Notes under the pieces: generated by a model
The model's input: only the letters and a program-made list of their open reading frames with translations
The model's database searches: none
Told to the model about the DNA's origin: nothing
Virus record (IMG/VR): IMGVR_UViG_3300028837_000518
Coordinates: 1-64,000 of that record
Direction: 5' to 3' (one strand)
Length of the DNA stretch: 64,000 nucleotides
Source of the DNA: a virus
Program-made: the position numbers and the translations under genes
Shown here: positions 1 to 64,000 of the stretch, piece after piece
How positions within the stretch are numbered: position 1 is the stretch's first letter
Layout: every line of letters begins with the position of its first letter

Positions 1-1970
1 CCAGGCATGGTCAACTTCTTGGTGATCTCGGCCCCTAGGGCGGCGTCGAGTGTGATGACCGCATTTCCGCCGCTATCCTTCACCGTCAGGATGCCAGCCG
101 AGGTAAGCCCTATCCGTTCTTGCGAATCTGCCCATAGTCCAAGGGAACTGCTCGTGGCTTTGAGGTAATTGTTTGTACTACCTCTGAGATAGACGCTCGT
201 GCCGTCATACAGAAGCTGAGTACCATTAGCCACACCTACACGGAACTTGTACGTAGCAGGATCTCCATGCCTGCCCATCCAGACACCGTTGCCGCTTTGA
301 ATGGCAGTAGCTGAACCTACCGCCAGATAAGGTGTCGTCGGCTCAAGGTGTATTCGAAGATTAGCCCCGTCGTAGACTTTCACTTGAAGGTTGAATATAT
401 CAAAGCCTTCGGAACTAAGACGCATATACTGGTCGCCACTGGCTTCGTCGTGACCTTCGCCCGCGAAGAGCCCGTATTCATTCGGTGTACCAAAGATGCC
501 ATTTAGGTTGCCAGTCCGAGTCCGTACTATTCGATCATACCAGGGATGCTCGTCCCACGTTACAACCTGCGCATAGGGACTGTTTACACCCATTAACCCA
601 TCAATAGCATTGACCTCGTGGTAGCCCATACCAGTAGTGCCAAAATCAAGTGCCAATGCGCCTCGCTTAACAACGGTGCTTGTGCTCATATAGCCAGCCG
701 CAGGGTGACCATTAACTGTGCCACTCAGCCTAGTAAAAGTCCATCGTTGTTCGGGCGGATCGCTCTGAGGAGACGGAAAGTACGGGGCACTGACGGTGCC
801 GAAACAATTGGTGATGTCCAGTCCGCCGCCAGACCGAGAAAAGTTGCGAACCATCACTGTATCCCCGGTTACAAAAACCTCAGCGGCGGGGAATCCTAAG
901 AAACATTCCACCCAGAGATATGCTGTGTTACCTGCTGCTGGGGCTGTGAAATCCCGCGAAAGCGGTGCTACGCTCTTGGATATAATCTGCCCACCCGCCA
1001 AAGCCTGTTCTAGGTCAGCGATAAATGCCTTGGCGTGCATCTCGTCCACGTAGAGGTAGCGAAGGTCGGCTGCGCCTCCATAGGTGATGTGCCATCCCGT
1101 GGTTTGGCTGGCATAGCTCTCTGATTGTATCGTTACACTTTCCTGGAACTTAAGGAGATTGCCTGTGGCTGAAATGTTTACATCATCAGTACCTTCGATC
1201 TCTATACACAAATACTTGGCCGCGTCATATCCCAGACGCAACTGCTCGTCAGTCCTAATTACATGTATACCAGCGCTTGGCGATGCAACACCGATGCCAA
1301 GTATTGCGCCCATAACGGCAATGTAACCGGCAGTATAAAACTCTATTCTCTCATCGGAGCTACCAATGCCAATACTCTTGCTATTAGCCAATCGAATTTC
1401 ACCCGTACCAGAACCGGTAGCCGTACCCATATTAAGTCCAATAGATATAGTAAGTGAATCATCGGTTTTAAGAATATTCACTGCACCACGATATAGGTTT
1501 ACATCAGACCATAAAATCTTATAAGCATCACCAATTGTTACATCAGCATTAAAAGTCCAAGACCCAGTAATAGTCTCTGTATCACCATAGTTGGGATATA
1601 CGGCACCGTGATCGTCGTCGTCTAATGAATCAGAGTTAAGGTTCCCGTGATCTATATTGGCTTCGATAATAGTAAGCTTAAGCTGATTAGTTTCAGCAAT
1701 AGACGTGAGGATATTATTACCACTATATATCTTAATATAGTCTGTGGCACTAGGCGTGATAGTAGTATCGCTGCCATCGCGTAGCCCAATAAAACCAGTG
1801 TGGTGCTGATCGGCACTGACACTACCTATATTACTGTGAGGAATCTCTCTACCATCCCCACCGCCCCCATGTCTGTGTCCTAAGGTGGAGCTTAGAACGT
1901 CATCGCGTAGGTTATTATATTGGGCGATAACTGCTTCATCGCCAACGTTAATTGGTGAAGATTGTGCCAT
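1..1970 (-). CDS. tail fibre / receptor-binding protein, 3'-truncated by window edge
   Basis: Not in the ORF track because no stop lies inside the window. Frame is open from ATG at 1970 (MAQSSPINVGDEAVIAQYNNLRDDV...) to position 1. Gly/Thr/Ser-rich and distal in the tail operon. Confidence 0.75.
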   Translation of the reverse strand, partial: MAQSSPINVGDEAVIAQYNNLRDDVLSSTLGHRHGGGGDGREIPHSNIGSVSADQHHTGFIGLRDGSDTTITPSATDYIKIYSGNNILTSIAETNQLKLTIIEANIDHGNLNSDSLDDDDHGAVYPNYGDTETITGSWTFNADVTIGDAYKILWSDVNLYRGAVNILKTDDSLTISIGLNMGTATGSGTGEIRLANSKSIGIGSSDERIEFYTAGYIAVMGAILGIGVASPSAGIHVIRTDEQLRLGYDAAKYLCIEIEGTDDVNISATGNLLKFQESVTIQSESYASQTTGWHITYGGAADLRYLYVDEMHAKAFIADLEQALAGGQIISKSVAPLSRDFTAPAAGNTAYLWVECFLGFPAAEVFVTGDTVMVRNFSRSGGGLDITNCFGTVSAPYFPSPQSDPPEQRWTFTRLSGTVNGHPAAGYMSTSTVVKRGALALDFGTTGMGYHEVNAIDGLMGVNSPYAQVVTWDEHPWYDRIVRTRTGNLNGIFGTPNEYGLFAGEGHDEASGDQYMRLSSEGFDIFNLQVKVYDGANLRIHLEPTTPYLAVGSATAIQSGNGVWMGRHGDPATYKFRVGVANGTQLLYDGTSVYLRGSTNNYLKATSSSLGLWADSQERIGLTSAGILTVKDSGGNAVITLDAALGAEITKKLTMP

Positions 1971-2443
1971 TAGGCCCTCGGAAGAACTGTAACTGTCAGT
2001 GTTCGCGCTGTAATATAGCGTGTATTAACACGGTCGGCCGGCCGACGGAATTGTACTTTAACAGTGGCAGTACCAGCAGAAACAGCACTATGAAACCAAG
2101 TTGCAGATTTTAGCGGCATGTATGTATCGTGTCCGCGCAATTCATAAGTGATACTGCTCGCTGCACCTACTAGAGACTTTAACTCACCAAGATCGCCAGT
2201 GCTAAAAAGATCGTCAAAGTTGAATGAGAAACTCACTATCATATCACAGGTTGCACCTGTTGCTATAGATAGCGACATTCCGCCCACATCATTCCAGTTG
2301 GAATTATCGGGCATAGCCCAGTTATTAACTCCAGTACCACAAGCCGTTCCGGCACTAGCTGCTACATCACGCACGTCAGCACGCAAGTTATTATACTGGC
2401 TAGCATATAGATTATTACCAACTGCAACATCACTTGATAACAT
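1970..2443 (-). CDS. minor tail/fibre-associated protein
   Basis: 157 aa; shares the N-terminal QYNNLRxDV motif with the downstream fibre; beta-rich C-terminus. Confidence 0.55.
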   Translation of the reverse strand: MLSSDVAVGNNLYASQYNNLRADVRDVAASAGTACGTGVNNWAMPDNSNWNDVGGMSLSIATGATCDMIVSFSFNFDDLFSTGDLGELKSLVGAASSITYELRGHDTYMPLKSATWFHSAVSAGTATVKVQFRRPADRVNTRYITARTLTVTVLPRA

Positions 2444-2447
2444 ATCT

Positions 2448-2753
2448 CTACCTCATATAGGTTACTAAGAGAGATGCGTCACTGCCTACTTTTACGCCAC
2501 GGAAGTTAATGAGGTTATTAACACCATAAACAGTAATCACATCACCAATAGCCAGTAGGTGTCCGACACTTGAAGATGGGTCGCTACCATCAACGCGAAA
2601 GCGTACTGTAGCAGTCTCTACGGAAAACATCGCCGCAGCGCCAGGTAAGCTATCTGTGGGAACGACTACGCTTCTAGTAAAACCTATAGGTGTGCCTGAA
2701 ACAGTAATAGCTTCATAAGCAAATGCCTCAAGCGGAACCTCCCAAATTGCCAT
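2448..2753 (-). CDS. small virion structural protein (putative)
   Basis: 101 aa beta-rich ORF with RBS (GAAGGAG) in the tail operon. Confidence 0.5.
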   Translation of the reverse strand: MAIWEVPLEAFAYEAITVSGTPIGFTRSVVVPTDSLPGAAAMFSVETATVRFRVDGSDPSSSVGHLLAIGDVITVYGVNNLINFRGVKVGSDASLLVTYMR

Positions 2754-2791
2754 TTCATTCTCCTTCTAATCCCAAAAGTTACAGGGCTATC

Positions 2792-3781
2792 TTAATTAGT
2801 ATCAAACTGGAGGTACCAGTAAGACCAACGTACCTCCCCATACTGTTTCTCTATAGTGTGGGTAAAAGCATTGTATTCCCATAGCGTACCATTCTCCTTG
2901 AAAATCCTAATTTTGTCAAGGCATTCTGTAGTAGCAGCTGACTTTGTTACTTGCGCTTGAAAGCTAACAATGTTATTAACATTTGCTACGCCTACTTTGC
3001 TGTTATAGGTATTGACCACTTTAGAGAACCAGTTCCACCCATCAACTAATGAGCTAATGGGAACATCGTAGCGGTAGCTGTCGCTTGTAGGCGTTGTAGC
3101 ATTGCTGCTAAAGTAGAAGCTTATATTAGTACCTGTGAGTCTACTTACATCATCAATGTAGTACCAGAACTGAAACTTATCGGTCTCGGCAAATACATTA
3201 GTGTAGGCATCAAAATGGTTAGTGTTCTTAAAGGATACAGTAGCTGTACCACCATAAGCCGAAACTGAAGCATCGCCCGCACGAACAATAACGGTTTCGG
3301 CCTTAACACTTGGTTGCTCTGATGTCCAGCCAGCCGTACCATCACAATTATCGAGAGTTGATACTATAGCATCATCATAAAACAACCCAATCTCGGTCCA
3401 ATCACCAACGCCAACCTTCGTATTGAACTTAGCCGAGTATCGAACTTTAGCTGTACCATATCCCCAGTCATATGTAAAGATTACAGGTACGCGTTCGAGT
3501 TCGTCAACAAGCGCTGTCGGCGTGCCACCAGCCGAACCAAGGCCAACAGCAATGTAAGTGGGCCAAGTCGCGCCCCACTTTCCATACACTGTCCCAGGTG
3601 CGCCCCACTTAGTATTCTTTGTTGCCGTCCAATCACCAGATTCAGCCCACTTATATGGGTAGTCGTATGTTGGCTCATCCGCAACAATAACCCACTTTTG
3701 GACGGTACGGTGTGCTGATTGTGGTTGTACTCTTTGTGTACGATCATATATCCGAGCTAGAAAATCCTCGATGCCCCGCAT
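2792..3781 (-). CDS. minor tail protein
   Basis: 329 aa; YIAVGLG...ELER...WTEIGLF resembles tail-fibre collar-type N-terminal motifs; operon position. Confidence 0.55.
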   Translation of the reverse strand: MRGIEDFLARIYDRTQRVQPQSAHRTVQKWVIVADEPTYDYPYKWAESGDWTATKNTKWGAPGTVYGKWGATWPTYIAVGLGSAGGTPTALVDELERVPVIFTYDWGYGTAKVRYSAKFNTKVGVGDWTEIGLFYDDAIVSTLDNCDGTAGWTSEQPSVKAETVIVRAGDASVSAYGGTATVSFKNTNHFDAYTNVFAETDKFQFWYYIDDVSRLTGTNISFYFSSNATTPTSDSYRYDVPISSLVDGWNWFSKVVNTYNSKVGVANVNNIVSFQAQVTKSAATTECLDKIRIFKENGTLWEYNAFTHTIEKQYGEVRWSYWYLQFDTN

Positions 3782-5247
3782 TATTCTCGTAGCCTCGTAG
3801 AGAACTCTATGTTCGTCATAAGAATAGTACCGCCATCAGTAACTTGAATGATCTTCTTAGTAACAGATGTTATAAAAACCGTTACAGCAATTTTATCACC
3901 GCTATCCCAGTCGCCACGCCCGCTTATCACCCAGTGACGAATATCATAAATGTCGCGGACTTTCGACTTGATCTTAAAGTATTGTCCGCTTCGCCAACCC
4001 GTCATAGTAGTAGTGTTAGAGGGTTCGTAGATGCTAAAGCCCCCTGAAATTAGTGGCCACGCATGAGAATCAAGCAGCATATTGCCATAGAACTCTATGG
4101 GGTCATAGCCGGTATCTGACGGGCTATCTATACGATAATCAGGGAGACTAATCATTACTTGGTGTTCACCGTCAGAGCCTTCACGCCTTGCCATTTCATT
4201 AATCGAATCAGGGTCCATAAAGACGGCAACACGGTCGGGAATTGCGTAATCGAAGGATACTTTAACGTAGTCACCACTTGCTGGCATATCAGTAGTGGGA
4301 AAGCGTACTCCCCAATTCATCACGCATACATAGGCGTAATTTGCTTGACCCTCAATAGACTCTGCACTTCCATCCAGCGGGTCAAGCGCTAGAGTTTTTG
4401 TTACCCATTCATCCTCACCATGTTTAGTTTCCACCGTCATATCAACTTCATTCATTGGTGGCATGGGGAGCTTAAAGAATGACTGTGCGCCATCAGCGAG
4501 AACATTATGTTCATATGCATTATCACTCTGTTGCGCATAGTCTTTTATGATTACTACATTAAAGAGACTAGAGACGTCTTCTGTTACCGTTACACCACCT
4601 ATCTCAAGGTTTGCATCAAGGTCGAGTATGTTGCTATATGTTCCATTATTCAGCGGCGAAGCATTGGCGGATACATCACTATCAGGAAAGAAATAAATCT
4701 TTGGTCGCCCTGCTACAGATGCGTCGAAACCTACATACCATGCATATCCAGTAGCTTCTGATAAACGGTCAAAGATACCTGACGCGGGCTCGTAGTCATA
4801 ACCTTCTTTGGGAACGTCAAGACCAGTTGCAATATTATCATCCCAGTTACTATAGTCTGTAAAGTCCGGTGCAAACTCCTGAAGAATGGTCTTGATTCGC
4901 GTGCCGGCTGCACCCTCAGCATATTCCTGTTTAGCGACGAGTCGGCGATCAAGAAAAGCTGTATAATCCGAAACAATAACATTTACAAGCATAGTCTCGG
5001 GATTCTGAAAAGAATCATCAGTTGTAGCAACAACACCTTCAAACTCTCGAGTACTATCTATAATCAAAACCACTACATTGCCAGGCTTGGGCTTTGCCAC
5101 AGTTTCCGCATCCAAATCAGCCCAGGGAATATACATATCGAACTCTAGGCTATCCCCCATAGAAGCAGCGCCATCCTGAATAGATATAGTCGGAATGTTA
5201 ACGTAGGCTGTTACATCAACGTTATCAAGCTCTATAGCTACACCCAT
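3781..5247 (-). CDS. tail hub / distal tail protein
   Basis: 488 aa acidic protein immediately after the tape measure gene. Confidence 0.6.
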   Translation of the reverse strand: MGVAIELDNVDVTAYVNIPTISIQDGAASMGDSLEFDMYIPWADLDAETVAKPKPGNVVVLIIDSTREFEGVVATTDDSFQNPETMLVNVIVSDYTAFLDRRLVAKQEYAEGAAGTRIKTILQEFAPDFTDYSNWDDNIATGLDVPKEGYDYEPASGIFDRLSEATGYAWYVGFDASVAGRPKIYFFPDSDVSANASPLNNGTYSNILDLDANLEIGGVTVTEDVSSLFNVVIIKDYAQQSDNAYEHNVLADGAQSFFKLPMPPMNEVDMTVETKHGEDEWVTKTLALDPLDGSAESIEGQANYAYVCVMNWGVRFPTTDMPASGDYVKVSFDYAIPDRVAVFMDPDSINEMARREGSDGEHQVMISLPDYRIDSPSDTGYDPIEFYGNMLLDSHAWPLISGGFSIYEPSNTTTMTGWRSGQYFKIKSKVRDIYDIRHWVISGRGDWDSGDKIAVTVFITSVTKKIIQVTDGGTILMTNIEFSTRLRE

Positions 5248-8200
5248 CTACCTAACTCCTGAAACTGCATGTCGTCTGCGCAGCTTACGCATAAGTTCAA
5301 CTGAGACTAGGTCAGCCACTTCACGTATTCCCCCAGCACCTACAATAGTATTTCCAGTTACGAAAACATTAACTTCTTGCCCGGCAGCCCGTGTATTCTG
5401 TAGCGGACTAAATGTGAAGGCCTCCGCACCTCTTTCGCCTGCCAAGAAGAGTGTCGGCTTACGAACAATACCACTGCCACCGCGTTGCATTGGCGTTATA
5501 GGGATTACCTCGCCAGTTGTGTCAATCTTAGCTTTAATAACTATATCACCAATACCTTTTAGGAGAGCTTTTCTAATTTTCTTGCCTACTTCTTCCAAGC
5601 TTGTTAGCAAGCTTTCAAGGTTCGTTTCTATACCGGCTTGAAGCTCAGACATTAGATTCACACCCCATGCATTAGAATCAAGGGCTGTAGTAAATAATCC
5701 TATTATGTCATCACGAATTCCTGTTAGAACAGGGTATAATGATTGCTCTGCGTAACCAGCTTTGACACCTTTTTCATAGGCATTCATAAGACCCTCGCCC
5801 CAAGATGATGCATCTAAGTCAGAAGATAACGAAGATTCTATTCCATCCTCTACTTTTGCTAAACCGAGTATTTGTCTCACCGCAAGTGTAGGAAGAACAC
5901 CTAGCGGGAACTCCCATATGAATGCTATGGGAATTTTTAATAGGTTTGCCGGTGTTATTTCACTCAAAAACTCATTCCACGCCTCCTTGACTTTCTCCCA
6001 GGTATCCGCAAAATCAGATTTAAGTGCTTCACGATAATCCTCGTCAAGGGCGAATCTAATAGTAGCATATATTGTTAGTGCTGCCTCAAGGGTAAGGACG
6101 AGGGCAAGGAGGGCAACGGGAGCTTTTAGTAGAACGGGAGTTCCAGCAAAGGCTGCTATAAGAGCATCTTTTATACTTGTAAGGAGATTTGCGGTAAGAG
6201 CTATTGGGTACGACATAGCAATTCTAAGTAATATTAACGATAGAACGGTCTCTATAGGGTGCTCGTCAATCCAGGCCCAAATTTCTTCTTCAACAAACTT
6301 ATTCCAAGTCTCCTGCATCTTCTTAGGCGCGAACGCATTAATGAGAACATGAACAACACCAAGGACAATGGCAGCACCTATAGCACCTATAATAGCGGCT
6401 TTAATTGCAACACCAGCAGCATAAATAACAAAGTGTGCAGCACGCATAATAAGGTGAAATGTTCCACTGGCAAGCTTTAAGGACCACTCAAGCCCAGCCT
6501 TAGCTAAGGTAATTGCAGATTGTACAGCCCACCATAGCCCGGCAATTGTTGCAATAGCCGTTGCAGTAATAGCAATTGAGGTTAGAACGGGATGTTCTTC
6601 CATCCATGCCTTTGTCTCGGGAGAGTTTAACCACTCTGAAGCTGAGTTCCAAAGAGATTGTACTAGGCCCTTTAGAAAGTTCCATACGAAAGCAAGAAAA
6701 ATACCAATAGGGTTTTCCTCAAAGAACTCTTTAAGCGCTGGCTTTACTGTCTCATTCCACCACTTCTTAATAGCCGGACCAATATTTAAGATAAAGCCCT
6801 TGATACTAACCCAGGCATTGCGAAAAGCATCTAAAAGTTCTTTAGGGATAAGCTTACGCAACATATCACTGATTGGCTTGAGTAATCTACCGAACCATGC
6901 AAAGACCTTGCCAAGACTGCGTACTAACCCAAGCATCCATCGCAATCCATGCACACAAAGACGCATGAACTTAAGGAAAAGCCAGAGAGCTGCCACTACA
7001 CTCTTGCGTATAATGTCGGCTAGCATTTGAATCTCAGGCGCAAACTCCTTTAGTGTATCATCCATTAACTTAAGGGTGCCGCGCCAGTGCGAAAGTACAT
7101 CCTCAGACGCCCAAAGAGCGCGCGCAAGCGTAACTAGTGTTGTTGCAAAGTTAGCCAACTTTACCAGCAGTGGTCCAAAGAACTGCTTCCAAATCGGATA
7201 GAGCATGATACGCGTAGTGGCCAGTAGGCTCTCGCGAATCCTGCGAAGGGAAAATGTTGTACTTTGAGATACATCCTCGTAAACTTTCCCGTAGCGCTGC
7301 ATAATTTTCATTTGAATGAATTGTGCTACGGCAGTACGGTTCGTAGTATCTACCATACTTTTATTAACGTGAATGCCGATACGGTGTAGTGACTTCAGGC
7401 TAGCACTCTCAGCGCCCACAGCGCCGGTAAAAATCCGCGAAGCCTCCTCAACTTTAACGCCGAGTGCTGTAGCCAAAACTCCCATGGTATCAACAACTTC
7501 ATTAGAGCCAAGGCCGGCCTTAGTTAGAATATCCATCGACTTAGTAAGGTCATCAAGCGTTGTTCCGTACTTAATTGCCTTCATCTGCGCATAGACAAAC
7601 ATCTTTCCAGCTTCAGCTAGATTGGTAGAAAGTCCACGAAGTTTGTTGATTGCCTCCTCTACAGTAGTGCCGGTATCGCGTATAGCTTTACTTAGGCCCA
7701 AGAAAGCTTTTGTCAAACCACCTACAGTGATAGCGAGTGCTGCTGTAACCAGGGCAATTTTCGGTATGCTAAATCCGAGAAAAGCAAAAGAGTAAAGCAG
7801 TCCACGAATATTACCCTGAAGTGCGTTCATTGACAAGATGAGACCTTGCATAACCGACGACATCGGTCGCAACCTTGCAACTGTTTCCCAAATCTGGTTC
7901 TTAATATAACGGAATCCACGCGCACTATTACCAACAGCACCACTAAGGTCTGAAGTGGCTTTCGTGCTAGTTACAGCGGCTCTCGTAGATTCGTCTAGTG
8001 CCTGTGAGTGTTCAAGGATTGTACGTATTGTACCTTGTAGGGACTTACGAAATGCCTCGGTTCGCGTTGCATTCGCTTGTGTGGCTGTCCCCAATTGCAT
8101 AGTATTGGCCGCCGCACCTAATCCCTGTTTTCCCAGGCCCTCCAATTGTGGCAAAAGCGCAGCAATTTCATAAGCCATTTTATTTAGTGCGGCTGGCGTA

Positions 8201-8991
8201 ATTCGCGCTGTAGTGGCACCCATCTTTTCCATAGAACTCGCTACTGCTTCTAATGACGCTTTATACAACTTGCCGGCATCAGTAGCATTTTGCATATTTG
8301 CTGCATTTGCCTTAAAGCCTTCACCGACCTGACTAATGGTTTGGCCAATTCTATGACGAAGCTCAGCAATACCTATCAGTGCATAAGTGGCTTTACCAAG
8401 CTGGTCTAAACCTTGTATGCTGACTTGCGTAGCTCGGTTAAGACCAAGATATGTTTTTGCCAGTTCTAGGTTGGCACGATTGGCAGCACGCGCAAATAGT
8501 GCGTCCTGCTGTTTCTTCTGTGTAGCTAATTGGGCAATTGGTGCATATTGGCCAAGCACATAAGACATTTTATCTGTCAAGTTCAACCATCGCTCAACAG
8601 TCGGTATACCACCCTTTACCTGCCCAACAAACCCTTGTCGCCCTCCACCAATCGCCCCACGCATAACCGCATTAGTTTTTATGAGTGTTTGCATTGATGG
8701 TATAAGCTTATCAACTTCCTGCTTTAAGAGTTTGTACTCTACGCCTAAAGTTGTTGCGGGTTTTCGTCGCGATAGCTCAGTGATTTTATCCGCGACCATA
8801 GAGATATGAGGCACAGCCACTCTTGCCTCTTTAGCTGTGTCGGCAAACTGTTTACTTATAGACGTTATACCACCAGTGGGGGCGCGTCCAATAGCAGAAT
8901 CTATAGTTTCTCTTAGCTGACTACCAACCCGCTTGAGTACATTTTGGCCGGTTGCAGCTATATCTATGATTAGTCCAAGCCTAGACGCCAT
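5248..8991 (-). CDS. tail tape measure protein
   Basis: 1247 aa Ala/Leu-rich helical protein with hydrophobic segments and a C-terminal GG..V.KPTLFLAGERGAE motif typical of tape measure proteins. Confidence 0.9.
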   Translation of the reverse strand: MASRLGLIIDIAATGQNVLKRVGSQLRETIDSAIGRAPTGGITSISKQFADTAKEARVAVPHISMVADKITELSRRKPATTLGVEYKLLKQEVDKLIPSMQTLIKTNAVMRGAIGGGRQGFVGQVKGGIPTVERWLNLTDKMSYVLGQYAPIAQLATQKKQQDALFARAANRANLELAKTYLGLNRATQVSIQGLDQLGKATYALIGIAELRHRIGQTISQVGEGFKANAANMQNATDAGKLYKASLEAVASSMEKMGATTARITPAALNKMAYEIAALLPQLEGLGKQGLGAAANTMQLGTATQANATRTEAFRKSLQGTIRTILEHSQALDESTRAAVTSTKATSDLSGAVGNSARGFRYIKNQIWETVARLRPMSSVMQGLILSMNALQGNIRGLLYSFAFLGFSIPKIALVTAALAITVGGLTKAFLGLSKAIRDTGTTVEEAINKLRGLSTNLAEAGKMFVYAQMKAIKYGTTLDDLTKSMDILTKAGLGSNEVVDTMGVLATALGVKVEEASRIFTGAVGAESASLKSLHRIGIHVNKSMVDTTNRTAVAQFIQMKIMQRYGKVYEDVSQSTTFSLRRIRESLLATTRIMLYPIWKQFFGPLLVKLANFATTLVTLARALWASEDVLSHWRGTLKLMDDTLKEFAPEIQMLADIIRKSVVAALWLFLKFMRLCVHGLRWMLGLVRSLGKVFAWFGRLLKPISDMLRKLIPKELLDAFRNAWVSIKGFILNIGPAIKKWWNETVKPALKEFFEENPIGIFLAFVWNFLKGLVQSLWNSASEWLNSPETKAWMEEHPVLTSIAITATAIATIAGLWWAVQSAITLAKAGLEWSLKLASGTFHLIMRAAHFVIYAAGVAIKAAIIGAIGAAIVLGVVHVLINAFAPKKMQETWNKFVEEEIWAWIDEHPIETVLSLILLRIAMSYPIALTANLLTSIKDALIAAFAGTPVLLKAPVALLALVLTLEAALTIYATIRFALDEDYREALKSDFADTWEKVKEAWNEFLSEITPANLLKIPIAFIWEFPLGVLPTLAVRQILGLAKVEDGIESSLSSDLDASSWGEGLMNAYEKGVKAGYAEQSLYPVLTGIRDDIIGLFTTALDSNAWGVNLMSELQAGIETNLESLLTSLEEVGKKIRKALLKGIGDIVIKAKIDTTGEVIPITPMQRGGSGIVRKPTLFLAGERGAEAFTFSPLQNTRAAGQEVNVFVTGNTIVGAGGIREVADLVSVELMRKLRRRHAVSGVR

Positions 8992-9595
8992 GCGCTTCTC
9001 TCTCTATTCGACTAATAATAAGATCGGTAGTGCTATCGGCACTCTGCTGTGCATATAGGATAGCCTCTGTTACTCCACGTTCACTCCAAAAGTAAGCATC
9101 AAATCCTTCCTCGCGTACATGCTCTAAAAGTAAGTTAAAGTACTTTATATTTCTATCATACGCCCAAACTTTTAAGCGGTATTCGTAAGCATCGTCAATG
9201 TCCTCATAACCACCGAAGTCTAGCCTTTCCGCATAATCAATGGGACTCACGCCCTGTAAACCACTGGCCGGCCCCACCCTTGGGTCTACACGGGTTGTAA
9301 TCCAAGTTCCCTCGGGAATAGACGGCACTCCCTTGGGATGTGGATGTAGCAAGCCTGGACTTATTGTAACTCTAAGAGACGATGCTAGTGCACCTGTGTA
9401 TTTATTCTTCTCTAAGTCTTCCCGCCACATATCGCGGCATAGTTCGCCAATGTCTCTGCAGTACTCAAATATATGATCATTTGTAAGTTGGTATCCTCGA
9501 TCAGATAGGACCTGAGACATTCGTCTCCAAATTGGCTGAAACTTAAAGACTACCCTATAATTACCGCTGCGTATGTCTATGTGTTCGCTTCCCAC
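8981..9595 (-). CDS. neck/tail-completion protein (HK97 gp10-like)
   Basis: TGALASSL...YAERLDFG pattern and position. Confidence 0.5.
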   Translation of the reverse strand: MGSEHIDIRSGNYRVVFKFQPIWRRMSQVLSDRGYQLTNDHIFEYCRDIGELCRDMWREDLEKNKYTGALASSLRVTISPGLLHPHPKGVPSIPEGTWITTRVDPRVGPASGLQGVSPIDYAERLDFGGYEDIDDAYEYRLKVWAYDRNIKYFNLLLEHVREEGFDAYFWSERGVTEAILYAQQSADSTTDLIISRIEREAHGV

Positions 9596-9773
9596 GTGTT
9601 TTCCCTTGCTGCTCTCTTACCTTATCTACTCGCCCTTTAGCACTAAAGTACTCCTTAATCTGTAGATACCTCTTCAGCGAGACCTCCTCGTAAAGCTGTT
9701 TCTCAGTCCAACCAAAATGCTCCATAACCTGTATTTCAGAGAACCAAGATGGTACGGTTTCACCCGTTCCCAT
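9561..9773 (-). CDS. tail assembly chaperone, downstream (T-like) part
   Basis: 70 aa with EHFGWTEKQL; TAATG-coupled to the upstream chaperone. Confidence 0.55.
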   Translation of the reverse strand: MGTGETVPSWFSEIQVMEHFGWTEKQLYEEVSLKRYLQIKEYFSAKGRVDKVREQQGKTRGKRTHRHTQR

Positions 9774-10162
9774 TAGGGCGTTGAAGAGGAGTTCTCGCTC
9801 TCGGGAGGGACATCAATAGTCTTTGCCTCCTGCTTAAGCCACTCACTAATCTTGCCAAGAAACTCAGTGGGTAGCTTATCAATTACGCTAGGGTCTTGTG
9901 AAGGAAGAGGCATCGGCTTATCATCGTCCTTTTCAGGATCAGTAATGTTCCAATCTACGATTAGTTGACACATAAGCGCACTGGAAATCTCGAAGGTTTC
10001 CTCGTTAGTAAGCTCATCCTCATCCATGCCCATTTTTTCTTTGGCCATACCAACACTTATGGTATCTACGGAACGCATGATAATCCAAAAGTCAGGAATA
10101 CCTAGATCATCAAAGTTAAACGTTTTAGTCTTATTAGCAAAGTATTTCGCCCACACTCCCAT
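9773..10162 (-). CDS. tail assembly chaperone (G-like)
   Basis: 129 aa acidic protein with IVDWNITD...PLP motif, between tail tube and tape measure. Confidence 0.7.
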   Translation of the reverse strand: MGVWAKYFANKTKTFNFDDLGIPDFWIIMRSVDTISVGMAKEKMGMDEDELTNEETFEISSALMCQLIVDWNITDPEKDDDKPMPLPSQDPSVIDKLPTEFLGKISEWLKQEAKTIDVPPESENSSSTP

Positions 10163-10479
10163 TACTTATCTCCTCTTGGTTTGATATTTAGTATTATTGT
10201 ATTGCCACTTCTACGCATTCTGTAACGATACTTAGATGAGTTCCAAACCTGCTCGGCCACATCTTTCATTTCTGCAATACTCTTTCTCCGCAGCGATTCA
10301 ATTATACGCAGTCGTTCTAATAGGCTTACGGGATAATGTGCGCGACGACTAATAATTATCGGCTTGGGAATAAGTCCACGACCAGCCCAAAACTTTAGCG
10401 TGCGTTCCGTAATATTCATCCCGCTTTGGTTTGCTAGTTCTGCAAGTTGGCCACGACTTACTAATACTGTCTCTGACAC
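10162..10479 (-). CDS. MerR-like helix-turn-helix protein
   Basis: ITERTLKFWAGRGLIPKP...HYP..LLERLRII matches the MerR wHTH pattern. Confidence 0.7.
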   Translation of the reverse strand: MSETVLVSRGQLAELANQSGMNITERTLKFWAGRGLIPKPIIISRRAHYPVSLLERLRIIESLRRKSIAEMKDVAEQVWNSSKYRYRMRRSGNTIILNIKPRGDK

Positions 10480-10546
10480 ACTACTGTTAGCTTTCGTTGA
10501 ACTGAAAAAGGAACCTTTAGAGTATTCTTCCAGTTCCTTATTCAGA

Positions 10547-11494
10547 TTAGGCTACATAACTATCTTCGGCGTTCTTCATGGTAAACTGACAGTTACCAAC
10601 ATCAGTCGTGTTGTAAAGCGCACGCATAGTGTATGCAAGAGTTAGGTTGGGACCGCTGCGATCAATCTCAGCAGCACCGTCACCAAAGTCCATATTGGTA
10701 GCTGTAAATACCATTTCTTTCTCAGCCGTACCAGAGCCATAGCCCCAAGTCAACCGGAACTGTTCTTGATCCTTATTCAAGTATCTGTTATAGTCGTCAT
10801 TAGAATCAAAGAGCAACGTTACGCGTCCAGTGCACTCAAGCGGACCGGCAACAGCAGTGCCGGGGTCCTGTGTGTCACCATCAACCCAAACTAGGTTAAC
10901 TTCACGACTTAGCGTCAACTCACCTTCAATGATCTTGCCAAAAGCCGCAGTTCCCGAACCCACTATAGCACTAACATGCCAGCCTCGGAACGGAGACGTG
11001 GTTGCCTCAGCGTCAATTGTACCAGCGCCAGGATCAGTCTTGCTTTTACCCACTACTGACGTTGAATATCGTAGCAATCCTTCAGCAGCATTGAAAGTAA
11101 GCGAAAGCTCAGAAACCATACAGCCACCATAACGGTAAGTCTGAATAGCATTCTCGTCTTGGAAAGAAAACGAAGGCGGGTATGAGCCAACGCGAAAAGT
11201 GTGGCTATACGGCGCGGCAGTGCCTGAAACTCCGGCGCTACCCATAATGCCATAAAGTAGGTAACCAAACTCTTCGGGATAGACATTACCCTCAAAAGAA
11301 CCCTCAACATGCGTAACACCCTGATAAGCAGCATAATCAAGGACAGGCGCACCACGCATGTCCTGATCTAGCAACTGCTCATAAGCAACAGTAAAAGAAG
11401 GCGGCGCAACGGGCAATAGAAAAGATGGCGTAACAGTACCACCCCAACTAGACTCTCGCCCAAAACCAATTTTAGTCAGGTACGAAATTGTCAT
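10547..11494 (-). CDS. major tail tube protein
   Basis: 315 aa; N-terminal IGFGRESSWG, YSHTF, YRYGGCMVSELSLTF (phage tail-tube-like). Confidence 0.8.
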   Translation of the reverse strand: MTISYLTKIGFGRESSWGGTVTPSFLLPVAPPSFTVAYEQLLDQDMRGAPVLDYAAYQGVTHVEGSFEGNVYPEEFGYLLYGIMGSAGVSGTAAPYSHTFRVGSYPPSFSFQDENAIQTYRYGGCMVSELSLTFNAAEGLLRYSTSVVGKSKTDPGAGTIDAEATTSPFRGWHVSAIVGSGTAAFGKIIEGELTLSREVNLVWVDGDTQDPGTAVAGPLECTGRVTLLFDSNDDYNRYLNKDQEQFRLTWGYGSGTAEKEMVFTATNMDFGDGAAEIDRSGPNLTLAYTMRALYNTTDVGNCQFTMKNAEDSYVA

Positions 11495-11553
11495 TTCATT
11501 ACCCCTTCTAGGAAACCGCTAAAGAGTAGTTTCCTCATTTCCCCGGTTGTAAT

Positions 11554-11582
11554 ATAATATCATAGTTTGCTAGTGAAGTCAA
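11554..11582 (-). promoter_or_regulatory. sigma70-type promoter for the tail tube gene
   Basis: Reverse strand TTGACT-17 nt-TATTAT with TGn extension, in an intergenic gap. Confidence 0.65.
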
Positions 11583-11592
11583 CTGACCACTG

Positions 11593-12615
11593 TTAACTAG
11601 CGGTTACTTCAAAAATACAGGGGCCAGCATCATCGGCATCATAAAGTGCACGCGCGCTATAAGTAAGACGTATTTCTGTACTTGTTCGTTCTATCTCAAC
11701 GGGACCATCACCGAAGTCCATATTTTTCGCTTGGAAGTATAGGGTATGCACACCCCTTGTCCACGTAACCTCAAACTCTTCTTGAGTTTTATTAAGGTAA
11801 CGATTTAGATCAGAATCACTATCCCAAAGAATAGTGATAAGACAAGTAATGCCTAATAGTCCTGAGTGAATAGTTGATGGTGCATCATAAAGGTTACCGA
11901 ACTGTAACGCTGACTCACGTGTAAGAACTATTTCAACGTCAGTTACTTTATTAAGAGTGGCTGGGTCACCAAACTTTGCTGCTGCTGACCAGCCCAAAAA
12001 TGGACTACCAAGGTCAGGCATTGCCCCCCAACCACCACCACTACCACCGCCACCGGTAGCCGGTCCCCACCGCGCACCATCACTCCACTTAAAGTGGCCT
12101 TCTTCAGCATCCCACTCTTCGACGCTACTAGCCCACTTTATTACGTCAACGGCTATCGCCCCCCAAGTCATATCTTGACCCAAAAGCCCAGCACTCCAAA
12201 CAAGTACGCCGCTCTCAGATGAGTAAGATAACTGGAGTTCATTTACTAAGCAACCACGATACCGCTGAATATCATCGCCCGCGGTAATATCTAAGTCCTG
12301 AACTTGGAAGGATAATGAAGGTACAGAGGTGCTAAGTCCATACCGAGTTCCACCGCCAATAACTTCTGCTGACCCCATAATACCTTGAACAAGAGAGTCA
12401 ATAGATGTTGGATATACCATACCGCCAACTTCTATGGCTGCGTGCTGTGGTCCGGCATAAGACGCAAAATCGAAAGCCGCAATTCCTCTTACGCCTTGAT
12501 CTAGCTCAACACTCTTCTGAATATATAAATTAGCACTAGATACAGGCGTTCTTGCCGATGGTGGATTGAAGATGCCAAAGTCATCTTCTATCTTCCAGCC
12601 CACAATTGACCGCAT
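11593..12615 (-). CDS. tail tube protein paralogue
   Basis: 340 aa; colinear with 10547..11494 (shared NRYLNK.QE.F..TW and NMDFGDG..EI.R...L.Y..RALY). Confidence 0.75.
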   Translation of the reverse strand: MRSIVGWKIEDDFGIFNPPSARTPVSSANLYIQKSVELDQGVRGIAAFDFASYAGPQHAAIEVGGMVYPTSIDSLVQGIMGSAEVIGGGTRYGLSTSVPSLSFQVQDLDITAGDDIQRYRGCLVNELQLSYSSESGVLVWSAGLLGQDMTWGAIAVDVIKWASSVEEWDAEEGHFKWSDGARWGPATGGGGSGGGWGAMPDLGSPFLGWSAAAKFGDPATLNKVTDVEIVLTRESALQFGNLYDAPSTIHSGLLGITCLITILWDSDSDLNRYLNKTQEEFEVTWTRGVHTLYFQAKNMDFGDGPVEIERTSTEIRLTYSARALYDADDAGPCIFEVTAS

Positions 12616-13112
12616 TATGCTAAGTATGTTACGCTATCATGGCGGCGAACAGTTATGCGAATACGGCAGAAGTGACAGGGAATACCAAACCAATCAACAT
12701 CTGCAATACTTTGAGTGTGCGCGGGACCAGCAATGTATCCTTGCTCGACCTGACCAAGTGTTATCTCGGCCATAAACTTAGCGTGAATTCCTTCTATGAT
12801 ATTGTTAAAAGCTATCAGACTATCACGATCTACATAATTATAAAATCCAGTAATCTCAAACGTGTCTTCACGATTATACTCATTCATGGCTAGCGTAGCC
12901 GGACGGTCACCACCACGCGTGTCTCGAATTGCAATCCTTAAGAGAAACCAAATGTTGACACGCTTCTGTGGAACTTGACCTGGTATACTTGTAAGGTACT
13001 CGTCTAGCTGAGCCCTAGTTCTGATATTAGGCTGCCAGTCTAAAACCGTCCCTATACCAGAGACGGCCTCCAATCGTTCCTTAACGTAGTCGCGAATGTC
13101 TTCCCACTCCAT
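12615..13112 (-). CDS. tail terminator / completion protein (putative)
   Basis: 165 aa; position between adaptor and tail tube. Confidence 0.5.
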   Translation of the reverse strand: MEWEDIRDYVKERLEAVSGIGTVLDWQPNIRTRAQLDEYLTSIPGQVPQKRVNIWFLLRIAIRDTRGGDRPATLAMNEYNREDTFEITGFYNYVDRDSLIAFNNIIEGIHAKFMAEITLGQVEQGYIAGPAHTQSIADVDWFGIPCHFCRIRITVRRHDSVTYLA

Positions 13113-13114
13113 AT

Positions 13115-13807
13115 TTACATATCCCGAAAAATAGCATTATAACGTGTTACTGTTGACCTAACAGCGGCAGCGGGTACAGAACTCTTAGCATCAATACCCA
13201 TCAGCATTTTAAAGTTGAGAAGGAAATGCCGAGAGATACCACGCCACTCATCACTCTTTGCGCGGTAGTTAACCATGTTAGCTTCATAGGTAGACTTACG
13301 AGTTCCACCATAGAGACTAGCAAGTTCTGATGCTAACATAGATGCGGCCAGTTGACAAATAGCCTCGAAATCAGCAGAAGGTACAGTGTCAGTTGTATTA
13401 TCTACGGTATGCGGAGCCGTGTAGGACATACGTGCTGTATATCCAGTAGCGGGAGTTTGCAAGAGTCTTAGTTGAAAGTTGCCAGCAGTACCACCATAGA
13501 GCATAAATAAGTTAGTGTCTAAATACGTAGGCGTTTGTTCACCTTGCGGATACTCTACTCCTTCAACAATTGACCAATCATATATGAATGTACTTGGAAG
13601 GTCAAAGGAGTACGTAGCACTATCACCAGCATAGTCATATGCAAGGTGTCGCGGCTTTAGACGAGAGTAGGTACGCACTGCCGCTATCACAGCAGAACGA
13701 GTTGCAGAAGTGTCATCTAACTCATCTTCTGCATTTGGTATAAGTGAACGAAGTCTATCTTGATACTCATTGATAGTTGACATAGTAAAAGCCTTGCAGG
13801 GGCGCAA
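13115..13807 (-). CDS. head-tail adaptor (putative)
   Basis: Position after capsid genes; likely start ATG at 13783. Confidence 0.55.
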   Translation of the reverse strand: MRPCKAFTMSTINEYQDRLRSLIPNAEDELDDTSATRSAVIAAVRTYSRLKPRHLAYDYAGDSATYSFDLPSTFIYDWSIVEGVEYPQGEQTPTYLDTNLFMLYGGTAGNFQLRLLQTPATGYTARMSYTAPHTVDNTTDTVPSADFEAICQLAASMLASELASLYGGTRKSTYEANMVNYRAKSDEWRGISRHFLLNFKMLMGIDAKSSVPAAAVRSTVTRYNAIFRDM

Positions 13808-13842
13808 GTTAAGTTATTAACCAACGCCCCTAACGGTTATTT

Positions 13843-14253
13843 CTAACGGCCTTCATACTCAACACGAACGCGGATCGAACCAACATTCACCCCATTACCA
13901 ACTTTCTCACGCTCCAGGCTAAGCTTCTGCCCTATAGCTAGTGCAGTACCAGCTGTTACGGCATAGAGAGAAAGCGGAGCCCACGCTGCCTGATCAGTGC
14001 CAGCGCCGTAATCCTTGTTAGCAAGTTCTGTGCTACTGCCACCGGCTGTGCCACGGTCAACTACGTTATAGTTGACAGTGTGTGATGCATCGCCGGCATG
14101 AGCCGAACCAAAGGTCAGTTCAACTGCACGAAGCTGACACCTAAACGGAGCTTCAAAGATCGGGTAAAGCGTAGAGGCGGTTGCTGAACCAACAGGGTCA
14201 AGAGTAGTTGAATCCCAGTTACGTCCCGGAACATCACGCCTTGACATAGGCAT
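13843..14253 (-). CDS. capsid decoration / minor capsid protein (putative)
   Basis: 136 aa directly after the capsid gene, with RBS. Confidence 0.5.
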   Translation of the reverse strand: MPMSRRDVPGRNWDSTTLDPVGSATASTLYPIFEAPFRCQLRAVELTFGSAHAGDASHTVNYNVVDRGTAGGSSTELANKDYGAGTDQAAWAPLSLYAVTAGTALAIGQKLSLEREKVGNGVNVGSIRVRVEYEGR

Positions 14254-14271
14254 TTTAATTTCTCCCCTTTA

Positions 14272-16428
14272 TCAGTCTGCCACTATCCCGCCGTACATGC
14301 CGCGATGGTCAATAATCGCGCCGCCAAAGACGAAGCGAATCTTCATCACAACCTTATCAGCTGAGAAGTGAGAACCAGTATTCGGAGCCTCAATAAACAA
14401 TTCGGGCTCGCGCTTACCACCCAGGAATCCGAGTTCAATAGTCGGCACCAGGCTTGGGTCAGCAATAACATACCAGTTAGTAGGGTCGGTCCAGTAGTCT
14501 ACGATGATAACGTCAAAGGTCTGATAGTGCGGGTTAGCGCGACGCGTATCTGTAATATCATCGTACTCAGAGTTGCGCAGTCGAAGAGCCTCGGACTCAA
14601 GCTCATTAGGAATGAGTACGAACTTGGGTCGAACAGCCATCGTGGTAATTGAGGAACCAAGCGCAGTCTGCGACCTCATAGTATACTTTGCGACAGACAG
14701 CGGATCAGTTGCAAACGCTGTAGTTGCTGTATTACTATGGTTGGCATGGAACAATGCAGTTGTATCGTAAGTGCACTCGCTATTATCCTTGATGAAGTCA
14801 AAGACAAACTGATACAGAGTAATCTTGGCAGCCAAAGCAAGCCTCTTAGGAATAGCTCGCAACGCCCCAAGGTTATCATTCAATGCATCTTCCCAAGTCC
14901 ACTCATCAAGCATACCTCTCTTTGACGGCGTGAATTGGGGTTCCTCTTCTGTCGGCGAAGTAGTGAACTGATAAGGTCCACCAGCTGCGACAGTAGGAAG
15001 TGCACCGTAGTAACCGATTCTCTCAGTCCTCTGTGCCTTCATATCACTCAGAGGGCGAATACTCGAAACAATCTGCTCCCACTCATTAAAGACGGGAAGC
15101 TGATAGTCCTTTACTAGAATTCGGTTCATAGTTGCACCAAGTACAGTACTCCATGAGATTGCCTCACGAAGTGGACTCAGGCCAGGGTCATAGCCAAACG
15201 ACTCACGGATGATACCATCTGCCAGTGCGCGACGGCTCGTTGCCATTGGGTCAAAGCCATTAAACATACAGTAGGCTCGCTGAATTGAGCCAAGCGGTGC
15301 CTGACCTTCGTATTCCTCGTCAAGAACCGTTGCGGTTAGAACATCAGAGAATTTATCTTTCTCATCCACCACGACTCTAACGGGATTCTTGGGCATTGTA
15401 TCCAAGATAGCTGCGTAGACGGTCTGCTCCTCAACAATCATCTCGTCTAGTTCAGTTGCCTCAAATACTCGCCCGCTAAACCGAGTAACCAATCGATCCT
15501 TGATAACTTTGGGAAGAGCAGTAGCGTCAATCTTATCCTTGGCAAGTATTGTGCACTTACCAATCTCTACGCTCTCCTTCAGGCTATCAATTTCATCACG
15601 CATTGCCACAAGAGCCTTATCCGGCTCCCTGGTTACTACAGGCTCAGTTACTACCACTGTGGGTGCCACAACAACAGGTGTCGGTATAGACTCAACAACA
15701 GGCTCAGCCGCAACGGGTTCGTCATTCGTTACTTCATCATCTGTGTCATCTACGTCCGGCACTACTACATCCTTGGCATCCCAAAGTGCCTTGAGGTCCG
15801 GCCTGGCCTCAAGAATTTCCTCCAAAGTGAGTTCCTCAAGCATGGCGATTTCACCCTCCCTTCGTAGGCTAGCCATAAGCTCTACAACTCTGCCGCCAGC
15901 AGCTCCAAAAGTAACCAAATCAACACTACGTATTGCCTTGATTACCTCTACATCCCAGTATGATTCACTACCCTCTCCTACAAATTTCTGATCACCACCA
16001 CCAAAGATGGATAATTGGGCAAAGTCGGATTTGTTACGCTCGTATGTTTCTTGCACAACCGGGGTTATAGGACTCGACTTTAGCAAGTGCAACATACCAA
16101 CGACAGCACCAGTACTTCCTACACTAACATCCCAAACAGGATCAGTAATCCACCCAGCAGCGTCTCGGAGCGAACGCTCGGGCCGCTCATGTTCTTGTCG
16201 AACTGTAGGGTGGTCAATGAATACTTTTGCGCCCTCAAATAACGGAATGCTGGCTTGCAGTACTTCAGGTTTGTACATCCGCTTATTCAAGGAAAGACCA
16301 GCCTCGATAAGAACAGCCTTCCACATGAGGCCTTCAGAACCTTCAACAGCCTCAACAAGTCGTCCCGACTCAATGAAAAGCGATTCTCTCACGCTAGGAG
16401 TAGGTAACACTTTTCCCTCAGTTACCAT
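14272..16428 (-). CDS. prohead protease-scaffold-major capsid protein fusion (Mu gpT-like capsid)
   Basis: N-terminal protease-like motifs (GLSLNKRMY, FIDHP, SVDLVTFGAAGG), acidic Pro/Val linker, C-terminal ALFHANHSN...ELGFLGG..EPEL...KIRFVFGG.IIDHRG. Confidence 0.85.
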   Translation of the reverse strand: MVTEGKVLPTPSVRESLFIESGRLVEAVEGSEGLMWKAVLIEAGLSLNKRMYKPEVLQASIPLFEGAKVFIDHPTVRQEHERPERSLRDAAGWITDPVWDVSVGSTGAVVGMLHLLKSSPITPVVQETYERNKSDFAQLSIFGGGDQKFVGEGSESYWDVEVIKAIRSVDLVTFGAAGGRVVELMASLRREGEIAMLEELTLEEILEARPDLKALWDAKDVVVPDVDDTDDEVTNDEPVAAEPVVESIPTPVVVAPTVVVTEPVVTREPDKALVAMRDEIDSLKESVEIGKCTILAKDKIDATALPKVIKDRLVTRFSGRVFEATELDEMIVEEQTVYAAILDTMPKNPVRVVVDEKDKFSDVLTATVLDEEYEGQAPLGSIQRAYCMFNGFDPMATSRRALADGIIRESFGYDPGLSPLREAISWSTVLGATMNRILVKDYQLPVFNEWEQIVSSIRPLSDMKAQRTERIGYYGALPTVAAGGPYQFTTSPTEEEPQFTPSKRGMLDEWTWEDALNDNLGALRAIPKRLALAAKITLYQFVFDFIKDNSECTYDTTALFHANHSNTATTAFATDPLSVAKYTMRSQTALGSSITTMAVRPKFVLIPNELESEALRLRNSEYDDITDTRRANPHYQTFDVIIVDYWTDPTNWYVIADPSLVPTIELGFLGGKREPELFIEAPNTGSHFSADKVVMKIRFVFGGAIIDHRGMYGGIVAD

Positions 16429-16448
16429 ATAACACCTCCTCGAAGTAG

Positions 16449-16476
16449 ATTATATACATAATGTCTGTGTTGTCAA
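16449..16476 (-). promoter_or_regulatory. sigma70-type promoter for the capsid gene
   Basis: Reverse strand TTGACA-16 nt-TATAAT followed by RBS GAGGAGG. Confidence 0.75.
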
Positions 16477-16481
16477 GTTTA

Positions 16482-17600
16482 CTATTTGAGCGTCTGAACA
16501 GTAAAGACTTGCTTTTTTACATCTTGGTTTGGCAAACTAAAGTTAGATATGATAAGTTCATTCCGTAGACTCGTTCTTTGGCCACGCTTATAGTTTACTA
16601 ACAGCGTGATGTGATAAGACAAGAATGCTGCCCGTACTTCTGGTGTATCTAAAGTTGTAAGTATAAATCTCGCCTTAAGACTATCTAAAACATTTAACAA
16701 TTCGCCAATACGAATAGTCATGGACTTATGTGAAATACTGGCACTAGGAAAGGCTGGGTCGCAGTAAAAGAAAGTTGTGTCAGAATCGTTAGAGAGAAGA
16801 CAACTATAGGCATCATCACGCGTAATAGTAACAGTTTGCAAGCGGTCGCGTGCATGTTCCAAGCGCGCGATGCGTGATTCTATATTAAAGTTTACTGGTT
16901 CCCTGTAAGATAAACCAAGGCCACCCCAAGAAAACCAGTTGATATAGAGATAACGATATAGGCGATCTATACTTTTCTGCGGCCTCCACAACCGTAGGCG
17001 CTGAAGTCTAAACTTTGAGCCACCCCAGGATTGCCGTCGAAGAATATCTATGTTGCTCGGCGTAAGTTTCTTAATGGCGCGAAACATATGAATGAGGTCT
17101 GGATCGAGATCATTTATAATTTCAACATCAGACACAGGCTTTGCAAACAGAACTGCTGCGGCACCACACCATGGTTCGCAATAAGTAGTATGTGTGGGAA
17201 TTTGTTGTACTATAAAAGGGGCGATGCGATAACGACCTTGTGGGTGCCCAATAGGTGGCAGTCGAATAGCTTGTGATTGATAAAGTGCTTTAGTAAGCCT
17301 GCTAATCCAAGCATCCCTATCTAGGCCAGGCAGTAATGGACACGAACTTGATTCATCGCTAGCTAGCAGTATTATTGCTGCTAAGTGCTCTATGGCAGTA
17401 TCGAAGTTTACGAAAGCCTCGCGTGATTTATTCACGACACTCTTGGCTATACGAATGGCGCGACCATCACAAATCTTCTCGGCAACACCAGAATTTACGC
17501 AACGTTTACGCACGTCATTCGCAGTGCGTACAAAGAGTTCCTTTTCTTTCTTGCTTAAACCTTTATAGAATCTCTCCACATCTGACTGAGTCCAAGGCAT
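16482..17600 (-). CDS. small N-terminal helical domain fused to a Dam/D12-class DNA adenine methyltransferase-like domain
   Basis: EPWCGAAAV, EIINDLD and FFYCDPAF (normally DPPY), C-terminal ELIISNF; N-terminal MPWT...AN...RAIRIA domain. Confidence 0.75.
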   Translation of the reverse strand: MPWTQSDVERFYKGLSKKEKELFVRTANDVRKRCVNSGVAEKICDGRAIRIAKSVVNKSREAFVNFDTAIEHLAAIILLASDESSSCPLLPGLDRDAWISRLTKALYQSQAIRLPPIGHPQGRYRIAPFIVQQIPTHTTYCEPWCGAAAVLFAKPVSDVEIINDLDPDLIHMFRAIKKLTPSNIDILRRQSWGGSKFRLQRLRLWRPQKSIDRLYRYLYINWFSWGGLGLSYREPVNFNIESRIARLEHARDRLQTVTITRDDAYSCLLSNDSDTTFFYCDPAFPSASISHKSMTIRIGELLNVLDSLKARFILTTLDTPEVRAAFLSYHITLLVNYKRGQRTSLRNELIISNFSLPNQDVKKQVFTVQTLK

Positions 17601-18871
17601 TATGAATCCTCGTTATTAAACAAGGGTTCAGTGATAAAGTTAAGGTGATGGAGAATGTCTGTATAGATTTTGGCAGCTTGGCTTTGATCCAGCCAGCCTT
17701 TTTCTTGCGCGTGTACTAAAGACTCTGTAATGCGAACTATTGCACCAGCAGAACGCTGAATATCACGAACGCCCAAACGCGGAGCCAAGCAGTAAATTTT
17801 ATACTCACCCGGCCTAAGCACGCCTTTTACAATAGCCTCTTGTATAGCATATCTTCCCATAAATAGGAAAATATCTTTAATCTCTTCTTGGCGAACGATA
17901 AGGCCACGGACGGTGGGATTGAGCATTTCACCAGATTCAGGCTGGTCGGGTGATATGTTCAAGAGTCCTGCTGTGCTTGTAATAAACTCTTCAGCTAGTT
18001 TAGCATCACGCGAAAGTCCAATGCCAATACTTCGCGGCTGCACCATATTCCACTCGACGCCCTCATTATGCGCCTGAATAGTGCCGGGACCCGGTACATT
18101 ATCTCTTTGTTCCTTAAGCCATAACTTTATATCTTCAGCGGTTTTCCCACGTAACATAACATCAAACCAGACGCCACTAAACTGAGCATCGCGTTCAATC
18201 TTATTGTATAGGAAAGTCTCCCAAACATTTATCCAGTCAAGAAGCGCGAGAAGAACTGGGTAGCCGCGTACATGACCACCAAGGCGGTCAGTACGAAAGA
18301 AAAAACAGTCGCCATCATAACGTCCTAGACCATTTCGCCAGCGAATAACATTATAGGTTGACTCAGATTTTAGAACGATGTTGGCAGCCTCGCCCGGCTC
18401 ACCATCTACTTCCGTAACAGACTCAATTTGAGTACTAGGGATAAAGTTTAGACCGACGAAACCAGATATGTCATTAACTTTGGCGAGTAGAGCCAGTTCG
18501 CCATAGACGTATAACTCTTGAATATAACGCCAGGTATTTTTTGCTAGGTCATTGACAGGCGAATTCCAAAACGTATTTAGAACTTTATTTGCTTCTGCAT
18601 CGGGTGAGTGGAGGGTAAAGCCTGTTCCCACAACAAAGTCTATCATCCAGCGAGTAAGGCGCTTGGCAAGAGGAGAAGCTAGGTAAAATGATTCAATACC
18701 TCTAATGGCTTCATCACGGCGCGTGGTATCTAGGTCAATGGAGCCTTGCTTAAACTTACGATACTTCCAATCATCAGAATCAAGTGTAGCGGGAGTATCT
18801 AAAAGACTAGCGCCCTCTAAGAATGTTGCGCTTTGTGGTTGTATCCTGTATTTAGTATCTAGTACTGGCAT
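17600..18871 (-). CDS. portal protein
   Basis: 423 aa between terminase and capsid; DFVVGTG, LYVYGE, RGYPVL, HNEGVEW. Confidence 0.8.
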   Translation of the reverse strand: MPVLDTKYRIQPQSATFLEGASLLDTPATLDSDDWKYRKFKQGSIDLDTTRRDEAIRGIESFYLASPLAKRLTRWMIDFVVGTGFTLHSPDAEANKVLNTFWNSPVNDLAKNTWRYIQELYVYGELALLAKVNDISGFVGLNFIPSTQIESVTEVDGEPGEAANIVLKSESTYNVIRWRNGLGRYDGDCFFFRTDRLGGHVRGYPVLLALLDWINVWETFLYNKIERDAQFSGVWFDVMLRGKTAEDIKLWLKEQRDNVPGPGTIQAHNEGVEWNMVQPRSIGIGLSRDAKLAEEFITSTAGLLNISPDQPESGEMLNPTVRGLIVRQEEIKDIFLFMGRYAIQEAIVKGVLRPGEYKIYCLAPRLGVRDIQRSAGAIVRITESLVHAQEKGWLDQSQAAKIYTDILHHLNFITEPLFNNEDS

Positions 18872-18880
18872 AATTTACTC

Positions 18881-19312
18881 CTATCGCGCATAGAAATCAT
18901 AAGCTATTTCTCTAGCTATTCCAGTAACTTGCTGTACTGTTATTCGCGTACCGGCAGGTACAAGCCTCTCGGTAATAACATATGCTGGGATTCTCTGCGC
19001 ATGTTCTATAACCCAGTGTTCAACTACCTGCTCTTTTCCTACTACTGGACTATAAAGTTTAATGTCTAACTGGTCACCATTACCCAAGTACGACAAGTCC
19101 ATTATTCCCCAAATGTAAGATGTACGACGAGTTGTAAAGATTTCATACTCGATCTTCAACTTCATTGGTAGAGTTTCGGAGCGGGCCTGCGTATACTTAT
19201 TGGCTCGACTTAACTTGCGGTTCAGGCTGGGCCAAATCGTTTCTAGTATTACCTTTTTAACTTCAGGAACTTGTAATAGATTCACTAACGTTTTGACAGC
19301 AAACTTTTGCAT
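18881..19312 (-). CDS. hypothetical protein
   Basis: 143 aa with RBS, between terL and portal. Confidence 0.6.
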   Translation of the reverse strand: MQKFAVKTLVNLLQVPEVKKVILETIWPSLNRKLSRANKYTQARSETLPMKLKIEYEIFTTRRTSYIWGIMDLSYLGNGDQLDIKLYSPVVGKEQVVEHWVIEHAQRIPAYVITERLVPAGTRITVQQVTGIAREIAYDFYAR

Positions 19313-19324
19313 ACTTTCCTTTTC

Positions 19325-20818
19325 CTAGTGGAATAAACCAAATGAGTGACGAAGCTTAGATTGCATTCCCAACCGCCGTCGGTATCTCTCGCCTTCAGTC
19401 TCGCGCGTTACAGTTGGAATTGAAACTACACTTGCGGGAATCACGCCAATGTTTAGAGCCGTACTAACACCAAGTTCAGTTGCGTCGAGAATATCGGCGT
19501 CAGGACTTGGGAAACTAATCCACTGCTTAACGAACTCTGTTACTTTAGGATGTGGCTTAATACTCTCGCCTTGGACAACACCCGGTAAAAGTATTTTCTG
19601 CGACTTAAATAATGAAGCCATACTAGCAAAGCGGATACTTTTGGGCAGCTGCGTTTGTATGCCACGAATTGGTAGCGCTACATCCTTTAGTATATCATCC
19701 ATGATGTATTGTTGTGCTGAGTTAGTCTCTATCCCAATCAGAACTGGTTTCCATAATTTTGCAGCTGCTACTATATGATACTTATGGTCAGTTGTAGATG
19801 CCTGTATTTGCTGAACATCCAAAATATAACCAGTATTATTAACGTCGAAACCAATGACAGATATAGCAAGGTAGTTCGTACCATGTTTATCGCGCGCGCA
19901 AGGGTCAACGCCAATGTAGACACGTAGGTTTGACGGCGGTTCAAGGTAATAGAAAAGCCAATCCTCCTTAAGGAAGTTTCGTGTAAAGTCCACGGGAGTC
20001 TGAAGGTACTGGCCAACATAAGAGAAGTAGTCCTCTTCTTCAGCACGCGCAATATCCTCTGATGTAAACCGCTCGGGCCAAAGAGGTTCCTCGGGCGTAG
20101 CAACCATCTCGATGGTTTTTGATGAACTTAAGTCCTTAATAGCACCATAGAGGTCTTGCTTGTAAAACCGCGCACCAAATATACGAATTCTTCCACCGGG
20201 GTCTAGGCGCTTATCTAGGGACGAGAAGTACCAGTGGTGAACGTGGCCGCGCATGACTTGTGTTAAGCTATTAGCATAAGAAACTAAGTCATCCCCAATG
20301 ATTAGGTCGCAACGATAGCCGATAGTGCTTGAGCCAACGCTAAGAGCAAGTAGGCTGGGGTCCTTAAGGCGATAATCCGAACGCAGTATGGTTTTCTGCT
20401 TCTGTGTCCAAGTCGAAGCAAGGGAGCGTTGTGGAATGAGATTACCAAATATACGTTTCGACTCTGGGTGTGCCAGTAGCGTAGTGATAAAGTTAAGAAT
20501 ACGCTCGGAATAGGTCTCGGTATGTGTAGCTATGATGACACGGGTATTAGGATTATTTCCTAAAGTCCAAGCCGCGAACGCCGAGAGAAGAACGGTCTTT
20601 CCGTGTCCCGGCGGAAGCAAAAAAACAGCTGTTCTTACACTGTTATCGCATAGCGTTTCTACTAGCGGGTGAAGGTGATGAGGAAATTCCCATTCAAGAA
20701 CGGCACGATAGTAGAGTGTAAAGTCATCACGCTCTGGAATTGGCTTGTCCGGCTTCATACGTGCTGTAAAAGTTTGAACAAGCTGCGAGACCATAGAATC
20801 AGGATTAACGTAGTCCAT
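19325..20818 (-). CDS. terL: terminase large subunit
   Basis: Walker A LPPGHGKT, Walker B IIGDD, QYLQTP, nuclease GVDP and DILDA. Confidence 0.92.
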   Translation of the reverse strand: MDYVNPDSMVSQLVQTFTARMKPDKPIPERDDFTLYYRAVLEWEFPHHLHPLVETLCDNSVRTAVFLLPPGHGKTVLLSAFAAWTLGNNPNTRVIIATHTETYSERILNFITTLLAHPESKRIFGNLIPQRSLASTWTQKQKTILRSDYRLKDPSLLALSVGSSTIGYRCDLIIGDDLVSYANSLTQVMRGHVHHWYFSSLDKRLDPGGRIRIFGARFYKQDLYGAIKDLSSSKTIEMVATPEEPLWPERFTSEDIARAEEEDYFSYVGQYLQTPVDFTRNFLKEDWLFYYLEPPSNLRVYIGVDPCARDKHGTNYLAISVIGFDVNNTGYILDVQQIQASTTDHKYHIVAAAKLWKPVLIGIETNSAQQYIMDDILKDVALPIRGIQTQLPKSIRFASMASLFKSQKILLPGVVQGESIKPHPKVTEFVKQWISFPSPDADILDATELGVSTALNIGVIPASVVSIPTVTRETEGERYRRRLGMQSKLRHSFGLFH

Positions 20819-21417
20819 TACTCTTCTTCAAGTACAGTGTACTCGCCATCTACAGTGCTAGGAATAAGATTCTCAGCAGCAATTGCACGAGCACTTGAGG
20901 CACGAATTGACTTACGAATGCTTCCCACCATCTCCTTCTCAAACTCAGCGCGAACAGCATCGTCGGTAATATACTTTTTACCAAGGTCAGCAAATGCTGA
21001 AACGATTGTACCCGTAACGGATATATGCAAGTAGTGTTGTTTTCCTCTTTCTATTTCATTAATGGTACGTGCCGTACTAGTGATTGAGCCTGCAAGTCGC
21101 GCTAGAGTTGAATAGTAATGTGTAATGTTCTCAAAGTCATCAATATCTAACATTTGTAGCTCGGCACGCAGCATCGCTAACTCGCGCCGGCAATCTAGTA
21201 TTTTCGTATCATCAAGTAGCGTTTCTACTAGAGGTCGTAGGCGCGGCGATATAGATGATACAAGGTATCGACCTGCCTCTGATTGCCCCGAGCTACCCCC
21301 GTGATACTTGCATCGCCCCGTACCAAAATGATGAGTCCCAAAGCCAGCCGGCTGCTTACAAATAGTACCCGTTCTAGTTTTTGCGCCACATATTTTATCT
21401 GCTGGTTTTCTTGACAT
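20818..21417 (-). CDS. terS: terminase small subunit (HGGxSTG-type N-terminus)
   Basis: CGAKTRTGTICKQPAG...GRCKYHGG directly upstream of terL. Confidence 0.75.
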   Translation of the reverse strand: MSRKPADKICGAKTRTGTICKQPAGFGTHHFGTGRCKYHGGSSGQSEAGRYLVSSISPRLRPLVETLLDDTKILDCRRELAMLRAELQMLDIDDFENITHYYSTLARLAGSITSTARTINEIERGKQHYLHISVTGTIVSAFADLGKKYITDDAVRAEFEKEMVGSIRKSIRASSARAIAAENLIPSTVDGEYTVLEEE

Positions 21418-21425
21418 AGCGACCT

Positions 21426-21454
21426 ATTATAGCATGTTTTTATACTTGTGTCAA
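21426..21454 (-). promoter_or_regulatory. consensus sigma70 promoter immediately upstream of terS
   Basis: Reverse strand TTGACA-17 nt-TATAAT with TGn extension; the -10 box is 8 nt from the ATG. Confidence 0.8.
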
Positions 21455-22275
21455 GGTGATGGTGTTGGTACTAGTTCAAACTGGGTTATATCGACTTCAT
21501 CTGGCCAGGTGTGTAATGGTTGATTACCTAAGTCAAGTGATGCCCACACTACATTATTAGAGTGTAGTCCATGCTCGCCAATTCCGCGCGCACGATTTAC
21601 CACAAATCGTATACGAATAAAGTTTTCCATCTCTATACATCGCAGAAGGGCCGTATCACTCGACGGTTCTAATATAGAACTACCAATACTCTGTGCCCAA
21701 TTTGCAACCTCGGCACTCCGCTGTTCCAAGTTTCGATAGGGCACATCACTAATACACTCATAATATTTACGATACCAACACCAAAGCGTCCGCCATTTAT
21801 CCGTCCACCAACCCTCACACCAGAAGTGACCTGCGGCACTACACACTTTATCCCTGTACTCGTGCGTGGGCAAGGTGATTGTTCTGAATCCTAACGATAT
21901 ACTACCAATGCGTTCATCATCCCTATATTGCTCAAAAAGGGTGCGCATATGATGTAGAGCAAATGGGGATAGTAGAATATCGTTATCCATACAAATGAAC
22001 TGTTCATAGTGGTTAGCCATCCACGGCATGACTTGAAGGCGCATGGCGGCACAGCACATATTACTCTCGTTACGATGAACTGTTTTGCGTGGTAAATCAG
22101 CGCCTTCAAAAACTTGCACGCTTTTTTCTACAGCTGATTCCGCATCTTCGTCAAGCGCCCCATCTTGCCACAAGTGTATGTCTGTGTCAGTTAGGTCGTT
22201 CTCGCCCAAAGTCTCTAACTCACGTTGTAGATAGTGCGGGCGATTATAAGACATGATTGCTAACCCTGTAATCAT
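21451..22275 (-). CDS. glycosyltransferase (GT-A fold)
   Basis: IMSYNRPHYL, WQDG, DxD motif MDND, IGEHGLH. Confidence 0.8.
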   Translation of the reverse strand: MITGLAIMSYNRPHYLQRELETLGENDLTDTDIHLWQDGALDEDAESAVEKSVQVFEGADLPRKTVHRNESNMCCAAMRLQVMPWMANHYEQFICMDNDILLSPFALHHMRTLFEQYRDDERIGSISLGFRTITLPTHEYRDKVCSAAGHFWCEGWWTDKWRTLWCWYRKYYECISDVPYRNLEQRSAEVANWAQSIGSSILEPSSDTALLRCIEMENFIRIRFVVNRARGIGEHGLHSNNVVWASLDLGNQPLHTWPDEVDITQFELVPTPSP

Positions 22276-22277
22276 AT

Positions 22278-23129
22278 CTACTTCACCCTCATATCCCGCC
22301 AGTGCTCTTGATACCAGGCTACAGTCTTGGCCATGCCCGCTACTAATGATATGCGTGGGTAATAGCTAAGGAGTTGAACTATCTTAGTTGGGTCAGCCAA
22401 CTGCACCCCGCCACGCTCTGGCTCACCGGGACGCATGGGAACATGTAGAATTTGACTGGGACTATTTGCGGCGTTAACAATTACTCGCGCCAAGGCATTA
22501 ACCGTGGTCGGAATACCAGTGCCCGCATCTATTACCTCTCCCCATACACCGCGTTCCCACGCACGAATTAGTATCTCGCACATATCGCTTACATGTATTT
22601 GATCAGTGATTTGCTCGCCATCACCATAAACTATTAGGGGTTGTCCCGTAATTGCCCGCACAATAAAAGTTGGTACAGCCTTCTGTACCTTTCCCCACTT
22701 TTGCCTGGAACCATAAACATTCAATCCGCGCACTACAACGACTGGTAGGTTGTAATTTTCGTACCACGCCAAACAAAACTCATTAGCCGCCCGCTTAGTT
22801 ATACAGTATGGGTTATGCCAGGCTGTTTTTAGACTTAGATATATCAGTGGAGTTTTAGCGTGTTGACATGCACGAAGCACAGCAATTGTACCCTTAATGT
22901 TGACATCTATAGTTTTTTCAATGTACCTAAAGGTTTCAGCTGAACCCAGAATGCCAGCACAATCAAATACAACATCCGCCCCGCCTACGCTTTGCTGTAA
23001 CTTACCAGCATCTAGTATGTCTAAACCATCCACTAAATCATATGACAGAGCATCATGCCCACACTCACGCAGTGTATTAATTAGATGCCCACCAATAAAT
23101 CCACGCCCACCTGTAACAAGTGCTCTCAC
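22278..23129 (-). CDS. NAD-dependent epimerase/dehydratase
   Basis: VTGGRGFIG, YxxxK (YCITK), NVYG, YGDGEQ. Confidence 0.9.
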   Translation of the reverse strand: MRALVTGGRGFIGGHLINTLRECGHDALSYDLVDGLDILDAGKLQQSVGGADVVFDCAGILGSAETFRYIEKTIDVNIKGTIAVLRACQHAKTPLIYLSLKTAWHNPYCITKRAANEFCLAWYENYNLPVVVVRGLNVYGSRQKWGKVQKAVPTFIVRAITGQPLIVYGDGEQITDQIHVSDMCEILIRAWERGVWGEVIDAGTGIPTTVNALARVIVNAANSPSQILHVPMRPGEPERGGVQLADPTKIVQLLSYYPRISLVAGMAKTVAWYQEHWRDMRVK

Positions 23130-23130
23130 T

Positions 23131-23634
23131 CTACCTCTGCTTTATAGCGTCTAGGATAATACTTGTGTAACCAATCTTGCCAACTCTATTACGCGCATCT
23201 AAACACAGCGACCGTGATATAATGCCAAATTCTGGCGACCACGGACGATAATGAAACACAGATTGTTCATCCCACCACTCAAGCAACTCTACATTGTAAC
23301 CTGCTTCCGCAAATACATTCGTTAGTGTTTTGTAGTTATAAAGCGCCTGATGATCCCCAGGACACTCGCCCAGTATAGCACGCTCCACATAGGCCGCGTC
23401 AGGGAAAAATCCGTCTGGCGTAGCTACCCGCAATCGTGGCACAAACTTGAAGCATTGGCGTGCAGCTTCGCGCCCCTCTTCTAATGTCAAGTGTTCCCAA
23501 ATGTGTTCCGCCAATGCCATATCAACCGGCATATATTTTACCCAAGTATCGGGTCGTAGGAGATTCAACTCCCCTATATTAGTTGATACCCAACCATCTT
23601 GACTGGTATTCGCCGCGCCTATAATAACTTTCAT
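23131..23634 (-). CDS. SAM-dependent methyltransferase-like protein
   Basis: AEHIWEHL, RLRVATPDG, S..LDAIK; of the type found in glycan loci. Confidence 0.7.
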   Translation of the reverse strand: MKVIIGAANTSQDGWVSTNIGELNLLRPDTWVKYMPVDMALAEHIWEHLTLEEGREAARQCFKFVPRLRVATPDGFFPDAAYVERAILGECPGDHQALYNYKTLTNVFAEAGYNVELLEWWDEQSVFHYRPWSPEFGIISRSLCLDARNRVGKIGYTSIILDAIKQR

Positions 23635-23638
23635 AGTA

Positions 23639-23788
23639 CTACCCGCGACGGTCTCGTTCGCGCCAACGCCGCCGCCTTAATACAACTCGCCTTATACGCC
23701 TGCGAAATGGGAATCCGACACATCTCCCCATTCCTCTTCCCGTTAGCGGCCCACGACCGTCAGGTCCCGTTCCATCTCTATACGGCAT
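23639..23788 (-). CDS. DUF5320-like small Gly/Arg-rich protein (49 aa, below ORF-track cutoff)
   Basis: MPYRDGTGPDGRGPLTGRGMGRC... with RBS GAGGAG. Confidence 0.75.
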   Translation of the reverse strand: MPYRDGTGPDGRGPLTGRGMGRCVGFPFRRRIRRVVLRRRRWRERDRRG

Positions 23789-23812
23789 CTAATTCTCCTC
23801 TCTACTCTATTA

Positions 23813-23824
23813 GAACATATGTTC
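23813..23824. promoter_or_regulatory. LexA-type SOS box (GAAC-N4-GTTC)
   Basis: Perfect palindrome GAACATATGTTC in the leader of the leftward operon. Confidence 0.45.
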
Positions 23825-23895
23825 ACCTAGATCAATCTCGATGTTTAGATGAATGTTTCCGTGGTGATTAATAGTATAGTACTTAAGTAGTAGTT

Positions 23896-23923
23896 ATTAT
23901 AGCTAATACGCTTGTGGTGTCAA
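23896..23923 (-). promoter_or_regulatory. leftward sigma70 promoter
   Basis: Reverse strand TTGACA-16 nt-TATAAT. Confidence 0.7.
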
Positions 23924-24089
23924 GTGGAGTTTTGTAAATTTTGCGTAAATAATTTTCCCCAAAAGTTGAGAATTTTGATGGGAGAGGGTGTCCCTACGTT
24001 ACAGTAAAGCTGACCCCCGTGAAACTTGTAAATAGCACAAGACAGCACAAGGCTGCCCTACGTAGGCGTATACAGCATAGAACCATGGC

Positions 24090-24118
24090 TTGACACACGC
24101 CGGGCGCTATGCTATCCT
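24090..24118 (+). promoter_or_regulatory. rightward sigma70 promoter
   Basis: TTGACA-17 nt-TATCCT with TGn extension. Confidence 0.7.
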
Positions 24119-24168
24119 ATAGCCAAGTTTGGACAATGAGAGCCAAACAACACACACGAGGGAGAAAC

Positions 24169-24777
24169 ATGAAAACCGTATCGGGAACCGACGCGGACAC
24201 CAGCCCCACAAACCCCACGGATCAGGAGCCCGTGGAAGAAGAGAAGAGTGCGGAAGAGCTGTATTGGGAGAGCCTAGATGCTGGCCAGCAGTCCGTATTC
24301 ACGGACGTTATGCGGATGACACCCAAACAGGCATACGTGCAAAAACTCGCATCGGACCGTGTTACAGCACGGCTTGCCGTTGTGGAGACGGCGTTGGCCG
24401 AAACAGAACTCGCATCAGCCGCCGCGGTAGAAACCATTATCGCGGCGTTGATCGCGGCCGGCAAAACCCACGACTGCAAAGTGGTTTGCATCATTCACAA
24501 CACGGGTGCAAGTTTTGCAGAAGACATAACACGCCGCCGACGCAAAACGTCGGGACGCGCAACACCCGCCGGCGGCAAACGTGATCCGCGTGTTATCGTT
24601 GGCGGCGTAACGTACGCCAACAACAAAGCGGCTTGCCAAGCCCTGAACCTGGAACCGTTCGTCGGGATTGACAAGCGGCAAACCGACGGCGTGTTTGACG
24701 ACTGGCGATCCGCCATTGACGCACACGCGGCCAACAACGCGCTAGACCTGGTTCGCCCAGGCAAGCTCAAGGCATAG
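24169..24777 (+). CDS. first rightward gene; putative DNA-binding protein
   Basis: RBS GAGGGAG before ATG 24169; helical N-half, RRRRK linker, C-terminal VIVGGVTYANNKAACQALNL (NUMOD1-like). Confidence 0.6.
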   Translation: MKTVSGTDADTSPTNPTDQEPVEEEKSAEELYWESLDAGQQSVFTDVMRMTPKQAYVQKLASDRVTARLAVVETALAETELASAAAVETIIAALIAAGKTHDCKVVCIIHNTGASFAEDITRRRRKTSGRATPAGGKRDPRVIVGGVTYANNKAACQALNLEPFVGIDKRQTDGVFDDWRSAIDAHAANNALDLVRPGKLKA

Positions 24778-24794
24778 GCCGACAACGGACACCG

Positions 24795-24825
24795 CCTGGG
24801 CTGGGAAACCAGCCCAGGTTTCTTT
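24795..24825 (+). terminator. rho-independent terminator
   Basis: CCTGGGCTGG-GAAA-CCAGCCCAGG followed by TTTCTTT. Confidence 0.85.
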
Positions 24826-24900
24826 GCGTCCCGGGCCGAGTGAAAACCGCTGGGAACTGGCGAGTAGGGCGGGTTCCGCACAGTAGTTAGCGCCACAGTA

Positions 24901-24973
24901 GTAGTCGCCAGAACGTCAGGGTTCGGGAGATAACTTCCCACTTTGCGGGTTCGAGTCCCGCACTGGCGATTAT
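24901..24973 (+). ncRNA. tRNA-like element (acceptor-type stem plus T-arm, no normal D or anticodon arm)
   Basis: GTAGTCGCCAG/CTGGCGATTAT stem enclosing GCGGG-TTCGAGT-CCCGC. Confidence 0.55.
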
Positions 24974-25050
24974 AGCAGTGGAGTAATCGCAGTAGTTCAC
25001 GCGGCTAACTGAGGCTATAATCAGTTAGCCCAAGCTAGGGGAGGGGAGTT

Positions 25051-25320
25051 GTGGCAACCAGCAGGCCGAGAGTGCGTGTGTAGTTGCGGGACGGCACGAT
25101 AGTCGATGGGTTGGTAATGGGTACGGAGCATCTCGTTACTACGCGGCGAACCGTGCAGGTTTTAGGTGTCCACACCGAGGCCGGGCGCATGGACAGACGA
25201 GAAGCAACCATGCGAGTGAGTGAGCGAACTCTAGCATCACTCACCGAGGCCGACCGCGTGGTAATAGAAGAAGTTGTGGAAGTGGCATCGCGCGATGGGT
25301 GTATCGCACTGCCGCACTGA
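25051..25320 (+). pseudogene. small gene with in-frame TAG at 25081
   Basis: Strong RBS before GTG 25051; reads MATSRPRVRV*LRDGTIVDG. Confidence 0.5.
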
Positions 25321-26211
25321 CTTCCAACTACTGACCCTGAGCGCGAGTTCAGAGTCAGTGGTGGGCAGTCAGTTTACAGTTAGGGGAGAGAGTAATGGCG
25401 GGAAAGAGAAAGTTAGTATGTAACAAGTGTGACTGCACCATACCCATCCGTGGGTTCGTGTGGCGAGAGCGGGCGCGCACTGCGCAGTACGACGAGCAGG
25501 GTGTGAGTAGAGACTACTACTGCGACCCCTGCGCGGACACCCGCGAGAGTGGTGGGTGGCACTAACGAGTACCAAGTAATCGGGGAGGGAGTAATGAAGT
25601 ATCCTGAGTTCAACTACGAGGTGCACGGCGCGAACGTAGGTAGTTACTGTCCTGCTCTCGGGGCACCATGTGCATTCGAGGATGAGAGCCGCGACGGTAA
25701 CGACTGTCCGTTCCCCGGGGATGATGATTGTCCCGGCGAAACTCTACTGGGTAGCATCATCCTGACGGAGAGCGGGCAGGTCGTTCACTTGACCTGGTAA
25801 GGGGAGGAAGTAATCATGAACGGCTGTCCAAGTTGCGGTAAGTCGCACGGCGTATGCGAGAAGTTTATTCGCGTCCGGGACCACAGTAGAATCCGGGCAG
25901 ACGAGAGTATGCGGGATGTTGAGATACTATACGTGTGCAAGTGTGGCACGATATGGTGTCCTCAGAACCCGGTGTGGCCTGGGTACATCTGGTATCCCCG
26001 GGAGACCTGGTCATCGTCGTCGAACCCGCAGGGTGACGCGGAGTTCTACTCAGAGGAGCCAATGACATGAACCCACCGAGTGGATGAAGACAAGTTGAGA
26101 GGGTGAAGCGCGGGTATCAGTGCGGCCCTGGACTCAATAAAGTAGCAACGGGCAGGTCCATGCGGTACCCGCGCCACCACACAGCCTAACCGGTACTATA
26201 GTAGTAGGCTC

Positions 26212-26314
26212 TGTGGATATGTGGATAACATCAAGAAGAACACAACCCGTAGGGCATTAGTGCGTGCTAACCACAAGGGGTTGTGTTTGGTTATCCACAG
26301 GGGTTGTGGATAAC
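26212..26314. promoter_or_regulatory. DnaA-box cluster
   Basis: TGTGGATAA (26220), TTATCCACA (26291), TGTGGATAA (26306), plus near matches at 26212 and 26267, in an intergenic gap. Confidence 0.65.
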
Positions 26315-28931
26315 TTTTACGCGCATGATGTGAGGAAGACAGGTTATGGCACCAAGATGCAAGCAATGCCAGAGAGTAATGACTCGCCGGCGCGATGACA
26401 CAGGTAAGCGAGTCTGGTGTTGTGAGTTCTGTGAGTTCCGTGCACTGGCAAACGCTATCATGCGAAAGGGGAAGAAGTAATAACTCGGCTGTCTACAGGT
26501 GGGCCGAACAAAAGAGAGTCCCATTATGAGGGATGGTTTACTCTGCCCTTTACGGCACTGTTCGGTTCACCTGTGGGTAGCTGAGTCTATCTAGTTACGG
26601 GAGGTAGTTCATGGACTACACACGCTGCCCTAAGTGCGGGGGCGAGGTGGAGTACGGTGAGATGAGAATATATCTCGGCGAGTTGATGTGCTGTTACTGC
26701 GTCACTCGTGCCATTGCGAGTGCGAGTGCTTACCACGCGGTAAGCCATGGTGGTCCAATCCCGGAGGCTCAGTAATGCCAGTATTGAAGAGTCGGTGGGT
26801 GGACCCACAGACCGGTGAAGTTCTCCGGGAGAAAGGAGAGCGGGTCGGGGTTAGAGAGTTATTGGCTCTTCGGAAACTCGGTGTTGTTCAAGAGGAATAC
26901 CTCAAAGGGGGTATGACAGCAATGGTAGCCGGGCAAAGAGTTAGCACCGCATCCTTACTCAGCGGTTCAACGCACTCAGTCCCGAGCACGCACTGAACCG
27001 TGCAATGGGCAGAGGTGCCGCGAGGCCTCCCGAGTACAGAGGAAAGGGGCGGTATGATTACTGTGAGGGGGGTAACGCCTACATCATACTAGACGTTACC
27101 GCTATGCCGGTATCTCAATCAGGATTGGGGTGAAACCATGCCAGTAACATTCGATCTCTGTATGGTGCGAATATGCGCCGAGATACTACTGTATCTGGCT
27201 CTCGCGGCAGCGGCTTTCGTCTTCGCAGTCAGCTACCGCGGGTAGCTAACAACTGAATAGAAGTTACCTGGGGAGCTACATCTCCTACTCGACTCCCCGC
27301 TCCTCTACTCCCCCGAGATGTAGCTCCCTAATACTAAGGAGTTTAGTCGACGAGTGGTTATCAAACATGGTAGCTACTCGTGGGCCAAACTCCACACCAT
27401 GAGGTAAGTACATGGATAACACGGTGATTGGGAGTTTTCGCCGGCGTAGGTCTATTGGTATAGACTTACGTCTCACAGTAGGGGGAGGCAGTAAAGTGCT
27501 ATCGCCATGTCCGAAGTGTGGAGAAGAAGTAGAGTATTGGGAGCTTGTGGTCTGCGCGCGGTCAGCGTTTGCTCTCTGTGTGGGTGAGAATGAAGACACC
27601 ACTATGTGTGTCACTTGCGCCAACGCGCACATCCAGAGTAAGTACCGCAAGCAAACAGCCGAGATTCTCCGGCTTGCTATAGCGAAGTTGAGTATGCTGG
27701 AGATCAAGGACCGACTACGACCACACTGGTTTGGTGGCTGGGTTGGTGGAAATGAAGTAGGCGCGAGGGGCTTGGACTACATTGACGCCGCAGAGAAAAA
27801 GTTACAAGAAGCGGTTGACGCACTCAATACCGCTCTCGCACTCAACAAACCGCCAGGACCCACGCGAGATAACAGGAGGGCACTATGAAGTGGCGGTAAT
27901 CTACGAGCCAAGACCAAGTTTCAGTAAGGGGGATTACTGTGGAGTGCACATTCTGTAGTAGGGATATTCCCGAGGACGAACTGACGGATGTAGGTAACGG
28001 AGAGGTTATGTGTACTACTTGCATAGCCGGTAGCGTGGCACAGTTACCAGAAGTTACAGAGTTACCGAGTATCACACTACCGCTACACTTGGTAGCAGTG
28101 TGGTCCTGAGTCGCACGGGGAGAGTGAGATAACTTACTCTCCCCATCAGTTCTGCCTGGAGGTAAGTTATGGCTCAAAGTAGTGGTGGAATGGCCTGGCC
28201 AAGCAGCGATGAGAGTAGTAGCAGGAGTAGTAGTAGCTATGAAAATTGGCGTCGCTTCCTCCATCGCTTTCTCGTTATCGCTACTGGCCATGGTATGGTC
28301 AAGGCCACTCAGGTAATAGCTAGTACTTATGCCGAGGCTCTAGAGACGGTGGCGGGTTGGGAGCCGAGACGGGTAAAGCGGGAGTGTGCTGGACTGTACG
28401 AGTGTTGGGATGGGAATGTGAAGCATACAGTGTTCCGCCTCGACGCACTACCTATTGGTCGAACTTTCATCATCAAGGGTGGTGAACAATGATCCGCTGT
28501 CCAGTCTGTAAAGCAGAAGTTCGTTGGCGTTGGGGAGATTTCACTGCGCCCGATCCCAACCGCAGGTTCATCGCCGAGAGTTGCGAGCATCTACGCGCAA
28601 CTTCCGGGTACGCACTAAATGCCAGTGCAGTTGAGTTGTGTTTGGAAAGTTCCGATGCGTGGACGTATCCACCAGGTTGGGACTGGCCAAGTAAGTACAC
28701 GTCTGACTACGCTTGCCCTGCATGTGGCGTGTATCCAGTTTGGCGGTGGGTTTGCCAGGCACCGGACGGGAGTCCGGTTTGGTCCGTCGAAGGATGCGAG
28801 CACCTAGTACTTCTCGGTGGGTGTTGTAGTAACTATGGTACCGAGAGAGAGGAGGTGGAACAAGCCATCAGAGCAGTTTCTTCGTGGAAGTTCTAACCCC
28901 AAGGTTTCACTAACCTGAAGGAGGTAGTGCG

Positions 28932-29117
28932 ATGAGTGATGTGCAAGGTATCTCAACCGTACTTATGGCCGAGAAAGAGACCAAGAATACCGTTCGGTTC
29001 GCCGAGGTCGAGAGCGACAGCGCGCCGCTCTTGAACACCATCTACGTGCCCAAGTGGGTGGTCAACTCGATGGGCAATCCCACCAAGATTCAAGTGACGG
29101 TGGAGCCCGTCCAGTAA
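28932..29117 (+). CDS. small conserved phage protein (possible AbrB-like swapped hairpin)
   Basis: RBS GAAGGAGG; EKETKNTVRF.E...TIYVPKW; strongly C/G-ending codons. Confidence 0.55.
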   Translation: MSDVQGISTVLMAEKETKNTVRFAEVESDSAPLLNTIYVPKWVVNSMGNPTKIQVTVEPVQ

Positions 29118-31555
29118 CACCGGGTGATGGGGAGTGTTGGAAGGCTCCCTATCTCTGCTTATTACTATTTCAGTAATCGGTAGAGATGGCGAGCCTTCAA
29201 GGAGAGAAGACATGCGTGCAATTATTGCGCGAGGAGGGTAAAGACATGGAGGAACTTTTCGAGGCTATCTATCTTTGCGAGATGACGGTCGAGAACCAGC
29301 ATGGCTGTGCCATTCCCCTCACTGTCTGGCTAGACCCCACAACTGGCGGGGTATTCGCAGTGGAGAGACAGCGTTGCTCTCATAACCAAGTAGTGTCGCC
29401 GTACTCTGACAAGTCTCTATGCCTGATAATATAGGCATACATGAAGTAGGAGGTGACAAGTGCAGCAAAGCAACAAGAGGGTTAGACTTGGCACTAACAA
29501 CTGGCCATGTTGTACCAGTTGTGGCAGGTCAATGACGCCTGCTGATTACCTTGTGAACTCCGTGTGTCGAAAGTGCTGTCGCACTCAACACAAGAAAGTA
29601 GCGAGGCAGACGAGGTGAAGAGAGTCTTGTTAGTGCCAGAGCCCGGTTATCGTGCGGAGCGCACGGACTGGGAGGTGGTGCAGAATGCGGTGGCTTGCCT
29701 ATCTCGATGTGTGGGTGAGCTTCGTCAGTTACATGCTCTACTTGACTCAGATTATACCGAACTAGATCAACATGTAGTGGCGCAATTGATAACAAGTGTG
29801 GCGGTATTGCGCGAGCGAACTTGTGGAGTAGCGCGCGATCTTGGCTTTAGAGGTGAGTTATAACGTAGTGCGAGTACGACTGTGCATAACCTTTGGGTGC
29901 CGTACCTCCTTTGGGCAAACTGTCTGTAACTGTCTGTTTGTAAACTAATTATATTTACCAAGGGTTATGTGCAGTCGTGGTTGCACTACTCAACACGAGG
30001 GGAGGGAATTATGCCGCGCAATACTCATCGCTACACGCCACCACATATCTCGCCCGAGCTTTACCACGTTGCTAAGGTTGCAGATATAACCAACCCAAGC
30101 GTTCCGGGTTTTTACACTCTACACGGAGTGTACTGGCACAAGGCGACCATGCCCAAAACTTGGGTTTTTGGTCCACCTGAGTGCCAGGGTGGGTGTAAGC
30201 ACACTGATGGTCATGCGTGTGTGCAAGTAATGCACCGGGGTGAATTATGCACTATTAGCCATGACAACGTGCACTCCTACTACGTGCGGGAGAAAGAATG
30301 CTAAAACCTATCGCGCTACCCGAGACCGAGCTGGTTGCGTGGGCGCATAACCTTGCAGTGAGTGTAGTAAGAAGTGAAGAGAACGAGCCCGATCCAAGTG
30401 CTCGCGCAGTAGTTATTCACTTCGCCGATGCTGGACCAGTTGCCGCCGAGGTTATCTTTGCCAAGCCTCACCCACTCACCCTCCTCCTGGCACCACACGT
30501 ACCAACACCGATCATCAACAAGGCTCGGTGTAGTGGTGATAGGAGAATGCAGGACCTCATACTAACGCAAAATGAGGTTGTGCGGTACAGAACCTACTTT
30601 GAAGTAGCCAGTGGTGACTGGAGCTTTCAACTAGAACGACCTTGGAGGTAAGTATGTGTCTACTATGTGGCAGTAATCATGTAGCTGGTCCTGATGAGCA
30701 GCATGGAGTTTCTGTCTGTCGAGTCTGTGGGGCATGGTGGGGTGGCAATAGTCTACCATTTGACCCAGATGACCGAGACTGTCAGATTGTTGCCGCAATC
30801 AACCGTGGCGCAATACCAGTACGTGTTGACTCGGTAAAGTATCCGGAGGTGCCAGTATGACGCGCGAGAAGGATGGACACTCACCTATCGTGGGACACGT
30901 GGGCAAAACCTGTCGTCAGTGTTTTCATGCGCGTGTACCATATCGTATGGTAAACACCGGGATAATATGTTGTCGGAATGAACTAAGTGACCACTACTGT
31001 CATGTTATGTATTATGGTCACCCAACTTGCTCCGCCCGTATACTCAAGTCAACAAAAGAGTAGGTGGATGTCGGAGCAATACTAAGGGAGCTTAGAAATG
31101 AGTAAGACAAGAGCGGCACTAACAGTCATTGCAGTTTTTCTTGGTTTACTTGCGATTGGGTGGGGGTACTGCTGGCTATGCGAGCACTTCTTGCCCGGCA
31201 ATATTCTCCTTAGTTTCTTTGCTCTCTGTATACTGGGAGCATGTCTCGGTATTCTTTGCATTGAACTAAGAAACTGTTAGAGCATGACAAGAAATGAGGA
31301 AAAGGGAGGAAACTGAATGGGTATAAAACTCAAATCATCCCTCATTGCCACAGTAGTATCGCTGGTGTTCGCAGTAATACTGGCTGGTATGATGCGCTGT
31401 GTTAGGTGGGAAGAGATGATCGCAGCTGAGGTTATCAGTATTAGCAAACTTTACATCAGTCTTGTCGTGTGTGGAGTTTGCTTCTGGTTTATTATCAGGT
31501 CGGCTATACTGGTCGACTATAATGATGCTGAGTACTGGAGGCAATGCAGAGGTGA

Positions 31556-32263
31556 GTGGGGCAACACAGAAAGTTATTCAGTAACACAAGTTATCATCAG
31601 TTAGACCGATACAGTACCATTAGAAGGGACAGTATGATACCGGCAAGTGATTGGAACAACCCATTTATTGTTTACGCCTACCTCCTTACAGAGGAGATTG
31701 TTGTACGAGAGTGTGATTATCCCGTTGTGATAAAGATAAGTAACAACCGTTTTTCATGTCATTATGACTTTCTCCTCCCTGAGGGTTATCATGTGATTAC
31801 TCTCAGTAGACGAGACATACGTGTTTGTGTGACAGCTGGTTTCTATGACTATGATTGCGTTATGAAAGTAGTTCGGCAGTGGTATGGCGATACAAGACCT
31901 ACCCATCTTCTAGCCAACTACCTCATGGTAATTCATGAGTGCGCACATGCTGTTCAAGTAGAGAGTGGTGATCGTCGTCCCGGTTACTGTCATAATACAT
32001 CATCACGTTTTCCACTGCACTTTGCGAGACTACTCACTACATATCCGTTTGCACGCTATGAACGTAAGTTTCTGAATGCCAAACTTCAAGACCTAGCAAG
32101 ACCTCCATACACACATAATGACTATGGAGACTACTGTGCACACTGTCTGAAGTTAAATACCGTGGAAGATGTAGCCAGTGGCTACTGCTCACATTGCGGT
32201 AGTTTTTGGGAGGAGGGTTATGTTGAAGAAGGTGAAGGCTATAGTAGCGTCCGGGCCATATGA
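31556..32263 (+). CDS. SprT-like zinc metallopeptidase domain plus Zn ribbon
   Basis: IHECAH motif, downstream His, C-terminal CxxC...CxxC; likely start ATG 31634. Confidence 0.55.
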   Translation: MGQHRKLFSNTSYHQLDRYSTIRRDSMIPASDWNNPFIVYAYLLTEEIVVRECDYPVVIKISNNRFSCHYDFLLPEGYHVITLSRRDIRVCVTAGFYDYDCVMKVVRQWYGDTRPTHLLANYLMVIHECAHAVQVESGDRRPGYCHNTSSRFPLHFARLLTTYPFARYERKFLNAKLQDLARPPYTHNDYGDYCAHCLKLNTVEDVASGYCSHCGSFWEEGYVEEGEGYSSVRAI

Positions 32264-33982
32264 GGGTCAAGCCGTTACTATAACCCGCGCAGGTACAACT
32301 CTTTGCGTCCGTGGTCTCTTTGTCCAAGGTTGGTTGGGCAAGAAGAAAAAACCTGACCTACTTATACCAATTACAACGTTACGCATTGAGTATTGCTCTG
32401 CAAACGAGCCACGAAGTCCTGGCAGTATCGCTGCGGGCGGTATGGCTGGGACACTTCTCGGTGGTCCAGTAGTGGGGATTTTACTTGCATCTGGACTGGC
32501 TGCACAGCGTATCAAGAGAGACTTTGTATTACTTCTCTACGATACAGTTGGGCCGGAGGCAGGAAAACTATGTCTGAGTAGTAAGAATCCCAAACGGTTC
32601 TATCAGCAACTCATGGAGGTGGTACAGTGAGTACAGCACAAGTTATCATTCTGGTTGTAGTAGCGATCTACATCATCGGTAACTTTGTTGCGACGACAAT
32701 ACCCAGACAACCACCAGAGAGTATCAGTGGAAATGGATGACAGAGAACTAGACGATGTATGGTCAGCAGTTGTAGTAATATTCTTTGTAGTAGTTGTTGT
32801 GTGTCTGAGAGTAGACGATGTACTAAACAGTAATAGTACTATTGCAATTGCCTGGCTTGTTTCGCGAGTATGTGTAGTCGCTCTTGGCTTACTAGTTGTC
32901 TGGAAACTCATAAGGCGGTGATGATGCTTGATCCAGGAAATCTTCCTCCTCTTCAAAAGGGTGTAATTTACATTTTACCGGGTGGACCGTGGGAGTTCGG
33001 AATGGGCAAGCGTTACTGCCTACGATATGTTGATACAAAGATGTTGGTAATTGGTCCATTATGTATAGTAGCCGGTGATCGCTACCTAGAAGAAATGAAA
33101 AGATACTGGCATAACGGTCGGCGAACCGGCTCGATAGGTGAACACCGCCTTTGGTTTTACCGAACTACTCCGGGTGCTCGTAGAAGACTTATTGACTTGC
33201 TTCACGAGAGCCGAGGGATACGTTATGCCGTTGTAGAGCGAGTGAAGATGTTACAGCAGCGTAAAGATGCCAGAAGAATAGTGGAGGAAATCTAGTGAAG
33301 ATCAGGCTGTATGACACTCGTACAAAGAATATACTCTGGTCTGGCAACACCAAGACTTTTCCAGTTCCCAGTGTCGGTGACCTAATACAGGTGCCTGATG
33401 AGAGTAAGCGAGTGGATGGTACGGTGCCATCAATGGGCTTAGTAGTAAAGGCCAGAATGTTCATTCTGAATAACCAAGACATCACTGGAATGAAGATTCT
33501 AGTTCAGGAAAAGTTAGCTGATACATTTATCCTAGACGAGGGCCTGTACTGTGCCGAGTGCGGTATGCCCGAGATACTGTCAAGTGATTGGCGACCAGAC
33601 CCGGACTCCGAGGGTGGCTTTGCACGCACTGGAATCTGCGTGAGTTGCCTCACTGCGTGGACAGAGGTATTTCGTTTGGTAGACTACCATAGTGTCCGTA
33701 AAATCCCGAGGACACAGGTTGATGCATATGTAAAGGGGAGTATGCTACCAGAAGACCAGGAGGGAAGTCTCGATGAGGAGGTTGAAAACCTTTGGGGTGG
33801 CTAGTGGCAGACCAAAAGAGCTACTGGCACTATCTGCCGTTGCAACAGTCGCCATAGGTCTTGTCCTGCGATTTACCGTAAGTCATCCTCTACCAGTTGT
33901 GGTTGGCCTCGGGTTTGGTATAGTATTTCTGGCGGGAATGGCATACGGAATAGCCGTCACTTACTACACAGGGAGGTAAGCC

Positions 33983-35185
33983 TTGTACTTTGTACGATCA
34001 CTCGAAGAAGATCGGGAGATTTGGGGTGATGATAGTGCAGCTACAGATGAGGCTACATGGATAAACCTCATCACGCAGCAACTCAACAGCCGGCGAGAAG
34101 CAATTTTATCAGATGAGCGCAATCATCGCGCTAGACTAGAGCAGTTGATGGTCACTACGCGCGACCTGGTAAATAATCTCTCCAATAACCCGGCACTCTA
34201 TGTAACCGCTGCCGGCATAAGTGATCTGGCCGAGAGTGAAGTAGCACTGCTAAGACGAGTTGGTATCAACCACTTGCTTGACATCACTCTGAGTGGTTCA
34301 CACATGATTATGCGTCCGCTAGAGAATATGGGGTGGCAGACTACGAACTTTCGCAATAGAATGCGAGCGCATAGTGCATCAGTCGACCTATTTACTGGTC
34401 GGGTCTACATTGGTGACACACCCCTTGTGCATTGCAATGAGGAGCTACAAAACGTCGTACTTGCGCTGATTCTTTCAGGGCACTTGGCCATTGTACCTTA
34501 TCTGGTAATGGGAATCATAGAGTTAGCAGCCGCACAGTGCCTTGAGGAACCAATAGCTGAAGATATTGGTGATAGCTCCGGATATACCGAAGATGTTGTC
34601 GCTGGTATTCATAGTAGCGACTTCACGCACAGAGATGAAAGTATGTCCAGGTTTCATGAGGTTATCAGTACGACAACCACGACGCAACGTCGGTTACGCG
34701 AGAGTGCAATTGCGCTGGCTAATTTAGAGGCGCAGGCCAATAACGGTGAAGGACTCAGAGAAGAGCTTCAGAGACTGATTAGATTACCTAGTATACACAA
34801 GATATTGGTACGACCACATCCACGGCGAAACACTCCACGCGTGGTGGTTTATACCGAACCCCTCACTATCGCTGAGTGGGAAATTGGCCGGTACGTTATT
34901 GATATAGAGATGGGTGACTGGATACTGATACGCAACCTAGACTATGCGTTTCAGCAACAGTTTCCGCATCCACACGTACACGAGAATGGTAAACCGTGCT
35001 TTGGCCGACTAAGTGAGAGAATGCGTGAGGCGATGGCGCAAGGTAATATGCGCTCACTGATAATTGGTTCAGTGCGTTTGGTAGAATCTTACAATGCCAG
35101 AGACGCGTACTGCCCCATGCGACGCATTGCAGAACTCACGGAAGAAGACATCGGGCGAATCTACTGGACAAGGAGTTACTACTAA
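33983..35185 (+). CDS. prokaryotic E2 (ubiquitin-conjugating fold) protein with coiled-coil extension
   Basis: C-terminal PHPHVHENGKPCFG matches the E2 HPN/HPH...C signature with the catalytic Cys; RBS GGGAGG. Confidence 0.75.
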   Translation: MYFVRSLEEDREIWGDDSAATDEATWINLITQQLNSRREAILSDERNHRARLEQLMVTTRDLVNNLSNNPALYVTAAGISDLAESEVALLRRVGINHLLDITLSGSHMIMRPLENMGWQTTNFRNRMRAHSASVDLFTGRVYIGDTPLVHCNEELQNVVLALILSGHLAIVPYLVMGIIELAAAQCLEEPIAEDIGDSSGYTEDVVAGIHSSDFTHRDESMSRFHEVISTTTTTQRRLRESAIALANLEAQANNGEGLREELQRLIRLPSIHKILVRPHPRRNTPRVVVYTEPLTIAEWEIGRYVIDIEMGDWILIRNLDYAFQQQFPHPHVHENGKPCFGRLSERMREAMAQGNMRSLIIGSVRLVESYNARDAYCPMRRIAELTEEDIGRIYWTRSYY

Positions 35186-35186
35186 G

Positions 35187-35993
35187 ATGACGAAGGAGAA
35201 GTTTACCCCGGTACCCACCAGCAATACTAGCGTGCCAACAGTCAAGCACAAGAAGGTAGTGGTCGCCAAGAAGAAAATTACAGTTACCCAAGATAGTCGG
35301 CCAACGAAGTTTGAGAACCCTATGCTGGCAATGCTACCAGACTTCAAAACGAGACTTGATGCAATAGTTGACCAAGCACCAGTTGAAGTAAGTGGGTTTG
35401 GCAGCATGACTATTCATGAGAGCCGAGCAAGTAATGGTTCGGCACAGCATCTCATTGTGCCGCGCGAGTTGTTTGTTCTCGATCAAACTACAACATCTGG
35501 TTCAGCTGACATAGAACAAGATGCTGTCGGTAACTTCTTCGAGGACTGGGTAACCGAGGGTCGAGATGTAAAAGAGTTACGTGTGTGGTGGCACAGTCAT
35601 GGTAGAGGGGCAAAGCCAGTACCTTCGGCCACAGACTGGTCTACAATTACTCGCTCCTTTGGTCGTGTGCCCTGGTATATTATGCTTATTACCAACAAGG
35701 ACCGTCAATATACAGCATACCTCGTCTTGACTAAGCCGTTTCGGGTAAAGGTTGAGATTGAAGTTGGTTTGTTTGTTGACGCGGCAATACGCGACTGGGC
35801 AAAAAACGAAGTAGAAAAGCATGTTACAACCACAGCTGGATACAAGTATCCAACGGGCAGAAGGTGGGATGGTCGCTTGGCACGTTTTGTTGACGTTGAA
35901 GAGCCTGGTGCGAAACAGGCACAAAGTAAACAGGGAGTTTTGCTACCCAAGGGATCACCTGCGGATAACGAGTGGGAGCGGTGGTCATGGTAG
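35187..35993 (+). CDS. JAB/MPN+ (JAMM) metalloisopeptidase
   Basis: EVSGFG...WWHSHG...PSATD is the E...HxH...S..D JAMM motif; start ATG 35187 after AGGAG. Confidence 0.85.
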   Translation: MTKEKFTPVPTSNTSVPTVKHKKVVVAKKKITVTQDSRPTKFENPMLAMLPDFKTRLDAIVDQAPVEVSGFGSMTIHESRASNGSAQHLIVPRELFVLDQTTTSGSADIEQDAVGNFFEDWVTEGRDVKELRVWWHSHGRGAKPVPSATDWSTITRSFGRVPWYIMLITNKDRQYTAYLVLTKPFRVKVEIEVGLFVDAAIRDWAKNEVEKHVTTTAGYKYPTGRRWDGRLARFVDVEEPGAKQAQSKQGVLLPKGSPADNEWERWSW

Positions 35994-36658
35994 ATGACAC
36001 CCGACAGTTAGATATTCTTTCGCCCAAGTTTCTACAGGATCGCCATGTTGACCTAATTGGTTGCGGTAGTGTTGGTAGTATGACTGCCTTTGTCCTCTCA
36101 AAAATGGTAGCAGGCGAGGAGGACTTCTCGGTTAGGCTGATTGATGGTGATATAGTAGGGGATGTCAACATTCGACCAAGCCTGTATACACCTGTTGATA
36201 TAGGTATATGTAAGGTCCTTGCGTTACAGCGCCTACTCCTCTACCTATCCAATCTTTCTACCACAGTCTGTAGTGAGTTTGTTGGTCCCGACAACTACCC
36301 TAGTCTCAAAGACATTGTAGTTGTTTCAGTAGATACTATGGCTGTGCGGAAAGATATATGGGAAAACTGTATCGGGCTATACAACCCTCACTGGCTGATA
36401 GATGCCAGAATGGGTGCCGAGATTTGCACTATCGTTACCGTTGATCTTAGTAGTGATGAGCAACGCGAGCGGTACGACGACGAGTTGTTTACTGACGATG
36501 AGGCTAGGCAGTTACCCTGCACTGCACGAGCAATTGCCTACAACACCGCATACATCGCGGCACTCATCGTTAGAACTATAAAGCGTATTCTAGTCGGAGA
36601 GGAGGTGGACTATCAAGTAGATTCAAGTCTAAAGAATCTTGTTATGTTACTTACTTAG
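35972..36658 (+). CDS. ThiF/E1-like ubiquitin-activating enzyme
   Basis: N-terminal RQ, IGCGSVGS, DGDIV..VN, K.LAL, VD...R, IDARMG, candidate catalytic Cys in LPCT; true start probably 35981 or 35987. Confidence 0.88.
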   Translation: MGAVVMVDDTRQLDILSPKFLQDRHVDLIGCGSVGSMTAFVLSKMVAGEEDFSVRLIDGDIVGDVNIRPSLYTPVDIGICKVLALQRLLLYLSNLSTTVCSEFVGPDNYPSLKDIVVVSVDTMAVRKDIWENCIGLYNPHWLIDARMGAEICTIVTVDLSSDEQRERYDDELFTDDEARQLPCTARAIAYNTAYIAALIVRTIKRILVGEEVDYQVDSSLKNLVMLLT

Positions 36659-36706
36659 CAAATCGTTGATTGTAAAGCTATTCCTAACCTACAAAAGGAG
36701 AGTACA

Positions 36707-36976
36707 GTGTCAGCTGACAAGAGAACTATCCAGCTCAACCCGGACGATGAAGTTGAAGTTCTTGTTCCTTCGGGAGCCAAGGTCACCATCATCACCATGG
36801 ACGACACCCGCGAAGTCGACCCCGGCATCACCGTCGCCGAGGCACTCAACGCGGCCGGTATCGAAGTGCAGTCCGATGAGGTCGTGCGAGTCAACAAGCA
36901 GGCGTGCAGTGACGCGGATCTCACCCTCGACGCCGGTGATGTTCTGTCCGTGGTCCCTCGCGTTCGCGCGGGGTAG
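36707..36976 (+). CDS. ubiquitin-like (beta-grasp, MoaD/ThiS-like) protein ending in Gly
   Basis: GITVAEAL..AGI...VRVN...LTLDAGDVLSVVPRVRAG-stop; RBS AAAGGAG. Confidence 0.82.
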   Translation: MSADKRTIQLNPDDEVEVLVPSGAKVTIITMDDTREVDPGITVAEALNAAGIEVQSDEVVRVNKQACSDADLTLDAGDVLSVVPRVRAG

Positions 36977-37020
36977 TCCTGTAGTAGCTTAGTCTTGGCT
37001 AAGTTAGAGCAGTAGGTCGC

Positions 37021-37052
37021 GGGGTGGTGCAGCCAAGGTTCTGCATCACCCC
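37021..37052 (+). terminator. strong hairpin after the Ubl gene (terminator or 3' stabiliser)
   Basis: GGGGTGGTGCAG/CTGCATCACCCC 12-bp stem; weak U tail. Confidence 0.5.
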
Positions 37053-37075
37053 TTAGACACCCTGGAGGAGTAGAA

Positions 37076-37636
37076 GTGACTGAGAAAGAAGTCTACACTT
37101 TTCATTTCCGTGCCAACATAGAGGGGTTTCAGGTTGTGTAGGCTGACTCCGAAGAAAGTGCACGACGAAAAATCCTTGATAGTGCTCCGGGTGTCGAGGA
37201 ACAACAAGGCGAGTATGACAATTTAGTCTTGACACTGGTAGATGTACGCGAACCACCACGTGATAGACTGGTCTCTCTAGTGTATAGTGACAGTAGAATA
37301 CGTCTCACGGGTGATGAGAGTCGCCCTGTACTCATACAGGTTGCAAAGGGTTATGGTCAGCTCTTCCAACCAATCTGCACTACCATCCCACACTCCTATC
37401 TCAACTCTTATCACAAGTACCTTCACCAAGGTCTTGGTATTGACTGGTTGGACTGTCAACACACCTCTGATTGCATCCAGCGACTACAAGTCGCAGTCGT
37501 ATAACTAGGAGTTGATCGGAGTGAGCCATACATCGCACCAACACCCGGTAACCTTGGATATACCCTTGCTATCCTACTGCGATGGGCGCAACAATGGACT
37601 AATACACAGTTTAGAGTAAGAAAGGTGACTGGGTGA
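37076..37636 (+). pseudogene. paralogue of 37733..38131 with in-frame TAG (37139) and TAA (37502)
   Basis: RBS GGAGGAG plus GTG; one frame throughout; the region after the TAA aligns with the paralogue (GNLGYTLAILLRWA vs GNAGHTLAVILRWA). Confidence 0.7.
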
Positions 37637-37732
37637 GTAAGTTAGGCAGGGTGGCCTTGACGATGTTCCTGTTATTTACCGTAGTAACTCCATTAGTTAT
37701 AGTAGTATTTTGGTAAGCAGAGGGAGAGTCGT

Positions 37733-38131
37733 GTGAGTTATGGTGTCAGTATCAAGGATGTAGAGCAGTATGTGGCAGTGTCGGAGTCTGGCGATGAAAT
37801 CCAGTGTGTGGTAACTACACCGCGCGTATGGATAAGTATACCGTCGGACTATAACACTGTATATCGTAAGTACTTGGACGAGAAGGATGGAATCTTCTGG
37901 TTGCACCATAAGCGTGGCCAAGATTGTGTAGTAAAGCTGGAAGAGGTATTGGCAATTCTTGGCACTATTCGTACCCATGTTTACTGGCAGGGGAGTCGTG
38001 GAAATGCTGGCCACACCCTGGCGGTAATACTACGATGGGCATTATTGTATCCACTTGCAGTATTTGAAGTAACCGAGCACAAAACAGAGGAGGTTAGTAC
38101 GTGGCCACCACCTGGCTTGCATCTGGTGTAA
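37733..38131 (+). CDS. hypothetical phage protein
   Basis: 132 aa; intact paralogue of the upstream interrupted gene. Confidence 0.6.
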   Translation: MSYGVSIKDVEQYVAVSESGDEIQCVVTTPRVWISIPSDYNTVYRKYLDEKDGIFWLHHKRGQDCVVKLEEVLAILGTIRTHVYWQGSRGNAGHTLAVILRWALLYPLAVFEVTEHKTEEVSTWPPPGLHLV

Positions 38132-41100
38132 CGGCTTGGGGCACTTTACCAGTTTGGGGTGTGTCCAAGAGTATAGCTGATGAGTGGATTATATCTTGCG
38201 ATAATACTTACTAAAGGTACCTATGGACCCCTACCGCCAACCGAACCGCAAAACTCTGATTGGATTCGGTTACTGCGGTATCAGTGCGTCTTTGACTTCT
38301 GTAGAGCGTATTGTTTACATGACTGGTTGGCCGAGGAACTACGAAGTAACACGGAGTAATAACATGACAGAGTTCTCTATGTCATTCACTAAGCACTGTG
38401 ATTATTGCGGTGAAGAGATAGTTAGAGAAGTAGCTCAACCAACCAATCCTGTAAGCTGGTTTCAAGTACGACTACCTATTCAGGTATCAATGCCTGACCG
38501 CTTACATAACTTCTGTAGAGTCTCGTGTTTACTTCAGTGGGTTGCACAACAGCTAAGTAATGAGAATAGGAAAGCAAGCAGTAGTGAAGATAAGCAGTTG
38601 AATAACCTAGCAATAGACTTGCTTGAGATGGCAAAGTATGCAGCACACCATGCAATCCATAACGATATAGGTGATGGATACTGTCTACTTAGTTATTGCC
38701 CACTTCACTACCCGGCACAGCGGCGTTACCGTGGCTCACTTCTACTGGAGGGCAGTAAAGATGGCTAACTACTACACTGAGTTCTCACAGATCATCGAGT
38801 GTCAAAGTGACGAGCAGCGAGCGTTTCTTCGAGATGCCTTCGATCAGTTAAGTCAGAATGGCAGCGATACTAGCGTTGCTTATGCAGTAGACAGAGACGA
38901 AGGTGGGCACCCTAAAGATATTTGGGTTTACTCAGATACCGTTGACTATAGTAGTATAGAATCGGTAGTTGATGTGGTTTGTAGGTTTCAGAGGAAGTTT
39001 GCCATCCCAACACCTTGGCGACTAACTTGGGCTTTTACGTGCGAGAAACCGCGCGTCGGTGCGTTTAGTGGTGGTGGTGTGCTTTGCTTGAAAGGTGAGA
39101 GCTACTGGGTAAATGCCGATACTTGGCTCAATAACAAGTTGAAAGAACTTGTAAGAGCCTCTATGGAATACCGCACACTTTCTGTAGAATCGAAGAGAAT
39201 GCTCGTCAATCTTTGCCCGGAAGATAGTATAGTTGAGTTGCGATTAGGTACTGTGGAAGAAGGTTCTTGGTGTTACCAAGCAGGTTCACAAGGTGTAATA
39301 TGTCCTCATAGACATACAGTACGTTACCTTATAGAACACCAACTTCTCCAACAGGTTTTCCGCTGTGTAGGAATGCCCATTGGGTATACACTGACACCCT
39401 TAGGTAGATTGTTAGCCAATTGCCTACCGTCACCACACTATCGAGGATGAGGAGATTCCTAATGTCTCTAAGATTTCTCGCAAGTTTATGTTCACAACGA
39501 GTGTACTGTGAGTATGACGGTCGCATTATAGGTAAGGTTTCACCGGGGCATATCATGCCTAACTCACAGAACCTTTCAGTAGTAGCAATAGTCTACCAAG
39601 ATGCCTTCAGAACACGTTACTTCTGTCACCCTGGATGTCTCAAGAAGTGGCTGGCAGACTCGAAGGTTGGTGTATACAGAACTCCCAGTGATGAGGGGTG
39701 ATATGATAATAATTACTTTGTTTGTTTTACTGGTAGTACTGGTGATTGCGTTTGCACTTGCAGACGATATAGGAGTGCAGGCAAGAAGGCGTGAACTACG
39801 CAAGCGCATCAGTGAGATTGACACTCAACTTGACTATATTGATAGTGAGATTGAATCGCGTGCGAAAGAAATTGAAGCGTGCAAAAGAGAGCAAGAGAGA
39901 GCACTTGAGTATCTTGAGCGTATGCTTGACTACTGAGTATAGGAGGTTCAGGAGTGGATGGGCACTTGGAAATTCGTGAAGCAGATGCACTTGCGGGTAG
40001 TTGTAACTTCTGCTCTAGGATGGCAGCTAGAGTAGTTTCAGTGATGGGGAGACATTCGGGACCCAATATGCTAGTTCGGTTCTGCCAGAAGTGCTTGGAT
40101 GAACTGGTTGCTTATAGTAATACTCCTGTACCAGTAAGTCCTATTTTCCAGAGGATCAGTTCAAAGAGGGTGGCTCAGTTGAAAGCCGCAGCTGAGGAGA
40201 TTCACGAACACTTCTTAGCCTTGAAAGAAGAGGAGGCAAGTATGGCAAGGAAAGAGTTGAAAGGGTACTTGGTCAAGGTTAGACTCAATGTTATGGTGTT
40301 TACCAATGACGAGAAAGGGGCTGCAAGAATAGCCCTAACCAAGTTCAAAGAACAGATGACCTACAACGGGTGGGATAACCACCCACTAGCTACGAGTGCT
40401 ATCCCCGGCACATTCTACGAGGATGGCGAGGACACCTTTGTTGACAGTGTTGAGGAACTGGTTATATCATCAGAGTGGCAAGGTATCAATGGTGTTTGGG
40501 CTAAACGAGAAGAAGAGGAACAAGGAGGAAGTCGTGAGGAGTAACTCCGTCGCCCCGAGTTTGAGGAACTGATGAATAGGTGATTATTTTACTTCTCCCC
40601 ATTCTTGGTATGTTAGCGATACTGGTAGTTGAGGATGTGAGGCGGTGTATACGCCAGAAGAACAGTCACAGTATTATTAGCAACCTAAGGAGAAGAAACA
40701 GGTGAGTCAATCTATACCCGTGCGTGATGTAACTGGTTCGACGCTAGAGGATTTACTTCTTAGTGCAAAGGAAGTTTTATTCAGGTGGGTAAAAGATGCG
40801 GAGCAAGATGAGTGGGGTAATGCAGCAAATACTGCGATAGACCAGATTACCAGGGCAGTTGCACCCACAGAAACCAACCACATTCTACGCATTTTAGTTG
40901 CCAACCCAACACTGGCATGTCGAGGAGCTATATGGTATGAACACAAGGGAATGCCAACAGTACACGACTTAGCCAGAGTAGTAATCTATGAATACATCGC
41001 GGAGATGTTGTGGGCTGAATACCATAAAGCGGTAGAGGAGAGAATATTATGACATCGCGTTTCGTGGCCACGGTACAAATTCTACTTGATGCAGAGAACT

Positions 41101-41260
41101 CTGACGATGCCCTGCGCCAAGTAACAAATCTCCTAACTCACATTGATGCGAAGTCACCGCCTCTCGACTGGCAGTTTCTACGACTTGGCGGACAAGTACT
41201 ATTTCCTACTGCAAGAACAGGACTTCGTGGTATCTACCGACATGGCGACTTCTCTATTCA

Positions 41261-41722
41261 ATGGTAGCACTCATCATATTGACCATGATTTGGGTTCCAA
41301 TTAGTGGTGTCCGGGAGCACGTATGCACTTGGTATGGTAATGAGTTTCTAGGCCGCAAACCAAGTGCGGCATGGCACGGAGTAGCAGACGTTGTAGTTGA
41401 TGAAGTTACTTACGGTATTGCCGCGCCAATTGAGATACCACTTGGTAGTTACGTTCGTGTATGTCGTACAGGCACCTGTTCTGACTCAACAAGGTTACTC
41501 AGCACCGACTATAACGGTCGGTGTGTTGTCGCACGTGTACTTGATCGTCGCGCGCGCTCTATACCGGGCTACTGGGATTTATGGCCAGCTACTGCCGAGG
41601 CCCTTGGTTTTGGACCATCATGGGCACACCGTGGGTTAGACGCTGGTTGTATTCAGGCCACAGTAGAAATTCGCAGAATAGGGAGGATACAGTGGGACTT
41701 GATATCTACCTTTACAAAGTAA
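41261..41722 (+). CDS. RlpA-like double-psi beta-barrel protein (putative cell-wall enzyme)
   Basis: Hydrophobic N-terminus, TWYG, AAP..IPLGSYVRV, V.DR, DL...A.ALG. Confidence 0.65.
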   Translation: MVALIILTMIWVPISGVREHVCTWYGNEFLGRKPSAAWHGVADVVVDEVTYGIAAPIEIPLGSYVRVCRTGTCSDSTRLLSTDYNGRCVVARVLDRRARSIPGYWDLWPATAEALGFGPSWAHRGLDAGCIQATVEIRRIGRIQWDLISTFTK

Positions 41723-42528
41723 ATGATCTTGATAAAACAGCCCGTGTTGAGTCTCAGTATAAACGTGATGCTGACAGTTTGTGGGCGGATGGCATACGAG
41801 AGTTTGGCGCGTCCTCGTACCAAGGTCTGAGTGAAGAGCAGCAAGATACTGTAGCGGCACGAGTCAGAGTAATGGGTAGTGAACTTGGCGTTGACGAATT
41901 TGGCCAAGATACTGCCGGCAAAGAACCCATTGAAATAGACTCATTATCTTTTCCCGATCACCTCTTCAAAATTGGGAACTTCCATAGTTCTTACAACAAC
42001 AGTGGGCTTGATAGTATTCTTCGCAATGTGGTGGATACTTCTCTGTGGGATATTTTCGCAATTGATACACGCAATCCCGGCGAGGGTGATCGTGCCGAGA
42101 GATGTGGCACCTACTACATCCCTGATTGGAAAGCATCACTGGCACGCGCTGAAGATGCAGCCACACAACTTGCACTTGCTGGTGATTATAATGTAATGAG
42201 AGTGCGTCCCAGCATGATGCTACCACAACTGTCGCCACCACCACGAAGTGCTCGAGAAGCACTGTTGGCATTTCAGGAAGTAAAAGAAAAGTATAAAACA
42301 ACACTGGATTTTCATTGCAGATATGGTGAGTTTCACTTAGGAGTCCCACTGCAATGCACTGCCATTATTCCTGGTACATTCGACAACGTGCCTACGGCCC
42401 ATATAGTTTACCAAAACAGTCTTGATTGGTATAGAGAGGCTTTGCATATTGTAATTGAGACTTGTAGTTTAGTTCTTTCTATACCTTCGGATTATATCGG
42501 TAAGTACGTGCTTCAGTGGTCGCATTAG
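41692..42528 (+). CDS. conserved hypothetical phage protein
   Basis: RBS GGGAGG before GTG; MGLDIYLYK N-terminus common in phage proteins. Confidence 0.55.
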   Translation: MGLDIYLYKVNDLDKTARVESQYKRDADSLWADGIREFGASSYQGLSEEQQDTVAARVRVMGSELGVDEFGQDTAGKEPIEIDSLSFPDHLFKIGNFHSSYNNSGLDSILRNVVDTSLWDIFAIDTRNPGEGDRAERCGTYYIPDWKASLARAEDAATQLALAGDYNVMRVRPSMMLPQLSPPPRSAREALLAFQEVKEKYKTTLDFHCRYGEFHLGVPLQCTAIIPGTFDNVPTAHIVYQNSLDWYREALHIVIETCSLVLSIPSDYIGKYVLQWSH

Positions 42529-42529
42529 A

Positions 42530-43498
42530 GTGCCTTTGGATAACCTACAAGAAATCCTTGCGAACCTAGCAATAGCACAAGGGACCTCAGAACCCAAGCC
42601 CAAAGTTGTATCTATCCGTGCCAGAAAGGTATTTCGTCCGGCTGGCTGGTCTGAGTTTGTTGGTCATAAAGATGTAGTGCGCATACTACGTCAGGCACGA
42701 CAGTCAGCAGAGTCAAGAATGGAAACACTTCGACCCGTACTGCTTTGGGGACCACCCGGTTGTGGCAAGACTACAGTTGCTCGTCTACTGGCAGGTAGTG
42801 CGGGGCTACGGGAACTATCAGGCCCCACTATTGACCCAATAGAACTAGCCAATGCTCTCCAAGAGTTGTATGGTGCGAGATTTGTTCTTATTGATGAGAT
42901 ACATGGGTTGGCTAGACCCGCCCAAGAAGTTCTTTACCCCGTTCTGGATGACGGTATAGTTCACTGGGCAGGTCTAGCTACAGAGATAACCACTTCCCTC
43001 ATTGGTGCTACAACCGAGCTTGGAAAGTTAGTCAAACCTCTTCGCGATAGATTCTCTCTATCACTCTACATTGGTCATTATAACGATGAAGAGATGACGA
43101 AGATTGCTGGACTCATGGCAAGGTCTCTCAAGCTGACTATACAACAACATGGTGCAAGAACAGTAGTAAAGTGGGCGCGAGGAACGCCGCGGTGGGCTTT
43201 ACGAATCATAGAGCGTGTTCGTGACTTTTCAACTTCTATGAGTAGACGGTCGGTAAGAAAAGCAGTTGAGGACTTAGGGTTTGATACTACTGGTCTACTG
43301 CCCGAAGAGCGGGTATATCTAACAGCACTATATCTACTTGGTGGTCGCTCGGGTATATCAAACCTTTCTGCATCCATGCAACAAGATAACAACTCAGTTA
43401 GAATAGTAGAGGCCTACCTGATTCGTGCTGGTTACGTTACAATTACATCACGCGGACGAACACTCACCGATAAAGGTGTTAGATACATTGACAAGTAA
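42530..43498 (+). CDS. ruvB: Holliday junction branch migration ATPase RuvB
   Basis: FRP..W.EFVG, GPPGCGKTT, IDEIH, GATT..G.L.KPLRDRF, RGTPR, E.YLI..G...T.RGR. Confidence 0.9.
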   Translation: MPLDNLQEILANLAIAQGTSEPKPKVVSIRARKVFRPAGWSEFVGHKDVVRILRQARQSAESRMETLRPVLLWGPPGCGKTTVARLLAGSAGLRELSGPTIDPIELANALQELYGARFVLIDEIHGLARPAQEVLYPVLDDGIVHWAGLATEITTSLIGATTELGKLVKPLRDRFSLSLYIGHYNDEEMTKIAGLMARSLKLTIQQHGARTVVKWARGTPRWALRIIERVRDFSTSMSRRSVRKAVEDLGFDTTGLLPEERVYLTALYLLGGRSGISNLSASMQQDNNSVRIVEAYLIRAGYVTITSRGRTLTDKGVRYIDK

Positions 43499-43526
43499 CT
43501 ACTCGCTCATCCTGCTTGCAAGTCCT

Positions 43527-43572
43527 AACCGTAGACTACACCACGCCATGGTGCGGTCTGCGGTTTTTTTTG
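43527..43572 (+). terminator. rho-independent terminator
   Basis: AACCGTAGACTACACCA/TGGTGCGGTCTGCGGTT stem followed by a T8 run. Confidence 0.75.
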
Positions 43573-43638
43573 TACCGTTCTTTTTTTTGGTGTTCACTAT
43601 TAGATATATTTGTAACTTCATAGTAACCGCGAATTGAC

Positions 43639-44286
43639 ATGCAGAGAAACTTCTCATTCATTGCCAACTCAAATACTTTAGAGTTTCTAGCGCGTGTAGT
43701 AGCGGTTATTCGAGAGGATGACGCCTGGATTAGTAAGCGCAGAAAGCGCGAAGTGATACCCTGGGCTACAGTCACTGCCGACCGCGCAATGCGTTATACA
43801 GGAGTACTATTCCCTCATGACTGGGACCTTGCTTGGCAAGCTATCTCATGGTGTCGCGAGGTAATGGGAAAGAGAGAAGATGTTAATGACTATGAAGTGA
43901 ACCTACTCTTTTCTGTTATGGATGATAACTTTCCACATGAACAGCGCGCACTTCTGGCCAGCCTCATTCCTAAGTTTTACCGCGAGGGTGGCAGCACTGA
44001 CAGTATACATCTTGGCTCCGTTGCTATACGACAGTACTTCGACTACCTAAAACTAGAATGCACGCTGCCTATAGATACGGTTTGGGGTCATGGATATGTA
44101 TACCGATTCTCTGACTCTGATAGTAATGTACTCATTTGGTCAACAAGTAGTAAAAAACTGGATACTGGTTTAGTTTATGCCGGCAGATGTACCGTTAAAG
44201 CACATCGAGAAGTGCATGGTATTTGCAGTACTATTTTGACGCGATGCGCAATATCTGAATGTGGCAGCGATATAGTCCGAGCTTGA
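43639..44286 (+). CDS. hypothetical protein with C-terminal OB-like domain
   Basis: HLGSV...YRFSD..SNVLIW...TVKAH...TILTRC pattern. Confidence 0.5.
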   Translation: MQRNFSFIANSNTLEFLARVVAVIREDDAWISKRRKREVIPWATVTADRAMRYTGVLFPHDWDLAWQAISWCREVMGKREDVNDYEVNLLFSVMDDNFPHEQRALLASLIPKFYREGGSTDSIHLGSVAIRQYFDYLKLECTLPIDTVWGHGYVYRFSDSDSNVLIWSTSSKKLDTGLVYAGRCTVKAHREVHGICSTILTRCAISECGSDIVRA

Positions 44287-44343
44287 CCAATTATCCTTAT
44301 CGTCTTTTGCTGTCTTTTACGGCCTACCACTGCGGGTTGGGAT

Positions 44344-44372
44344 TTGACAAGACGTAGAATCTATGCTACAAT
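44344..44372 (+). promoter_or_regulatory. sigma70 promoter heading the Y RNA/tRNA/Ro60 unit
   Basis: TTGACA-17 nt-TACAAT with TGn extension. Confidence 0.8.
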
Positions 44373-44436
44373 TTTCGGCGCATAATTGCGTGTGCAGGTG
44401 AAACTCCTACGGAAAACACAAATCCAGGAGGCAGTA

Positions 44437-45120
44437 ATGAAGTTCAATAATTTTTCCCTTAGAGTTATCGGAGGGCGCGAGAAAGCAAGTGGTTATGTTG
44501 AGATAACGCATGGCCAGCAATACTCGCTATCCATGCGTAACTTCGATAGTTTACCATGTGATGCAAAAGTAGTAATAGGTGATGTGCATATCGGCACCTG
44601 GCGTATTAGAGGCAATCGCTCCATCATCATTGAGCGGCCAGTAAATGACCAGGGTCGGTTCACCTTCTATAAGGTTGGTTCGAGTGAAGCTGAGAAGATA
44701 GGTGCTACACCGGGTGCGTCCCGTAACGGCCTAATCACGGTTACATTCACGCCAGAAATACCAAAGCCCGTACAACTTATCTACCCCCATCATTCATATA
44801 ACGACCCTTGGCGATGGCGGCCACGATATGATAGTAATTGGCTCTTTTCCTGTGGTTCGAGTACAGGTGGTGGTAGCGTACAGTCGCAGCTGCGGGGCAG
44901 CCCTGTCAGCTTTGGTGATACTCCCGTTACTGCTGATTCGTATGAAGAGGGTGTTTCTGGTCTTTCAGGATATAGTGATCAAAGATTCACCCGCGTTGCA
45001 CCACTTGACTACGATCTAACACGACAGACAACAATATCTTTGCGACTAGTCTGTAGTGACATCAGGGGGGAACCACGACCGCTAGTTTCTTGCGGTAATC
45101 CAGTCCCTCCGCCAGTATAG
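44437..45120 (+). CDS. beta-sandwich hypothetical protein
   Basis: RBS AGGAGG before ATG 44437; beta-rich N-domain, low-complexity linker, Pro-rich end. Confidence 0.65.
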   Translation: MKFNNFSLRVIGGREKASGYVEITHGQQYSLSMRNFDSLPCDAKVVIGDVHIGTWRIRGNRSIIIERPVNDQGRFTFYKVGSSEAEKIGATPGASRNGLITVTFTPEIPKPVQLIYPHHSYNDPWRWRPRYDSNWLFSCGSSTGGGSVQSQLRGSPVSFGDTPVTADSYEEGVSGLSGYSDQRFTRVAPLDYDLTRQTTISLRLVCSDIRGEPRPLVSCGNPVPPPV

Positions 45121-45151
45121 ATATTCTTTAGTTTCTACTGCACACGCAACA

Positions 45152-45214
45152 CGTCTGGGTCGCCGATTGCTGGTTACCACTTAAATGTTCCAGTAATCAC
45201 GAACTTATCCGGCG
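45152..45214 (+). ncRNA. Y RNA-like RNA 1
   Basis: Lower stem CGTCTGGGT/ATCCGGCG (one bulge), GGTCG..CTTATC, upper stem GATTGCTGG/CCAGTAATC, then TTACC. Confidence 0.65.
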
Positions 45215-45322
45215 CTTACTTTAAACACCACACCGAGCTAGTATTTCTAAAGAAACCGTGCGATCTTTGATTCTAAGATCAAAGATTCTACAACTTCTAA
45301 GTGACAGTCTTGGTGTTGGTAC

Positions 45323-45423
45323 GGGTTGGGTCGAAGTATGTCGGTTATCATACATAGTAATAGCATGGGTAAGAGTACGGCTCTACCATGCCCAAACTCG
45401 ACATACATTCCCTTATCCAATCC
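45323..45423 (+). ncRNA. Y RNA-like RNA 2
   Basis: GGGTTGGGT/ATCCAATCC, CGAA, GTATGTCG/CGACATAC, GTTATC, internal hairpin. Confidence 0.8.
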
Positions 45424-45440
45424 ATAATACTTAAATTGTT

Positions 45441-45499
45441 GGCTAGGTCGAAGTATGCTGGTTATCCTCTATGATCCCGGCTACAATCCTTATCTAGCC
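45441..45499 (+). ncRNA. Y RNA-like RNA 3 (minimal, 59 nt)
   Basis: GGCTAGGT/ATCTAGCC, CGAA, GTATGCTGG/CCGGCTAC, TTATC loop. Confidence 0.8.
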
Positions 45500-45502
45500 T
45501 TT

Positions 45503-45575
45503 AGGTAAATAGCTCAGTTGGTAGAGCACTTCTTTTACAAAGAAGAGATCGCAGGTTCGAGTCCTGCTTTGCCTA
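45503..45575 (+). tRNA. tRNA-Val(TAC)
   Basis: AGGTAAA/TTTGCCT acceptor, CTTCT-TTTACAA-AGAAG anticodon arm, GCAGG-TTCGAGT-CCTGC; followed by CTA, not CCA. Confidence 0.92.
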
Positions 45576-45586
45576 CTAAAACTTAA

Positions 45587-45693
45587 TAGATTAGGTCGAA
45601 GAGTATCGGTTATCAAGGCAAGCCGAGAGGTTGGTCTGGTGAGCCAGACTTAACATCGGTTATGAAAACGATCTCACAAACTTATCTAATCTA
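45587..45693 (+). ncRNA. Y RNA-like RNA 4
   Basis: TAGATTAGGT/ATCTAATCTA, CGAA, GAGTATCG/CGATCTC, GTTATC, long internal hairpin. Confidence 0.8.
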
Positions 45694-45696
45694 CAT

Positions 45697-45768
45697 GGGG
45701 GCGTAGCTTAACGGGAAAGCACCTCTTTTGCAAGGAGGGTACTGGAGGTTCAATTCCTCCCGTCTCCA
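45697..45768 (+). tRNA. tRNA-Ala(TGC)
   Basis: GGGGGCG/CGTCTCC with G3:U70, CCTCT-TTTGCAA-GGAGG, GGAGG-TTCAATT-CCTCC. Confidence 0.92.
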
Positions 45769-45771
45769 CCT

Positions 45772-45834
45772 CTTGGGTCGAATGCATTGGGTTATTCAAG
45801 GTGAAAACTTCCCAACGCAGTTAACTTATCCAAG
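45772..45834 (+). ncRNA. Y RNA-like RNA 5
   Basis: CTTGGGT/ATCCAAG, CGAA, TGCATTGGG/CCCAACGCA (one mismatch), TTATT, CTTATC. Confidence 0.78.
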
Positions 45835-45843
45835 TAATAATAT

Positions 45844-45916
45844 GCGGGAGTAGCTCAGTTGGTAGAGCATCGCCTTGCCAGGGCGAGGGTCACGAGTTCG
45901 AGTCTCGTTTTCCGCT
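45844..45916 (+). tRNA. tRNA-Gly(GCC)
   Basis: GCGGGAG/TTTCCGC, TCGCC-TTGCCAG-GGCGA, ACGAG-TTCGAGT-CTCGT, U73. Confidence 0.92.
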
Positions 45917-45925
45917 TATGTTGTT

Positions 45926-46004
45926 AAGCCGGGTCGAGTTCAGTGGGTTATTGTGTATAATAATCCTTGTGTGTGTTTTCCCACTGGAAAAGTTAACCTG
46001 GCTT
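45926..46004 (+). ncRNA. Y RNA-like RNA 6
   Basis: AAGCCGGGT/ACCTGGCTT, CGAG, TTCAGTGGG/CCCACTGGA, TTATT. Confidence 0.72.
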
Positions 46005-46051
46005 TTATCTCTCTGGGACGCTTTTCCATCCACCACTACTAGGAGGTTATA

Positions 46052-47752
46052 ATGAGCAATTACGGCCAACACTTCTCTACACAGCAAACCGTCCAGACCG
46101 AGCCCATCCCAGGAAAAGATATGGGAGAAAACTTGGCTGGTGGTTATGCATTCAAGATTGATAAGTGGGCAAGACTTCAGCGTTTTCTTATCCTCGGCGC
46201 GGAAGGCACCTACTATGCTAGCGGTCAAGCAATGACCATTGATAATGCTAACGTAGTAGTGGATTGTATTCGGGAAGATGGCCGGCGAGTGGTAGATAGT
46301 ATTGTTACTACCTCACAAGAGGGTCGTGCGCCCAAGAATGACTCAGCACTATTTGCCCTTCTCATGTGTATGACACCAGACTTTGCCAATCTTGCAACTC
46401 GCCAAGCAGCATTTGCTGCTCTTCCTGCAGTTGCACGAATTGGTACGCACCTATTTAAGTTCTGCTCTGAGGTTGACTCAATGCGGGGTTGGGGACGTGG
46501 GCTACGACGCGCACTCTCTAGGTGGTACAACTCTAAAGCTCCTGCTCGCCTTGCATACCAAGTTGTAAAGTATCAGCAGCGGCATGGCTGGACCCACAGA
46601 GATGTATTGCGCAAGGCTCACCCAGTCCCCTTATCGGATGCGCACAAGATTATCTATCACTACATAACTCAAAAGGAGCTACCATGTAGTCTCGCGCAGA
46701 CAGAGGGTGGTGTGGATATGTTGTATGCCTTCGAGTCTATCAAACGGGCCGAGAGTGTTAATCAGGCCACACAACTAATCCGTGAATTCAGACTTCCTCG
46801 CGAGGCAGTGCCAACTCGATTCTTGAATGATAGTGCTATTTGGCAAGCACTACTAGAATCTATGCCTATGACCGCCATGATTCGCAACCTTGCCAAGATG
46901 ACCAGTATTGGTCTACTTGCTCCCTTGTCGTTCGCAGCTAACTTTGTAGTAAAGCAATTAGGTAATGCAGATTATCTGAGACGCGCACGCGTTCACCCAT
47001 TCTCTGTATTTCTTGCGTTGCGAACCTACGCGATGGGTTGCGGTATTCGTGGTAAGCTTCGGTGGGAACCAGTACCTGCCATAGTAGATGCGCTTGACAA
47101 GGCTTTTTACTTGTGTTTTGATAATGTTGAGCCAACTGGAAAGCGTATAGTAATCGGCGTTGATGTCTCGGGTAGCATGAGTGCGCCGATACTCGCTGAT
47201 CCTAATACACAATTCATGGTACCGGGGCCACCATCAGTCCTGGAGGCCGCTGCTGCAATTGCGTTAGTTACTAACGCTGTGGAACCCAATAGTACTATAG
47301 TAGCATTCTCGCATGATATAGTACCAATCACTATTACACCGCGCCAGCGGATTGATAACCTTTGCAACGAGCTACGCGGCCTACCAATGGGCAATACAGA
47401 CTGTGCTCTACCCATGCTTTGGGCGCTAGGTTATGCGCCCGATGTACGTGGTGGTATTCACAGATGGTTCCGTCACCCCTGCGATTATAAGAAAGTTAGG
47501 GACAACGTTATCGAGGCTGATGTTTTCATAGTAATTACCGACAACGAGACTTGGTTTGGCAAGATACACCCTGTGCAGGCACTAAACAAGTATCGAAAGC
47601 AAACAGGTATTGACGCCAAGCTAGTTGTTCTCGCTATGACCTCTACCGGATTTTCTATAGCTGACCCCAATGATTCTGGAATGCTTGATATTTGTGGTAT
47701 GGATAGCGCTGTTCCCACACTTATCTCTGACTTTATAAGTGGCAGAGTTTAG
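46052..47752 (+). CDS. rsr: Ro60/Rsr RNA-binding protein (TROVE plus vWA domains)
   Basis: NLAGGYAF...LQRFLILG.EGTYY, GWGRGLRRA, YQVVKYQQRHGWTHRD, MPMTAMIRNL, RVHP, MIDAS DVSGSM, TDCALPM, TDNETW, SIADPND.GMLD; RBS AGGAGG. Confidence 0.95.
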   Translation: MSNYGQHFSTQQTVQTEPIPGKDMGENLAGGYAFKIDKWARLQRFLILGAEGTYYASGQAMTIDNANVVVDCIREDGRRVVDSIVTTSQEGRAPKNDSALFALLMCMTPDFANLATRQAAFAALPAVARIGTHLFKFCSEVDSMRGWGRGLRRALSRWYNSKAPARLAYQVVKYQQRHGWTHRDVLRKAHPVPLSDAHKIIYHYITQKELPCSLAQTEGGVDMLYAFESIKRAESVNQATQLIREFRLPREAVPTRFLNDSAIWQALLESMPMTAMIRNLAKMTSIGLLAPLSFAANFVVKQLGNADYLRRARVHPFSVFLALRTYAMGCGIRGKLRWEPVPAIVDALDKAFYLCFDNVEPTGKRIVIGVDVSGSMSAPILADPNTQFMVPGPPSVLEAAAAIALVTNAVEPNSTIVAFSHDIVPITITPRQRIDNLCNELRGLPMGNTDCALPMLWALGYAPDVRGGIHRWFRHPCDYKKVRDNVIEADVFIVITDNETWFGKIHPVQALNKYRKQTGIDAKLVVLAMTSTGFSIADPNDSGMLDICGMDSAVPTLISDFISGRV

Positions 47753-47753
47753 C

Positions 47754-48209
47754 ATGAGCGAGGCGGAAAGACTTGAGGCTCTAATAGATCAGTTAGCAGA
47801 GCTAAGAGATATGGTGCACTTTCTTCAAAGTGCCGAAGACGATGCGAAAGCAACGCTAGAGCAAGTACAAGAATACCAAATCTATAACAATATAGTAGAT
47901 GGGCGCAAAAAGCTAAAGCGACAGGTTAAAGAACACGAAGTAGTAATACGTAACTTAGTTGTTAAAGTCTTTAGTGAAACAGGCATAAGGTATCCGGGGA
48001 CAGGTCGTGCATATATTCAAATGGTTAAGACTTGTGTCTACGACGAAACCAATATTCATGCCTGGTGTGTCGAACGCGCCCCCGGCTTTCTCAATCTTAA
48101 TACTAGAGCAATTGAGAAAGCAGCAAAGTCGGGTGCAAATGGTATGCCTATAGAAGTTACTGTAGTTCCGCGCGGTTATATCAAGGGCAAGCTAGATGTC
48201 CCGGCCTAA
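47754..48209 (+). CDS. coiled-coil phage protein (Gp157/Gam-like, tentative)
   Basis: Heptad N-half and beta C-half; directly after rsr. Confidence 0.4.
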   Translation: MSEAERLEALIDQLAELRDMVHFLQSAEDDAKATLEQVQEYQIYNNIVDGRKKLKRQVKEHEVVIRNLVVKVFSETGIRYPGTGRAYIQMVKTCVYDETNIHAWCVERAPGFLNLNTRAIEKAAKSGANGMPIEVTVVPRGYIKGKLDVPA

Positions 48210-48699
48210 TACACCAAGCTTTTGGACAACAACACATACTACCAGTGAAAAGGACGAGTGGGAAACACCGCGAAGTCTCGTTAGCTACTTAGCACAGTAC
48301 TTTTCCTGGGACCTTGATGTGTGTGCGAGTCGAGCAAATGTCTGCGAGACCTTTCTTACTAAGGCCGATAACGCCCTAAGTTGTAGTTGGACGGGACTGT
48401 GCTGGAATAACCCACCATACGGAAAAGAGATGCGTCGGTGGATTGCTAAAGCAAAACACGCTGCGCAGTCCCCCGGCACTACAGTAGTCTGTCTAGTGCC
48501 GGCTCGCACCGATACTAAGTGGTGGCATCACAACGTTCCTGAAGCAAGCTTGGTAGTTTTCTTAAAGGGTCGACTTAGCTTTGAACTAGATAACATTGGG
48601 CAACCCGCACCATTCCCATCAGCTATAATAGTGTTTGGTCCACTAAGTGAACTACAGAAAAATGTTCTAAAACACATGGGCTGGTCACCACTAGGATAG
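48196..48699 (+). CDS. phage DNA N6-adenine methyltransferase
   Basis: DEWETP, LDVCAS, NPPYG, LVPARTDTKWW, F.KGRL.F, APFPS. Confidence 0.9.
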   Translation: MSRPNTPSFWTTTHTTSEKDEWETPRSLVSYLAQYFSWDLDVCASRANVCETFLTKADNALSCSWTGLCWNNPPYGKEMRRWIAKAKHAAQSPGTTVVCLVPARTDTKWWHHNVPEASLVVFLKGRLSFELDNIGQPAPFPSAIIVFGPLSELQKNVLKHMGWSPLG

Positions 48700-49500
48700 G
48701 AGAGAGATGTTACTTAGTAAAAAGGAAACTAAACAACTGTTGCGCGCACTCTGTGAAGTCACCGACATTGAGCAATGTCAACCTTATACAATGGTGCGAG
48801 TAGTTATACCTAAGCTTCCCAACGTCTTAGGGGCGCATCCCGAGGCAATAACCGCTGCTGGATTCTCTAAAGTTGTATGGCCCGATAAGTGGTCGCCCAC
48901 GATTGGTATTCGTATTGCTAAAGTACGCGCTGCCGACCGTATATTTAACGGGCTATGGGATGTTAACTTTCGCGTTACAGTAGAGTGTGCGCAGAAGTGG
49001 CGGGAGCAAGTTAAGGCAGCCCGACCAGAGCTACACACTGATGAGGTAGAACTTCTTCCCGCGAGTGTTCCTGCGTGAAGAAAACACGGTTAGCATTCAA
49101 TCACTACACGAGTATAGGGTGGTTACTACGACACCCCAAGGAACTCTTTCAGGAACTAAAGTGGTTTATTCAGCGTGGTCTTTATGGGTATTCTGATAGA
49201 GATGTTTGGGGTATATGTGACTACCTCGTAGCGTGGATGCCGTCTGCAATTGACCAACTAAGGAAAAATTCCCATAGTTTTCCCACTGAACTATCACATT
49301 TTGACTGGCATGTTATTCTTGCCGAGATAAAGAATGGTTGGCAAGCAGGTGAAAAGTGGCTAGCTTGTGAATATACTAGCGATGACGAGCGTGAAGAGAT
49401 AGAGAAGACTTTCTACAAAGGCTTTGCTCTCTTCTATGCGTGGTTCTGGCACCTTTGGGATTGACAACGTGATTACTAAAGTAGTAAGTATTCAATTGGG

Positions 49501-49923
49501 ATGCGAGAAATAAAAGGCGATTTGTGGCGTTACTACGCAGCCGGCGTACCATGCTGTATTACAGTGAATGGTTTTGTAAAGGCTAATGGTTGTGCTGTGA
49601 TGGGGCGTGGTAGCGTGTATTCCTACTGCGTCCCCATTTGTTTTCTTTTCCAGTTAAAAGAGATCGGGCTACCTGCGTTAGTAATCGTAGTAATGTAGTG
49701 CGACACATGCGAAGGAAATTTAGGCCCGGTATGGGCACTAAAGGCTGAGCCACTTGTTATCAGGGCAAGCCTTTCATATCTCGATCACATTCGTATAGCA
49801 ATGGATTGGCGTGTAGTAATACTACCAAGGCCAGGATGTGGTGCTGGTGAACTTGACTGGGAAGAAGATGTACGCCCTATTTGTAATAAGTATAAGGAAT
49901 GGTTATGGATAATCTCGAAGTGA
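49501..49923 (+). pseudogene. macrodomain-like (ADP-ribose) gene split over three frame segments
   Basis: MREIKGDLW...ITVNG.VK.NG.AVMGRG, then FSFPVK, then LPRPGCGAGELDW, separated by two frameshifts. Confidence 0.65.
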
Positions 49924-50228
49924 TATTAACTATATCGGTGCTTGACAATTTTACCAGTACTTTAGGTGAATCCAAGCTAGCATTGGACGCACTGGTTATT
50001 GCTATCCAAAGCTGTAAGCGCACTCAACTAGAAGTTACCCTTCTACATTGGCACTTTCCTTATGTGCTAGCAGGTTTCATAGCGGATTACTGCCCAACAA
50101 AATGGCTATTTTTATTGTAAATTGGAATACTGAGTTAACACGTACTGAGATACTGGCAAGTACGAAGTCACAACTAGGCAATATTGATTTTAGTTATAGC
50201 GGCACACATGATGCCCTGTATATAGGTT

Positions 50229-50816
50229 TTGGTGATTTTTGTTGCGGCACAAGGAGTTTTGACGACTACTGTGGTAAACACTTCGCCTGTGGATGATACA
50301 GATAAACTTATTCGTCACCTTTATGTAGAGCAAGAACTTAGCTTAGGTACTGTAAGTAAGAACGTGGGTCATAGTAAGTACCAGGTTGAGAAAAGACTTA
50401 CTCGCATGGGGGTAAAAATTCGTAGTCCTGAAGAAGGTGTAAGAATCAGGGAAGAGCGGAAAAAAGAAAGAGTAAAACAAATACTGCGTACAATACCGCA
50501 AGATATTCCCGTTGAGCAACAAGTCAGGTTAATGCACAAAGCATCTCTGTCGAGAACGATTATTAGTCAACACTCAGGCTTAAGTACCCACTACGTTCAT
50601 AAAATCATTAACAATATTAATGGTTATATTCCAGCCGATGATGACCGACAACGCTGCAAACACTGCACTATTATTCTGGCAGAGTGTGATGATATAGTTC
50701 GTGAGCACGAGCGCGATGGTTATTGTGGGTATTGTGTTAGCGAAGGTATTCCCGAGAGAGTTCTGGCCAAGGAGGATACATGGACCCCCAACAGATCACT
50801 GAACCACAACAGATAG
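50229..50816 (+). CDS. HTH plus Zn-finger protein (putative regulator)
   Basis: LYVEQELSLGTV...RLTRMGVKIR HTH; CKHC...CGYC. Confidence 0.5.
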   Translation: MVIFVAAQGVLTTTVVNTSPVDDTDKLIRHLYVEQELSLGTVSKNVGHSKYQVEKRLTRMGVKIRSPEEGVRIREERKKERVKQILRTIPQDIPVEQQVRLMHKASLSRTIISQHSGLSTHYVHKIINNINGYIPADDDRQRCKHCTIILAECDDIVREHERDGYCGYCVSEGIPERVLAKEDTWTPNRSLNHNR

Positions 50817-50835
50817 ATAAAGGGAGATAGAATAG

Positions 50836-51462
50836 ATGCATCATTGGGGACAAGAAGGTGTTGAGTTACCAGTACCGGCGACTAAGCTGGTTAGTGCCGA
50901 GGCCAGTACACCAAAACTGACTGTAGAAACAGTAGATAATCACGTGTACTTTTATGCTACTGTTAACAGTGATCGCTGTTTAGCCTTAGTTCGTACCATT
51001 CGCGAACTTGATGGAAAACTTAGGAACGAACATGCCTCACGTGCATTGCCGGCAGAGCACCCATTAACACCTATTTGGTTGCATGTGAATAGCGATGGGG
51101 GCAGTGTGTTTGACGCGCTTGGTGTTGCCGATCAACTGAAAAGTATTAAGACACCAATATTCTCTGTAGTAGAGGGGTGTGCAGCAAGCTCTGCGACTCT
51201 CCTCAGTGTCCCTTGTACGAAGCGGTTTATTACTTCATCTTCTTTCATGCTTATTCATCAAGTTTCCAGCATTATGTGGGGAACATACGAGCAGTTTAAA
51301 GATCAGATGAAGGTACTTGACATGATCATGCGTCAACTTGTCAACTTTTACTCGACTCACACAAAGCTGGAGCCATTAAAGCTCGAGGAGCTTCTCAAGC
51401 GTGATTCGTGGTTTGCCGCACAGCAATGTGTGGATATAGGGTTAGTGGACGCTATTCTATAG
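50836..51462 (+). CDS. clpP: ClpP-like serine protease
   Basis: VNSDGGSV, GCAASSA (Ser), MLIHQ (His), RDSWF.A..C...GLVD. Confidence 0.85.
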   Translation: MHHWGQEGVELPVPATKLVSAEASTPKLTVETVDNHVYFYATVNSDRCLALVRTIRELDGKLRNEHASRALPAEHPLTPIWLHVNSDGGSVFDALGVADQLKSIKTPIFSVVEGCAASSATLLSVPCTKRFITSSSFMLIHQVSSIMWGTYEQFKDQMKVLDMIMRQLVNFYSTHTKLEPLKLEELLKRDSWFAAQQCVDIGLVDAIL

Positions 51463-52027
51463 GAGGCGTAAAAATGGGTAGATACAGTGTGAAACCGAAA
51501 GATAGTGATATTGACGACGTTCTAAATATCTGTACTGAGCGTGCGAACTCGGGAAATTCGCCGCTTTGGGGTATGACTTATGAGGAAGGTGTAGAGGCGG
51601 GAATTAGGTGGGTTCTTGGTCAAACTGATGATTCTCCACTAGATTAAATAAAGGAGAGAAATGAGTAAGGCAGGTACTTATCTTTGCGGCGTACCATTCG
51701 AGCACTGTATGGCTCCAATGAAAGATTGTTCCGCGTCTCTTCGTGATAGGCATTATCGAACTGGTGCGCTTAAAGCGCACTCATCTCGCGACGAATCATT
51801 CCGATGCTGTGTTCACTACCTAACTAAAGTGTTAGGATACAAGCGAGTAGGTGGTCGTGAGTTCTCTCCTCCAGACGGTGGACCAATTAGGGTGCTGACT
51901 AAAAAGATACGGTTCGGTGGACGCCTGCGTGGTGGCAAACAAGAAAGAGCAATGCCGTCAGGAATACATACTGGCGGAATGGTCTTTTCAGCCTAGTGAC
52001 TTGGTTAGCCCAGGAGGCTGGCTAGTG

Positions 52028-53000
52028 AATGTTGAGCGCGTAAACCCTTATGACTTAAATGCAATAGCAGAGGTGAATCTCGCACGCCGACAATCACGTT
52101 CTCGAAACCCAAATCCATACAGTCTTGACGGTGAAAGAAACCTTCTCTATACTGCAGGAAAGAGTACAATGCTTACTCAGACGAATGATGCGCTAAACCG
52201 CTGGGCAGCCCAAGTGGTAGAAGAGTCCCAAGAAACCTGTGATTCAGAGGGGCTAGAGCCACTCGACTACGTTTGTGATGCTAACGCTTGTCTGCAATTA
52301 ATGAAAAAGGTGGGTGAACGTGGACGGCTTTGGTGGGAGTCAATATGTCAGCGATGGATATACGAGCTACTAGATACAGTAATAGGTACAATTTGGTTTC
52401 ATTCATCTGAACAAGAACCTGGTCGTTGCGTTATCGAGGCGCTGATGTATATAAAAGGTGATACTGATGATGATGGCTGAGCTACCTTGTTCTATGAACT
52501 CTCTCTCGGATGAACAAAGATATGAAGATGCCGTGCGACGGGATGCTATTGAACTCGAAGGCGAAATGTTACTAACTGCAGAGCTGTCGGGAATGAGTGC
52601 TGCTGACGCAGCAAAGTTTGCAATGCAATTAGTTGGTTCAGCAAGTGGCGAAACACCTGGCAAAACTAACGCACAACTGAACCGCTGGGCGGCGGAGCTG
52701 GTGGGGTGGAAAGAGGCATGGCGTGGTTTGTGGTTTTGGCCTGGCACATCGTCACGAGAACAACATGAGCCCATAGAGCCTCCCGACCCCGTCTACGACC
52801 TCGGTGCCTGCCCGCCGCTGTTCCAGATGCTGGGTACGCAAGCCCGCTTTTGGTGGGACGAGGAGGAGGAGACTTGGATATGTGATGTAGACGGTATGCC
52901 ACACAAGCCCTATGGTATATTCTATTCCCCCGAGTCCGAGCCTGGCCGCTGCATCGTCGAGGCGGCGATGTATGTGTTTGGGAAGAAGAGCGATGAGTGA
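52028..53000 (+). repeat. tandem paralogous gene pair (about 52028..52480 and 52471..53000)
   Basis: Both carry TN..LNRWAA..V...EP.D.V.D..AC...R.WW...EPGRC..EA.MY. Confidence 0.65.
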
Positions 53001-53143
53001 GACATTCCACACTTTCGAGGAGTACCGACAACGCTTCTTTCCAGAGGAGTGCGAGCAGGAACGCTGAGAGAAGCTGACCGTGGAGGAGCGGGTGCGTGAG
53101 TGGGCGGAGAAGCACGCCGCCAGGATATTCGGGAAGGAGCGCG

Positions 53144-54228
53144 ATGAAGCCGCTGACGGATGAGAACGAATTAGACGAGTTGGAAACCTACCAGTTACGC
53201 CAGTTAGATGATTGGGAAGTCAAGGAGCTTCGGACATACCTCATCCGCGCCGTGGCGACGATTCGGGCGCTGAAGTCGCAACTCGATGAAATGGCTGAGG
53301 CGGCAATCAGATTGGCAAATGCGCTTTGGGAAGTCGGCGCAACCCATCTGCTTACCAATTACGATGACTACGTTGCTCTCGCCGAATCCACGAGAGCGCG
53401 GCTGGAGAAGCTGATGGAGGGAAGCGATGATTGACGACGCGACGCTGGCCAAGCTGGAGGAAGTCGAAAAGAAGGCGACGGATGGGCCGTGGGATTATGA
53501 TGGTCAGCACAACGAGATCATCGCGCCCACGACCGACGCTGAACAATACTGGCTCATCGTATCTGAGTGCCGGAGTGCTCCTGACCAAACCGCTGAACGA
53601 GATCGCTGGGGACACCACTACGACGCGAACTATGATCTCATAGTCCGCAGCCGCAACGCCATGCCCGACCTCCTGGAGACGATTCGGGTGCTGAGGGCGG
53701 CGCTGGAAAATGTAGCAATAGGTTGCGATGAGGCGTTGAAGAACCTGAGAAAAGGGAATCTCACTGACGTTGGTCGGAACCTGGCAGCGACGCAAACCAT
53801 CTTACGCGCCGCCCTTCAGGAAGAGGAGGCAGAGCGTAGTGAACCTACTGACGGATGAGAAGGAGCTGGCCGAGATCGAGGCGCTGTGCGAGGCGGCAAC
53901 GCCGGGTCCGTGGGTGATTGGCATTCAGATAGCTGCCCGAAGCTGGCCCGTCTTCTCGTTGCGAGACATGGAGACTGCTACTGAAGATGAGGCGCGGCGA
54001 GACGCAGCATTGATTGAACGCTGCCGCACCGACTTTCCTCGCGCCGTGGCGACGATTCGGAAGTTGACGGCGGCGCTGGAGCGACTCACAAAACTGGCCT
54101 CAGAGAGTTTGCCAGTAGCTCAAGGAGGGGTCTCTGCCCGCCTAGATTGGGAGCTAGGAGTTGATGCTGGTCGCTACGAGGCTGCCGAGATTGCGCAAAC
54201 CGTCCTTCGCAGCGAGGAGGCCCCATGA
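53144..54228 (+). repeat. three related Ead/Ea22-like genes in a GC-rich block
   Basis: LTDE.EL.E.E and AT.GPW motifs; identical DNA CGCGCCGTGGCGACGATTCGG at about 53246 and 54040. Confidence 0.6.
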
Positions 54229-55233
54229 GCCACGAATACAAACCTGGCAGCCCTTACGGTAGACCAGTTGATCCTAAGCGATGCAAAGCATCCGTTTCCG
54301 AGAGTGGACGCTCACTATGGTATAACCAGTGTAGCCGCAAGCCCTGGAAGGATGGCTGGTGCAAGCAACACCACCCCGATACTACAGCGGCACGGCGGGC
54401 GCAGGCCCAAGAGCGCTATGAGACAAAGCACCGAAACAGCCCATCAGTACAACTGCGGCGAGCCAATGCAGAGATTGTTCAACTGAAGGAACGTGTAGCG
54501 GAGTTGGAACAAATACATAATGTTCCTTCAAACTGCCGTGTGATGATTGTGCCACTTGGAGGCCATGATGTTGAAGAGTTCTATAAGGAGGATACCTCGT
54601 GCCTGAATTGACCGATACAGAACTACTCACTCTAGCAATAAATGTGCTAGAGGGAACACAGATGGCAGTATCGCCGCAATCAACAATAGACCGACTAGAG
54701 CAGTTAGGCTGGGTACATTGTCCCTTTTGTGGAAACTGGACATCGGACGATGAACTTAGGCTGAGTGGCGAGAACGATGGCTGCAACTGGTGTCTGTAAG
54801 GAGGCCGTATGACCAAGCGAGTGACGTGGGACGAAACAAAAGAGCTTAAGGATCATATTCGTACACTGCGAGCACAAATCTCAGTCTGGCAAGGCATAGA
54901 ACTTATTTGGACTAAGCAGAAGGCAGAGCTACAAGAGGAACTTGCCACTACAGCAGCACGCATTGAAGAGTTGGAATCTGAGGCGGCTGCCATTCGTGGT
55001 TCTCTCGGTGCAGTTGTCTTAGCCGGCTCTATTATTCAGGAAGCTCGGGCCTCAGTTAGGCTCGATAAGAATAAGGATGGGTCATCAGTAACACAATCTG
55101 CATGGGACTTGCCTGAAAAAGAAGATGAGTGGGGTCAGAGTTATGGACGCTGCGATATTTGCGGAACCCCCATTAATATTGTACGCCCGGGGAAGGGACA
55201 ACTAGCATGTGATTGTCAACAAGAGGGTGCCAT

Positions 55234-55575
55234 ATGCCCGGACTATTAATGACTCAGGTGAATGTTAGGGATAGGCTAAAGTTTTGGGCTAAACTTCCCT
55301 ACCATCTTCGCCAAGGTACATAGGAACGTTTAAATGCTCTTCATACCGCCGACGTTCTCTATAACCGTGTTACCGCATTTAATGATTGGGCCTGGGAGTA
55401 CCTTCTCAGTACGCGGCGTAGGATGTTTGACCGTAATTACGGTAGGATAGTATGGCGCTGCGTTAGATGTTGGGCATTGGTTGACTGTAACCCAAACCCA
55501 GAATTGCACGCACCTGGATGTTATGTAGGTCGTTTAGAGAGACTGATGGGTAAGGTTTCTAATGCCAGTCCTTAA
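55234..55575 (+). pseudogene. paralogue of 56309..56857 with in-frame TAG at 55321
   Basis: ALHTA..LY.RV.AF..W..EYL...C..C...H.P.C.VGRL shared with the intact copy. Confidence 0.65.
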
Positions 55576-55930
55576 CACAATCAACGCTAAGATAGCATTG
55601 GCGAAGGGGTGGAAAGTTGATATTTTCCCCGCTATTAACCTGCTAACTGGCGAGCGCATCACTAAGGAAGGCAAGCCGGTCCAGCAATGTTTTTGGTATT
55701 CGCCCAGTGGTCAATTTTACGACGAGTATCCTCCCGACTGGGTGGGTACGCTGACGGGAGTAATGGAACTACTGTGGGACTTACTACCCACATGGAGTTT
55801 AGAACGAACAGTTAATGAGTGGGGTCTAGTTGATGGCACTAGGTTGCCACGATAGTTCTTCTATGCACCACACGACAAGTTAGGTGAGTGTGTAGGTAGA
55901 GCCTGGTTAAGTGAATTTGGTGGAGAATAA

Positions 55931-56312
55931 TATGGTACAACAGAATCCTGTTACGAATGATCGTTCTAGAGATGTTACACCTGTCGCAGAGCAAGAGTTT
56001 GTGAAGGCCATTCGCGAGAGAGAGCAAGTGGGAATAGCAACTTATGGAGTCTCCCTCCAGACTCATAACGGAAGGGATGCTATTCAAGACGCGATGGAGG
56101 AAGTAGTTGATTTGTGGCAGTATATCGTACAGATCAAAATGGAAGCAGCTGACTTAAAACAACAGTTATCAATTGACCGCGACGAGTTGGTTGAACAGAT
56201 TATGGGTGTAGTAAAGGCTATGACACAGGCCCATCCCACACTTATTGATACGACTGCATGGAGAACAATACTTCGGCAGCGTATTGAAGCAATTTGGGAG
56301 AAGGTTCCATGA
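55931..56312 (+). CDS. all-alpha NTP pyrophosphohydrolase-like protein
   Basis: REQVGIATYG..L...NGRD.IQDA.EE..D..QY. Confidence 0.55.
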
Positions 56313-58039
56313 CCGAGCGAATGATGACGCGGAACGAATTGCATGTGGCATTACTATGCAAGGATGCTCCCCTTACAGAGAGTTTCCTATACCCTGTGAT
56401 GAGCAAAGACGCAGCCCAACTTGCTCTAGCTCGTTACAAGAAAGCACTCCATACTGCCCTCGCCCTCTATGAGCGCGTGGAGGCCTTCAAAGAGTGGGGG
56501 CGGGAGTATCTGGCTATACCTACTAGGAGTGGCGCGGTTATTTCCTCTCTCTACGGATCTCTATTTTGCAGCTTATGTGGCAGTGCCCTTCACAAAGATG
56601 AGCCACACACACCTGACTGCCTCGTGGGACGCCTGAAGGAGATAGTAGAGGAGGTTTCTAATGCCAATTCCTGTAGCGCTGACCGGGGGGTGAAAGGACG
56701 AGATACAAGAACTATTTCTCGGACGCCGGAGGAGCGGCAAAGCCTGCGCGAGTGGATCGACAGTATAATGGGTCCCCGGCGCCGGGCGCGCGAGGAGGAG
56801 AATCGCAGAACGCGGCGACCGAACCCCGGGGTTTTCAATCAACCAATGACATACTAGCGAGATGGGGAAATGAGCATTAGCGGGGCGCTGGCTGATGCGC
56901 GGCGATATGTGATGATAGCGGCTGATACACTACAATGCTATGTTGATAATTACCGTTCAGCTACTGATCATGGTGTGCCCTGGCGCTACGTTAGAGAAGT
57001 GGCAACGGACCTGTATATCATTACGGAGACCCTTGATGCAAACCCTTAAACGCATTGCCTGGTTCATCGTTCTCGCTTTGTGGATATTAGTACTCATGCT
57101 AATCACAAGTCAATTATTCCTAGCGACGAAATTATAATGAGTACTACTAAGCGCAGTCGACTACTTGAGATTGCTGGAATGCCCACGATTGTAGGGGCAC
57201 AACACACTACATATAGGATAGGCGAGAAGTCTTCCGTTTACTTCCTAGAGCATAATGGTGCGCAAGTATACGAAAGTGTCTGTCGTGCTTATCATATCCT
57301 AGAGCAGGTGAAGGATTGGCTCAAGCGCGGCGTGCCCCTAGAGACTATCCTAGAACTGGTAGAGTTCATGGAATCAGGATGACAAGAGGGGTAAAAGTAA
57401 TGCTAGCACAATTTATTCGGTGGATAGGCTGTACGTCTGGTCTCTTTCACTTACGGTGTCTCTGGAAAGAAGAAGGTATCTATTGTGTAGACTGCGAGTT
57501 TTTTAAGAGCAAGGCAGCGCATCTAGCAGATTTGCACGCAGGCGGTGGGTGGTAAAGGCCGCAAAATGACAATCACTGAGAAATCAGTACTTCTAGGATT
57601 CGCCATAACTTATCGTTTTGAGAATCAAGGATTCAACGAACACGGTAAAAAAGTCTATACACACTCTGCTATCCGTCTTGCGCCACGGATAATTCAGGCA
57701 AATGCGCTACCGAAAGAGTTGGTCGTTTCTATTGCGCGTTTTCTACAAGAGCATATCGAGCAAATAGACGAGTAAGAGGAGGTATAAAGTGTCTATTAGC
57801 TATCTCGTACTCTTAATGATTGGAGCTATTAATAATGGTGTTTAAGCAAGGGAGGTGATGTGGAGTGCCAGACGGTTATCACTATGTTTATAGTCCTAGC
57901 GGTCGAGAATTAGTGCTAGTTGCGGTCGAGGGGTCGATAACGAGCGTATAGACAGAAACTTGACCCTACGGAATGACGCGCTGACCGCAACTTAGACATT
58001 CAATGACAGGCTATTCGACTCAGCCACAAGGTAAAAGAA

Positions 58040-58375
58040 ATGCCATTGCCGAATACTATTGATCCTGAATGCATAATCCCATGTAGGGCAATGAATCGCC
58101 TACCCGGAATCACAACCGTAGAATCATGTTGTGACCATAACAAACGGGCATTCAAGATATGGTTTGTTGTTGATAACCTAGCAGCCCTACCACCTCTTTT
58201 GTACTGGATTGATTCTTGACATTCCGGCATTCCCGGATGGTCGGTGACCGTTCTAACGGACTGTGCGATGTATCCAACCTTCTTTCGTCTGACTGGCGGC
58301 TTAGGTGAAGTAGCCTATGATGGTGCCAGGCAGATTGCCAAAGCAATAGATGAATACTTAGATACTATTCAATGA
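58040..58375 (+). pseudogene. hypothetical gene with in-frame TGA at 58217
   Basis: MPLPNTIDPEC...GITTVESCC.H...YWIDS*HSGIPGW... continues in frame to 58375. Confidence 0.55.
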
Positions 58376-58601
58376 TGGGAGGTATTAATGCGTTATCCAG
58401 ATGTTACAGTACCGGTATGTCTGGCCGGGCCAGAGGGCAATGCTATGGCCATTATGGGTTTAGTAGCACAGTCATTGAGACGAGCAGGCGTACCACGAGC
58501 CGAGATAGATGAGTTCTACAAAGATGCAACAAGTGGTGATTACGAGCATTTGCGCGCTGTGTGTGATGAGTGAGTAGATATGGAGTGGGAGTACTAGAAA
58601 G

Positions 58602-58829
58602 ATGTCAAAGTTTCGCAAGAAACCAGTAGTAGTTGAGGCAGTGCAGTTAACACATCGCGTTGTTATTCGGACCCTTGAGGGTGAAATGGTGGGAGAGCCT
58701 GGGGATTGGCTTATCACTGGCCTTAGAGGTGAGCAATATCCCTGTAAGGATGATATTTTTCAAGCGACGTATGAACCAGTGGGAGAAATAACACCTATAA
58801 CACCCTTTCTTGGGCCTTGTAGGTACTAA
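58602..58829 (+). CDS. conserved phage protein (PGDYG-like)
   Basis: KFRKKPVVVEAVQ, TLEG, PGDWLITG..GEQYPCK.DIF..TYE. Confidence 0.75.
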   Translation: MSKFRKKPVVVEAVQLTHRVVIRTLEGEMVGEPGDWLITGLRGEQYPCKDDIFQATYEPVGEITPITPFLGPCRY

Positions 58830-58837
58830 GCAATAAC

Positions 58838-58908
58838 GCCGGAGTAGCTTAATGGAAAGCGGTGCTCTTGTAAAGCACAAGTAGTGGGTTCGAATCCCAT
58901 CCTCGGCT
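58838..58908 (+). tRNA. tRNA-Thr(TGT)
   Basis: GTGCT-CTTGTAA-AGCAC anticodon arm, GTGGG-TTCGAAT-CCCAT; one acceptor-stem mismatch. Confidence 0.85.
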
Positions 58909-58965
58909 CTGGTGCGCTCCGCGTGAGGGGCGCATGGCATGGATCACAGTAGAAAGGAGAGCATC

Positions 58966-59118
58966 ATGGAAAAGCTGTGGACTTGGGTGTCGTGGAAGTT
59001 GCCCAGGAAGCTGGTGTACTGGGCTTCCGTGCGTCTCATGGCTTATGCAACCACGGGTGAGCACGCCAGCAAAGAAGCACCGAAAGTTACTATACTCGAC
59101 GCGCTTCAAGCCTGGTAA
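58966..59118 (+). CDS. small Trp-rich phage protein (50 aa, below ORF-track cutoff)
   Basis: RBS AAAGGAG; MEKLWTWVSWKLPRKLVYWASVRL... Confidence 0.6.
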   Translation: MEKLWTWVSWKLPRKLVYWASVRLMAYATTGEHASKEAPKVTILDALQAW

Positions 59119-59150
59119 GGCGCACGGCATGACAGCGGGAAAAGACCCGC

Positions 59151-59200
59151 GTGGCTGGATAGGAGGTTATGACGGGCCGTTCGACTCGGCCACCAGCCAT
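59151..59200 (+). ncRNA. mini tRNA-like element (acceptor-type stem plus T-arm)
   Basis: GTGGCTGG/CCAGCCAT enclosing GGCCG-TTCGACT-CGGCC. Confidence 0.55.
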
Positions 59201-59212
59201 TGGAGGGAGCAG

Positions 59213-59443
59213 ATGGTTGTGCAATCGTTCGTGGGGGGACTGCCCCCACACATTCGGGCTATTTAGGACAATGCTACGAGACACGAAAACAAAACGCCTT
59301 CACTAGCAATGCTTTTGGAGGAAGTCGCTGAACTTGCAGCCGCGCTTGAAGGGAAGCATGAGCACTCTCCAGAAATCGAACTGGTACAAATTGGTGGTAT
59401 CGCCGCGAACTGGCTAAGGCTTCAGGCGGCGGGGCGAGACTAA
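59213..59443 (+). pseudogene. MazG-like gene with in-frame TAG at 59264
   Basis: RBS GGAGGGAG; ...IRAI*DNATRH...LLEEVAELA...ELVQIGGIA. Confidence 0.6.
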
Positions 59444-60199
59444 CAAAGAAAGGAGCAAGGATATGTTCGACCTATGCGCAGAAATGTGGAGAGCTGTCGG
59501 CGGAGAGCCGTCCGTTGTGGTCGCCAGGTTGACGGATGAGGAAGCTCAGCAACTAATCGCTCAATCCGAGCGAGACCTCAAGAGAGACATAGAGAAAATG
59601 CGAGCGAGAGTCGAGCCGACTGCTGAATCCTGGATTCGTCTGTACTGACCTACGGGCGGCGGGGCGCAACATCTAGCGACGGGAGGAATCATGCGCGAAA
59701 TTGCATCTGATGAAATGTATAAAGCTCTGAGTGATCTTCTTGCAGAAGAAAAGGAGACTGAAGAACTACCCGACGATCTAGAAGAAGCAGTCAAACGCAT
59801 CAAGGAGAGCCTTGAGAAACCGGACGTGGAGGCAGTGTTGGTATTTCCTACGTCCCGACGACACTTTCCAATCCCACCACGTAAGTTATAATGTGTGCTA
59901 CAGCAACACGCAACCGAACCGGAGGATAGGTGTGGAAAGCCGATAGGCTCTCGCTGAGGCAGGGTTTTGACAGGCCACACCATGTGTTGCTTAATCTCTG
60001 ACTACGAGTTTGATTCCGAACCCGGTTATACAATCAGTTAGGAGGGTCGCGTGGGAGCTTGGCTTGTAGTATCTCTTGGGATTATATTGGCGTGCAGGCT
60101 AGTGAAGCTGGTGGTTTGGTTGCGTGGTTTCTCCGAACCATACTCAGGAGCTTGCTAAGGAAACCAAGCAAAGCCCTGATGACATCTCGGAAAGACGAG

Positions 60200-60343
60200 A
60201 AGAATGGTGCGGCGTGGAGGACACGCTAGGTTGGGGTTATCTGACTAGGCACTAGTAGGTACTGGAGTTCTAGAGTGACAGCCGAATAGCTAATAGTCCC
60301 TGGTTTAAGGTCAGAAGCGGGTTCAAATCCCGCCACCATTCTT
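60200..60343 (+). ncRNA. tRNA-like RNA with large central insert
   Basis: AAGAATGGTG/CACCATTCTT, D-like hairpin GCGTG/CACGC, TCTGACT/GGTCAGA stem, GCGGG-TTCAAAT-CCCGC. Confidence 0.6.
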
Positions 60344-61220
60344 GGACGGTGCGGCATAGTGCGATGAAAGGAGAGTGAATATGCAAACTGACAAGAACAA
60401 CAAAGATTGTCCAGCCACACTCGGAGAGTATCGGCGTCTTTGCATAGCCTTATCACCATATCGCGAGAATTGTGAGGCAGTCGCCCTTCTCGACCGCAAG
60501 ATTGCAAATTCCCCAATCGGTGCTGACGACTTAGTGATAGCGCCAGACAGTCAGATGAGAATACTGCTTATGCCTATGTTGACACGCGAGCATTGCTCAC
60601 AGCCTACCGAGACTTCGGCGTCAGAGGTAGGTTCTTGTCCCAAGTGCGGATACAAGGGCCTAACTAAAAAAGGGGGAGTTCTTACGCAACGGCTGGGAGA
60701 ATTTGGTGACGGACGAATAAAGCAGTGCCCCACTTGCGACGCTTGGCTCTTCATTGGTCCAAGTGGTACTGTAGAAGAGAGCAATGCCGGAGTATGTATT
60801 GGCGGTATGTTACGTGGCGAGCAAGCACTGTACTCGTTAGATAGCGGGCTAAACCGAGTTGATGCTCACATTGAGGAACTTAGCACTAATCGTGATGTTG
60901 TCAGACGGGAGATAGAAAGGCGTGGCATAGCATAATGCACAAGAAACCTCGTCGCTGGGCGGTTCGTACAGTTAAGAATGGACGAGTTCTAATCTTCGGC
61001 TACTGGTATAGGCCATCCAATACTCATCTAAAGTATGATGGTAGGTTTGAAAACTGGCGACTAATCTTTGGTCTATACGCAAGGTATGATGAGGATGGCT
61101 GGTGTGGTTACGAACCTTTTGTCTACCTCTGGGGAACTGAACACCGGTTCCGTGAACGAAATCCTCATGCTGTAGACACTACCGCTGTAAATGGAACGCT
61201 ACCATGGAGTTTCTGGAGAC

Positions 61221-61637
61221 GTGATGATAACTAAACGTATCGGCTTTACTGGTACACGTCAAGGTATGACGGCACGGCAAAAGGCAGAACTTACACTCAT
61301 CTTGTCTGAGGTTGAAGGCGGCCACAGCGAGCACCAATTTATTCACGGCGACTGTATTGGTGCCGATGCGCGAGCACATAATATTGCCCTAGCATTAGGT
61401 TATCATATAGTGATATATCCCTGTACTATTCATAAGCAACGCGCTTACTGTCAGGATGCGGACAAAGTTCACCGCCCTCAAAACCCTCTTGCTCGGAATA
61501 GAGACATTGTAAATGCGGCACAACAACTTATAGCCGCTCCCGGCATGGTATATGAGGTTGTTCGCTCTGGAACATGGTACACGGTTCGGTACGCTCGGCG
61601 AGTTGGCGTGCCAATGACTATTCTAAAACCATGGTAA
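61221..61637 (+). CDS. SLOG/DprA-like Rossmann-fold protein
   Basis: IGFTGTRQGM, HGDCIGAD, RNRDIV, SGTWYTVRYA. Confidence 0.7.
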   Translation: MMITKRIGFTGTRQGMTARQKAELTLILSEVEGGHSEHQFIHGDCIGADARAHNIALALGYHIVIYPCTIHKQRAYCQDADKVHRPQNPLARNRDIVNAAQQLIAAPGMVYEVVRSGTWYTVRYARRVGVPMTILKPW

Positions 61638-61716
61638 CGTGTCATTTATAATTATAGTTGTGTTAATAGTTATAATAGTAGTTATCTTTCACGATGAAGA
61701 ACTCTAACTGTGCTAT

Positions 61717-61790
61717 ACGGCGGTAGCTTAACAGGCTAGAGCAACGATCTCCAAAATCGTAAGGTGTAGGTTCAACCCCTACCCGCCGTG
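61717..61790 (+). tRNA. tRNA-Trp(CCA)
   Basis: ACGGCGG/CCGCCGT, ACGAT-CTCCAAA-ATCGT, GTAGG-TTCAACC-CCTAC, G73. Confidence 0.9.
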
Positions 61791-62001
61791 TATAGGAGGA
61801 AAAGAATGAGTCGCTTTATAGTTGCAGTATCGGATAATGATGTTGAGAACTTGCTAGACGAGTGTATAGAGCAAGATATAATTGGTGGGTCCAGGTTCGC
61901 GCAAATGACCTACGAGCAGGGTGTTGATGCGGCCTTGCGTTGGGTTATAGGGCTTGCTGATGAGCACCCTCTACACCCTCTATCAAACACGTAGGTAGCA
62001 A

Positions 62002-62151
62002 GCTCGGGTAGCTGGTGCTACTGTAGCTCACTTTCTCAGTCGGCTTCATTAAAGTACGACGACTTAACGAGACACGGGGGGATGTGAGACCGTAAAATGG
62101 CACCAAGCGTCGTGAACAGGTGTCAAGCTGGTTCGATTCCGGCCCCGGGCT
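62002..62151 (+). ncRNA. tRNA-like RNA with large central insert
   Basis: GCTCGGG/CCCGGGC 7-bp acceptor followed by TAGCT; GCTGG-TTCGATT-CCGGC T-arm; internal hairpins. Confidence 0.6.
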
Positions 62152-62773
62152 ATAGCATAAAGGAGGAGTGATGTGGCAGAACTACTTATCAACACTGATG
62201 AGGTTAGTGCAGCATTTCTTGACTGTCTTTACAGTATGGAAGAAACAGGTAATTATATGCCGGCCGATGCTGTTGTCGTGAAGGGAATCTTAGGTAAATA
62301 TGGGTTTCATCCTGCTCGCTTAGAGGCGAATCGTGCGCGAGTTGCAGAATGGTTAGTTACTCTTCCCAATGCCTTTCGATCAAGTGCAAGCGATGGGTGG
62401 GGTTGGACTTTTCTAAAAGCCTGTTATCAAGAGAATGGTGTACAGTGGACGAGCTTTCACCGCCACATGGAGCAACTCTTTTGCCTCGGGCTTGGCCTCG
62501 GCCCAGTTCGCTCTACTATAGAACGCCGATACTGGCCTTATCTCGCCGGCGGAATGCCATACTATGTGATTAATCTATAATGATTAAGTTTATACGGTTT
62601 AGAACTACGCGACTATTTACCATCGGCGTCACCTGGTATAAGCGCGCAAACTATTGGGATAAAGGGAATCTAACTTTAGCCCTTGGGCACTTACGACTGG
62701 GTATTCAATATGGTCACACCTTTTTCCCCACTTTCCCTTGGGGGTTTGACCACTTTAGATAAGGAGATAGAGT

Positions 62774-63364
62774 GTGAAGGTTACGCTTCTTCATATTACT
62801 GCAAATGCTACAGAGTTAATTGAGGATGCCGGACGAACAGCATGGGCATCATCCGGCCGAAAATCCGAGGGAAGTGATAGTGTCTTTATAGGAAGGCTGA
62901 TACATCTGGGGCATCTTAGTGTTTTGGAACATGCAACAGCCACGTTTAGAATTGAGGATATCTCACGAGCATGTTCGCATCAAGTCGTCCGTCATAGACT
63001 TTGTTCATGCACTCAGCGTTCACAACGATATGTTAACGAGCAGTCATTTGAATATGTTATGCCCGCGAGTATAGCATCTCATCTGACGGCCTGTACTAGT
63101 TTTACACGGGCAATGAATTATGCGAGGATGATGTATCGCGAACTACGTCGTATGGGGATTCCCAAGGAGGACGCTCGATTTGTTTTACCAAATGCAACAC
63201 GTACTGAGATTGTAATAACTGCCAACCTTCGACAGTGGCGACACATGATTGAGCTACGAACCAGCAAACACGCACAGTGGGAGATTAGAGAAGTTATGAT
63301 GGCAGTGTTGCGGATACTAAAAGATGAAGTTCCTGCTGTCTTTCTTGACTTTGGAATAGTGTAG
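62774..63364 (+). CDS. thyX: FAD-dependent thymidylate synthase
   Basis: GHLSVLEH, SRACSHQVVRHR, QRSQRYV, EDARFVLP, NLRQWRH..ELR...AQWEIR. Confidence 0.95.
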   Translation: MKVTLLHITANATELIEDAGRTAWASSGRKSEGSDSVFIGRLIHLGHLSVLEHATATFRIEDISRACSHQVVRHRLCSCTQRSQRYVNEQSFEYVMPASIASHLTACTSFTRAMNYARMMYRELRRMGIPKEDARFVLPNATRTEIVITANLRQWRHMIELRTSKHAQWEIREVMMAVLRILKDEVPAVFLDFGIV

Positions 63365-64000
63365 CCATCGCGGGAGGATTTCTACCAAAATGACAACAGT
63401 AATAACACGCAGAGAGCTTGAAGTGATAATGGCAGAATCAGATTCATACTCTATTGGGGAACGCGCTACTTGGATGGAATCTCTCATTCATACAGTATCA
63501 GTACTGTATGAACAGCTGAAAAAACTAGAGTGGTCTAGCCAGACAGGTTTCATATATTTTTGCCCTGTATGCAACCGCTTACCTTCCTCTGGACACAGTA
63601 AACATTGCGGACTAGGAAAGCTGCTGGCGTGAATGGGTAGAACATTAAATACCTTTAAGGAATACCTGCAGTGCTGTCGTTGCGAGGAACGTGCAGGGGC
63701 GCACGCCAGAGCTTTGCGCGAGAACTCTTGGCGGACTGACCGAGCAGTAGAGTGGGTGTGCTATACAATACGAATACCACATCTCATCTCTATATGGGCA
63801 GAGAACGAATTGGATGCTCGTTATAGAGTTTTGCAACAGCTAATGGATGATGGCCGGTGGTGGGCATACTGGGTCTGTACGCGAAAAGGATATGGAGTGA
63901 GTAGAGTGGGTTGTCCTAAAGACAACATATGGCTACCTATAGATTGGTGTTATGTTTTTAGATCGGAGTAAAAAATAACGCGACTTCGCACAGCAGCACG

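Follow-up and report, generated by a model that had tools for sequence, protein, structure and literature searches.

A conserved four-gene cassette of an uncultured phage encodes E2, JAB, E1 and ubiquitin-like proteins predicted to act in protein conjugation

The conjugation of ubiquitin-like (Ubl) proteins that occurs in prokaryotes is at present regarded as a means by which bacteria defend themselves against phages (Bil, CBASS Cap2, Bub). Bil types I and II (BilABCD), which correspond to operon classes 6d and 6c (Iyer et al., 2006, PMC1779556; Chambers et al., 10.1101/2023.09.26.559546), possess separate Ubl, E2, JAB and E1 genes, a predicted conjugation route from E1 via E2 to a target, and a conserved Gly in the Ubl, behind which many members have a short tail as the expected substrate of JAB trimming; the phage cassette described here is similar in all of these respects. 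With type II CBASS Cap2/Cap3 it shares the E1 adenylation fold, the E2 Cys relay and the JAB eraser, but Cap2 is an E2-E1 fusion encoded beside a CD-NTase, whereas the cassette lacks a CD-NTase, has unfused E2 and E1 genes with the JAB gene between them, and has a dedicated beta-grasp Ubl as its substrate. Bub (6E) consists of Ubl-E2 and JAB-E1 fusions with a multi-domain Ubl, in contrast to four separate genes and a single-domain Ubl in the cassette. The eukaryote-like ubiquitin operon of Caldiarchaeum subterraneum and some bacteria contains ubiquitin, E1, E2, a small RING E3 and Rpn11 (PMC3082918, PMC5654768). Archaeal SAMP/UbaA/HvJAMM1 and Thermus TtuB/TtuC, like the cassette, combine a minimal ThiF/MoeB-type E1, a Gly-ended ThiS/MoaD-like Ubl and a JAMM protease, but they lack an E2 and also serve as sulfur carriers, whereas the cassette has a conserved E2 and no sulfur-relay genes. 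TAPI (Ubl) and TAPK (JAB + NlpC/P60) of phages lambda and T1 likewise represent a phage Gly-ended beta-grasp protein beside a JAB (PMC1779556), but they form a tail module without E1 or E2, whereas the cassette lies in a non-structural region and has both. We found no published description of the protein families of the cassette; two papers of the Aravind laboratory (PMC2732565, PMC2701696) may contain one.

The window, i.e., the whole stretch of DNA analysed (64,000 nucleotides, positions 1 to 64,000 of IMG/VR record IMGVR_UViG_3300028837_000518), belongs to a complete 109-kb genome of an uncultured phage. This genome has direct terminal repeats and carries terminase, portal and capsid genes, which places the complete E2-JAB-E1-Ubl set recognised in the initial annotation on a viral genome. 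All four + strand genes were recovered where that annotation had placed them, together with every catalytic motif it had quoted. The E2 gene (33983..35185, 400 aa) has a TTG start with a good Shine-Dalgarno sequence. Translation of the JAB gene (35187..35993, 268 aa) most likely begins at ATG 35187, one base past the E2 stop codon and behind an AAGGAG Shine-Dalgarno sequence, the longest open reading frame being that from 35094 (299 aa). For the E1 gene (35987..36658, 223 aa) the most likely start is ATG 35987, which overlaps the JAB stop codon; the longest open reading frame starts at GTG 35972. The Ubl gene (36707..36976, 89 aa) has a GTG start with a good Shine-Dalgarno sequence and ends in RVRAG-stop. 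Shine-Dalgarno sequences accompany the gene junctions of +1 nt (E2-JAB), -7 nt (JAB-E1, an overlap) and +48 nt (E1-Ubl). The hairpin annotated behind the Ubl gene turned out, by folding energy, to be a pair of stable hairpins 3' of the Ubl stop codon (36979..37058, + strand; dG -41.2 kcal/mol, z -3.83, with none of 200 shuffles equally stable). No U tract follows this pair and the terminator scan made no terminator call there; it is possibly a 3' end, processing or stabiliser element. The cassette indeed occupies a non-structural block, among early or middle genes. The genes neighbouring it lack Pfam matches, neither the cassette nor these neighbours yielded a RING E3, and the genes flanking it in the window have no homologue in any cassette locus examined. 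All four genes are real, co-directional and tightly coupled and have intact catalytic residues, and chance is excluded because the same gene set is conserved in >100 independent loci.

The C-terminal ~150 residues of the E2 protein (aa ~248-393) form a UBC/E2 domain, preceded by ~245 aa that AF2 modelled as a helical or coiled-coil part and a poorly predicted region. Across the C-terminal domain (aa ~250-390) pLDDT exceeds 90, and the model has the alpha/beta fold of the UBC type, i.e., an N-terminal helix, a four-strand meander and C-terminal helices. The best 50 Foldseek matches in the PDB were all E2 enzymes, and VIA-align of the domain gave Z 7.6 with an rmsd of 3.7 Å across 122 aa and 423 chains at Z ≥5, where Z <8 is moderate only, taken alone. 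The profile of the full-length protein was swamped in the PDB by coiled-coil matches from the N-terminal half, and a domain-only alignment was used instead; its family profile matches UbcH7 (E 2.4e-4) and places HPH over HPN and the position of Cys339 over Cys86. The initial annotation had allowed for the protein at 33983 to lack a UBC fold; the fold comparisons and the UbcH7 match together confirm that this fold is present. The catalytic candidate is Cys339, in the motif H329-P-H-V-x3-G-x-P-C339. Among 80 remote homologues this Cys is invariant and H329-P330 near-invariant (≥90%), and downstream the Cys and the next Gly are the only invariant residues. At the position of the HPN Asn, which in canonical E2s aids isopeptide formation, ≥90% of these 80 family members have His instead (H331 in the phage protein). 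Both this replacement and the poorly modelled N-terminal half count against a role in protein conjugation.

Neither this protein nor its family is recognised by any Pfam, NCBIfam, PADLOC or PHROG model: Pfam UQ_con and Prok-E2_A-E gave no match to it at E ≤1 and to none of 59 family members at E ≤0.01. A word-indexed search for close relatives returned only the protein itself, and single-sequence pattern scans of IMG/VR for the E2 and the E1 had no match; the remote relatives were recovered by a full phmmer scan and alignment-based scans. With its upstream HPH and no conserved downstream His, the cassette E2 differs from the Bil E2 (BilB), which has no His upstream of the Cys and a conserved one downstream. 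It aligns to the canonical UbcH7, unlike the E2 of Cap2, which is Atg3/Atg10-like according to the published text. The Caldiarchaeum E2 also has His-Pro upstream of its Cys; the N-terminal extension of ~245 aa sets the cassette E2 apart from it.

The JAMM residues of the JAB protein are E98, H167-S-H169, S178 and D181 (numbering of the 299-aa open reading frame), and E, HxH, S and D are invariant in a 30-sequence family alignment. The spacer from HxH to S counts 8 residues against a family norm of 7, and this additional residue argues against conjugation. The single sequence stays below the 25-bit cut-off of Pfam Prok-JAB (E 1.2e-3, 19.2 bits). Searched against the PDB, the family profile matches Rpn11 best (3e-10), followed by archaeal Rpn11-like proteins, CSN5 and JAMM1; it also matches the Rpn11 homologue of Caldiarchaeum (8e-7). 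The profile confirms the predicted assignment as a JAMM/MPN+ metalloprotease nearest Rpn11, which is predicted to mature the Ubl and/or to remove it from conjugates.

The E1 protein exceeds the Pfam ThiF cut-off (4.7e-10; 39.5 bits vs 28.1 bits) and has the motifs G30-C-G-S-V-G35 and D58-G-D60. Its 121 recovered homologues are each single-domain proteins of ~220 aa in which R11, GxGxxG (G30/32/35), K44, DxD, N66, K81, D121, R126, R146 and C183-T184 are invariant. Cys183, the one invariant Cys of the family, lies within an invariant PCT motif, 62 residues past the Mg-binding Asp, and is the candidate thioester Cys; in ThiF, Cys184 lies 57 residues past Asp127. The family profile matches ThiF (3e-17), Uba1 and Uba5 (~1e-16) and, distantly, BubCD (1.6e-8). 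These sequence comparisons confirm the predicted minimal ThiF-type E1 adenylating enzyme, with the GxGxxG motif, Arg finger and Mg-binding Asp that characterise the Rossmann-type adenylation domain of the ThiF/MoeB/E1 superfamily. It has neither a ubiquitin-fold domain nor a separate Cys domain, which counts against conjugation with respect to E2 recruitment. The Caldiarchaeum E1 is about twice its size and does have a ubiquitin-fold domain, and BilD comprises an inactive and an active adenylation domain with a helical Cys insertion, in contrast to the single 223-aa domain found here. PADLOC Cap2 models match the N-terminus weakly (3e-7, ~70 of 590 positions), in the nucleotide-binding part only.

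The fourth protein is confirmed as a beta-grasp ubiquitin-like protein: it scores 25.7 bits against Pfam ThiS (cut-off 22.5 bits), AF2 models it as a single beta-grasp domain (pLDDT 85), and its Foldseek matches include Mth1743, TtuB, MoaD, Caldiarchaeum ubiquitin, SAMP1 and ubiquitin or SUMO. Although it thus matches the ubiquitin fold of the Caldiarchaeum operon, its sequence resembles that of ThiS more than that of ubiquitin. Across 35 homologues, the C-terminal Gly forms the sole near-invariant column. The phage protein ends in Ala-Gly (Gly89) without a tail, whereas the Ubls of its relatives have GG followed by tails of 0-6 residues. By hand count, which indicates a trend only, such a tail occurs at 34 of 50 loci with a JAB vs 3 of 8 without one.

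The cassette is, therefore, not a member of Bil, CBASS or Bub. The comparison with Bil and Cap2/Cap3 drawn in the initial annotation remains valid for the chemistry but not for the features that define these families; relative to Bil, the E2 is also without a PADLOC match, the JAB is Rpn11-like and the carriers are mainly viruses. E1 relatives occur in at least 241 IMG/VR contigs, and the survey of viral contigs for gene order that had been suggested revealed the JAB gene directly upstream of the E1 gene at 76 of 80 loci examined, with E2-like and Ubl-GG genes alongside. Across 134 loci the only conserved genes are those for E1, JAB, E2(-like) and Ubl. Restriction of the cassette to phages was not borne out, since the module was also found at 55 loci in bacterial MAGs, the closest relatives being those of Anaerolineae, and some of these copies have plainly non-phage neighbours. 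In the Anaerolineae, the nearest cellular relatives, the cassette is coupled to a proteasome-ATPase-like (Mpa-like) AAA protein, which hints at a tag-and-unfold pathway in bacteria without a Pup system. Neither the DNA of the whole cassette nor, in tblastn, two JAB proteins had a match among GenBank phages. Cultured Xanthomonas/Erwinia jumbo phages, as well as crAss-like phages, carry distant versions adjoining ThiF, so that genetics is feasible; E2-like and ThiF genes are present in the cultured relatives Xanthomonas phages PhiXhv-15 and Ep026 and Erwinia phage Ep032. A Nidhogg-type Asgard archaeal virus, a group described with Ro60, RNA ligase and ThiF (preprint 10.1101/2021.07.29.454249), was considered as the source and rejected on a count of one ThiF gene vs three, strong Shine-Dalgarno sites, a RuvB homologue and the occurrence of cellular cassette relatives in bacterial MAGs only. 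Ro60 itself, present in 1 of 5 cassette-bearing phages, was dismissed as a conserved partner.

The identity and intact catalytic residues of the four proteins, their tight coupling and the conservation of the module are best explained, in our view, by what is probably a virus-encoded cascade for conjugation of a Ubl to proteins, its four genes being expressed as a single unit in the early or middle phase of infection. The minimal E1, which probably forms a homodimer as ThiF, MoeB and Uba5 do, would use ATP to adenylate the C-terminal Gly89 of the Ubl, and the Ubl would then move to Cys183 of the E1 as a thioester, be handed to Cys339 of the UBC domain and be joined, through an amino group, to a target protein, which may be of host or phage origin. 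Because no separate E3 was seen, the long helical N-terminal half of the E2 protein is the best candidate for binding the E1 and/or choosing the target. The Rpn11-like JAB would trim the C-terminal tails of pro-Ubls, as needed by most relatives, and reverse conjugates; the phage's own Ubl, already ending at Gly, needs no such trimming. The gene at 50836, suggested in the initial annotation as a downstream reader, does encode a true ClpP, but it lies 14 kb from the cassette and ClpP is absent from all five other large cassette-bearing phage genomes; nothing connects it with the cassette, and its role as a conserved partner was rejected. The functions suggested in the initial annotation, namely modification of host proteins, action against Ubl-based defence or exclusion of competitors, are conjectural.

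The same chemistry might instead serve defence or superinfection exclusion, the cassette being a Bil-like immune module, phage-carried or host-captured, whose tags would be placed on proteins of rival phages instead of aiding replication of the phage itself. Every bacterial E1/E2/JAB/Ubl operon characterised so far functions in defence against phages (PMC11601603), the window E1 groups with Anaerolineae MAG copies (SH-aLRT 97) in a half of the E1 tree where viral and cellular copies intermingle, and planctomycete copies have a large serine recombinase in their vicinity. Nevertheless, we consider this explanation unlikely: the tree also contains a purely viral clade of 51 E1 sequences, the cassette in the window sits among early/middle genes of a virus with terminal repeats, and several of the cellular copies reside beside housekeeping-type genes rather than in defence islands. 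In the sampled loci of the viral clade the cassette shortly precedes the gene for a ~180-aa protein whose C-terminus is acidic and ends in ...D(D/G)(L/I)PF; from that C-terminus alone and without a family match, we read this protein as putatively SSB-like. PADLOC, moreover, has no model matching the E2 or the Ubl and matches the JAB only weakly. Even further from probable is that the module acts against host defence, with the JAB stripping Bil- or CBASS-type conjugates off phage or host proteins or with Ubl, E1 and E2 decoys jamming a host Ubl pathway; this we rank as the least probable explanation. Hosts do possess Ubl defences whose tags are placed on phage tail proteins, and the Anaerolineae whose MAGs hold the closest relatives are a plausible host group, so that host and phage systems may cross-react. 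A lone protease would, however, suffice for such a role, yet all four components have retained their catalytic residues and vary together as one module.

A role as sulfur carrier, in which the E1 would adenylate the ThiS-like Ubl and this would become a thiocarboxylate that donates sulfur to tRNA, a DNA base or a cofactor, while the JAB would merely mature the carrier and no protein conjugates would form, also appears very improbable. The ThiS score of the Ubl, with TtuB, MoaD and ThiS among its best fold matches, is in line with it, as is ThiF being the top, albeit weak, NCBIfam match of the E1; ThiS-type Ubls, like minimal E1s, typically belong to sulfur-carrier systems, and tRNAs and radical-SAM enzymes are encoded elsewhere in the phage genome. 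However, a UBC-type E2 with an invariant Cys, useless for sulfur transfer, accompanies the E1 at >100 loci, the E1 is not fused to a rhodanese and the JAB has its best matches in the deubiquitinases Rpn11 and CSN5. Furthermore, the absence of sulfur-pathway genes near the cassette, as first annotated, extends to the entire 109-kb genome, in which no rhodanese, MoaE, ThiG, PP-loop ATPase (PF01171) or cysteine desulfurase (PF00266) and no other sulfur-relay or cofactor partner gene was detected, although host enzymes could substitute.

A conserved conjugation cassette whose catalytic residues are intact and which is carried mainly on phage genomes would reverse the defence-only picture of prokaryotic Ubl conjugation, and its four proteins make a compact system in which E1-to-E2 transfer can be studied in the absence of an E3 and of a ubiquitin-fold domain. 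It is conceivable, at somewhat less than an even chance, that tailed phages carry ubiquitin-type conjugation as a widespread pro-viral tool, tagging host or phage proteins during infection, which would be the prokaryotic-virus counterpart to the exploitation of ubiquitin by eukaryotic viruses. If so, bacterial Ubl conjugation would be a weapon for both sides of the arms race, and phages would harbour eukaryote-like E2 and Rpn11 sequences in large numbers, bearing on the origin of the ubiquitin system.

Four co-directional open reading frames were confirmed at 33983-36976 of the window, and the core interpretation of the initial annotation, that together they form a complete phage-borne set for ubiquitin-like (Ubl) conjugation, was upheld. 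The first gene (g1, E2) starts with TTG at 33983 on the plus strand, with GGGAGG ahead of it, and the likely start of the second (g2, JAB; ATG 35187, plus strand) lies one base past the g1 stop and is preceded by AAGGAG; an alternative g2 start at 35094 would create a 92-nt overlap with g1, and the residues it adds are not conserved. The third gene (g3, E1) likely starts at ATG 35987 (plus strand), overlapping the g2 stop, and the fourth (g4, Ubl) at GTG 36707 (plus strand), again with AAGGAG ahead. Two stable hairpins (dG -41.2 kcal/mol, z -3.8) are situated 3' of the cassette; no U tract follows them and a simple terminator scan made no terminator call. The window's genes neighbouring the cassette have no homologue in any cassette locus and no Pfam match. 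The flanks (30857-33804 and 38223-40544) encode many small, zinc-ribbon-like proteins with CxxC pairs, also without Pfam match.

Searches of g1 against the models of Pfam, PADLOC, PHROG and NCBIfam gave no match, and no close homologue was found. A full phmmer search of 1.84 billion representatives did yield 80 remote relatives, every one aligning to residues ~215-390, with the consensus HPHVxxxGxPCxGN, in which the Cys is invariant; a Pfam domain in this region was absent from all 59 relatives scanned. With the remote-relative alignment, AlphaFold2 modelled residues ~250-390 at pLDDT >90, and the top 50 PDB matches of the model in Foldseek were all ubiquitin-conjugating enzymes. VIA-align superposed the model on the full UBC core over 122 residues (rmsd 3.7 A) with a Z of 7.6, which taken alone is moderate. 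A domain-only profile of 39 sequences matches UbcH7/UBE2L3 by sequence (E 2.4e-4, profile positions 41-161), placing the invariant Cys on the catalytic Cys86 and HPh on HPN, with His in g1 in place of the HPN Asn. Fold, motif and profile concur, and g1 is identified as an E2. Its N-terminal ~245 residues comprise long helices and a poorly modelled stretch. The E2 domain falls in unnamed ESM Atlas clusters; of the few members for which a taxon is recorded, 50-82% are viral.

The other three products are identified as a JAMM protease, a minimal E1 and a Ubl. The single g2 sequence scores under the Pfam cut-off; E98, H167, H169, S178 and D181 are invariant across 30 homologues, and the family profile finds Rpn11/PSMD14 (3e-10), followed by the Caldiarchaeum Rpn11 homologue, CSN5 and Pyrococcus JAMM1. 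The HxH-to-Ser spacing of the window's g2 is one residue longer than in its relatives. The E1, g3, clears the Pfam ThiF cut-off, and its family (121 homologues of ~220 aa) keeps invariant the Arg finger, GxGxxG, DxD, a Lys, the Mg-binding Asp and one Cys (C183 in PCT); its profile matches ThiF, Uba1 and Uba5 about equally, and it has no rhodanese domain, ubiquitin-fold domain or CxxC zinc site. The Ubl, g4, clears the Pfam ThiS cut-off, and its AlphaFold2 model (pLDDT 85) has a beta-grasp fold matching TtuB, MoaD, SAMP1, Caldiarchaeum ubiquitin, ubiquitin and SUMO. The sole nearly invariant column in 35 homologues is the C-terminal Gly; the majority of relatives finish in GG plus 0-6 further residues, a tailed Gly end also seen in pro-ubiquitins and BilA. 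A tandem di-Ubl is found at one IMG/VR locus (L024:6936-7352); the first of its units ends FKG-G where the units join, and the last ends FKGG plus one residue.

The cassette recurs as a conserved module. Alignment-based scanning of IMG/VR found the E1 family encoded in 241 contigs, of which 80 loci were kept; a JAB gene lies directly upstream of E1 in 76 of the 80, and 14 additionally carry an HPHV-type E2, 13 of these with a detectable Ubl positioned either before E2 or, as in the window, after E1. The remaining loci, taken to be a marine group, have a Ubl-GG gene together with a protein of 320-740 aa ahead of JAB, and the core of this protein aligns with the E2 catalytic region (hhalign probability 92%, E 7e-7). 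Two tandem E2-like genes precede JAB-E1-Ubl in another IMG/VR locus (L004:1952-4810). GTDB genomes contributed 55 loci, every one from a bacterial MAG; the groups represented include Anaerolineae and other Chloroflexota, Methylomirabilota, Patescibacteria and Planctomycetota. E2 and/or Ubl adjoins E1 in ~50 of these loci. When all ORFs of 134 loci were clustered, the only broadly common genes were E1, JAB and two E2 types. Two named phages also carry parts of the module, as detected by HMM: in the cultured jumbo Xanthomonas phage PhiXhv-15 (L002:1283-4657) an E2-like domain (1.1e-10) occurs in an 892-aa protein adjoining ThiF, and in the crAss-like Dulem virus 41 (L001:2943-4651) a JAB gene adjoins ThiF (3.6e-16). 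The deposited annotations overlooked both the E2-like and the JAB domain; for PhiXhv-15 they read 'hypothetical protein' and, for ThiF, 'thiamine biosynthesis protein'.

In a quick IQ-TREE phylogeny of E1 (treekit) the sequences divide into two clades: one is purely viral (51 rows), and in the other the window falls together with 51 MAG rows and 15 viral rows. The tree shows at least seven switches between virus and cell. The window E1 joins three Anaerolineae MAG copies (SH-aLRT 97), on long branches, and these relatives share the N-terminal Ubl extension of the window and an xAG or xGG end. In two of these relatives, the closest cellular ones to the window (L087:1651-6974 and L089:1296-10160), the cassette is part of a larger operon that encodes, in order, an additional Prok-JAB protein, an AAA protein homologous to Mpa/ARC-like proteasome ATPases (TIGR03689, 3e-39), E2, JAB, E1 and Ubl, which suggests a tag-and-unfold pathway; no homologue of this AAA protein was found in the phage. 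The cassette of L089 is followed by a 444-aa protein of unknown type and then by a Kelch-AAA ATPase. The Methylomirabilota cassettes (L094-L110 and similar) form an E2-E1-Ubl clade without a JAB gene; most of their Ubls stop exactly at GG, and their neighbours are of housekeeping type (methyltransferase, BFN nuclease, NTPase). Further cellular copies lie on large contigs with ordinary metabolic genes alongside, so that carriage of the module is not confined to viruses.

The conserved features are all accounted for most simply by a Ubl conjugation cascade. The E1 would adenylate Gly89 of the Ubl and hold it as a thioester on C183, from where it would be handed to C339 of the E2 and ligated to a target, and the JAB protein would serve as both maturase and eraser. 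The cascade may serve the virus itself, exclude rival phages or counter host defence. Reading the module as a sulfur-carrier system is disfavoured, since the module keeps an E2 whose Cys is invariant and the genome nowhere encodes a rhodanese, cysteine desulfurase, ThiG, MoaE or PP-loop thiolase. As to what might act after conjugation, the free-standing ClpP-family protease in the non-structural region (50836-51462; PF00574, 4e-28) had been proposed as a possible reader of the tag, a role that the comparison does not support: ClpP is missing from all five further large phage genomes with the cassette, of which four have a completeness of at least 94%. The Ro60 (TROVE) gene 8-9 kb downstream of the cassette (45152-47752) was likewise considered as a conserved partner and rejected, with a TROVE gene in only one of the five other cassette-bearing phages and no conserved link seen.

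The viral record comprises 109,319 bp with 144-bp direct terminal repeats and a completeness rating of 100%, the window being its first 64 kb. The first 23.6 kb carry, on the minus strand, the genes for terminase, portal, a protease-capsid fusion and the tail; in the fusion (14272-16428, minus strand) the major capsid protein is joined to its own N-terminal protease domain. From ~24 kb onward the genes are rightward and non-structural, and this block, which holds the cassette, includes within the window five tRNAs, Ro60, RuvB, Dam and ClpP; RNA ligase, radical-SAM enzymes and NrdD lie beyond. The RuvB homologue (42530-43498) is full-length (RuvB_N, AAA lid, RuvB_C) and is labelled clamp loader in PHROGs. 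An Rnl1-type RNA ligase with a Hint/intein module lies at genome positions 67942-69558 (L084:3942-5555), and an intein bearing a LAGLIDADG endonuclease interrupts a B12-binding radical-SAM enzyme at 79441-81813 (L084:15441-17810). A bacterial host is indicated by the Shine-Dalgarno sequences, by RuvB and by the fact that every cellular relative is bacterial.

Among known systems, Bil (6d/6c) is similar in composition, but the cassette lacks the defining features of the Bil E2 and E1. Its E2 and E1 are unfused and without CD-NTase, unlike Cap2, and it has none of the fusions of Bub. The Caldiarchaeum-type operon resembles it in having a canonical-type E2 motif and an Rpn11-like JAB, but the cassette has no RING E3 and its E1 is much smaller. 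A literature search, which covered the work of the Aravind laboratory incompletely, found no description of a phage E1-E2-JAB-Ubl operon. The chemistry of the cassette is familiar; its protein families, minimal architecture and predominantly viral carriage are, as far as searched, new.

Follow-up and report, generated by a model that had tools for sequence, protein, structure and literature searches.

An uncultured phage carries a Ro60 gene together with an array of six Y-RNA-like elements (E1–E6) that, judged by motif, predicted fold and covariation, are genuine Y RNAs; the array is well supported, and multi-copy arrays of this kind are common beside Ro60 in phages and bacteria. The array and the Ro60 gene lie inside a 64-kb window (the whole stretch of DNA analyzed here) of a 109-kb genome. 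All six elements are found on the + strand immediately upstream of the Ro60 gene, at the starts and with the length range (59–107 nt) given in a preliminary description of this DNA, which had also placed the end of the array 47 nt before Ro60, the distance that we measure to the ATG at 46052. Three tRNA genes (Val, Ala, and Gly), absent from that description, occupy the E3/E4, E4/E5, and E5/E6 intervals, and a U-rich tract directly follows E6. We consider it probable that a small ORF, the six Y RNAs, the three tRNAs, and Ro60 form one + strand unit, a self-contained phage Ro60 RNP module in which tRNA and RNase III processing would release RNAs whose apices may tether partners.

Table 1. Features of the Ro60 locus, in window coordinates
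Feature	Position	Strand	Description
Candidate σ70-like promoter	44344–44372	+	TTGACA-17-TACAAT with TG; 11/12 matches, best in 44000–48500; consensus match only
Long-range duplex, 5' arm	44386–44405	+	20 bp; in 5' UTR of upstream ORF
Hypothetical ORF	44437–45120	+	227 aa; ATG behind AGGAGG; bracketed by long-range duplex
Long-range duplex, 3' arm	45130–45149	+	ends 2 nt before E1
E1, Y-like RNA	45152–45214	+	63 nt; CGCC variant, GGUUACC; apex 16 nt; R3 39.8 bits
E1-E2 spacer, non-Y	45227–45320	+	long irregular hairpin, 11-bp apical stem
E2, Y-like RNA	45323–45423	+	101 nt; apex ∼52 nt with own stem-loop; R3 53.1 bits
E3, Y-like RNA	45441–45499	+	59 nt; R3 36.7 bits
tRNA-Val(UAC)	45503–45576	+	3 nt past E3; Rfam tRNA 75.3 bits; ARAGORN
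E4, Y-like RNA	45587–45693	+	107 nt; apex ∼59 nt with long hairpin; R3 27.1 bits
tRNA-Ala(UGC)	45697–45770	+	3 nt past E4, 1–3 nt before E5; Rfam tRNA 64.4 bits; ARAGORN
E5, Y-like RNA	45772–45834	+	63 nt; apex 19 nt; R3 41.8 bits
tRNA-Gly(GCC)	45844–45916	+	9 nt past E5, 9 nt before E6; Rfam tRNA 63.6 bits; ARAGORN
E6, Y-like RNA	45926–46004	+	79 nt; apex 32 nt, U/G-rich; GUUAAC variant, CGAG; R3 31.9 bits
Ro60/Rsr gene	46052–47752	+	566 aa; TROVE and Ro60-type vWA; RBS AGGAGG at 46042

The gene adjoining the array is an unambiguous Ro60, as had been claimed. Its product matches the Pfam families vWA_Ro60 (PF25045, 194 bits) and TROVE (PF05731, 144 bits), and the MIDAS motif DVSGS is invariant in the alignment. 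A comparison with the PDB returns vertebrate Ro60 (E 7e-120, 404 bits, full-length alignment) and Deinococcus Rsr (E 1e-98). We located 7994 homologues; an identical Ro60 is encoded on four other contigs, and further relatives follow at 51–53%. Lys173 and Arg177 of the phage protein align with Xenopus K170 and R174, which we take to be Y-RNA contacts.

The six elements share one handle, in which a lower stem ending in GGU is followed by an unpaired C and a G·U/A-U step (GGU-C-GA), a 9-bp upper stem, GGUUAYY, and then YUUAUC closing the helix. The C following GGU is invariant across all six copies, and the spacing from GGUCG to GGUUAY is exactly 14 nt in each of them (6/6). UUAUC, located just 3' of the upper stem, is exact in E2–E4, and reads UUACC in E1 and UUAUU in E5 and E6; other viral loci supply 64 elements, 48 of which have the exact sequence. 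The sequence variants noticed previously are confirmed, CGCC being that of E1 and CGAG and GUUAAC those of E6. A search with GGTCG-N(8-14)-GGTTAY returned six matches in the window, all in the array (0.24 expected), and none in the remainder of the 109-kb genome. Each element is predicted to fold into a lower stem, an internal loop, an upper stem, and a variable apex (z −1.6 to −4.4, the latter for E2).

Comparison of the six copies supports the two structural claims of the preliminary description, a single architecture with a bulged C and stems that differ in sequence while compensatory change keeps them paired. Under a 17-pair model, which all six copies fit, 94% of cells are paired (75% in shuffled and 30–43% in slid-partner controls), and 10 of the 17 pairs are changed on both sides, a value reached by none of 500 shuffles; the alignment was fitted to a model that did not have these copies in its training set, and such model-fitted alignments lean towards the model. 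A MAFFT alignment of the six copies misaligned the 3' strands and was rejected for covariation analysis. In the 64 independent elements from other viral loci, 95.6% of cells are paired (67% when shuffled, 34–49% in slid controls), with 307 double-sided cells compared with 89 in shuffles. The 2-bp G·U/A-U helix that follows the bulged C, though conserved, shows no double-sided covariation in the six copies or the 64 elements. Taken together, the comparisons support an assignment of the elements as Y-RNA-like Ro60 handles, with Ro60 binding predicted.

Covariance models, a check proposed in the preliminary description, recover the same array. A model built from E1, E3, and E5 (R1) returns the held-out E6 (20.9 bits) and E2 (17.4 bits) as its best other matches in the window, and R2, which was not trained on E4, scores E4 at 29.4 bits. 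R3, whose training set was the 64 elements of viral Ro60 loci other than this one, recovers all six (27–53 bits) as its only matches in the 64-kb window. No handle matches were found elsewhere in the 109-kb genome, including beside its two other tRNAs. A weak Y-like match inside the Ro60 coding sequence (46091–46142; R1 12 bits, E 0.67) is absent with R2 and R3 and was put down to chance.

The proposed comparison with Rfam gave a divided answer. E6 matches the Y_RNA (RF00019, 29.9 bits) and sbRNA (RF01656, 20.5 bits) models, whose seeds are metazoan, and E1–E5 have no match to either at E ≤ 10; all Y_RNA and sbRNA scores stay under the gathering threshold (38 for each model). At another Ro60 locus, L009, copies score as high as 32 bits with the sbRNA model. 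The elements show no YrlA likeness: neither YrlA (RF02553) nor Deinococcus_Y_RNA matches at E ≤ 10 over 44900–46150, and in the positive control RF02553 detects Microbacterium phage FuzzBuster (33 bits).

Outside the handle the copies have little in common. The loop domains had been called diversified, and indeed the six apices, 15 to ∼59 nt long, differ fully in length and sequence. One may ask whether the Y RNAs, while real and Ro60-binding, are redundant, having arisen by local duplication for dosage or as drifting paralogues with apices that are unconstrained filler. The 5' halves of E2 and E3 are identical at 19 of 21 positions, which points to recent local duplication, and array sizes from 0 to 12 at related loci suggest easy gain and loss. 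In addition, none of the six loops matches a known partner motif, and the T-loop motif is absent from all six apices, so that the loops hold no tRNA-like effector domain. We nevertheless regard redundancy as unlikely: the handles are strictly kept by compensatory change (the E3 3' strand, for example, carries changes compensating those of its 5' half) while the apices differ fully, the E2, E4, and E6 apices hold stable substructures, and the loop is the effector-binding part in characterized systems, the partner being PNPase in both Deinococcus (PMC4201824) and the Thermus phage phiLo (PMC12135203). Exact-pattern scans of viral and metagenome contigs returned no near relatives of the E2/E3 handle. 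A segment of the E2 apex is complementary to the D-arm/anticodon region of tRNA-Val at 16 of 20 positions; we dismissed this pairing, because chance alone would yield ∼0.6 pairs of this kind in the region.

To place the array in context, we scanned Ro60 neighborhoods with R3, as the preliminary description had proposed for phages. The 79 viral or phage loci contain 171 matches (0–12 copies per locus, median 2), and the studied window ranks second. Three or more copies are found in 27 of these loci, one of them with 12, and in 29 of 80 bacterial loci, which hold 0–8 copies. The multiplicity had been thought exceptional, a view that these counts do not support: six copies place the array in the top 5% or so, yet it is part of a common pattern. 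Every match is co-oriented with Ro60 (171/171 viral and 176/176 bacterial, 347 in total); the matches are spread over 133 of the 159 loci, most of them within ∼1 kb of the Ro60 gene. Such arrays are unannotated even in cultured phages, for example Mycobacterium phage Cali and Gordonia phage Mareelih. We did not find a published description of multi-copy arrays of this kind, the searchable literature giving one or two Y RNAs per phage (PMC12135203, PMC4201824).

The near-universal occurrence of the handle across bacterial and phage Ro60 loci means that a phage Y RNA could plausibly bind host Rsr. The Y RNAs might then act mainly as decoys or gates, produced in molar excess through their many copies, that sponge host Rsr or an exoribonuclease or else occlude the cavity of the phage Ro60, access to which Y RNAs are known to gate (reviewed in PMC4726728). 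However, the phage has its own Ro60 in the same unit, just downstream of the array, and a pure decoy has no need of diversified apices. We thus consider a decoy function improbable, and favor the self-contained module outlined above.

The three interleaved tRNAs are bona fide, with a full cloverleaf, a standard anticodon loop, and scores of 63.6–75.3 bits against a gathering score of 29; tRNA-Ala carries G3:U70, as read from the sequence. The phage genome encodes five tRNAs, three of them inside the array. Tight Y-tRNA junctions (≤10 nt) are also present in loci L047, L026, L066, L086, L028, and L029 and in Gordonia phage Mareelih. Could the hairpins belong to a phage tRNA operon and serve its processing, stability, or termination independently of Ro60, with only a superficial resemblance to Y stems? 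They do sit between tRNAs, similar elements occur inside the tRNA arrays of other phages, and U-rich tracts follow both E6 and the downstream copy at L007. Against this stand the uniform orientation of the 347 matches relative to Ro60 and their proximity to it, the absence of the handle elsewhere in the genome, including at the two other tRNAs, and a conserved sequence that agrees with the site bound by Ro60 in metazoans and with two Rfam models, Y_RNA and sbRNA. We regard this explanation as very improbable indeed. For the module that we prefer, the interleaved tRNAs are the best clue to how the Y RNAs may be released: they suggest a polycistronic transcript, punctuated by tRNAs, that RNase P and RNase Z would cleave, as in Deinococcus Yrn2-tRNAAsp-Yrn1.

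Upstream of the array, the best σ70-like candidate precedes the 227-amino acid ORF, and the scan located no promoter directly ahead of E1 or E2. A TTGATT-16-TACAAC sequence in the E1-E2 hairpin falls below the scan criteria and is a guess only. The two arms of the long-range duplex are 90% complementary (−29.0 kcal/mol, compared with −10.2 ± 2.9 kcal/mol in 1000 shuffles) and are each other's best partner within 3.3 kb. The E1-E2 spacer (−31.2 kcal/mol, z −4.3) has no Rfam match and may be cut by RNase III or contain an internal promoter. The 227-amino acid ORF has no Pfam or PHROG match, in the protein atlas hits nothing but clusters without a name, most of them viral, and is absent from every other Ro60 locus compared. 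Searches of Pfam, PHROG, and the atlas were likewise uninformative for the flanking ORFs, which are not common to any other Ro60 locus. The conserved module is Ro60 and the RNAs alone. The genome encodes no PNPase, RtcB, or other RNA-repair partner.

These features suggest how the module may work. The ORF, Y RNAs, tRNAs, and Ro60 would be transcribed as a polycistron, from which host RNase P, together with RNase Z or 3' trimming, could release Y3–Y6 by acting at the tRNAs, while RNase III-type cuts at the 20-bp duplex and the E1-E2 hairpin, proposed from their folding energies, may release Y1 and Y2. Each Y RNA would dock via its handle on the outer surface of the Ro60 ring and gain stability. 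The six unrelated apices could then tether or gate different partners; as in RYPER, these might include host PNPase or further exoribonucleases. A single phage Ro60 might in this way have several RNA targets during infection, perhaps in counter-defense. It is plausible, by analogy, that interchangeable loop adaptors redirect host decay or buffer defense. This adaptor reading draws on RYPER, phiLo, and Bas63 gp130, a Ro60-like protein of phage Bas63 that counters the ppl defense (PMC11482910) and makes a role in phage-host conflict a concrete hypothesis.

Conservation of Ro60-Y RNA particles extends from bacteria to humans, and the roles of their loops are still largely open. The putative 2.6-kb phage operon, with one Ro60 and six identical handles bearing different apices, offers a natural, tractable test bed for the modular-adaptor idea, since its loops lend themselves to deletion or exchange one at a time. 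Our survey shifts the background, as arrays of 3–12 handle-sharing Y RNAs are common beside Ro60 and often fused into tRNA operons. A broader reading, tentative and rather doubtful, holds that multi-member Y RNA arrays (six here, with maxima of 12 in phages and 8 in bacteria) represent a general, so far undescribed Ro60 design. One ring would be programmed by co-transcribed, tRNA-punctuated adaptors, each apex recruiting its own host nuclease or RNA target; phages would use the set for multi-target counter-defense or hijacking of RNA decay. As a corollary, prokaryotic, phage, and animal Y/sbRNAs would be homologous, because the phage handle is near-metazoan including UUAUC, a closeness that bears on the question of shared ancestry; bacterial Y RNAs have, to the contrary, been stated not to be homologous to the vertebrate ones (PMC4726728).

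Among known systems, phiLo likewise has a phage Ro60 with Y-RNA-like genes directly upstream; its Ro60 binds two Yrl RNAs and host PNPase, and Yrl1 and Yrl2 are recognized by a CGAA motif and a stem-bulge-stem fold (PMC12135203). Binding has been demonstrated for the two phiLo RNAs, for which no interleaved tRNAs are reported, whereas the six RNAs and three tRNAs described here are predicted from sequence. In the Deinococcus radiodurans Rsr locus and in bacterial and mycobacteriophage YrlA/YrlB loci (RF01053, RF02553), Y RNAs adjoin rsr on the same strand, as they do here. Deinococcus makes a polycistronic precursor, Yrn2-tRNAAsp-Yrn1 (Chen et al. 2014, PMC4201824), and YrlA of Mycobacterium smegmatis is cleaved by RNase P (PMC4201824). 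Every characterized species has at least two Y RNAs, at least one of them with a tRNA-like domain (PMC4201824). This domain lies inside the Y RNA in the YrlA/Deinococcus type, which is present in two to four copies, whereas our array has six copies and genuine tRNAs outside the handles; E1–E6 resemble the simple hairpin type of YrlB and Yrn2.

Metazoan Y RNAs and nematode sbRNAs (RF00019, RF01656; PMC4726728) have nearly the same handle, with GGUC(C)GA, an unpaired C, an upper stem, and then UUAUC. Beyond the bulged C, the phage handle lacks one base pair of its metazoan counterpart (GGU-C-GA/UU-AUC compared with GGU-C-CGA/UUG-ACC), and the phage Y genes are clustered in an operon with the protein gene, without the metazoan Pol III/La context. 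Paralogues with different loops within one genome are also a feature of animals, with four Y RNAs in humans and 18 sbRNAs in Caenorhabditis elegans (PMC4726728).

The phage genome is complete (109,319 bp, 46.7% G+C, 144-bp direct terminal repeats), and the window is its first 64 kb. The preliminary description had located six Y-like RNAs upstream of a Ro60 gene. Each of their starts is matched exactly by our elements E1-E6, which form an array on the + strand (45152-46004). Three interleaved tRNAs had been overlooked; they are bona fide and belong to a genome total of five. The locus is ordered E1, structured spacer, E2, E3-tRNAVal-E4-tRNAAla-E5-tRNAGly-E6, Ro60, with gaps of 1-10 nt at the Y-tRNA junctions.

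Features of the array and its upstream region (E1-E6 are also referred to as Y1-Y6)
Feature	Position	Strand	Remark
Sigma-70-like site	44344-44372		consensus match only
Long-range duplex, 20 bp	44386-44405 with 45130-45149		downstream of sigma-70-like site
227-aa ORF	ATG at 44437		bracketed by long-range duplex
E1	45152-45214	+	Y-like RNA
E1-E2 spacer, 94 nt	45227-45320		irregular hairpin
E2	45323-45423	+	Y-like RNA
E3	45441-45499	+	Y-like RNA
tRNA Val-UAC	45503-45576		inside array; Rfam 75 bits
E4	45587-45693	+	Y-like RNA
tRNA Ala-UGC	45697-45770		inside array; G3:U70; Rfam 64 bits
E5	45772-45834	+	Y-like RNA
tRNA Gly-GCC	45844-45916		inside array; Rfam 64 bits
E6	45926-46004	+	Y-like RNA
Ro60 ORF	46052-47752		

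All six elements share a Ro60-type stem part (the handle), above which lies a variable loop domain (the apex). The lower stem (7-10 bp) ends in GGU/AUC and is followed in every element by an unpaired C and then GA facing UU. The upper stem is 9 bp long, interrupted in E3, E4, and E5 by a bulge or mismatch, and leads into GGUUA(U/C)(C/U). Apices vary from ~15 to 59 nt, and the 3' spacer measures 5-6 nt. GGUCG and GGUUAY are 14 nt apart in 6/6 elements, and GGTCG-N8-14-GGTTAY is found six times in the window (0.24 expected), with no further match in the rest of the genome. E4 has two copies of AUCGGUUAU (45606-45615 and 45657-45666), either of which could pair with CGAU on the 3' side of the upper stem, hinting at alternative conformations.

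When a covariance model was trained on E1, E3, and E5 alone (R1), its best other matches in a 128-kb search space were two held-out elements, E6 (20.9 bits) and E2 (17.4 bits), and a second model found E4, unseen in training, at 29.4 bits. R3, a model trained on 64 elements that all come from other viral Ro60 loci, recovers E1-E6 and no other match in the window (53.1, 41.8, 39.8, 36.7, 31.9, and 27.1 bits), which supports their reading as Y RNAs associated with Ro60. R1 also gives a weak Y-like match (12 bits, E 0.67) early in the Ro60 coding sequence (46091-46142); this match is probably due to chance, because the later models miss it. When E1-E6 are aligned to R3, standard pairs occupy 94% of pair cells (75% in shuffled controls, 30-43% with slid partners) and 10/17 pairs have changed on both sides, in agreement with the proposal that pairing is kept by compensatory change; such alignments are model-fitted and biased towards pairing, but the slid controls are nevertheless far lower. 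The 64 independent elements have 95.6% of cells paired (67% shuffled) and 307 double-sided cells (89 in shuffles). The conserved 2-bp helix after the bulged C lacks independent support, since its changes are single-sided.

The protein is a canonical Ro60 (TROVE 144 bits, vWA_Ro60 194 bits), which matches vertebrate Ro60 structures with E 7e-120 (404 bits) and Deinococcus Rsr more weakly (E 1e-98, 335 bits); in sequence it is closer to the vertebrate protein. Its nearest cellular relatives (~50%) come from Chloroflexota, Armatimonadota/Abditibacteriota, and Gemmatimonadota MAGs. We found no RtcB in the phage genome and no conservation of the flanking genes with other Ro60 loci. Proteins encoded nearby (42530-43498, 48196-48699, 50836-51462) are, among others, a RuvB-like AAA+ ATPase, a Dam-type N6-adenine methyltransferase, and a ClpP-family protease; other Ro60 loci share none of these genes. 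The genome content singles out no partner for the Ro60-Y RNAs.

The long-range duplex ends 2 nt before E1 and has an energy of -29 kcal/mol (-10.2 +/- 2.9 in shuffles). The E1-E2 spacer, for which Rfam gave no match, folds into a long, stable hairpin (z -4.3); within the 3' arm of this hairpin, 45280-45296 shows 82% complementarity to positions 44349-44365 of the promoter-like site.

We scanned 80 viral Ro60 loci, three cultured phages, and 80 bacterial Ro60 loci with R3 (E<=0.01; flanks of <=3 kb per side, shorter at contig ends). The same handle family is found, and all matches (171/171 viral, 176/176 bacterial) are on the Ro60 strand.

Loci by number of R3 matches (79 viral/phage loci, window included; 80 bacterial loci)
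Copies	Viral/phage	Bacterial
12	1 (L086)	
8		2
7		1
6	1 (window)	1
5	1	4
4	9	6
3	15, incl. Mycobacterium phage Cali	15
2	20	18
1	17	22
0	15	11

A multiplicity unique to the window, for which the preliminary description knew of no described parallel, is not supported: the viral locus L086 has 12 copies and bacterial loci up to 8. Multi-Y arrays are not phage-specific, because the bacterial Ro60 loci L096 (Chloroflexota), L147 (Rhodomicrobiaceae), and L129 (Verrucomicrobiae), all MAG contigs, contain 8, 8, and 7 co-oriented elements. Given this survey, the window array is real and large, yet one case of a widespread pattern. Phages have been credited with one or two Y RNAs each (PMC12135203) and characterised bacteria with at least two, Deinococcus having four small RNAs (PMC4201824). 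The literature searched contains no description of multi-Y arrays of such size beside Ro60, so the multiplicity is undescribed there, but not unprecedented in sequence data. The wider pattern appears undescribed; interest rests mostly on it and on the window operon as an easy experimental system.

In the closest viral relative (L009), whose Ro60 is 53% identical, the Ro60 gene is immediately preceded by a tandem series of four copies, two of the four with tRNA-like apices. Y-tRNA junctions are likewise tight in L047, L026, L066, L086, L028, and L029, and Gordonia phage Mareelih (L091) has tmRNA-Y-tRNAArg and tRNAIle-Y-tRNAMet junctions; its Y-like RNAs (L091:4893-4958 and 5456-5526) are unannotated in GenBank, as are three upstream of Ro gp224 in Mycobacterium phage Cali (L089:2099-2444). 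The largest array seen (L086:678-2971, IMGVR_UViG_3300020020_000028) comprises 12 non-overlapping elements upstream of Ro60 (24-58 bits), several of 110-150 nt, one surrounding a partial tRNA match (1254-1314). Between the Y-like RNAs upstream of Ro60 in L007 (IMGVR_UViG_3300037067_019204) are two tRNA-like genes (3555-3678 and 3770-3894; Rfam tRNA 48 and 44 bits) unseen by ARAGORN. Both have, in place of the anticodon arm, a hairpin of ~55 nt whose sequence resembles a circular permutation of the Y handle (CUUGGCA, GAAA loop, UGCACGGA...GGGUUAUC); if so, the YrlA topology would be inverted.

We envisage that array and Ro60 are transcribed as one polycistron, for which the Deinococcus Yrn2-tRNAAsp-Yrn1 precursor is a precedent (PMC4201824). 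RNase P, which cleaves M. smegmatis YrlA (PMC4201824), would cut at each tRNA 5' end and so set where Y3, Y4, and Y5 terminate, and 3' processing of the tRNAs would liberate Y4, Y5, and Y6 at their 5' ends. Y1 and Y2 may be released by RNase III, for which the long-range duplex and the spacer hairpin offer candidate sites. Phage Ro60 would then bind the handles, leaving the apices as putative effector or gating modules. An adaptor function of the apices is plausible by analogy; Ro60-Yrl-PNPase complexes are described for phiLo (PMC12135203), and ppl defence is countered by Bas63 gp130 (PMC11482910).

Comparison with Rfam, which the preliminary description had suggested, gave a Y_RNA match for E6 alone, at 29.9 bits and below the gathering score of 38; E6 also scores 20.5 bits with the nematode stem-bulge RNA model. 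The YrlA (RF02553) and Deinococcus_Y_RNA models had no match in the array even at E<=10. As the YrlA model does match the tRNA-like element of Microbacterium phage FuzzBuster, our positive control, E1-E6 all lack a tRNA-mimic domain. At least one Y RNA per species is reported to have such a domain (Chen et al. 2014, PMC4201824), whereas in the window real tRNAs lie beside the handles. The metazoan handle (GGUCCGA.../...UUGACC) is one base pair apart from that of the window, which shares UUAUC with vertebrate Y RNAs and sbRNAs (PMC4726728); the exact motif is present in E2-E4 and in 48/64 elements of other viral loci. The window array is an expanded, tRNA-punctuated set of simple Y RNAs without a YrlA-type member.

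What the first reader, a model, noticed from the sequence alone, without database searches (positions are those of the whole stretch)
45441..46004. tRNA punctuation of the Y RNA array
The order is Y3-tRNAVal-Y4-tRNAAla-Y5-tRNAGly-Y6 with spacers of only 3-11 nt. Host RNase P and 3' tRNA processing would release the Y RNAs from one precursor. Bacterial YrlA RNAs fuse a Ro-binding stem to a tRNA-like domain; here the two modules are adjacent but separate, a possible split or ancestral form. The tRNAs keep identity elements (Ala G3:U70, Gly U73), lack encoded CCA, and all read GNN codons.
Basis: partly seen in the sequence, partly recalled or inferred. Interest (0 to 1): 0.7.

Follow-up and report, generated by a model that had tools for sequence, protein, structure and literature searches.

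The report
tRNAs interleaved with phage Y RNAs
A complete 109-kb uncultured phage carries six small "Y RNA" partner genes for its own Ro60 protein, the last four alternating with three real tRNA genes only 3-11 bases apart, so ordinary tRNA trimming should cut the Y RNAs free; the same layout recurs in other phages, some of them cultured.

Summary
Val(TAC), Ala(TGC) and Gly(GCC) tRNAs alternate with Y3-Y6, with spacers of 3, 11, 3, 3, 9 and 9 nt, directly upstream of a TROVE+vWA Ro60 gene.

The whole 109-kb genome holds exactly six Y-like stems, all in this array. One strong promoter-like site lies upstream. No promoter-like or terminator-like site lies inside the array.

A covariance model built from the six copies found 168 matches in 88 Ro60 loci, all on the Ro60 strand. 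The closing stem covaries strongly.

Y RNAs abutting tRNAs recur in at least 15 other loci. Gordonia phage Forza shows a full alternation: tmRNA-Y-tRNA-Y-tRNA-YrlA-tRNA-Y-tRNA.

Best reading: one precursor, in which tRNA maturation (RNase P, RNase Z/BN) automatically frees Y3-Y6.

tRNAs are not obligatory. Y1-Y3, many tRNA-free arrays and the closest relative lack them.

The "split or ancestral YrlA" idea has no support. No RNA data exist.

I found no paper describing this layout. Earlier notes of this scan report similar arrays on other phage DNA. Verdict: a new variant of the known phage Ro60/Y RNA module, of moderate interest.

The parts
44344..44372 (+). sigma-70-like promoter (TTGACA, 17 nt, TG-TACAAT), the likely start of the whole unit
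   Evidence: 11 of 12 matches plus an extended -10 TG. It is the only + strand promoter-like site in 43500-48500.
44386..44405 (+). 5' arm of a long-range stem; it pairs with 45130-45149
   Evidence: pair I1: 20 nt, 90% complementary, 724 nt apart. My estimate of the chance expectation in this 1.8-kb stretch is about 0.003.
44438..45120 (+). ORF of unknown function enclosed by the long-range stem. I infer an ATG start at 44438 behind AGGAGG; the ORF list gives a TTG start at 44386.
   Evidence: No Pfam or PHROG family.
45130..45149 (+). 3' arm of the long-range stem; it ends 2 nt before Y1
45152..45214 (+). Y1, a Y RNA-like stem with a variant motif (GGGTCGCCGA)
   Evidence: R1 50 bits, R2 31 bits, fold.
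45323..45423 (+). Y2, a Y RNA-like stem (GTCGAAG, GGTTATC, CTTATCC) with a hairpin insert
   Evidence: R1 63 bits, R2 55 bits. Fold z-score -3.55.
45441..45502 (+). Y3, the smallest Y RNA-like stem. It ends in UUU directly at the first base of tRNA-Val.
   Evidence: R1 48.6 bits. Fold z-score -2.6. Sequence.
45503..45575 (+). tRNA-Val(TAC): A73 discriminator, no CCA, U at -1
   Evidence: (75.3 bits).
45587..45693 (+). Y4, a Y RNA-like stem with a long apical insert
   Evidence: R1 57.7 bits. Fold z-score -3.65.
45697..45770 (+). tRNA-Ala(TGC): G3:U70, A73 at 45768, then an encoded CC (45769-45770), U at -1
   Evidence: (64.4 bits).
45772..45834 (+). Y5, a Y RNA-like stem (GTCGAATG)
   Evidence: R1 51.3 bits, R2 44.8 bits. 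Fold.
45844..45916 (+). tRNA-Gly(GCC): U73, no CCA, U at -1
   Evidence: (63.6 bits).
45926..46004 (+). Y6, a Y RNA-like stem and the copy most like animal Y RNA
   Evidence: R1 65.4 bits. Rfam Y_RNA RF00019 29.9 bits, E 0.0025, below the gathering score of 38. Fold z-score -4.26.
46052..47752 (+). Ro60 gene (TROVE ring plus vWA domain); AGGAGG ribosome-binding site 47 nt after Y6
   Evidence: PF05731 8e-42, PF25045 2e-57.

Best explanation
The stretch from about 44380 to at least 47752 is one transcription unit of a tailed phage. Its order is promoter, a small ORF clamped by a long-range stem, then Y1, Y2, Y3, tRNA-Val, Y4, tRNA-Ala, Y5, tRNA-Gly, Y6, then Ro60.

The six Y RNAs are the phage's own partners for its Ro60 ring. 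Each is a 5'/3' closing stem that carries the Ro-docking motif under a different apical insert.

The three tRNAs are genuine decoders of common phage codons. Because they must be matured, host RNase P cuts at each tRNA 5' end. That cut leaves Y3, Y4 and Y5 with 3' tails of 3, 3 and 9 nt. The host 3' tRNA pathway (RNase Z/BN for genes without CCA, or endonuclease plus exonuclease trimming) cuts behind each discriminator. That cut leaves Y4, Y5 and Y6 with 5' leaders of 11, 3 and 9 nt. Y3-Y6 are thus released as a by-product of tRNA maturation.

In effect, a Y RNA occupies a slot in a phage tRNA operon as if it were a tRNA: a closed helix of similar size with the same spacing.

Y1-Y3 need other cuts. 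Candidates are an RNase III-type cut at the long-range stem 2 nt before Y1, and RNase E/J or exonuclease trimming up to the Ro-protected stems.

Shown: the anatomy, the family membership of the parts, and the recurrence of the layout. Inferred: co-transcription, the enzymes, and Ro60 binding.
For: - tRNAs score 64-75 bits and have complete cloverleaves.
- The phage holds six Y copies and no others.
- Closing-stem covariation over 56 phage Y hits: 96.8% of cells paired, 148 double-change cells, 0 of 500 shuffles as high, and a collapse when the partner is slid by 1 column.
- All 168 R2 matches lie on the Ro60 strand.
- Ro60 has TROVE and vWA domains.
- There is one 11/12 promoter match upstream, and no + strand promoter-like or terminator-like site inside the array.
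- U stands at -1 of all three tRNAs.
- The tRNAs read GUA (33% of Val codons), GCA (32% of Ala) and GGY (66% of Gly).
- Spacers match those usual in phage arrays: tRNA-tRNA mostly 1-13 nt, Y-Y mostly 4-20 nt.
- Abutting Y/tRNA junctions occur in L031, L036, L064, L083; L007, L054, L080, Jay2Jay, Karp; and L115, L121, L123, L130, L172.
- Gordonia phage Forza shows a full alternation.
- tRNAs lie on the Ro60 strand in 23 of 82 IMG/VR loci and 38 of 80 metagenome loci.
- Precedent: M. smegmatis YrlA and YrlB come from one precursor, and YrlA is cut by RNase P (PMC4201824).
Against: - There is no RNA evidence of any kind, and the host is unknown.
- The promoter and terminator scans assume sigma-70-type signals.
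- Half of the array (Y1|Y2|Y3) has no tRNA.
- Many phages have tight Y-Y arrays without tRNAs, for example L087 with eight copies.
- The closest relative, L099 (Ro60 53% identical), has two Y RNAs and no tRNA within 2.5 kb. tRNAs are therefore dispensable for Y maturation in general.
- Only 3 unpaired nt separate the Y3 and Y4 stems from the RNase P site. Bound Ro60 could slow cleavage there.
- tRNA-Ala is followed by CC, which from my knowledge of B. subtilis RNase Z counteracts that enzyme. The 3' route at that junction is unclear.
Confidence: 0.68

Rival explanations
1. Incidental neighbours. The Ro60/Y module simply sits in the phage's small-RNA gene region. The Y RNAs are matured by general RNases, or by exonuclease trimming up to the Ro60-protected stem, as in tRNA-free arrays. 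The tRNAs serve translation only, and the interleaving is a by-product of recombination or duplication without selective value.
For: Y-Y junctions of 4-20 nt without tRNAs are common. Y1|Y2|Y3 here lack tRNAs. The closest relative, L099, has no nearby tRNA. Short repeats link Y2/Y5 and Y1/Y4 flanks, which suggests local duplication (D4 and D6). The tRNAs match frequent phage codons.
Against: If the genes are co-transcribed, tRNA maturation must cut at these sites anyway. The two readings therefore differ only in whether the cuts matter. Abutment within 0-11 nt recurs independently in at least 15 loci with Ro60 proteins only 33-50% identical to this one, including full alternations (Forza, L031) and single Y RNAs wedged between two tRNAs (L115, L121, L130).
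Confidence: 0.2
2. Bipartite YrlA analogue, the first reader's 'split form'. Y-tRNA dimers persist uncut, with bound Ro60 masking the RNase P site 3 nt away. The tRNA part would then act like the tRNA-like domain of YrlA.
For: The leaders between the Y3 and Y4 stems and the tRNA are only 3 nt. YrlA-type RNAs combine a Ro stem with a tRNA-like body (PMC4201824). L080 has a Ro stem enclosing a full D/anticodon/T body.
Against: The topology differs: side by side here, nested in YrlA. The tRNAs have intact 7-bp acceptor stems, U at -1 and proper identity elements, and so look like ordinary substrates. tRNA-tRNA spacers of 1-7 nt are processed routinely in such arrays. Forza holds a real YrlA next to the same junctions.
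Confidence: 0.07
3. Each Y RNA (and tRNA) has its own promoter and terminator and matures independently.
For: None found. The host's promoter type is unknown, so the scan could miss non-sigma-70 signals.
Against: The spacers are 3-11 nt. There is no + strand promoter-like or terminator-like site in 44373-48500. All units share one strand and the density of an operon.
Confidence: 0.03

Closest known systems
Phage and bacterial Ro60 (Rsr) with Y RNAs: Thermus phage phiLo Yrl1/Yrl2 (PMC12135203); M. smegmatis YrlA/YrlB, D. radiodurans Yrn1, and YrlA in 22 phages (PMC4201824)
   Same: The Ro60 gene has Y-like RNAs on the same strand just upstream. The RNAs share a 5'/3' closing stem with the GNCGAA-type motif. 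In M. smegmatis several Y RNAs come from one precursor, and RNase P is involved.
   Different: Here there are six copies, all without a tRNA-like domain. Genuine tRNA genes stand between them. That survey discarded matches overlapping annotated tandem tRNA genes, so this layout would not have been recorded.
Metazoan Y RNAs (Rfam RF00019) and nematode stem-bulge RNAs (RF01656)
   Same: The 5' strand GGCUAGGUCGAAGUAUGCUGGUUAUC closely resembles what I recall of the start of human Y1 (from memory; I did not align the two). The closing stem has a bulge, and the tail is U-rich. Y6 scores 29.9 bits on RF00019. Related phage copies in L083 pass the RF01656 gathering score.
   Different: These copies score below the curated threshold. 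They lie in a bacterial-type operon, not in pol III units. Their ends would be set by RNA processing, not by a terminator.
tRNA punctuation and tRNA-linked processing: mitochondrial polycistrons (PMC3790967), E. coli polycistronic tRNA operons separated by RNase P (PMC4176162, PMC2190699), and T4 small RNAs RNAC/RNAD from the tRNA region (PMC3014915)
   Same: tRNA structures embedded in a precursor are the cleavage marks that free neighbouring RNAs. In T4, small stable RNAs of unknown role share the phage tRNA transcription unit.
   Different: The released RNAs here are recognisable Y RNAs with a cognate protein gene in the same unit. No processing data exist for this phage.
Phage Bas63 gp130 (Ro60-like) upstream of its tRNA stretch (preprint PMC11482910)
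   Same: A Ro60-like gene heads a tRNA array. The authors guess that some annotated tRNAs are really Y RNAs.
   Different: That proposal names no Y elements. Here the Y RNAs are delineated and are distinct from the tRNAs.

Membership tests
Y RNA (Ro60-binding ncRNA) | Stem formed by the 5' and 3' ends, supported by covariation | tested here: met
   Folds. 96.8% of cells paired, 7 of 8 pairs with double changes, 0 of 500 shuffles as high. One caveat: the alignment was fitted to the model.
Y RNA (Ro60-binding ncRNA) | Conserved docking motif in the 5' strand (GNCGAAN0-1G in bacteria, GGUCCGA in animals), next to a bulge or internal loop | tested here: met
   Exact in Y2-Y5. Variant in Y1 (CGCCGA) and Y6 (CGAG).
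Y RNA (Ro60-binding ncRNA) | Encoded beside, and on the strand of, a Ro60 gene | tested here: met
   The array ends 47 nt before Ro60. All 168 related matches lie on the Ro60 strand.
Y RNA (Ro60-binding ncRNA) | Reaches the Rfam RF00019 gathering score | tested here: not met
   Only Y6 matches, at 29.9 bits against a threshold of 38. That model is built from animal sequences.
Y RNA (Ro60-binding ncRNA) | Physically bound by Ro60 | not testable with these tools
   Needs RIP or EMSA.
YrlA (Rfam RF02553) | tRNA-like domain (T-arm and D-arm) nested inside the Ro-binding stem | tested here: not met
   No RF02553 match at E<=10 in 44000-47000, whereas the same library finds YrlA in Forza. None of the six copies has a T-loop or D-arm motif.
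tRNA | Cloverleaf above the curated score, standard anticodon loop, identity elements | tested here: met
   75.3, 64.4 and 63.6 bits against 29. Ala G3:U70, Gly U73, Val A73 (alignments).
tRNA-punctuated precursor | The units are co-transcribed | tested here: inconclusive
   Only consensus scans are available: one promoter-like site upstream and none inside, with no terminator-like site. No RNA run is listed.
tRNA-punctuated precursor | Cleavage by RNase P and RNase Z at the tRNA ends yields the neighbouring RNAs' ends | not testable with these tools
   Indirect only: U at -1 in 3 of 3 tRNAs, no full CCA encoded, abutting junctions.
tRNA-punctuated precursor | The layout recurs in independent lineages | tested here: met
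   At least 15 other loci, including the cultured phages Forza, Jay2Jay and Karp.
Ro60 / Rsr | TROVE HEAT-repeat ring plus a C-terminal vWA domain | tested here: met
   PF05731 8.4e-42 and PF25045 1.9e-57. 40-44% identical to the annotated Ro-like proteins of the best-matching actinophages, 32-37% to the more distant ones.

The most novel reading that the evidence does not exclude
The link between Y RNAs and tRNAs in phages is functional and not only a processing convenience. Ro60/Y particles would be made in step with phage tRNAs because they act on tRNAs, for example in quality control, protection, or repair-coupled turnover of tRNAs hit by host anticodon nucleases. Y-tRNA precursors could even serve as assembly or delivery intermediates. 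This would make the Ro60/Y/tRNA cassette a counter-defence or translation-maintenance module.
Probability: 0.15. Interest if true: 0.8.

Novelty: new variant of a known kind. Interest (0 to 1): 0.5.

Why it matters
Phage Ro60 proteins and their Y RNAs are known, but how Y RNA ends are made in bacteria and phages is largely unstudied. What these particles do during infection is open too.

A Y RNA array whose members are separated by real tRNAs gives a simple, testable maturation rule: tRNA enzymes set the ends. It also shows that Y RNAs are regular residents of phage tRNA operons.

That has practical consequences. tRNA-cluster "gaps", and some odd "tRNA" calls in deposited phage genomes (Forza, Jay2Jay, Karp), are likely Y RNAs. 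Surveys that discard hits near tandem tRNAs will have missed them.

The same design exists in cultured actinophages, so the idea can be tested at the bench now. The frequent strand-matched pairing of Ro60 with tRNA clusters (about 38% of 162 loci) also hints that tRNAs may be the particle's business.

Tried and rejected
The contigs behind the closest Ro60 proteins were reached through the search for related loci instead.
- No RNA holder is listed among the public runs. The reads laid were DNA contigs only and showed no variation within the phage's own contigs, so they gave neither covariation nor RNA ends.
- A fixed-spacing motif search was uninformative: 4 hits against 4 expected.
- My first Python stem descriptor was far too unspecific and was dropped in favour of covariance models.
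- blastn of the array against phage records hit only the tRNAs.
- Models R1 and R2 miss the divergent actinophage Y RNAs. The Forza copies were found by folding the tRNA gaps, so counts of Y/tRNA junctions are lower bounds.
- The gaps between tRNAs in L007 (3754-3826, 3901-4000), and two L130 gaps, are not Y-like.
- 'All read GNN codons' was rejected as a signal. GNN is 34% of the phage's codons and Val, Ala and Gly are among its commonest residues.
- The 20-nt complementarity between the Y2 insert and tRNA-Val (I3) is within what chance gives for 8-nt seeds in 1.8 kb.
- One review (PMC10870794) is not held.

Full report
**What the window is**

The window is the first 64 kb of a complete 109,319-bp virus record with direct terminal repeats. 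It encodes terminase, portal, head protease/major head and tail proteins, so it is a tailed phage. The same DNA is held by marine-sediment and subsurface metagenome runs from three studies.

**Observation**

ARAGORN finds five tRNAs in the whole genome, three of them in the flagged stretch:
- Val(TAC) at 45503-45575
- Ala(TGC) at 45697-45768, followed by an encoded CC
- Gly(GCC) at 45844-45916

Rfam's tRNA model scores them at 75.3, 64.4 and 63.6 bits against a gathering score of 29. The alignments show Ala G3:U70, Gly U73 and Val A73.

Between and before the tRNAs lie six hairpin-closed elements (fold; alignment):
- Y1 45152-45214
- Y2 45323-45423
- Y3 45441-45499 plus UUU
- Y4 45587-45693
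- Y5 45772-45834
- Y6 45926-46004

All six share GGTCG and GGTTA on the 5' strand and TTA.C on the 3' strand. The motif GGTCGA(4-12)GGTTAT occurs five times against 0.04 expected.

The spacers read off the sequence are 3, 11, 3, 3, 9 and 9 nt.

Error-free contigs from other runs bridge every junction, so the array is not an assembly chimera (records 9 and 12 of X7; records 17, 18 and 19 of X8).

**What the Y elements are**

A Ro60 gene follows 47 nt after Y6, at 46052-47752. It carries TROVE (8e-42) and Ro60-vWA (2e-57) domains. It is 32-44% identical to the Ro-like proteins annotated in about 350 actinophage records.

Y2-Y5 carry the bacterial Y RNA motif GNCGAAN0-1G exactly. Y1 and Y6 carry variants (motif from PMC4201824).

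Y6 matches Rfam's animal Y_RNA model at 29.9 bits, below the threshold of 38.

I built covariance model R1 from the six copies, using the closing stem only. On 82 IMG/VR Ro60 loci plus the window it found 96 matches. All were on the Ro60 strand, and nearly all lay within about 700 nt upstream of Ro60 or just downstream of it.

On 56 of these matches the closing stem pairs in 96.8% of cells, with 148 double-change cells. None of 500 shuffles reached this, and the signal collapses when the partner is slid by one column.

The broader model R2 gave 168 matches on 88 sources, again all on the Ro60 strand. In the phage's whole genome it finds exactly the six copies.

None of the six has a T-loop or D-arm. 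Rfam YrlA (RF02553) gives no match here at E<=10, although the same library detects a YrlA in phage Forza.

These are therefore plain Y RNA-like partners of the phage's Ro60, not YrlA.

**Transcription unit (inferred)**

The only + strand promoter-like site in 43500-48500 is at 44344-44372, with 11 of 12 matches plus TG. No terminator-like site lies on the + strand. Spacers of 3-11 nt leave no room for promoters.

A 20-nt inverted repeat with 18 of 20 complementary bases joins 44386-44405, a few bases after the expected start, to 45130-45149, which ends 2 nt before Y1. It encloses an ORF of unknown function; I read its start as the ATG at 44438 behind AGGAGG. This looks like an RNase III-type processing stem that would separate the ORF mRNA from the RNA array.

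**Mechanism**

If the array is one transcript, maturation of the three tRNAs necessarily cuts it.

RNase P would cut at 45502/45503, 45696/45697 and 45843/45844. That leaves Y3, Y4 and Y5 with tails of 3, 3 and 9 nt.

The 3' pathway for tRNAs without an encoded CCA would cut behind 45575, 45768 and 45916. From my own knowledge, this is RNase Z/BN, the route first known from T4 tRNAs. It leaves Y4, Y5 and Y6 with leaders of 11, 3 and 9 nt.

All three tRNAs have U at -1, the base bacterial RNase P prefers (the preference is from my own knowledge).

The tRNAs also look like working decoders. They read GUA (33% of Val codons), GCA (32% of Ala) and GGY (66% of Gly).

Within phage arrays, tRNA-tRNA spacers are mostly 1-13 nt and Y-Y spacers mostly 4-20 nt. 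A Y RNA thus occupies a slot much as a tRNA does: a closed helix of similar size with the same spacing.

**Recurrence**

tRNAs lie on the Ro60 strand near the gene in 23 of 82 IMG/VR loci, where 101 of 102 tRNAs share its strand. The same is true in 38 of 80 metagenome loci, where all tRNAs share its strand.

Y RNAs abut tRNAs within 0-11 nt in the following loci:
- L031, with tRNA-Trp, Y, tRNA-Ala, Y
- L036, L064 and L083
- L007, L054 and L080
- Streptomyces phages Jay2Jay and Karp
- L115, L121 and L130, each with a Y RNA wedged between two tRNAs
- L123 and L172

Gordonia phage Forza has Ro60 heading its tRNA cluster. There the order is tmRNA, Y, tRNA-Arg, a Y with a T-arm, tRNA-Gln, YrlA (RF02553, 52 bits, E 5.5e-10), tRNA-Ile, Y, tRNA-Met.

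These phages have Ro60 proteins only 33-50% identical to this one. The design is therefore either old or has arisen repeatedly.

**Limits**

- There are no RNA data. No RNA run is listed.
- Y1|Y2|Y3 here have no tRNA between them.
- Many arrays have none either; L087, for example, has eight Y RNAs in a row.
- The closest relative is L099, a 108.8-kb contig with Ro60 53% identical. It has two Y RNAs directly upstream of Ro60 and no tRNA within 2.5 kb.

tRNAs are thus a sufficient and recurrent way to free Y RNAs, but not a necessary one.

The "split or ancestral YrlA" idea finds no support. The topology is side by side rather than nested, and fused and unfused forms coexist in Forza.

The GNN observation is true but weak, because GNN is 34% of the phage's codons.

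**Literature**

Known from the papers I could read:
- Phage Ro60 with upstream Y-like RNAs is established for phiLo (PMC12135203) and for 22 phages (PMC4201824).
- M. smegmatis YrlA and YrlB come from one precursor, and YrlA is cut by RNase P.
- That survey discarded matches overlapping annotated tandem tRNA genes.
- A preprint notes a Ro60-like gene ahead of the Bas63 tRNA stretch and guesses that some of those tRNAs are Y RNAs (PMC11482910).
- T4 makes two small RNAs of unknown role from its tRNA region (PMC3014915).

Five full-text searches found no paper describing Y RNAs alternating with genuine tRNAs.

Earlier notes of this scan describe similar Y arrays among tRNAs in other phage genomes. 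They agree with my own comparison, but I did not check them on their own DNA.

**Verdict**

The processing interpretation is well supported by anatomy and recurrence, but remains an inference. The evolutionary interpretation is not supported. I rate this a new variant of a known kind, of moderate interest, and directly testable in cultured actinophages.

Noticed in passing
window 44386-44405 and 45130-45149: A 20-nt inverted repeat (18 of 20 complementary), 724 nt apart. It encloses the ORF ahead of the array and ends 2 nt before Y1. It is a likely RNase III-type processing stem that would set the 5' side of Y1.
   Followed up: partly
window 45263-45290 and 44977-44988: A short palindromic hairpin (ATCTTTGAT / ATCAAAGAT) lies in the 108-nt gap between Y1 and Y2. 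Its half-site GATCAAAGATTC also occurs exactly inside the upstream ORF (D7). It could be a processing site or a protein-binding site.
   Followed up: no
window 45369-45388 vs 45519-45538: The apical insert of Y2 is 80% complementary over 20 nt to the D-arm and anticodon-stem region of tRNA-Val. The core is antisense to UGGUAGAGC, which tRNA-Gly also carries. This is probably chance at this seed length.
   Followed up: no
window 45769-45770: tRNA-Ala is followed by CC and then T, a partial CCA, with only one further base before the Y5 stem. The other two tRNAs encode no part of CCA.
   Followed up: no
L089 (Gordonia phage Forza NC_070763) 4893-5531: The record annotates a 68-nt 'tRNA-Gln' at 5040-5107. 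That stretch is the inside of a Ro-stem RNA carrying a T-arm (5037-5169). Three more unannotated Y/YrlA RNAs fill the gaps between the neighbouring tRNAs and the tmRNA.
   Followed up: partly
L080 1347-1495: A Ro-type closing stem encloses a complete tRNA-like body in normal D / anticodon / T order, 7 nt ahead of tRNA-Arg. In the one YrlA I read (Forza) the T-arm precedes the D-arm, consistent with the tandem-tRNA caveat in PMC4201824, so this wiring is different.
   Followed up: no
L083 2407-2480 and 2752-2875: Two phage Y RNAs pass the Rfam gathering score of the nematode sRNA family RF01656 (ceN72-3_ceN74-2; from memory these are stem-bulge RNAs, the worm Y RNA homologues), at 43.0 and 41.1 bits against 38.
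   Followed up: no
L062 6881-6942; L108 1028-1098: L062 has a 62-nt acceptor-stem plus T-arm mini-helix between two tRNAs. L108 has a 71-nt 'tRNA-Leu' call, too short for a Leu tRNA, that the Y model also matches. These are possible further tRNA/Y hybrids.
   Followed up: no
L087 2119-2929: Eight Y-like RNAs stand head to tail with spacers of about 3-20 nt directly upstream of Ro60. This is the largest tRNA-free array I saw.
   Followed up: no
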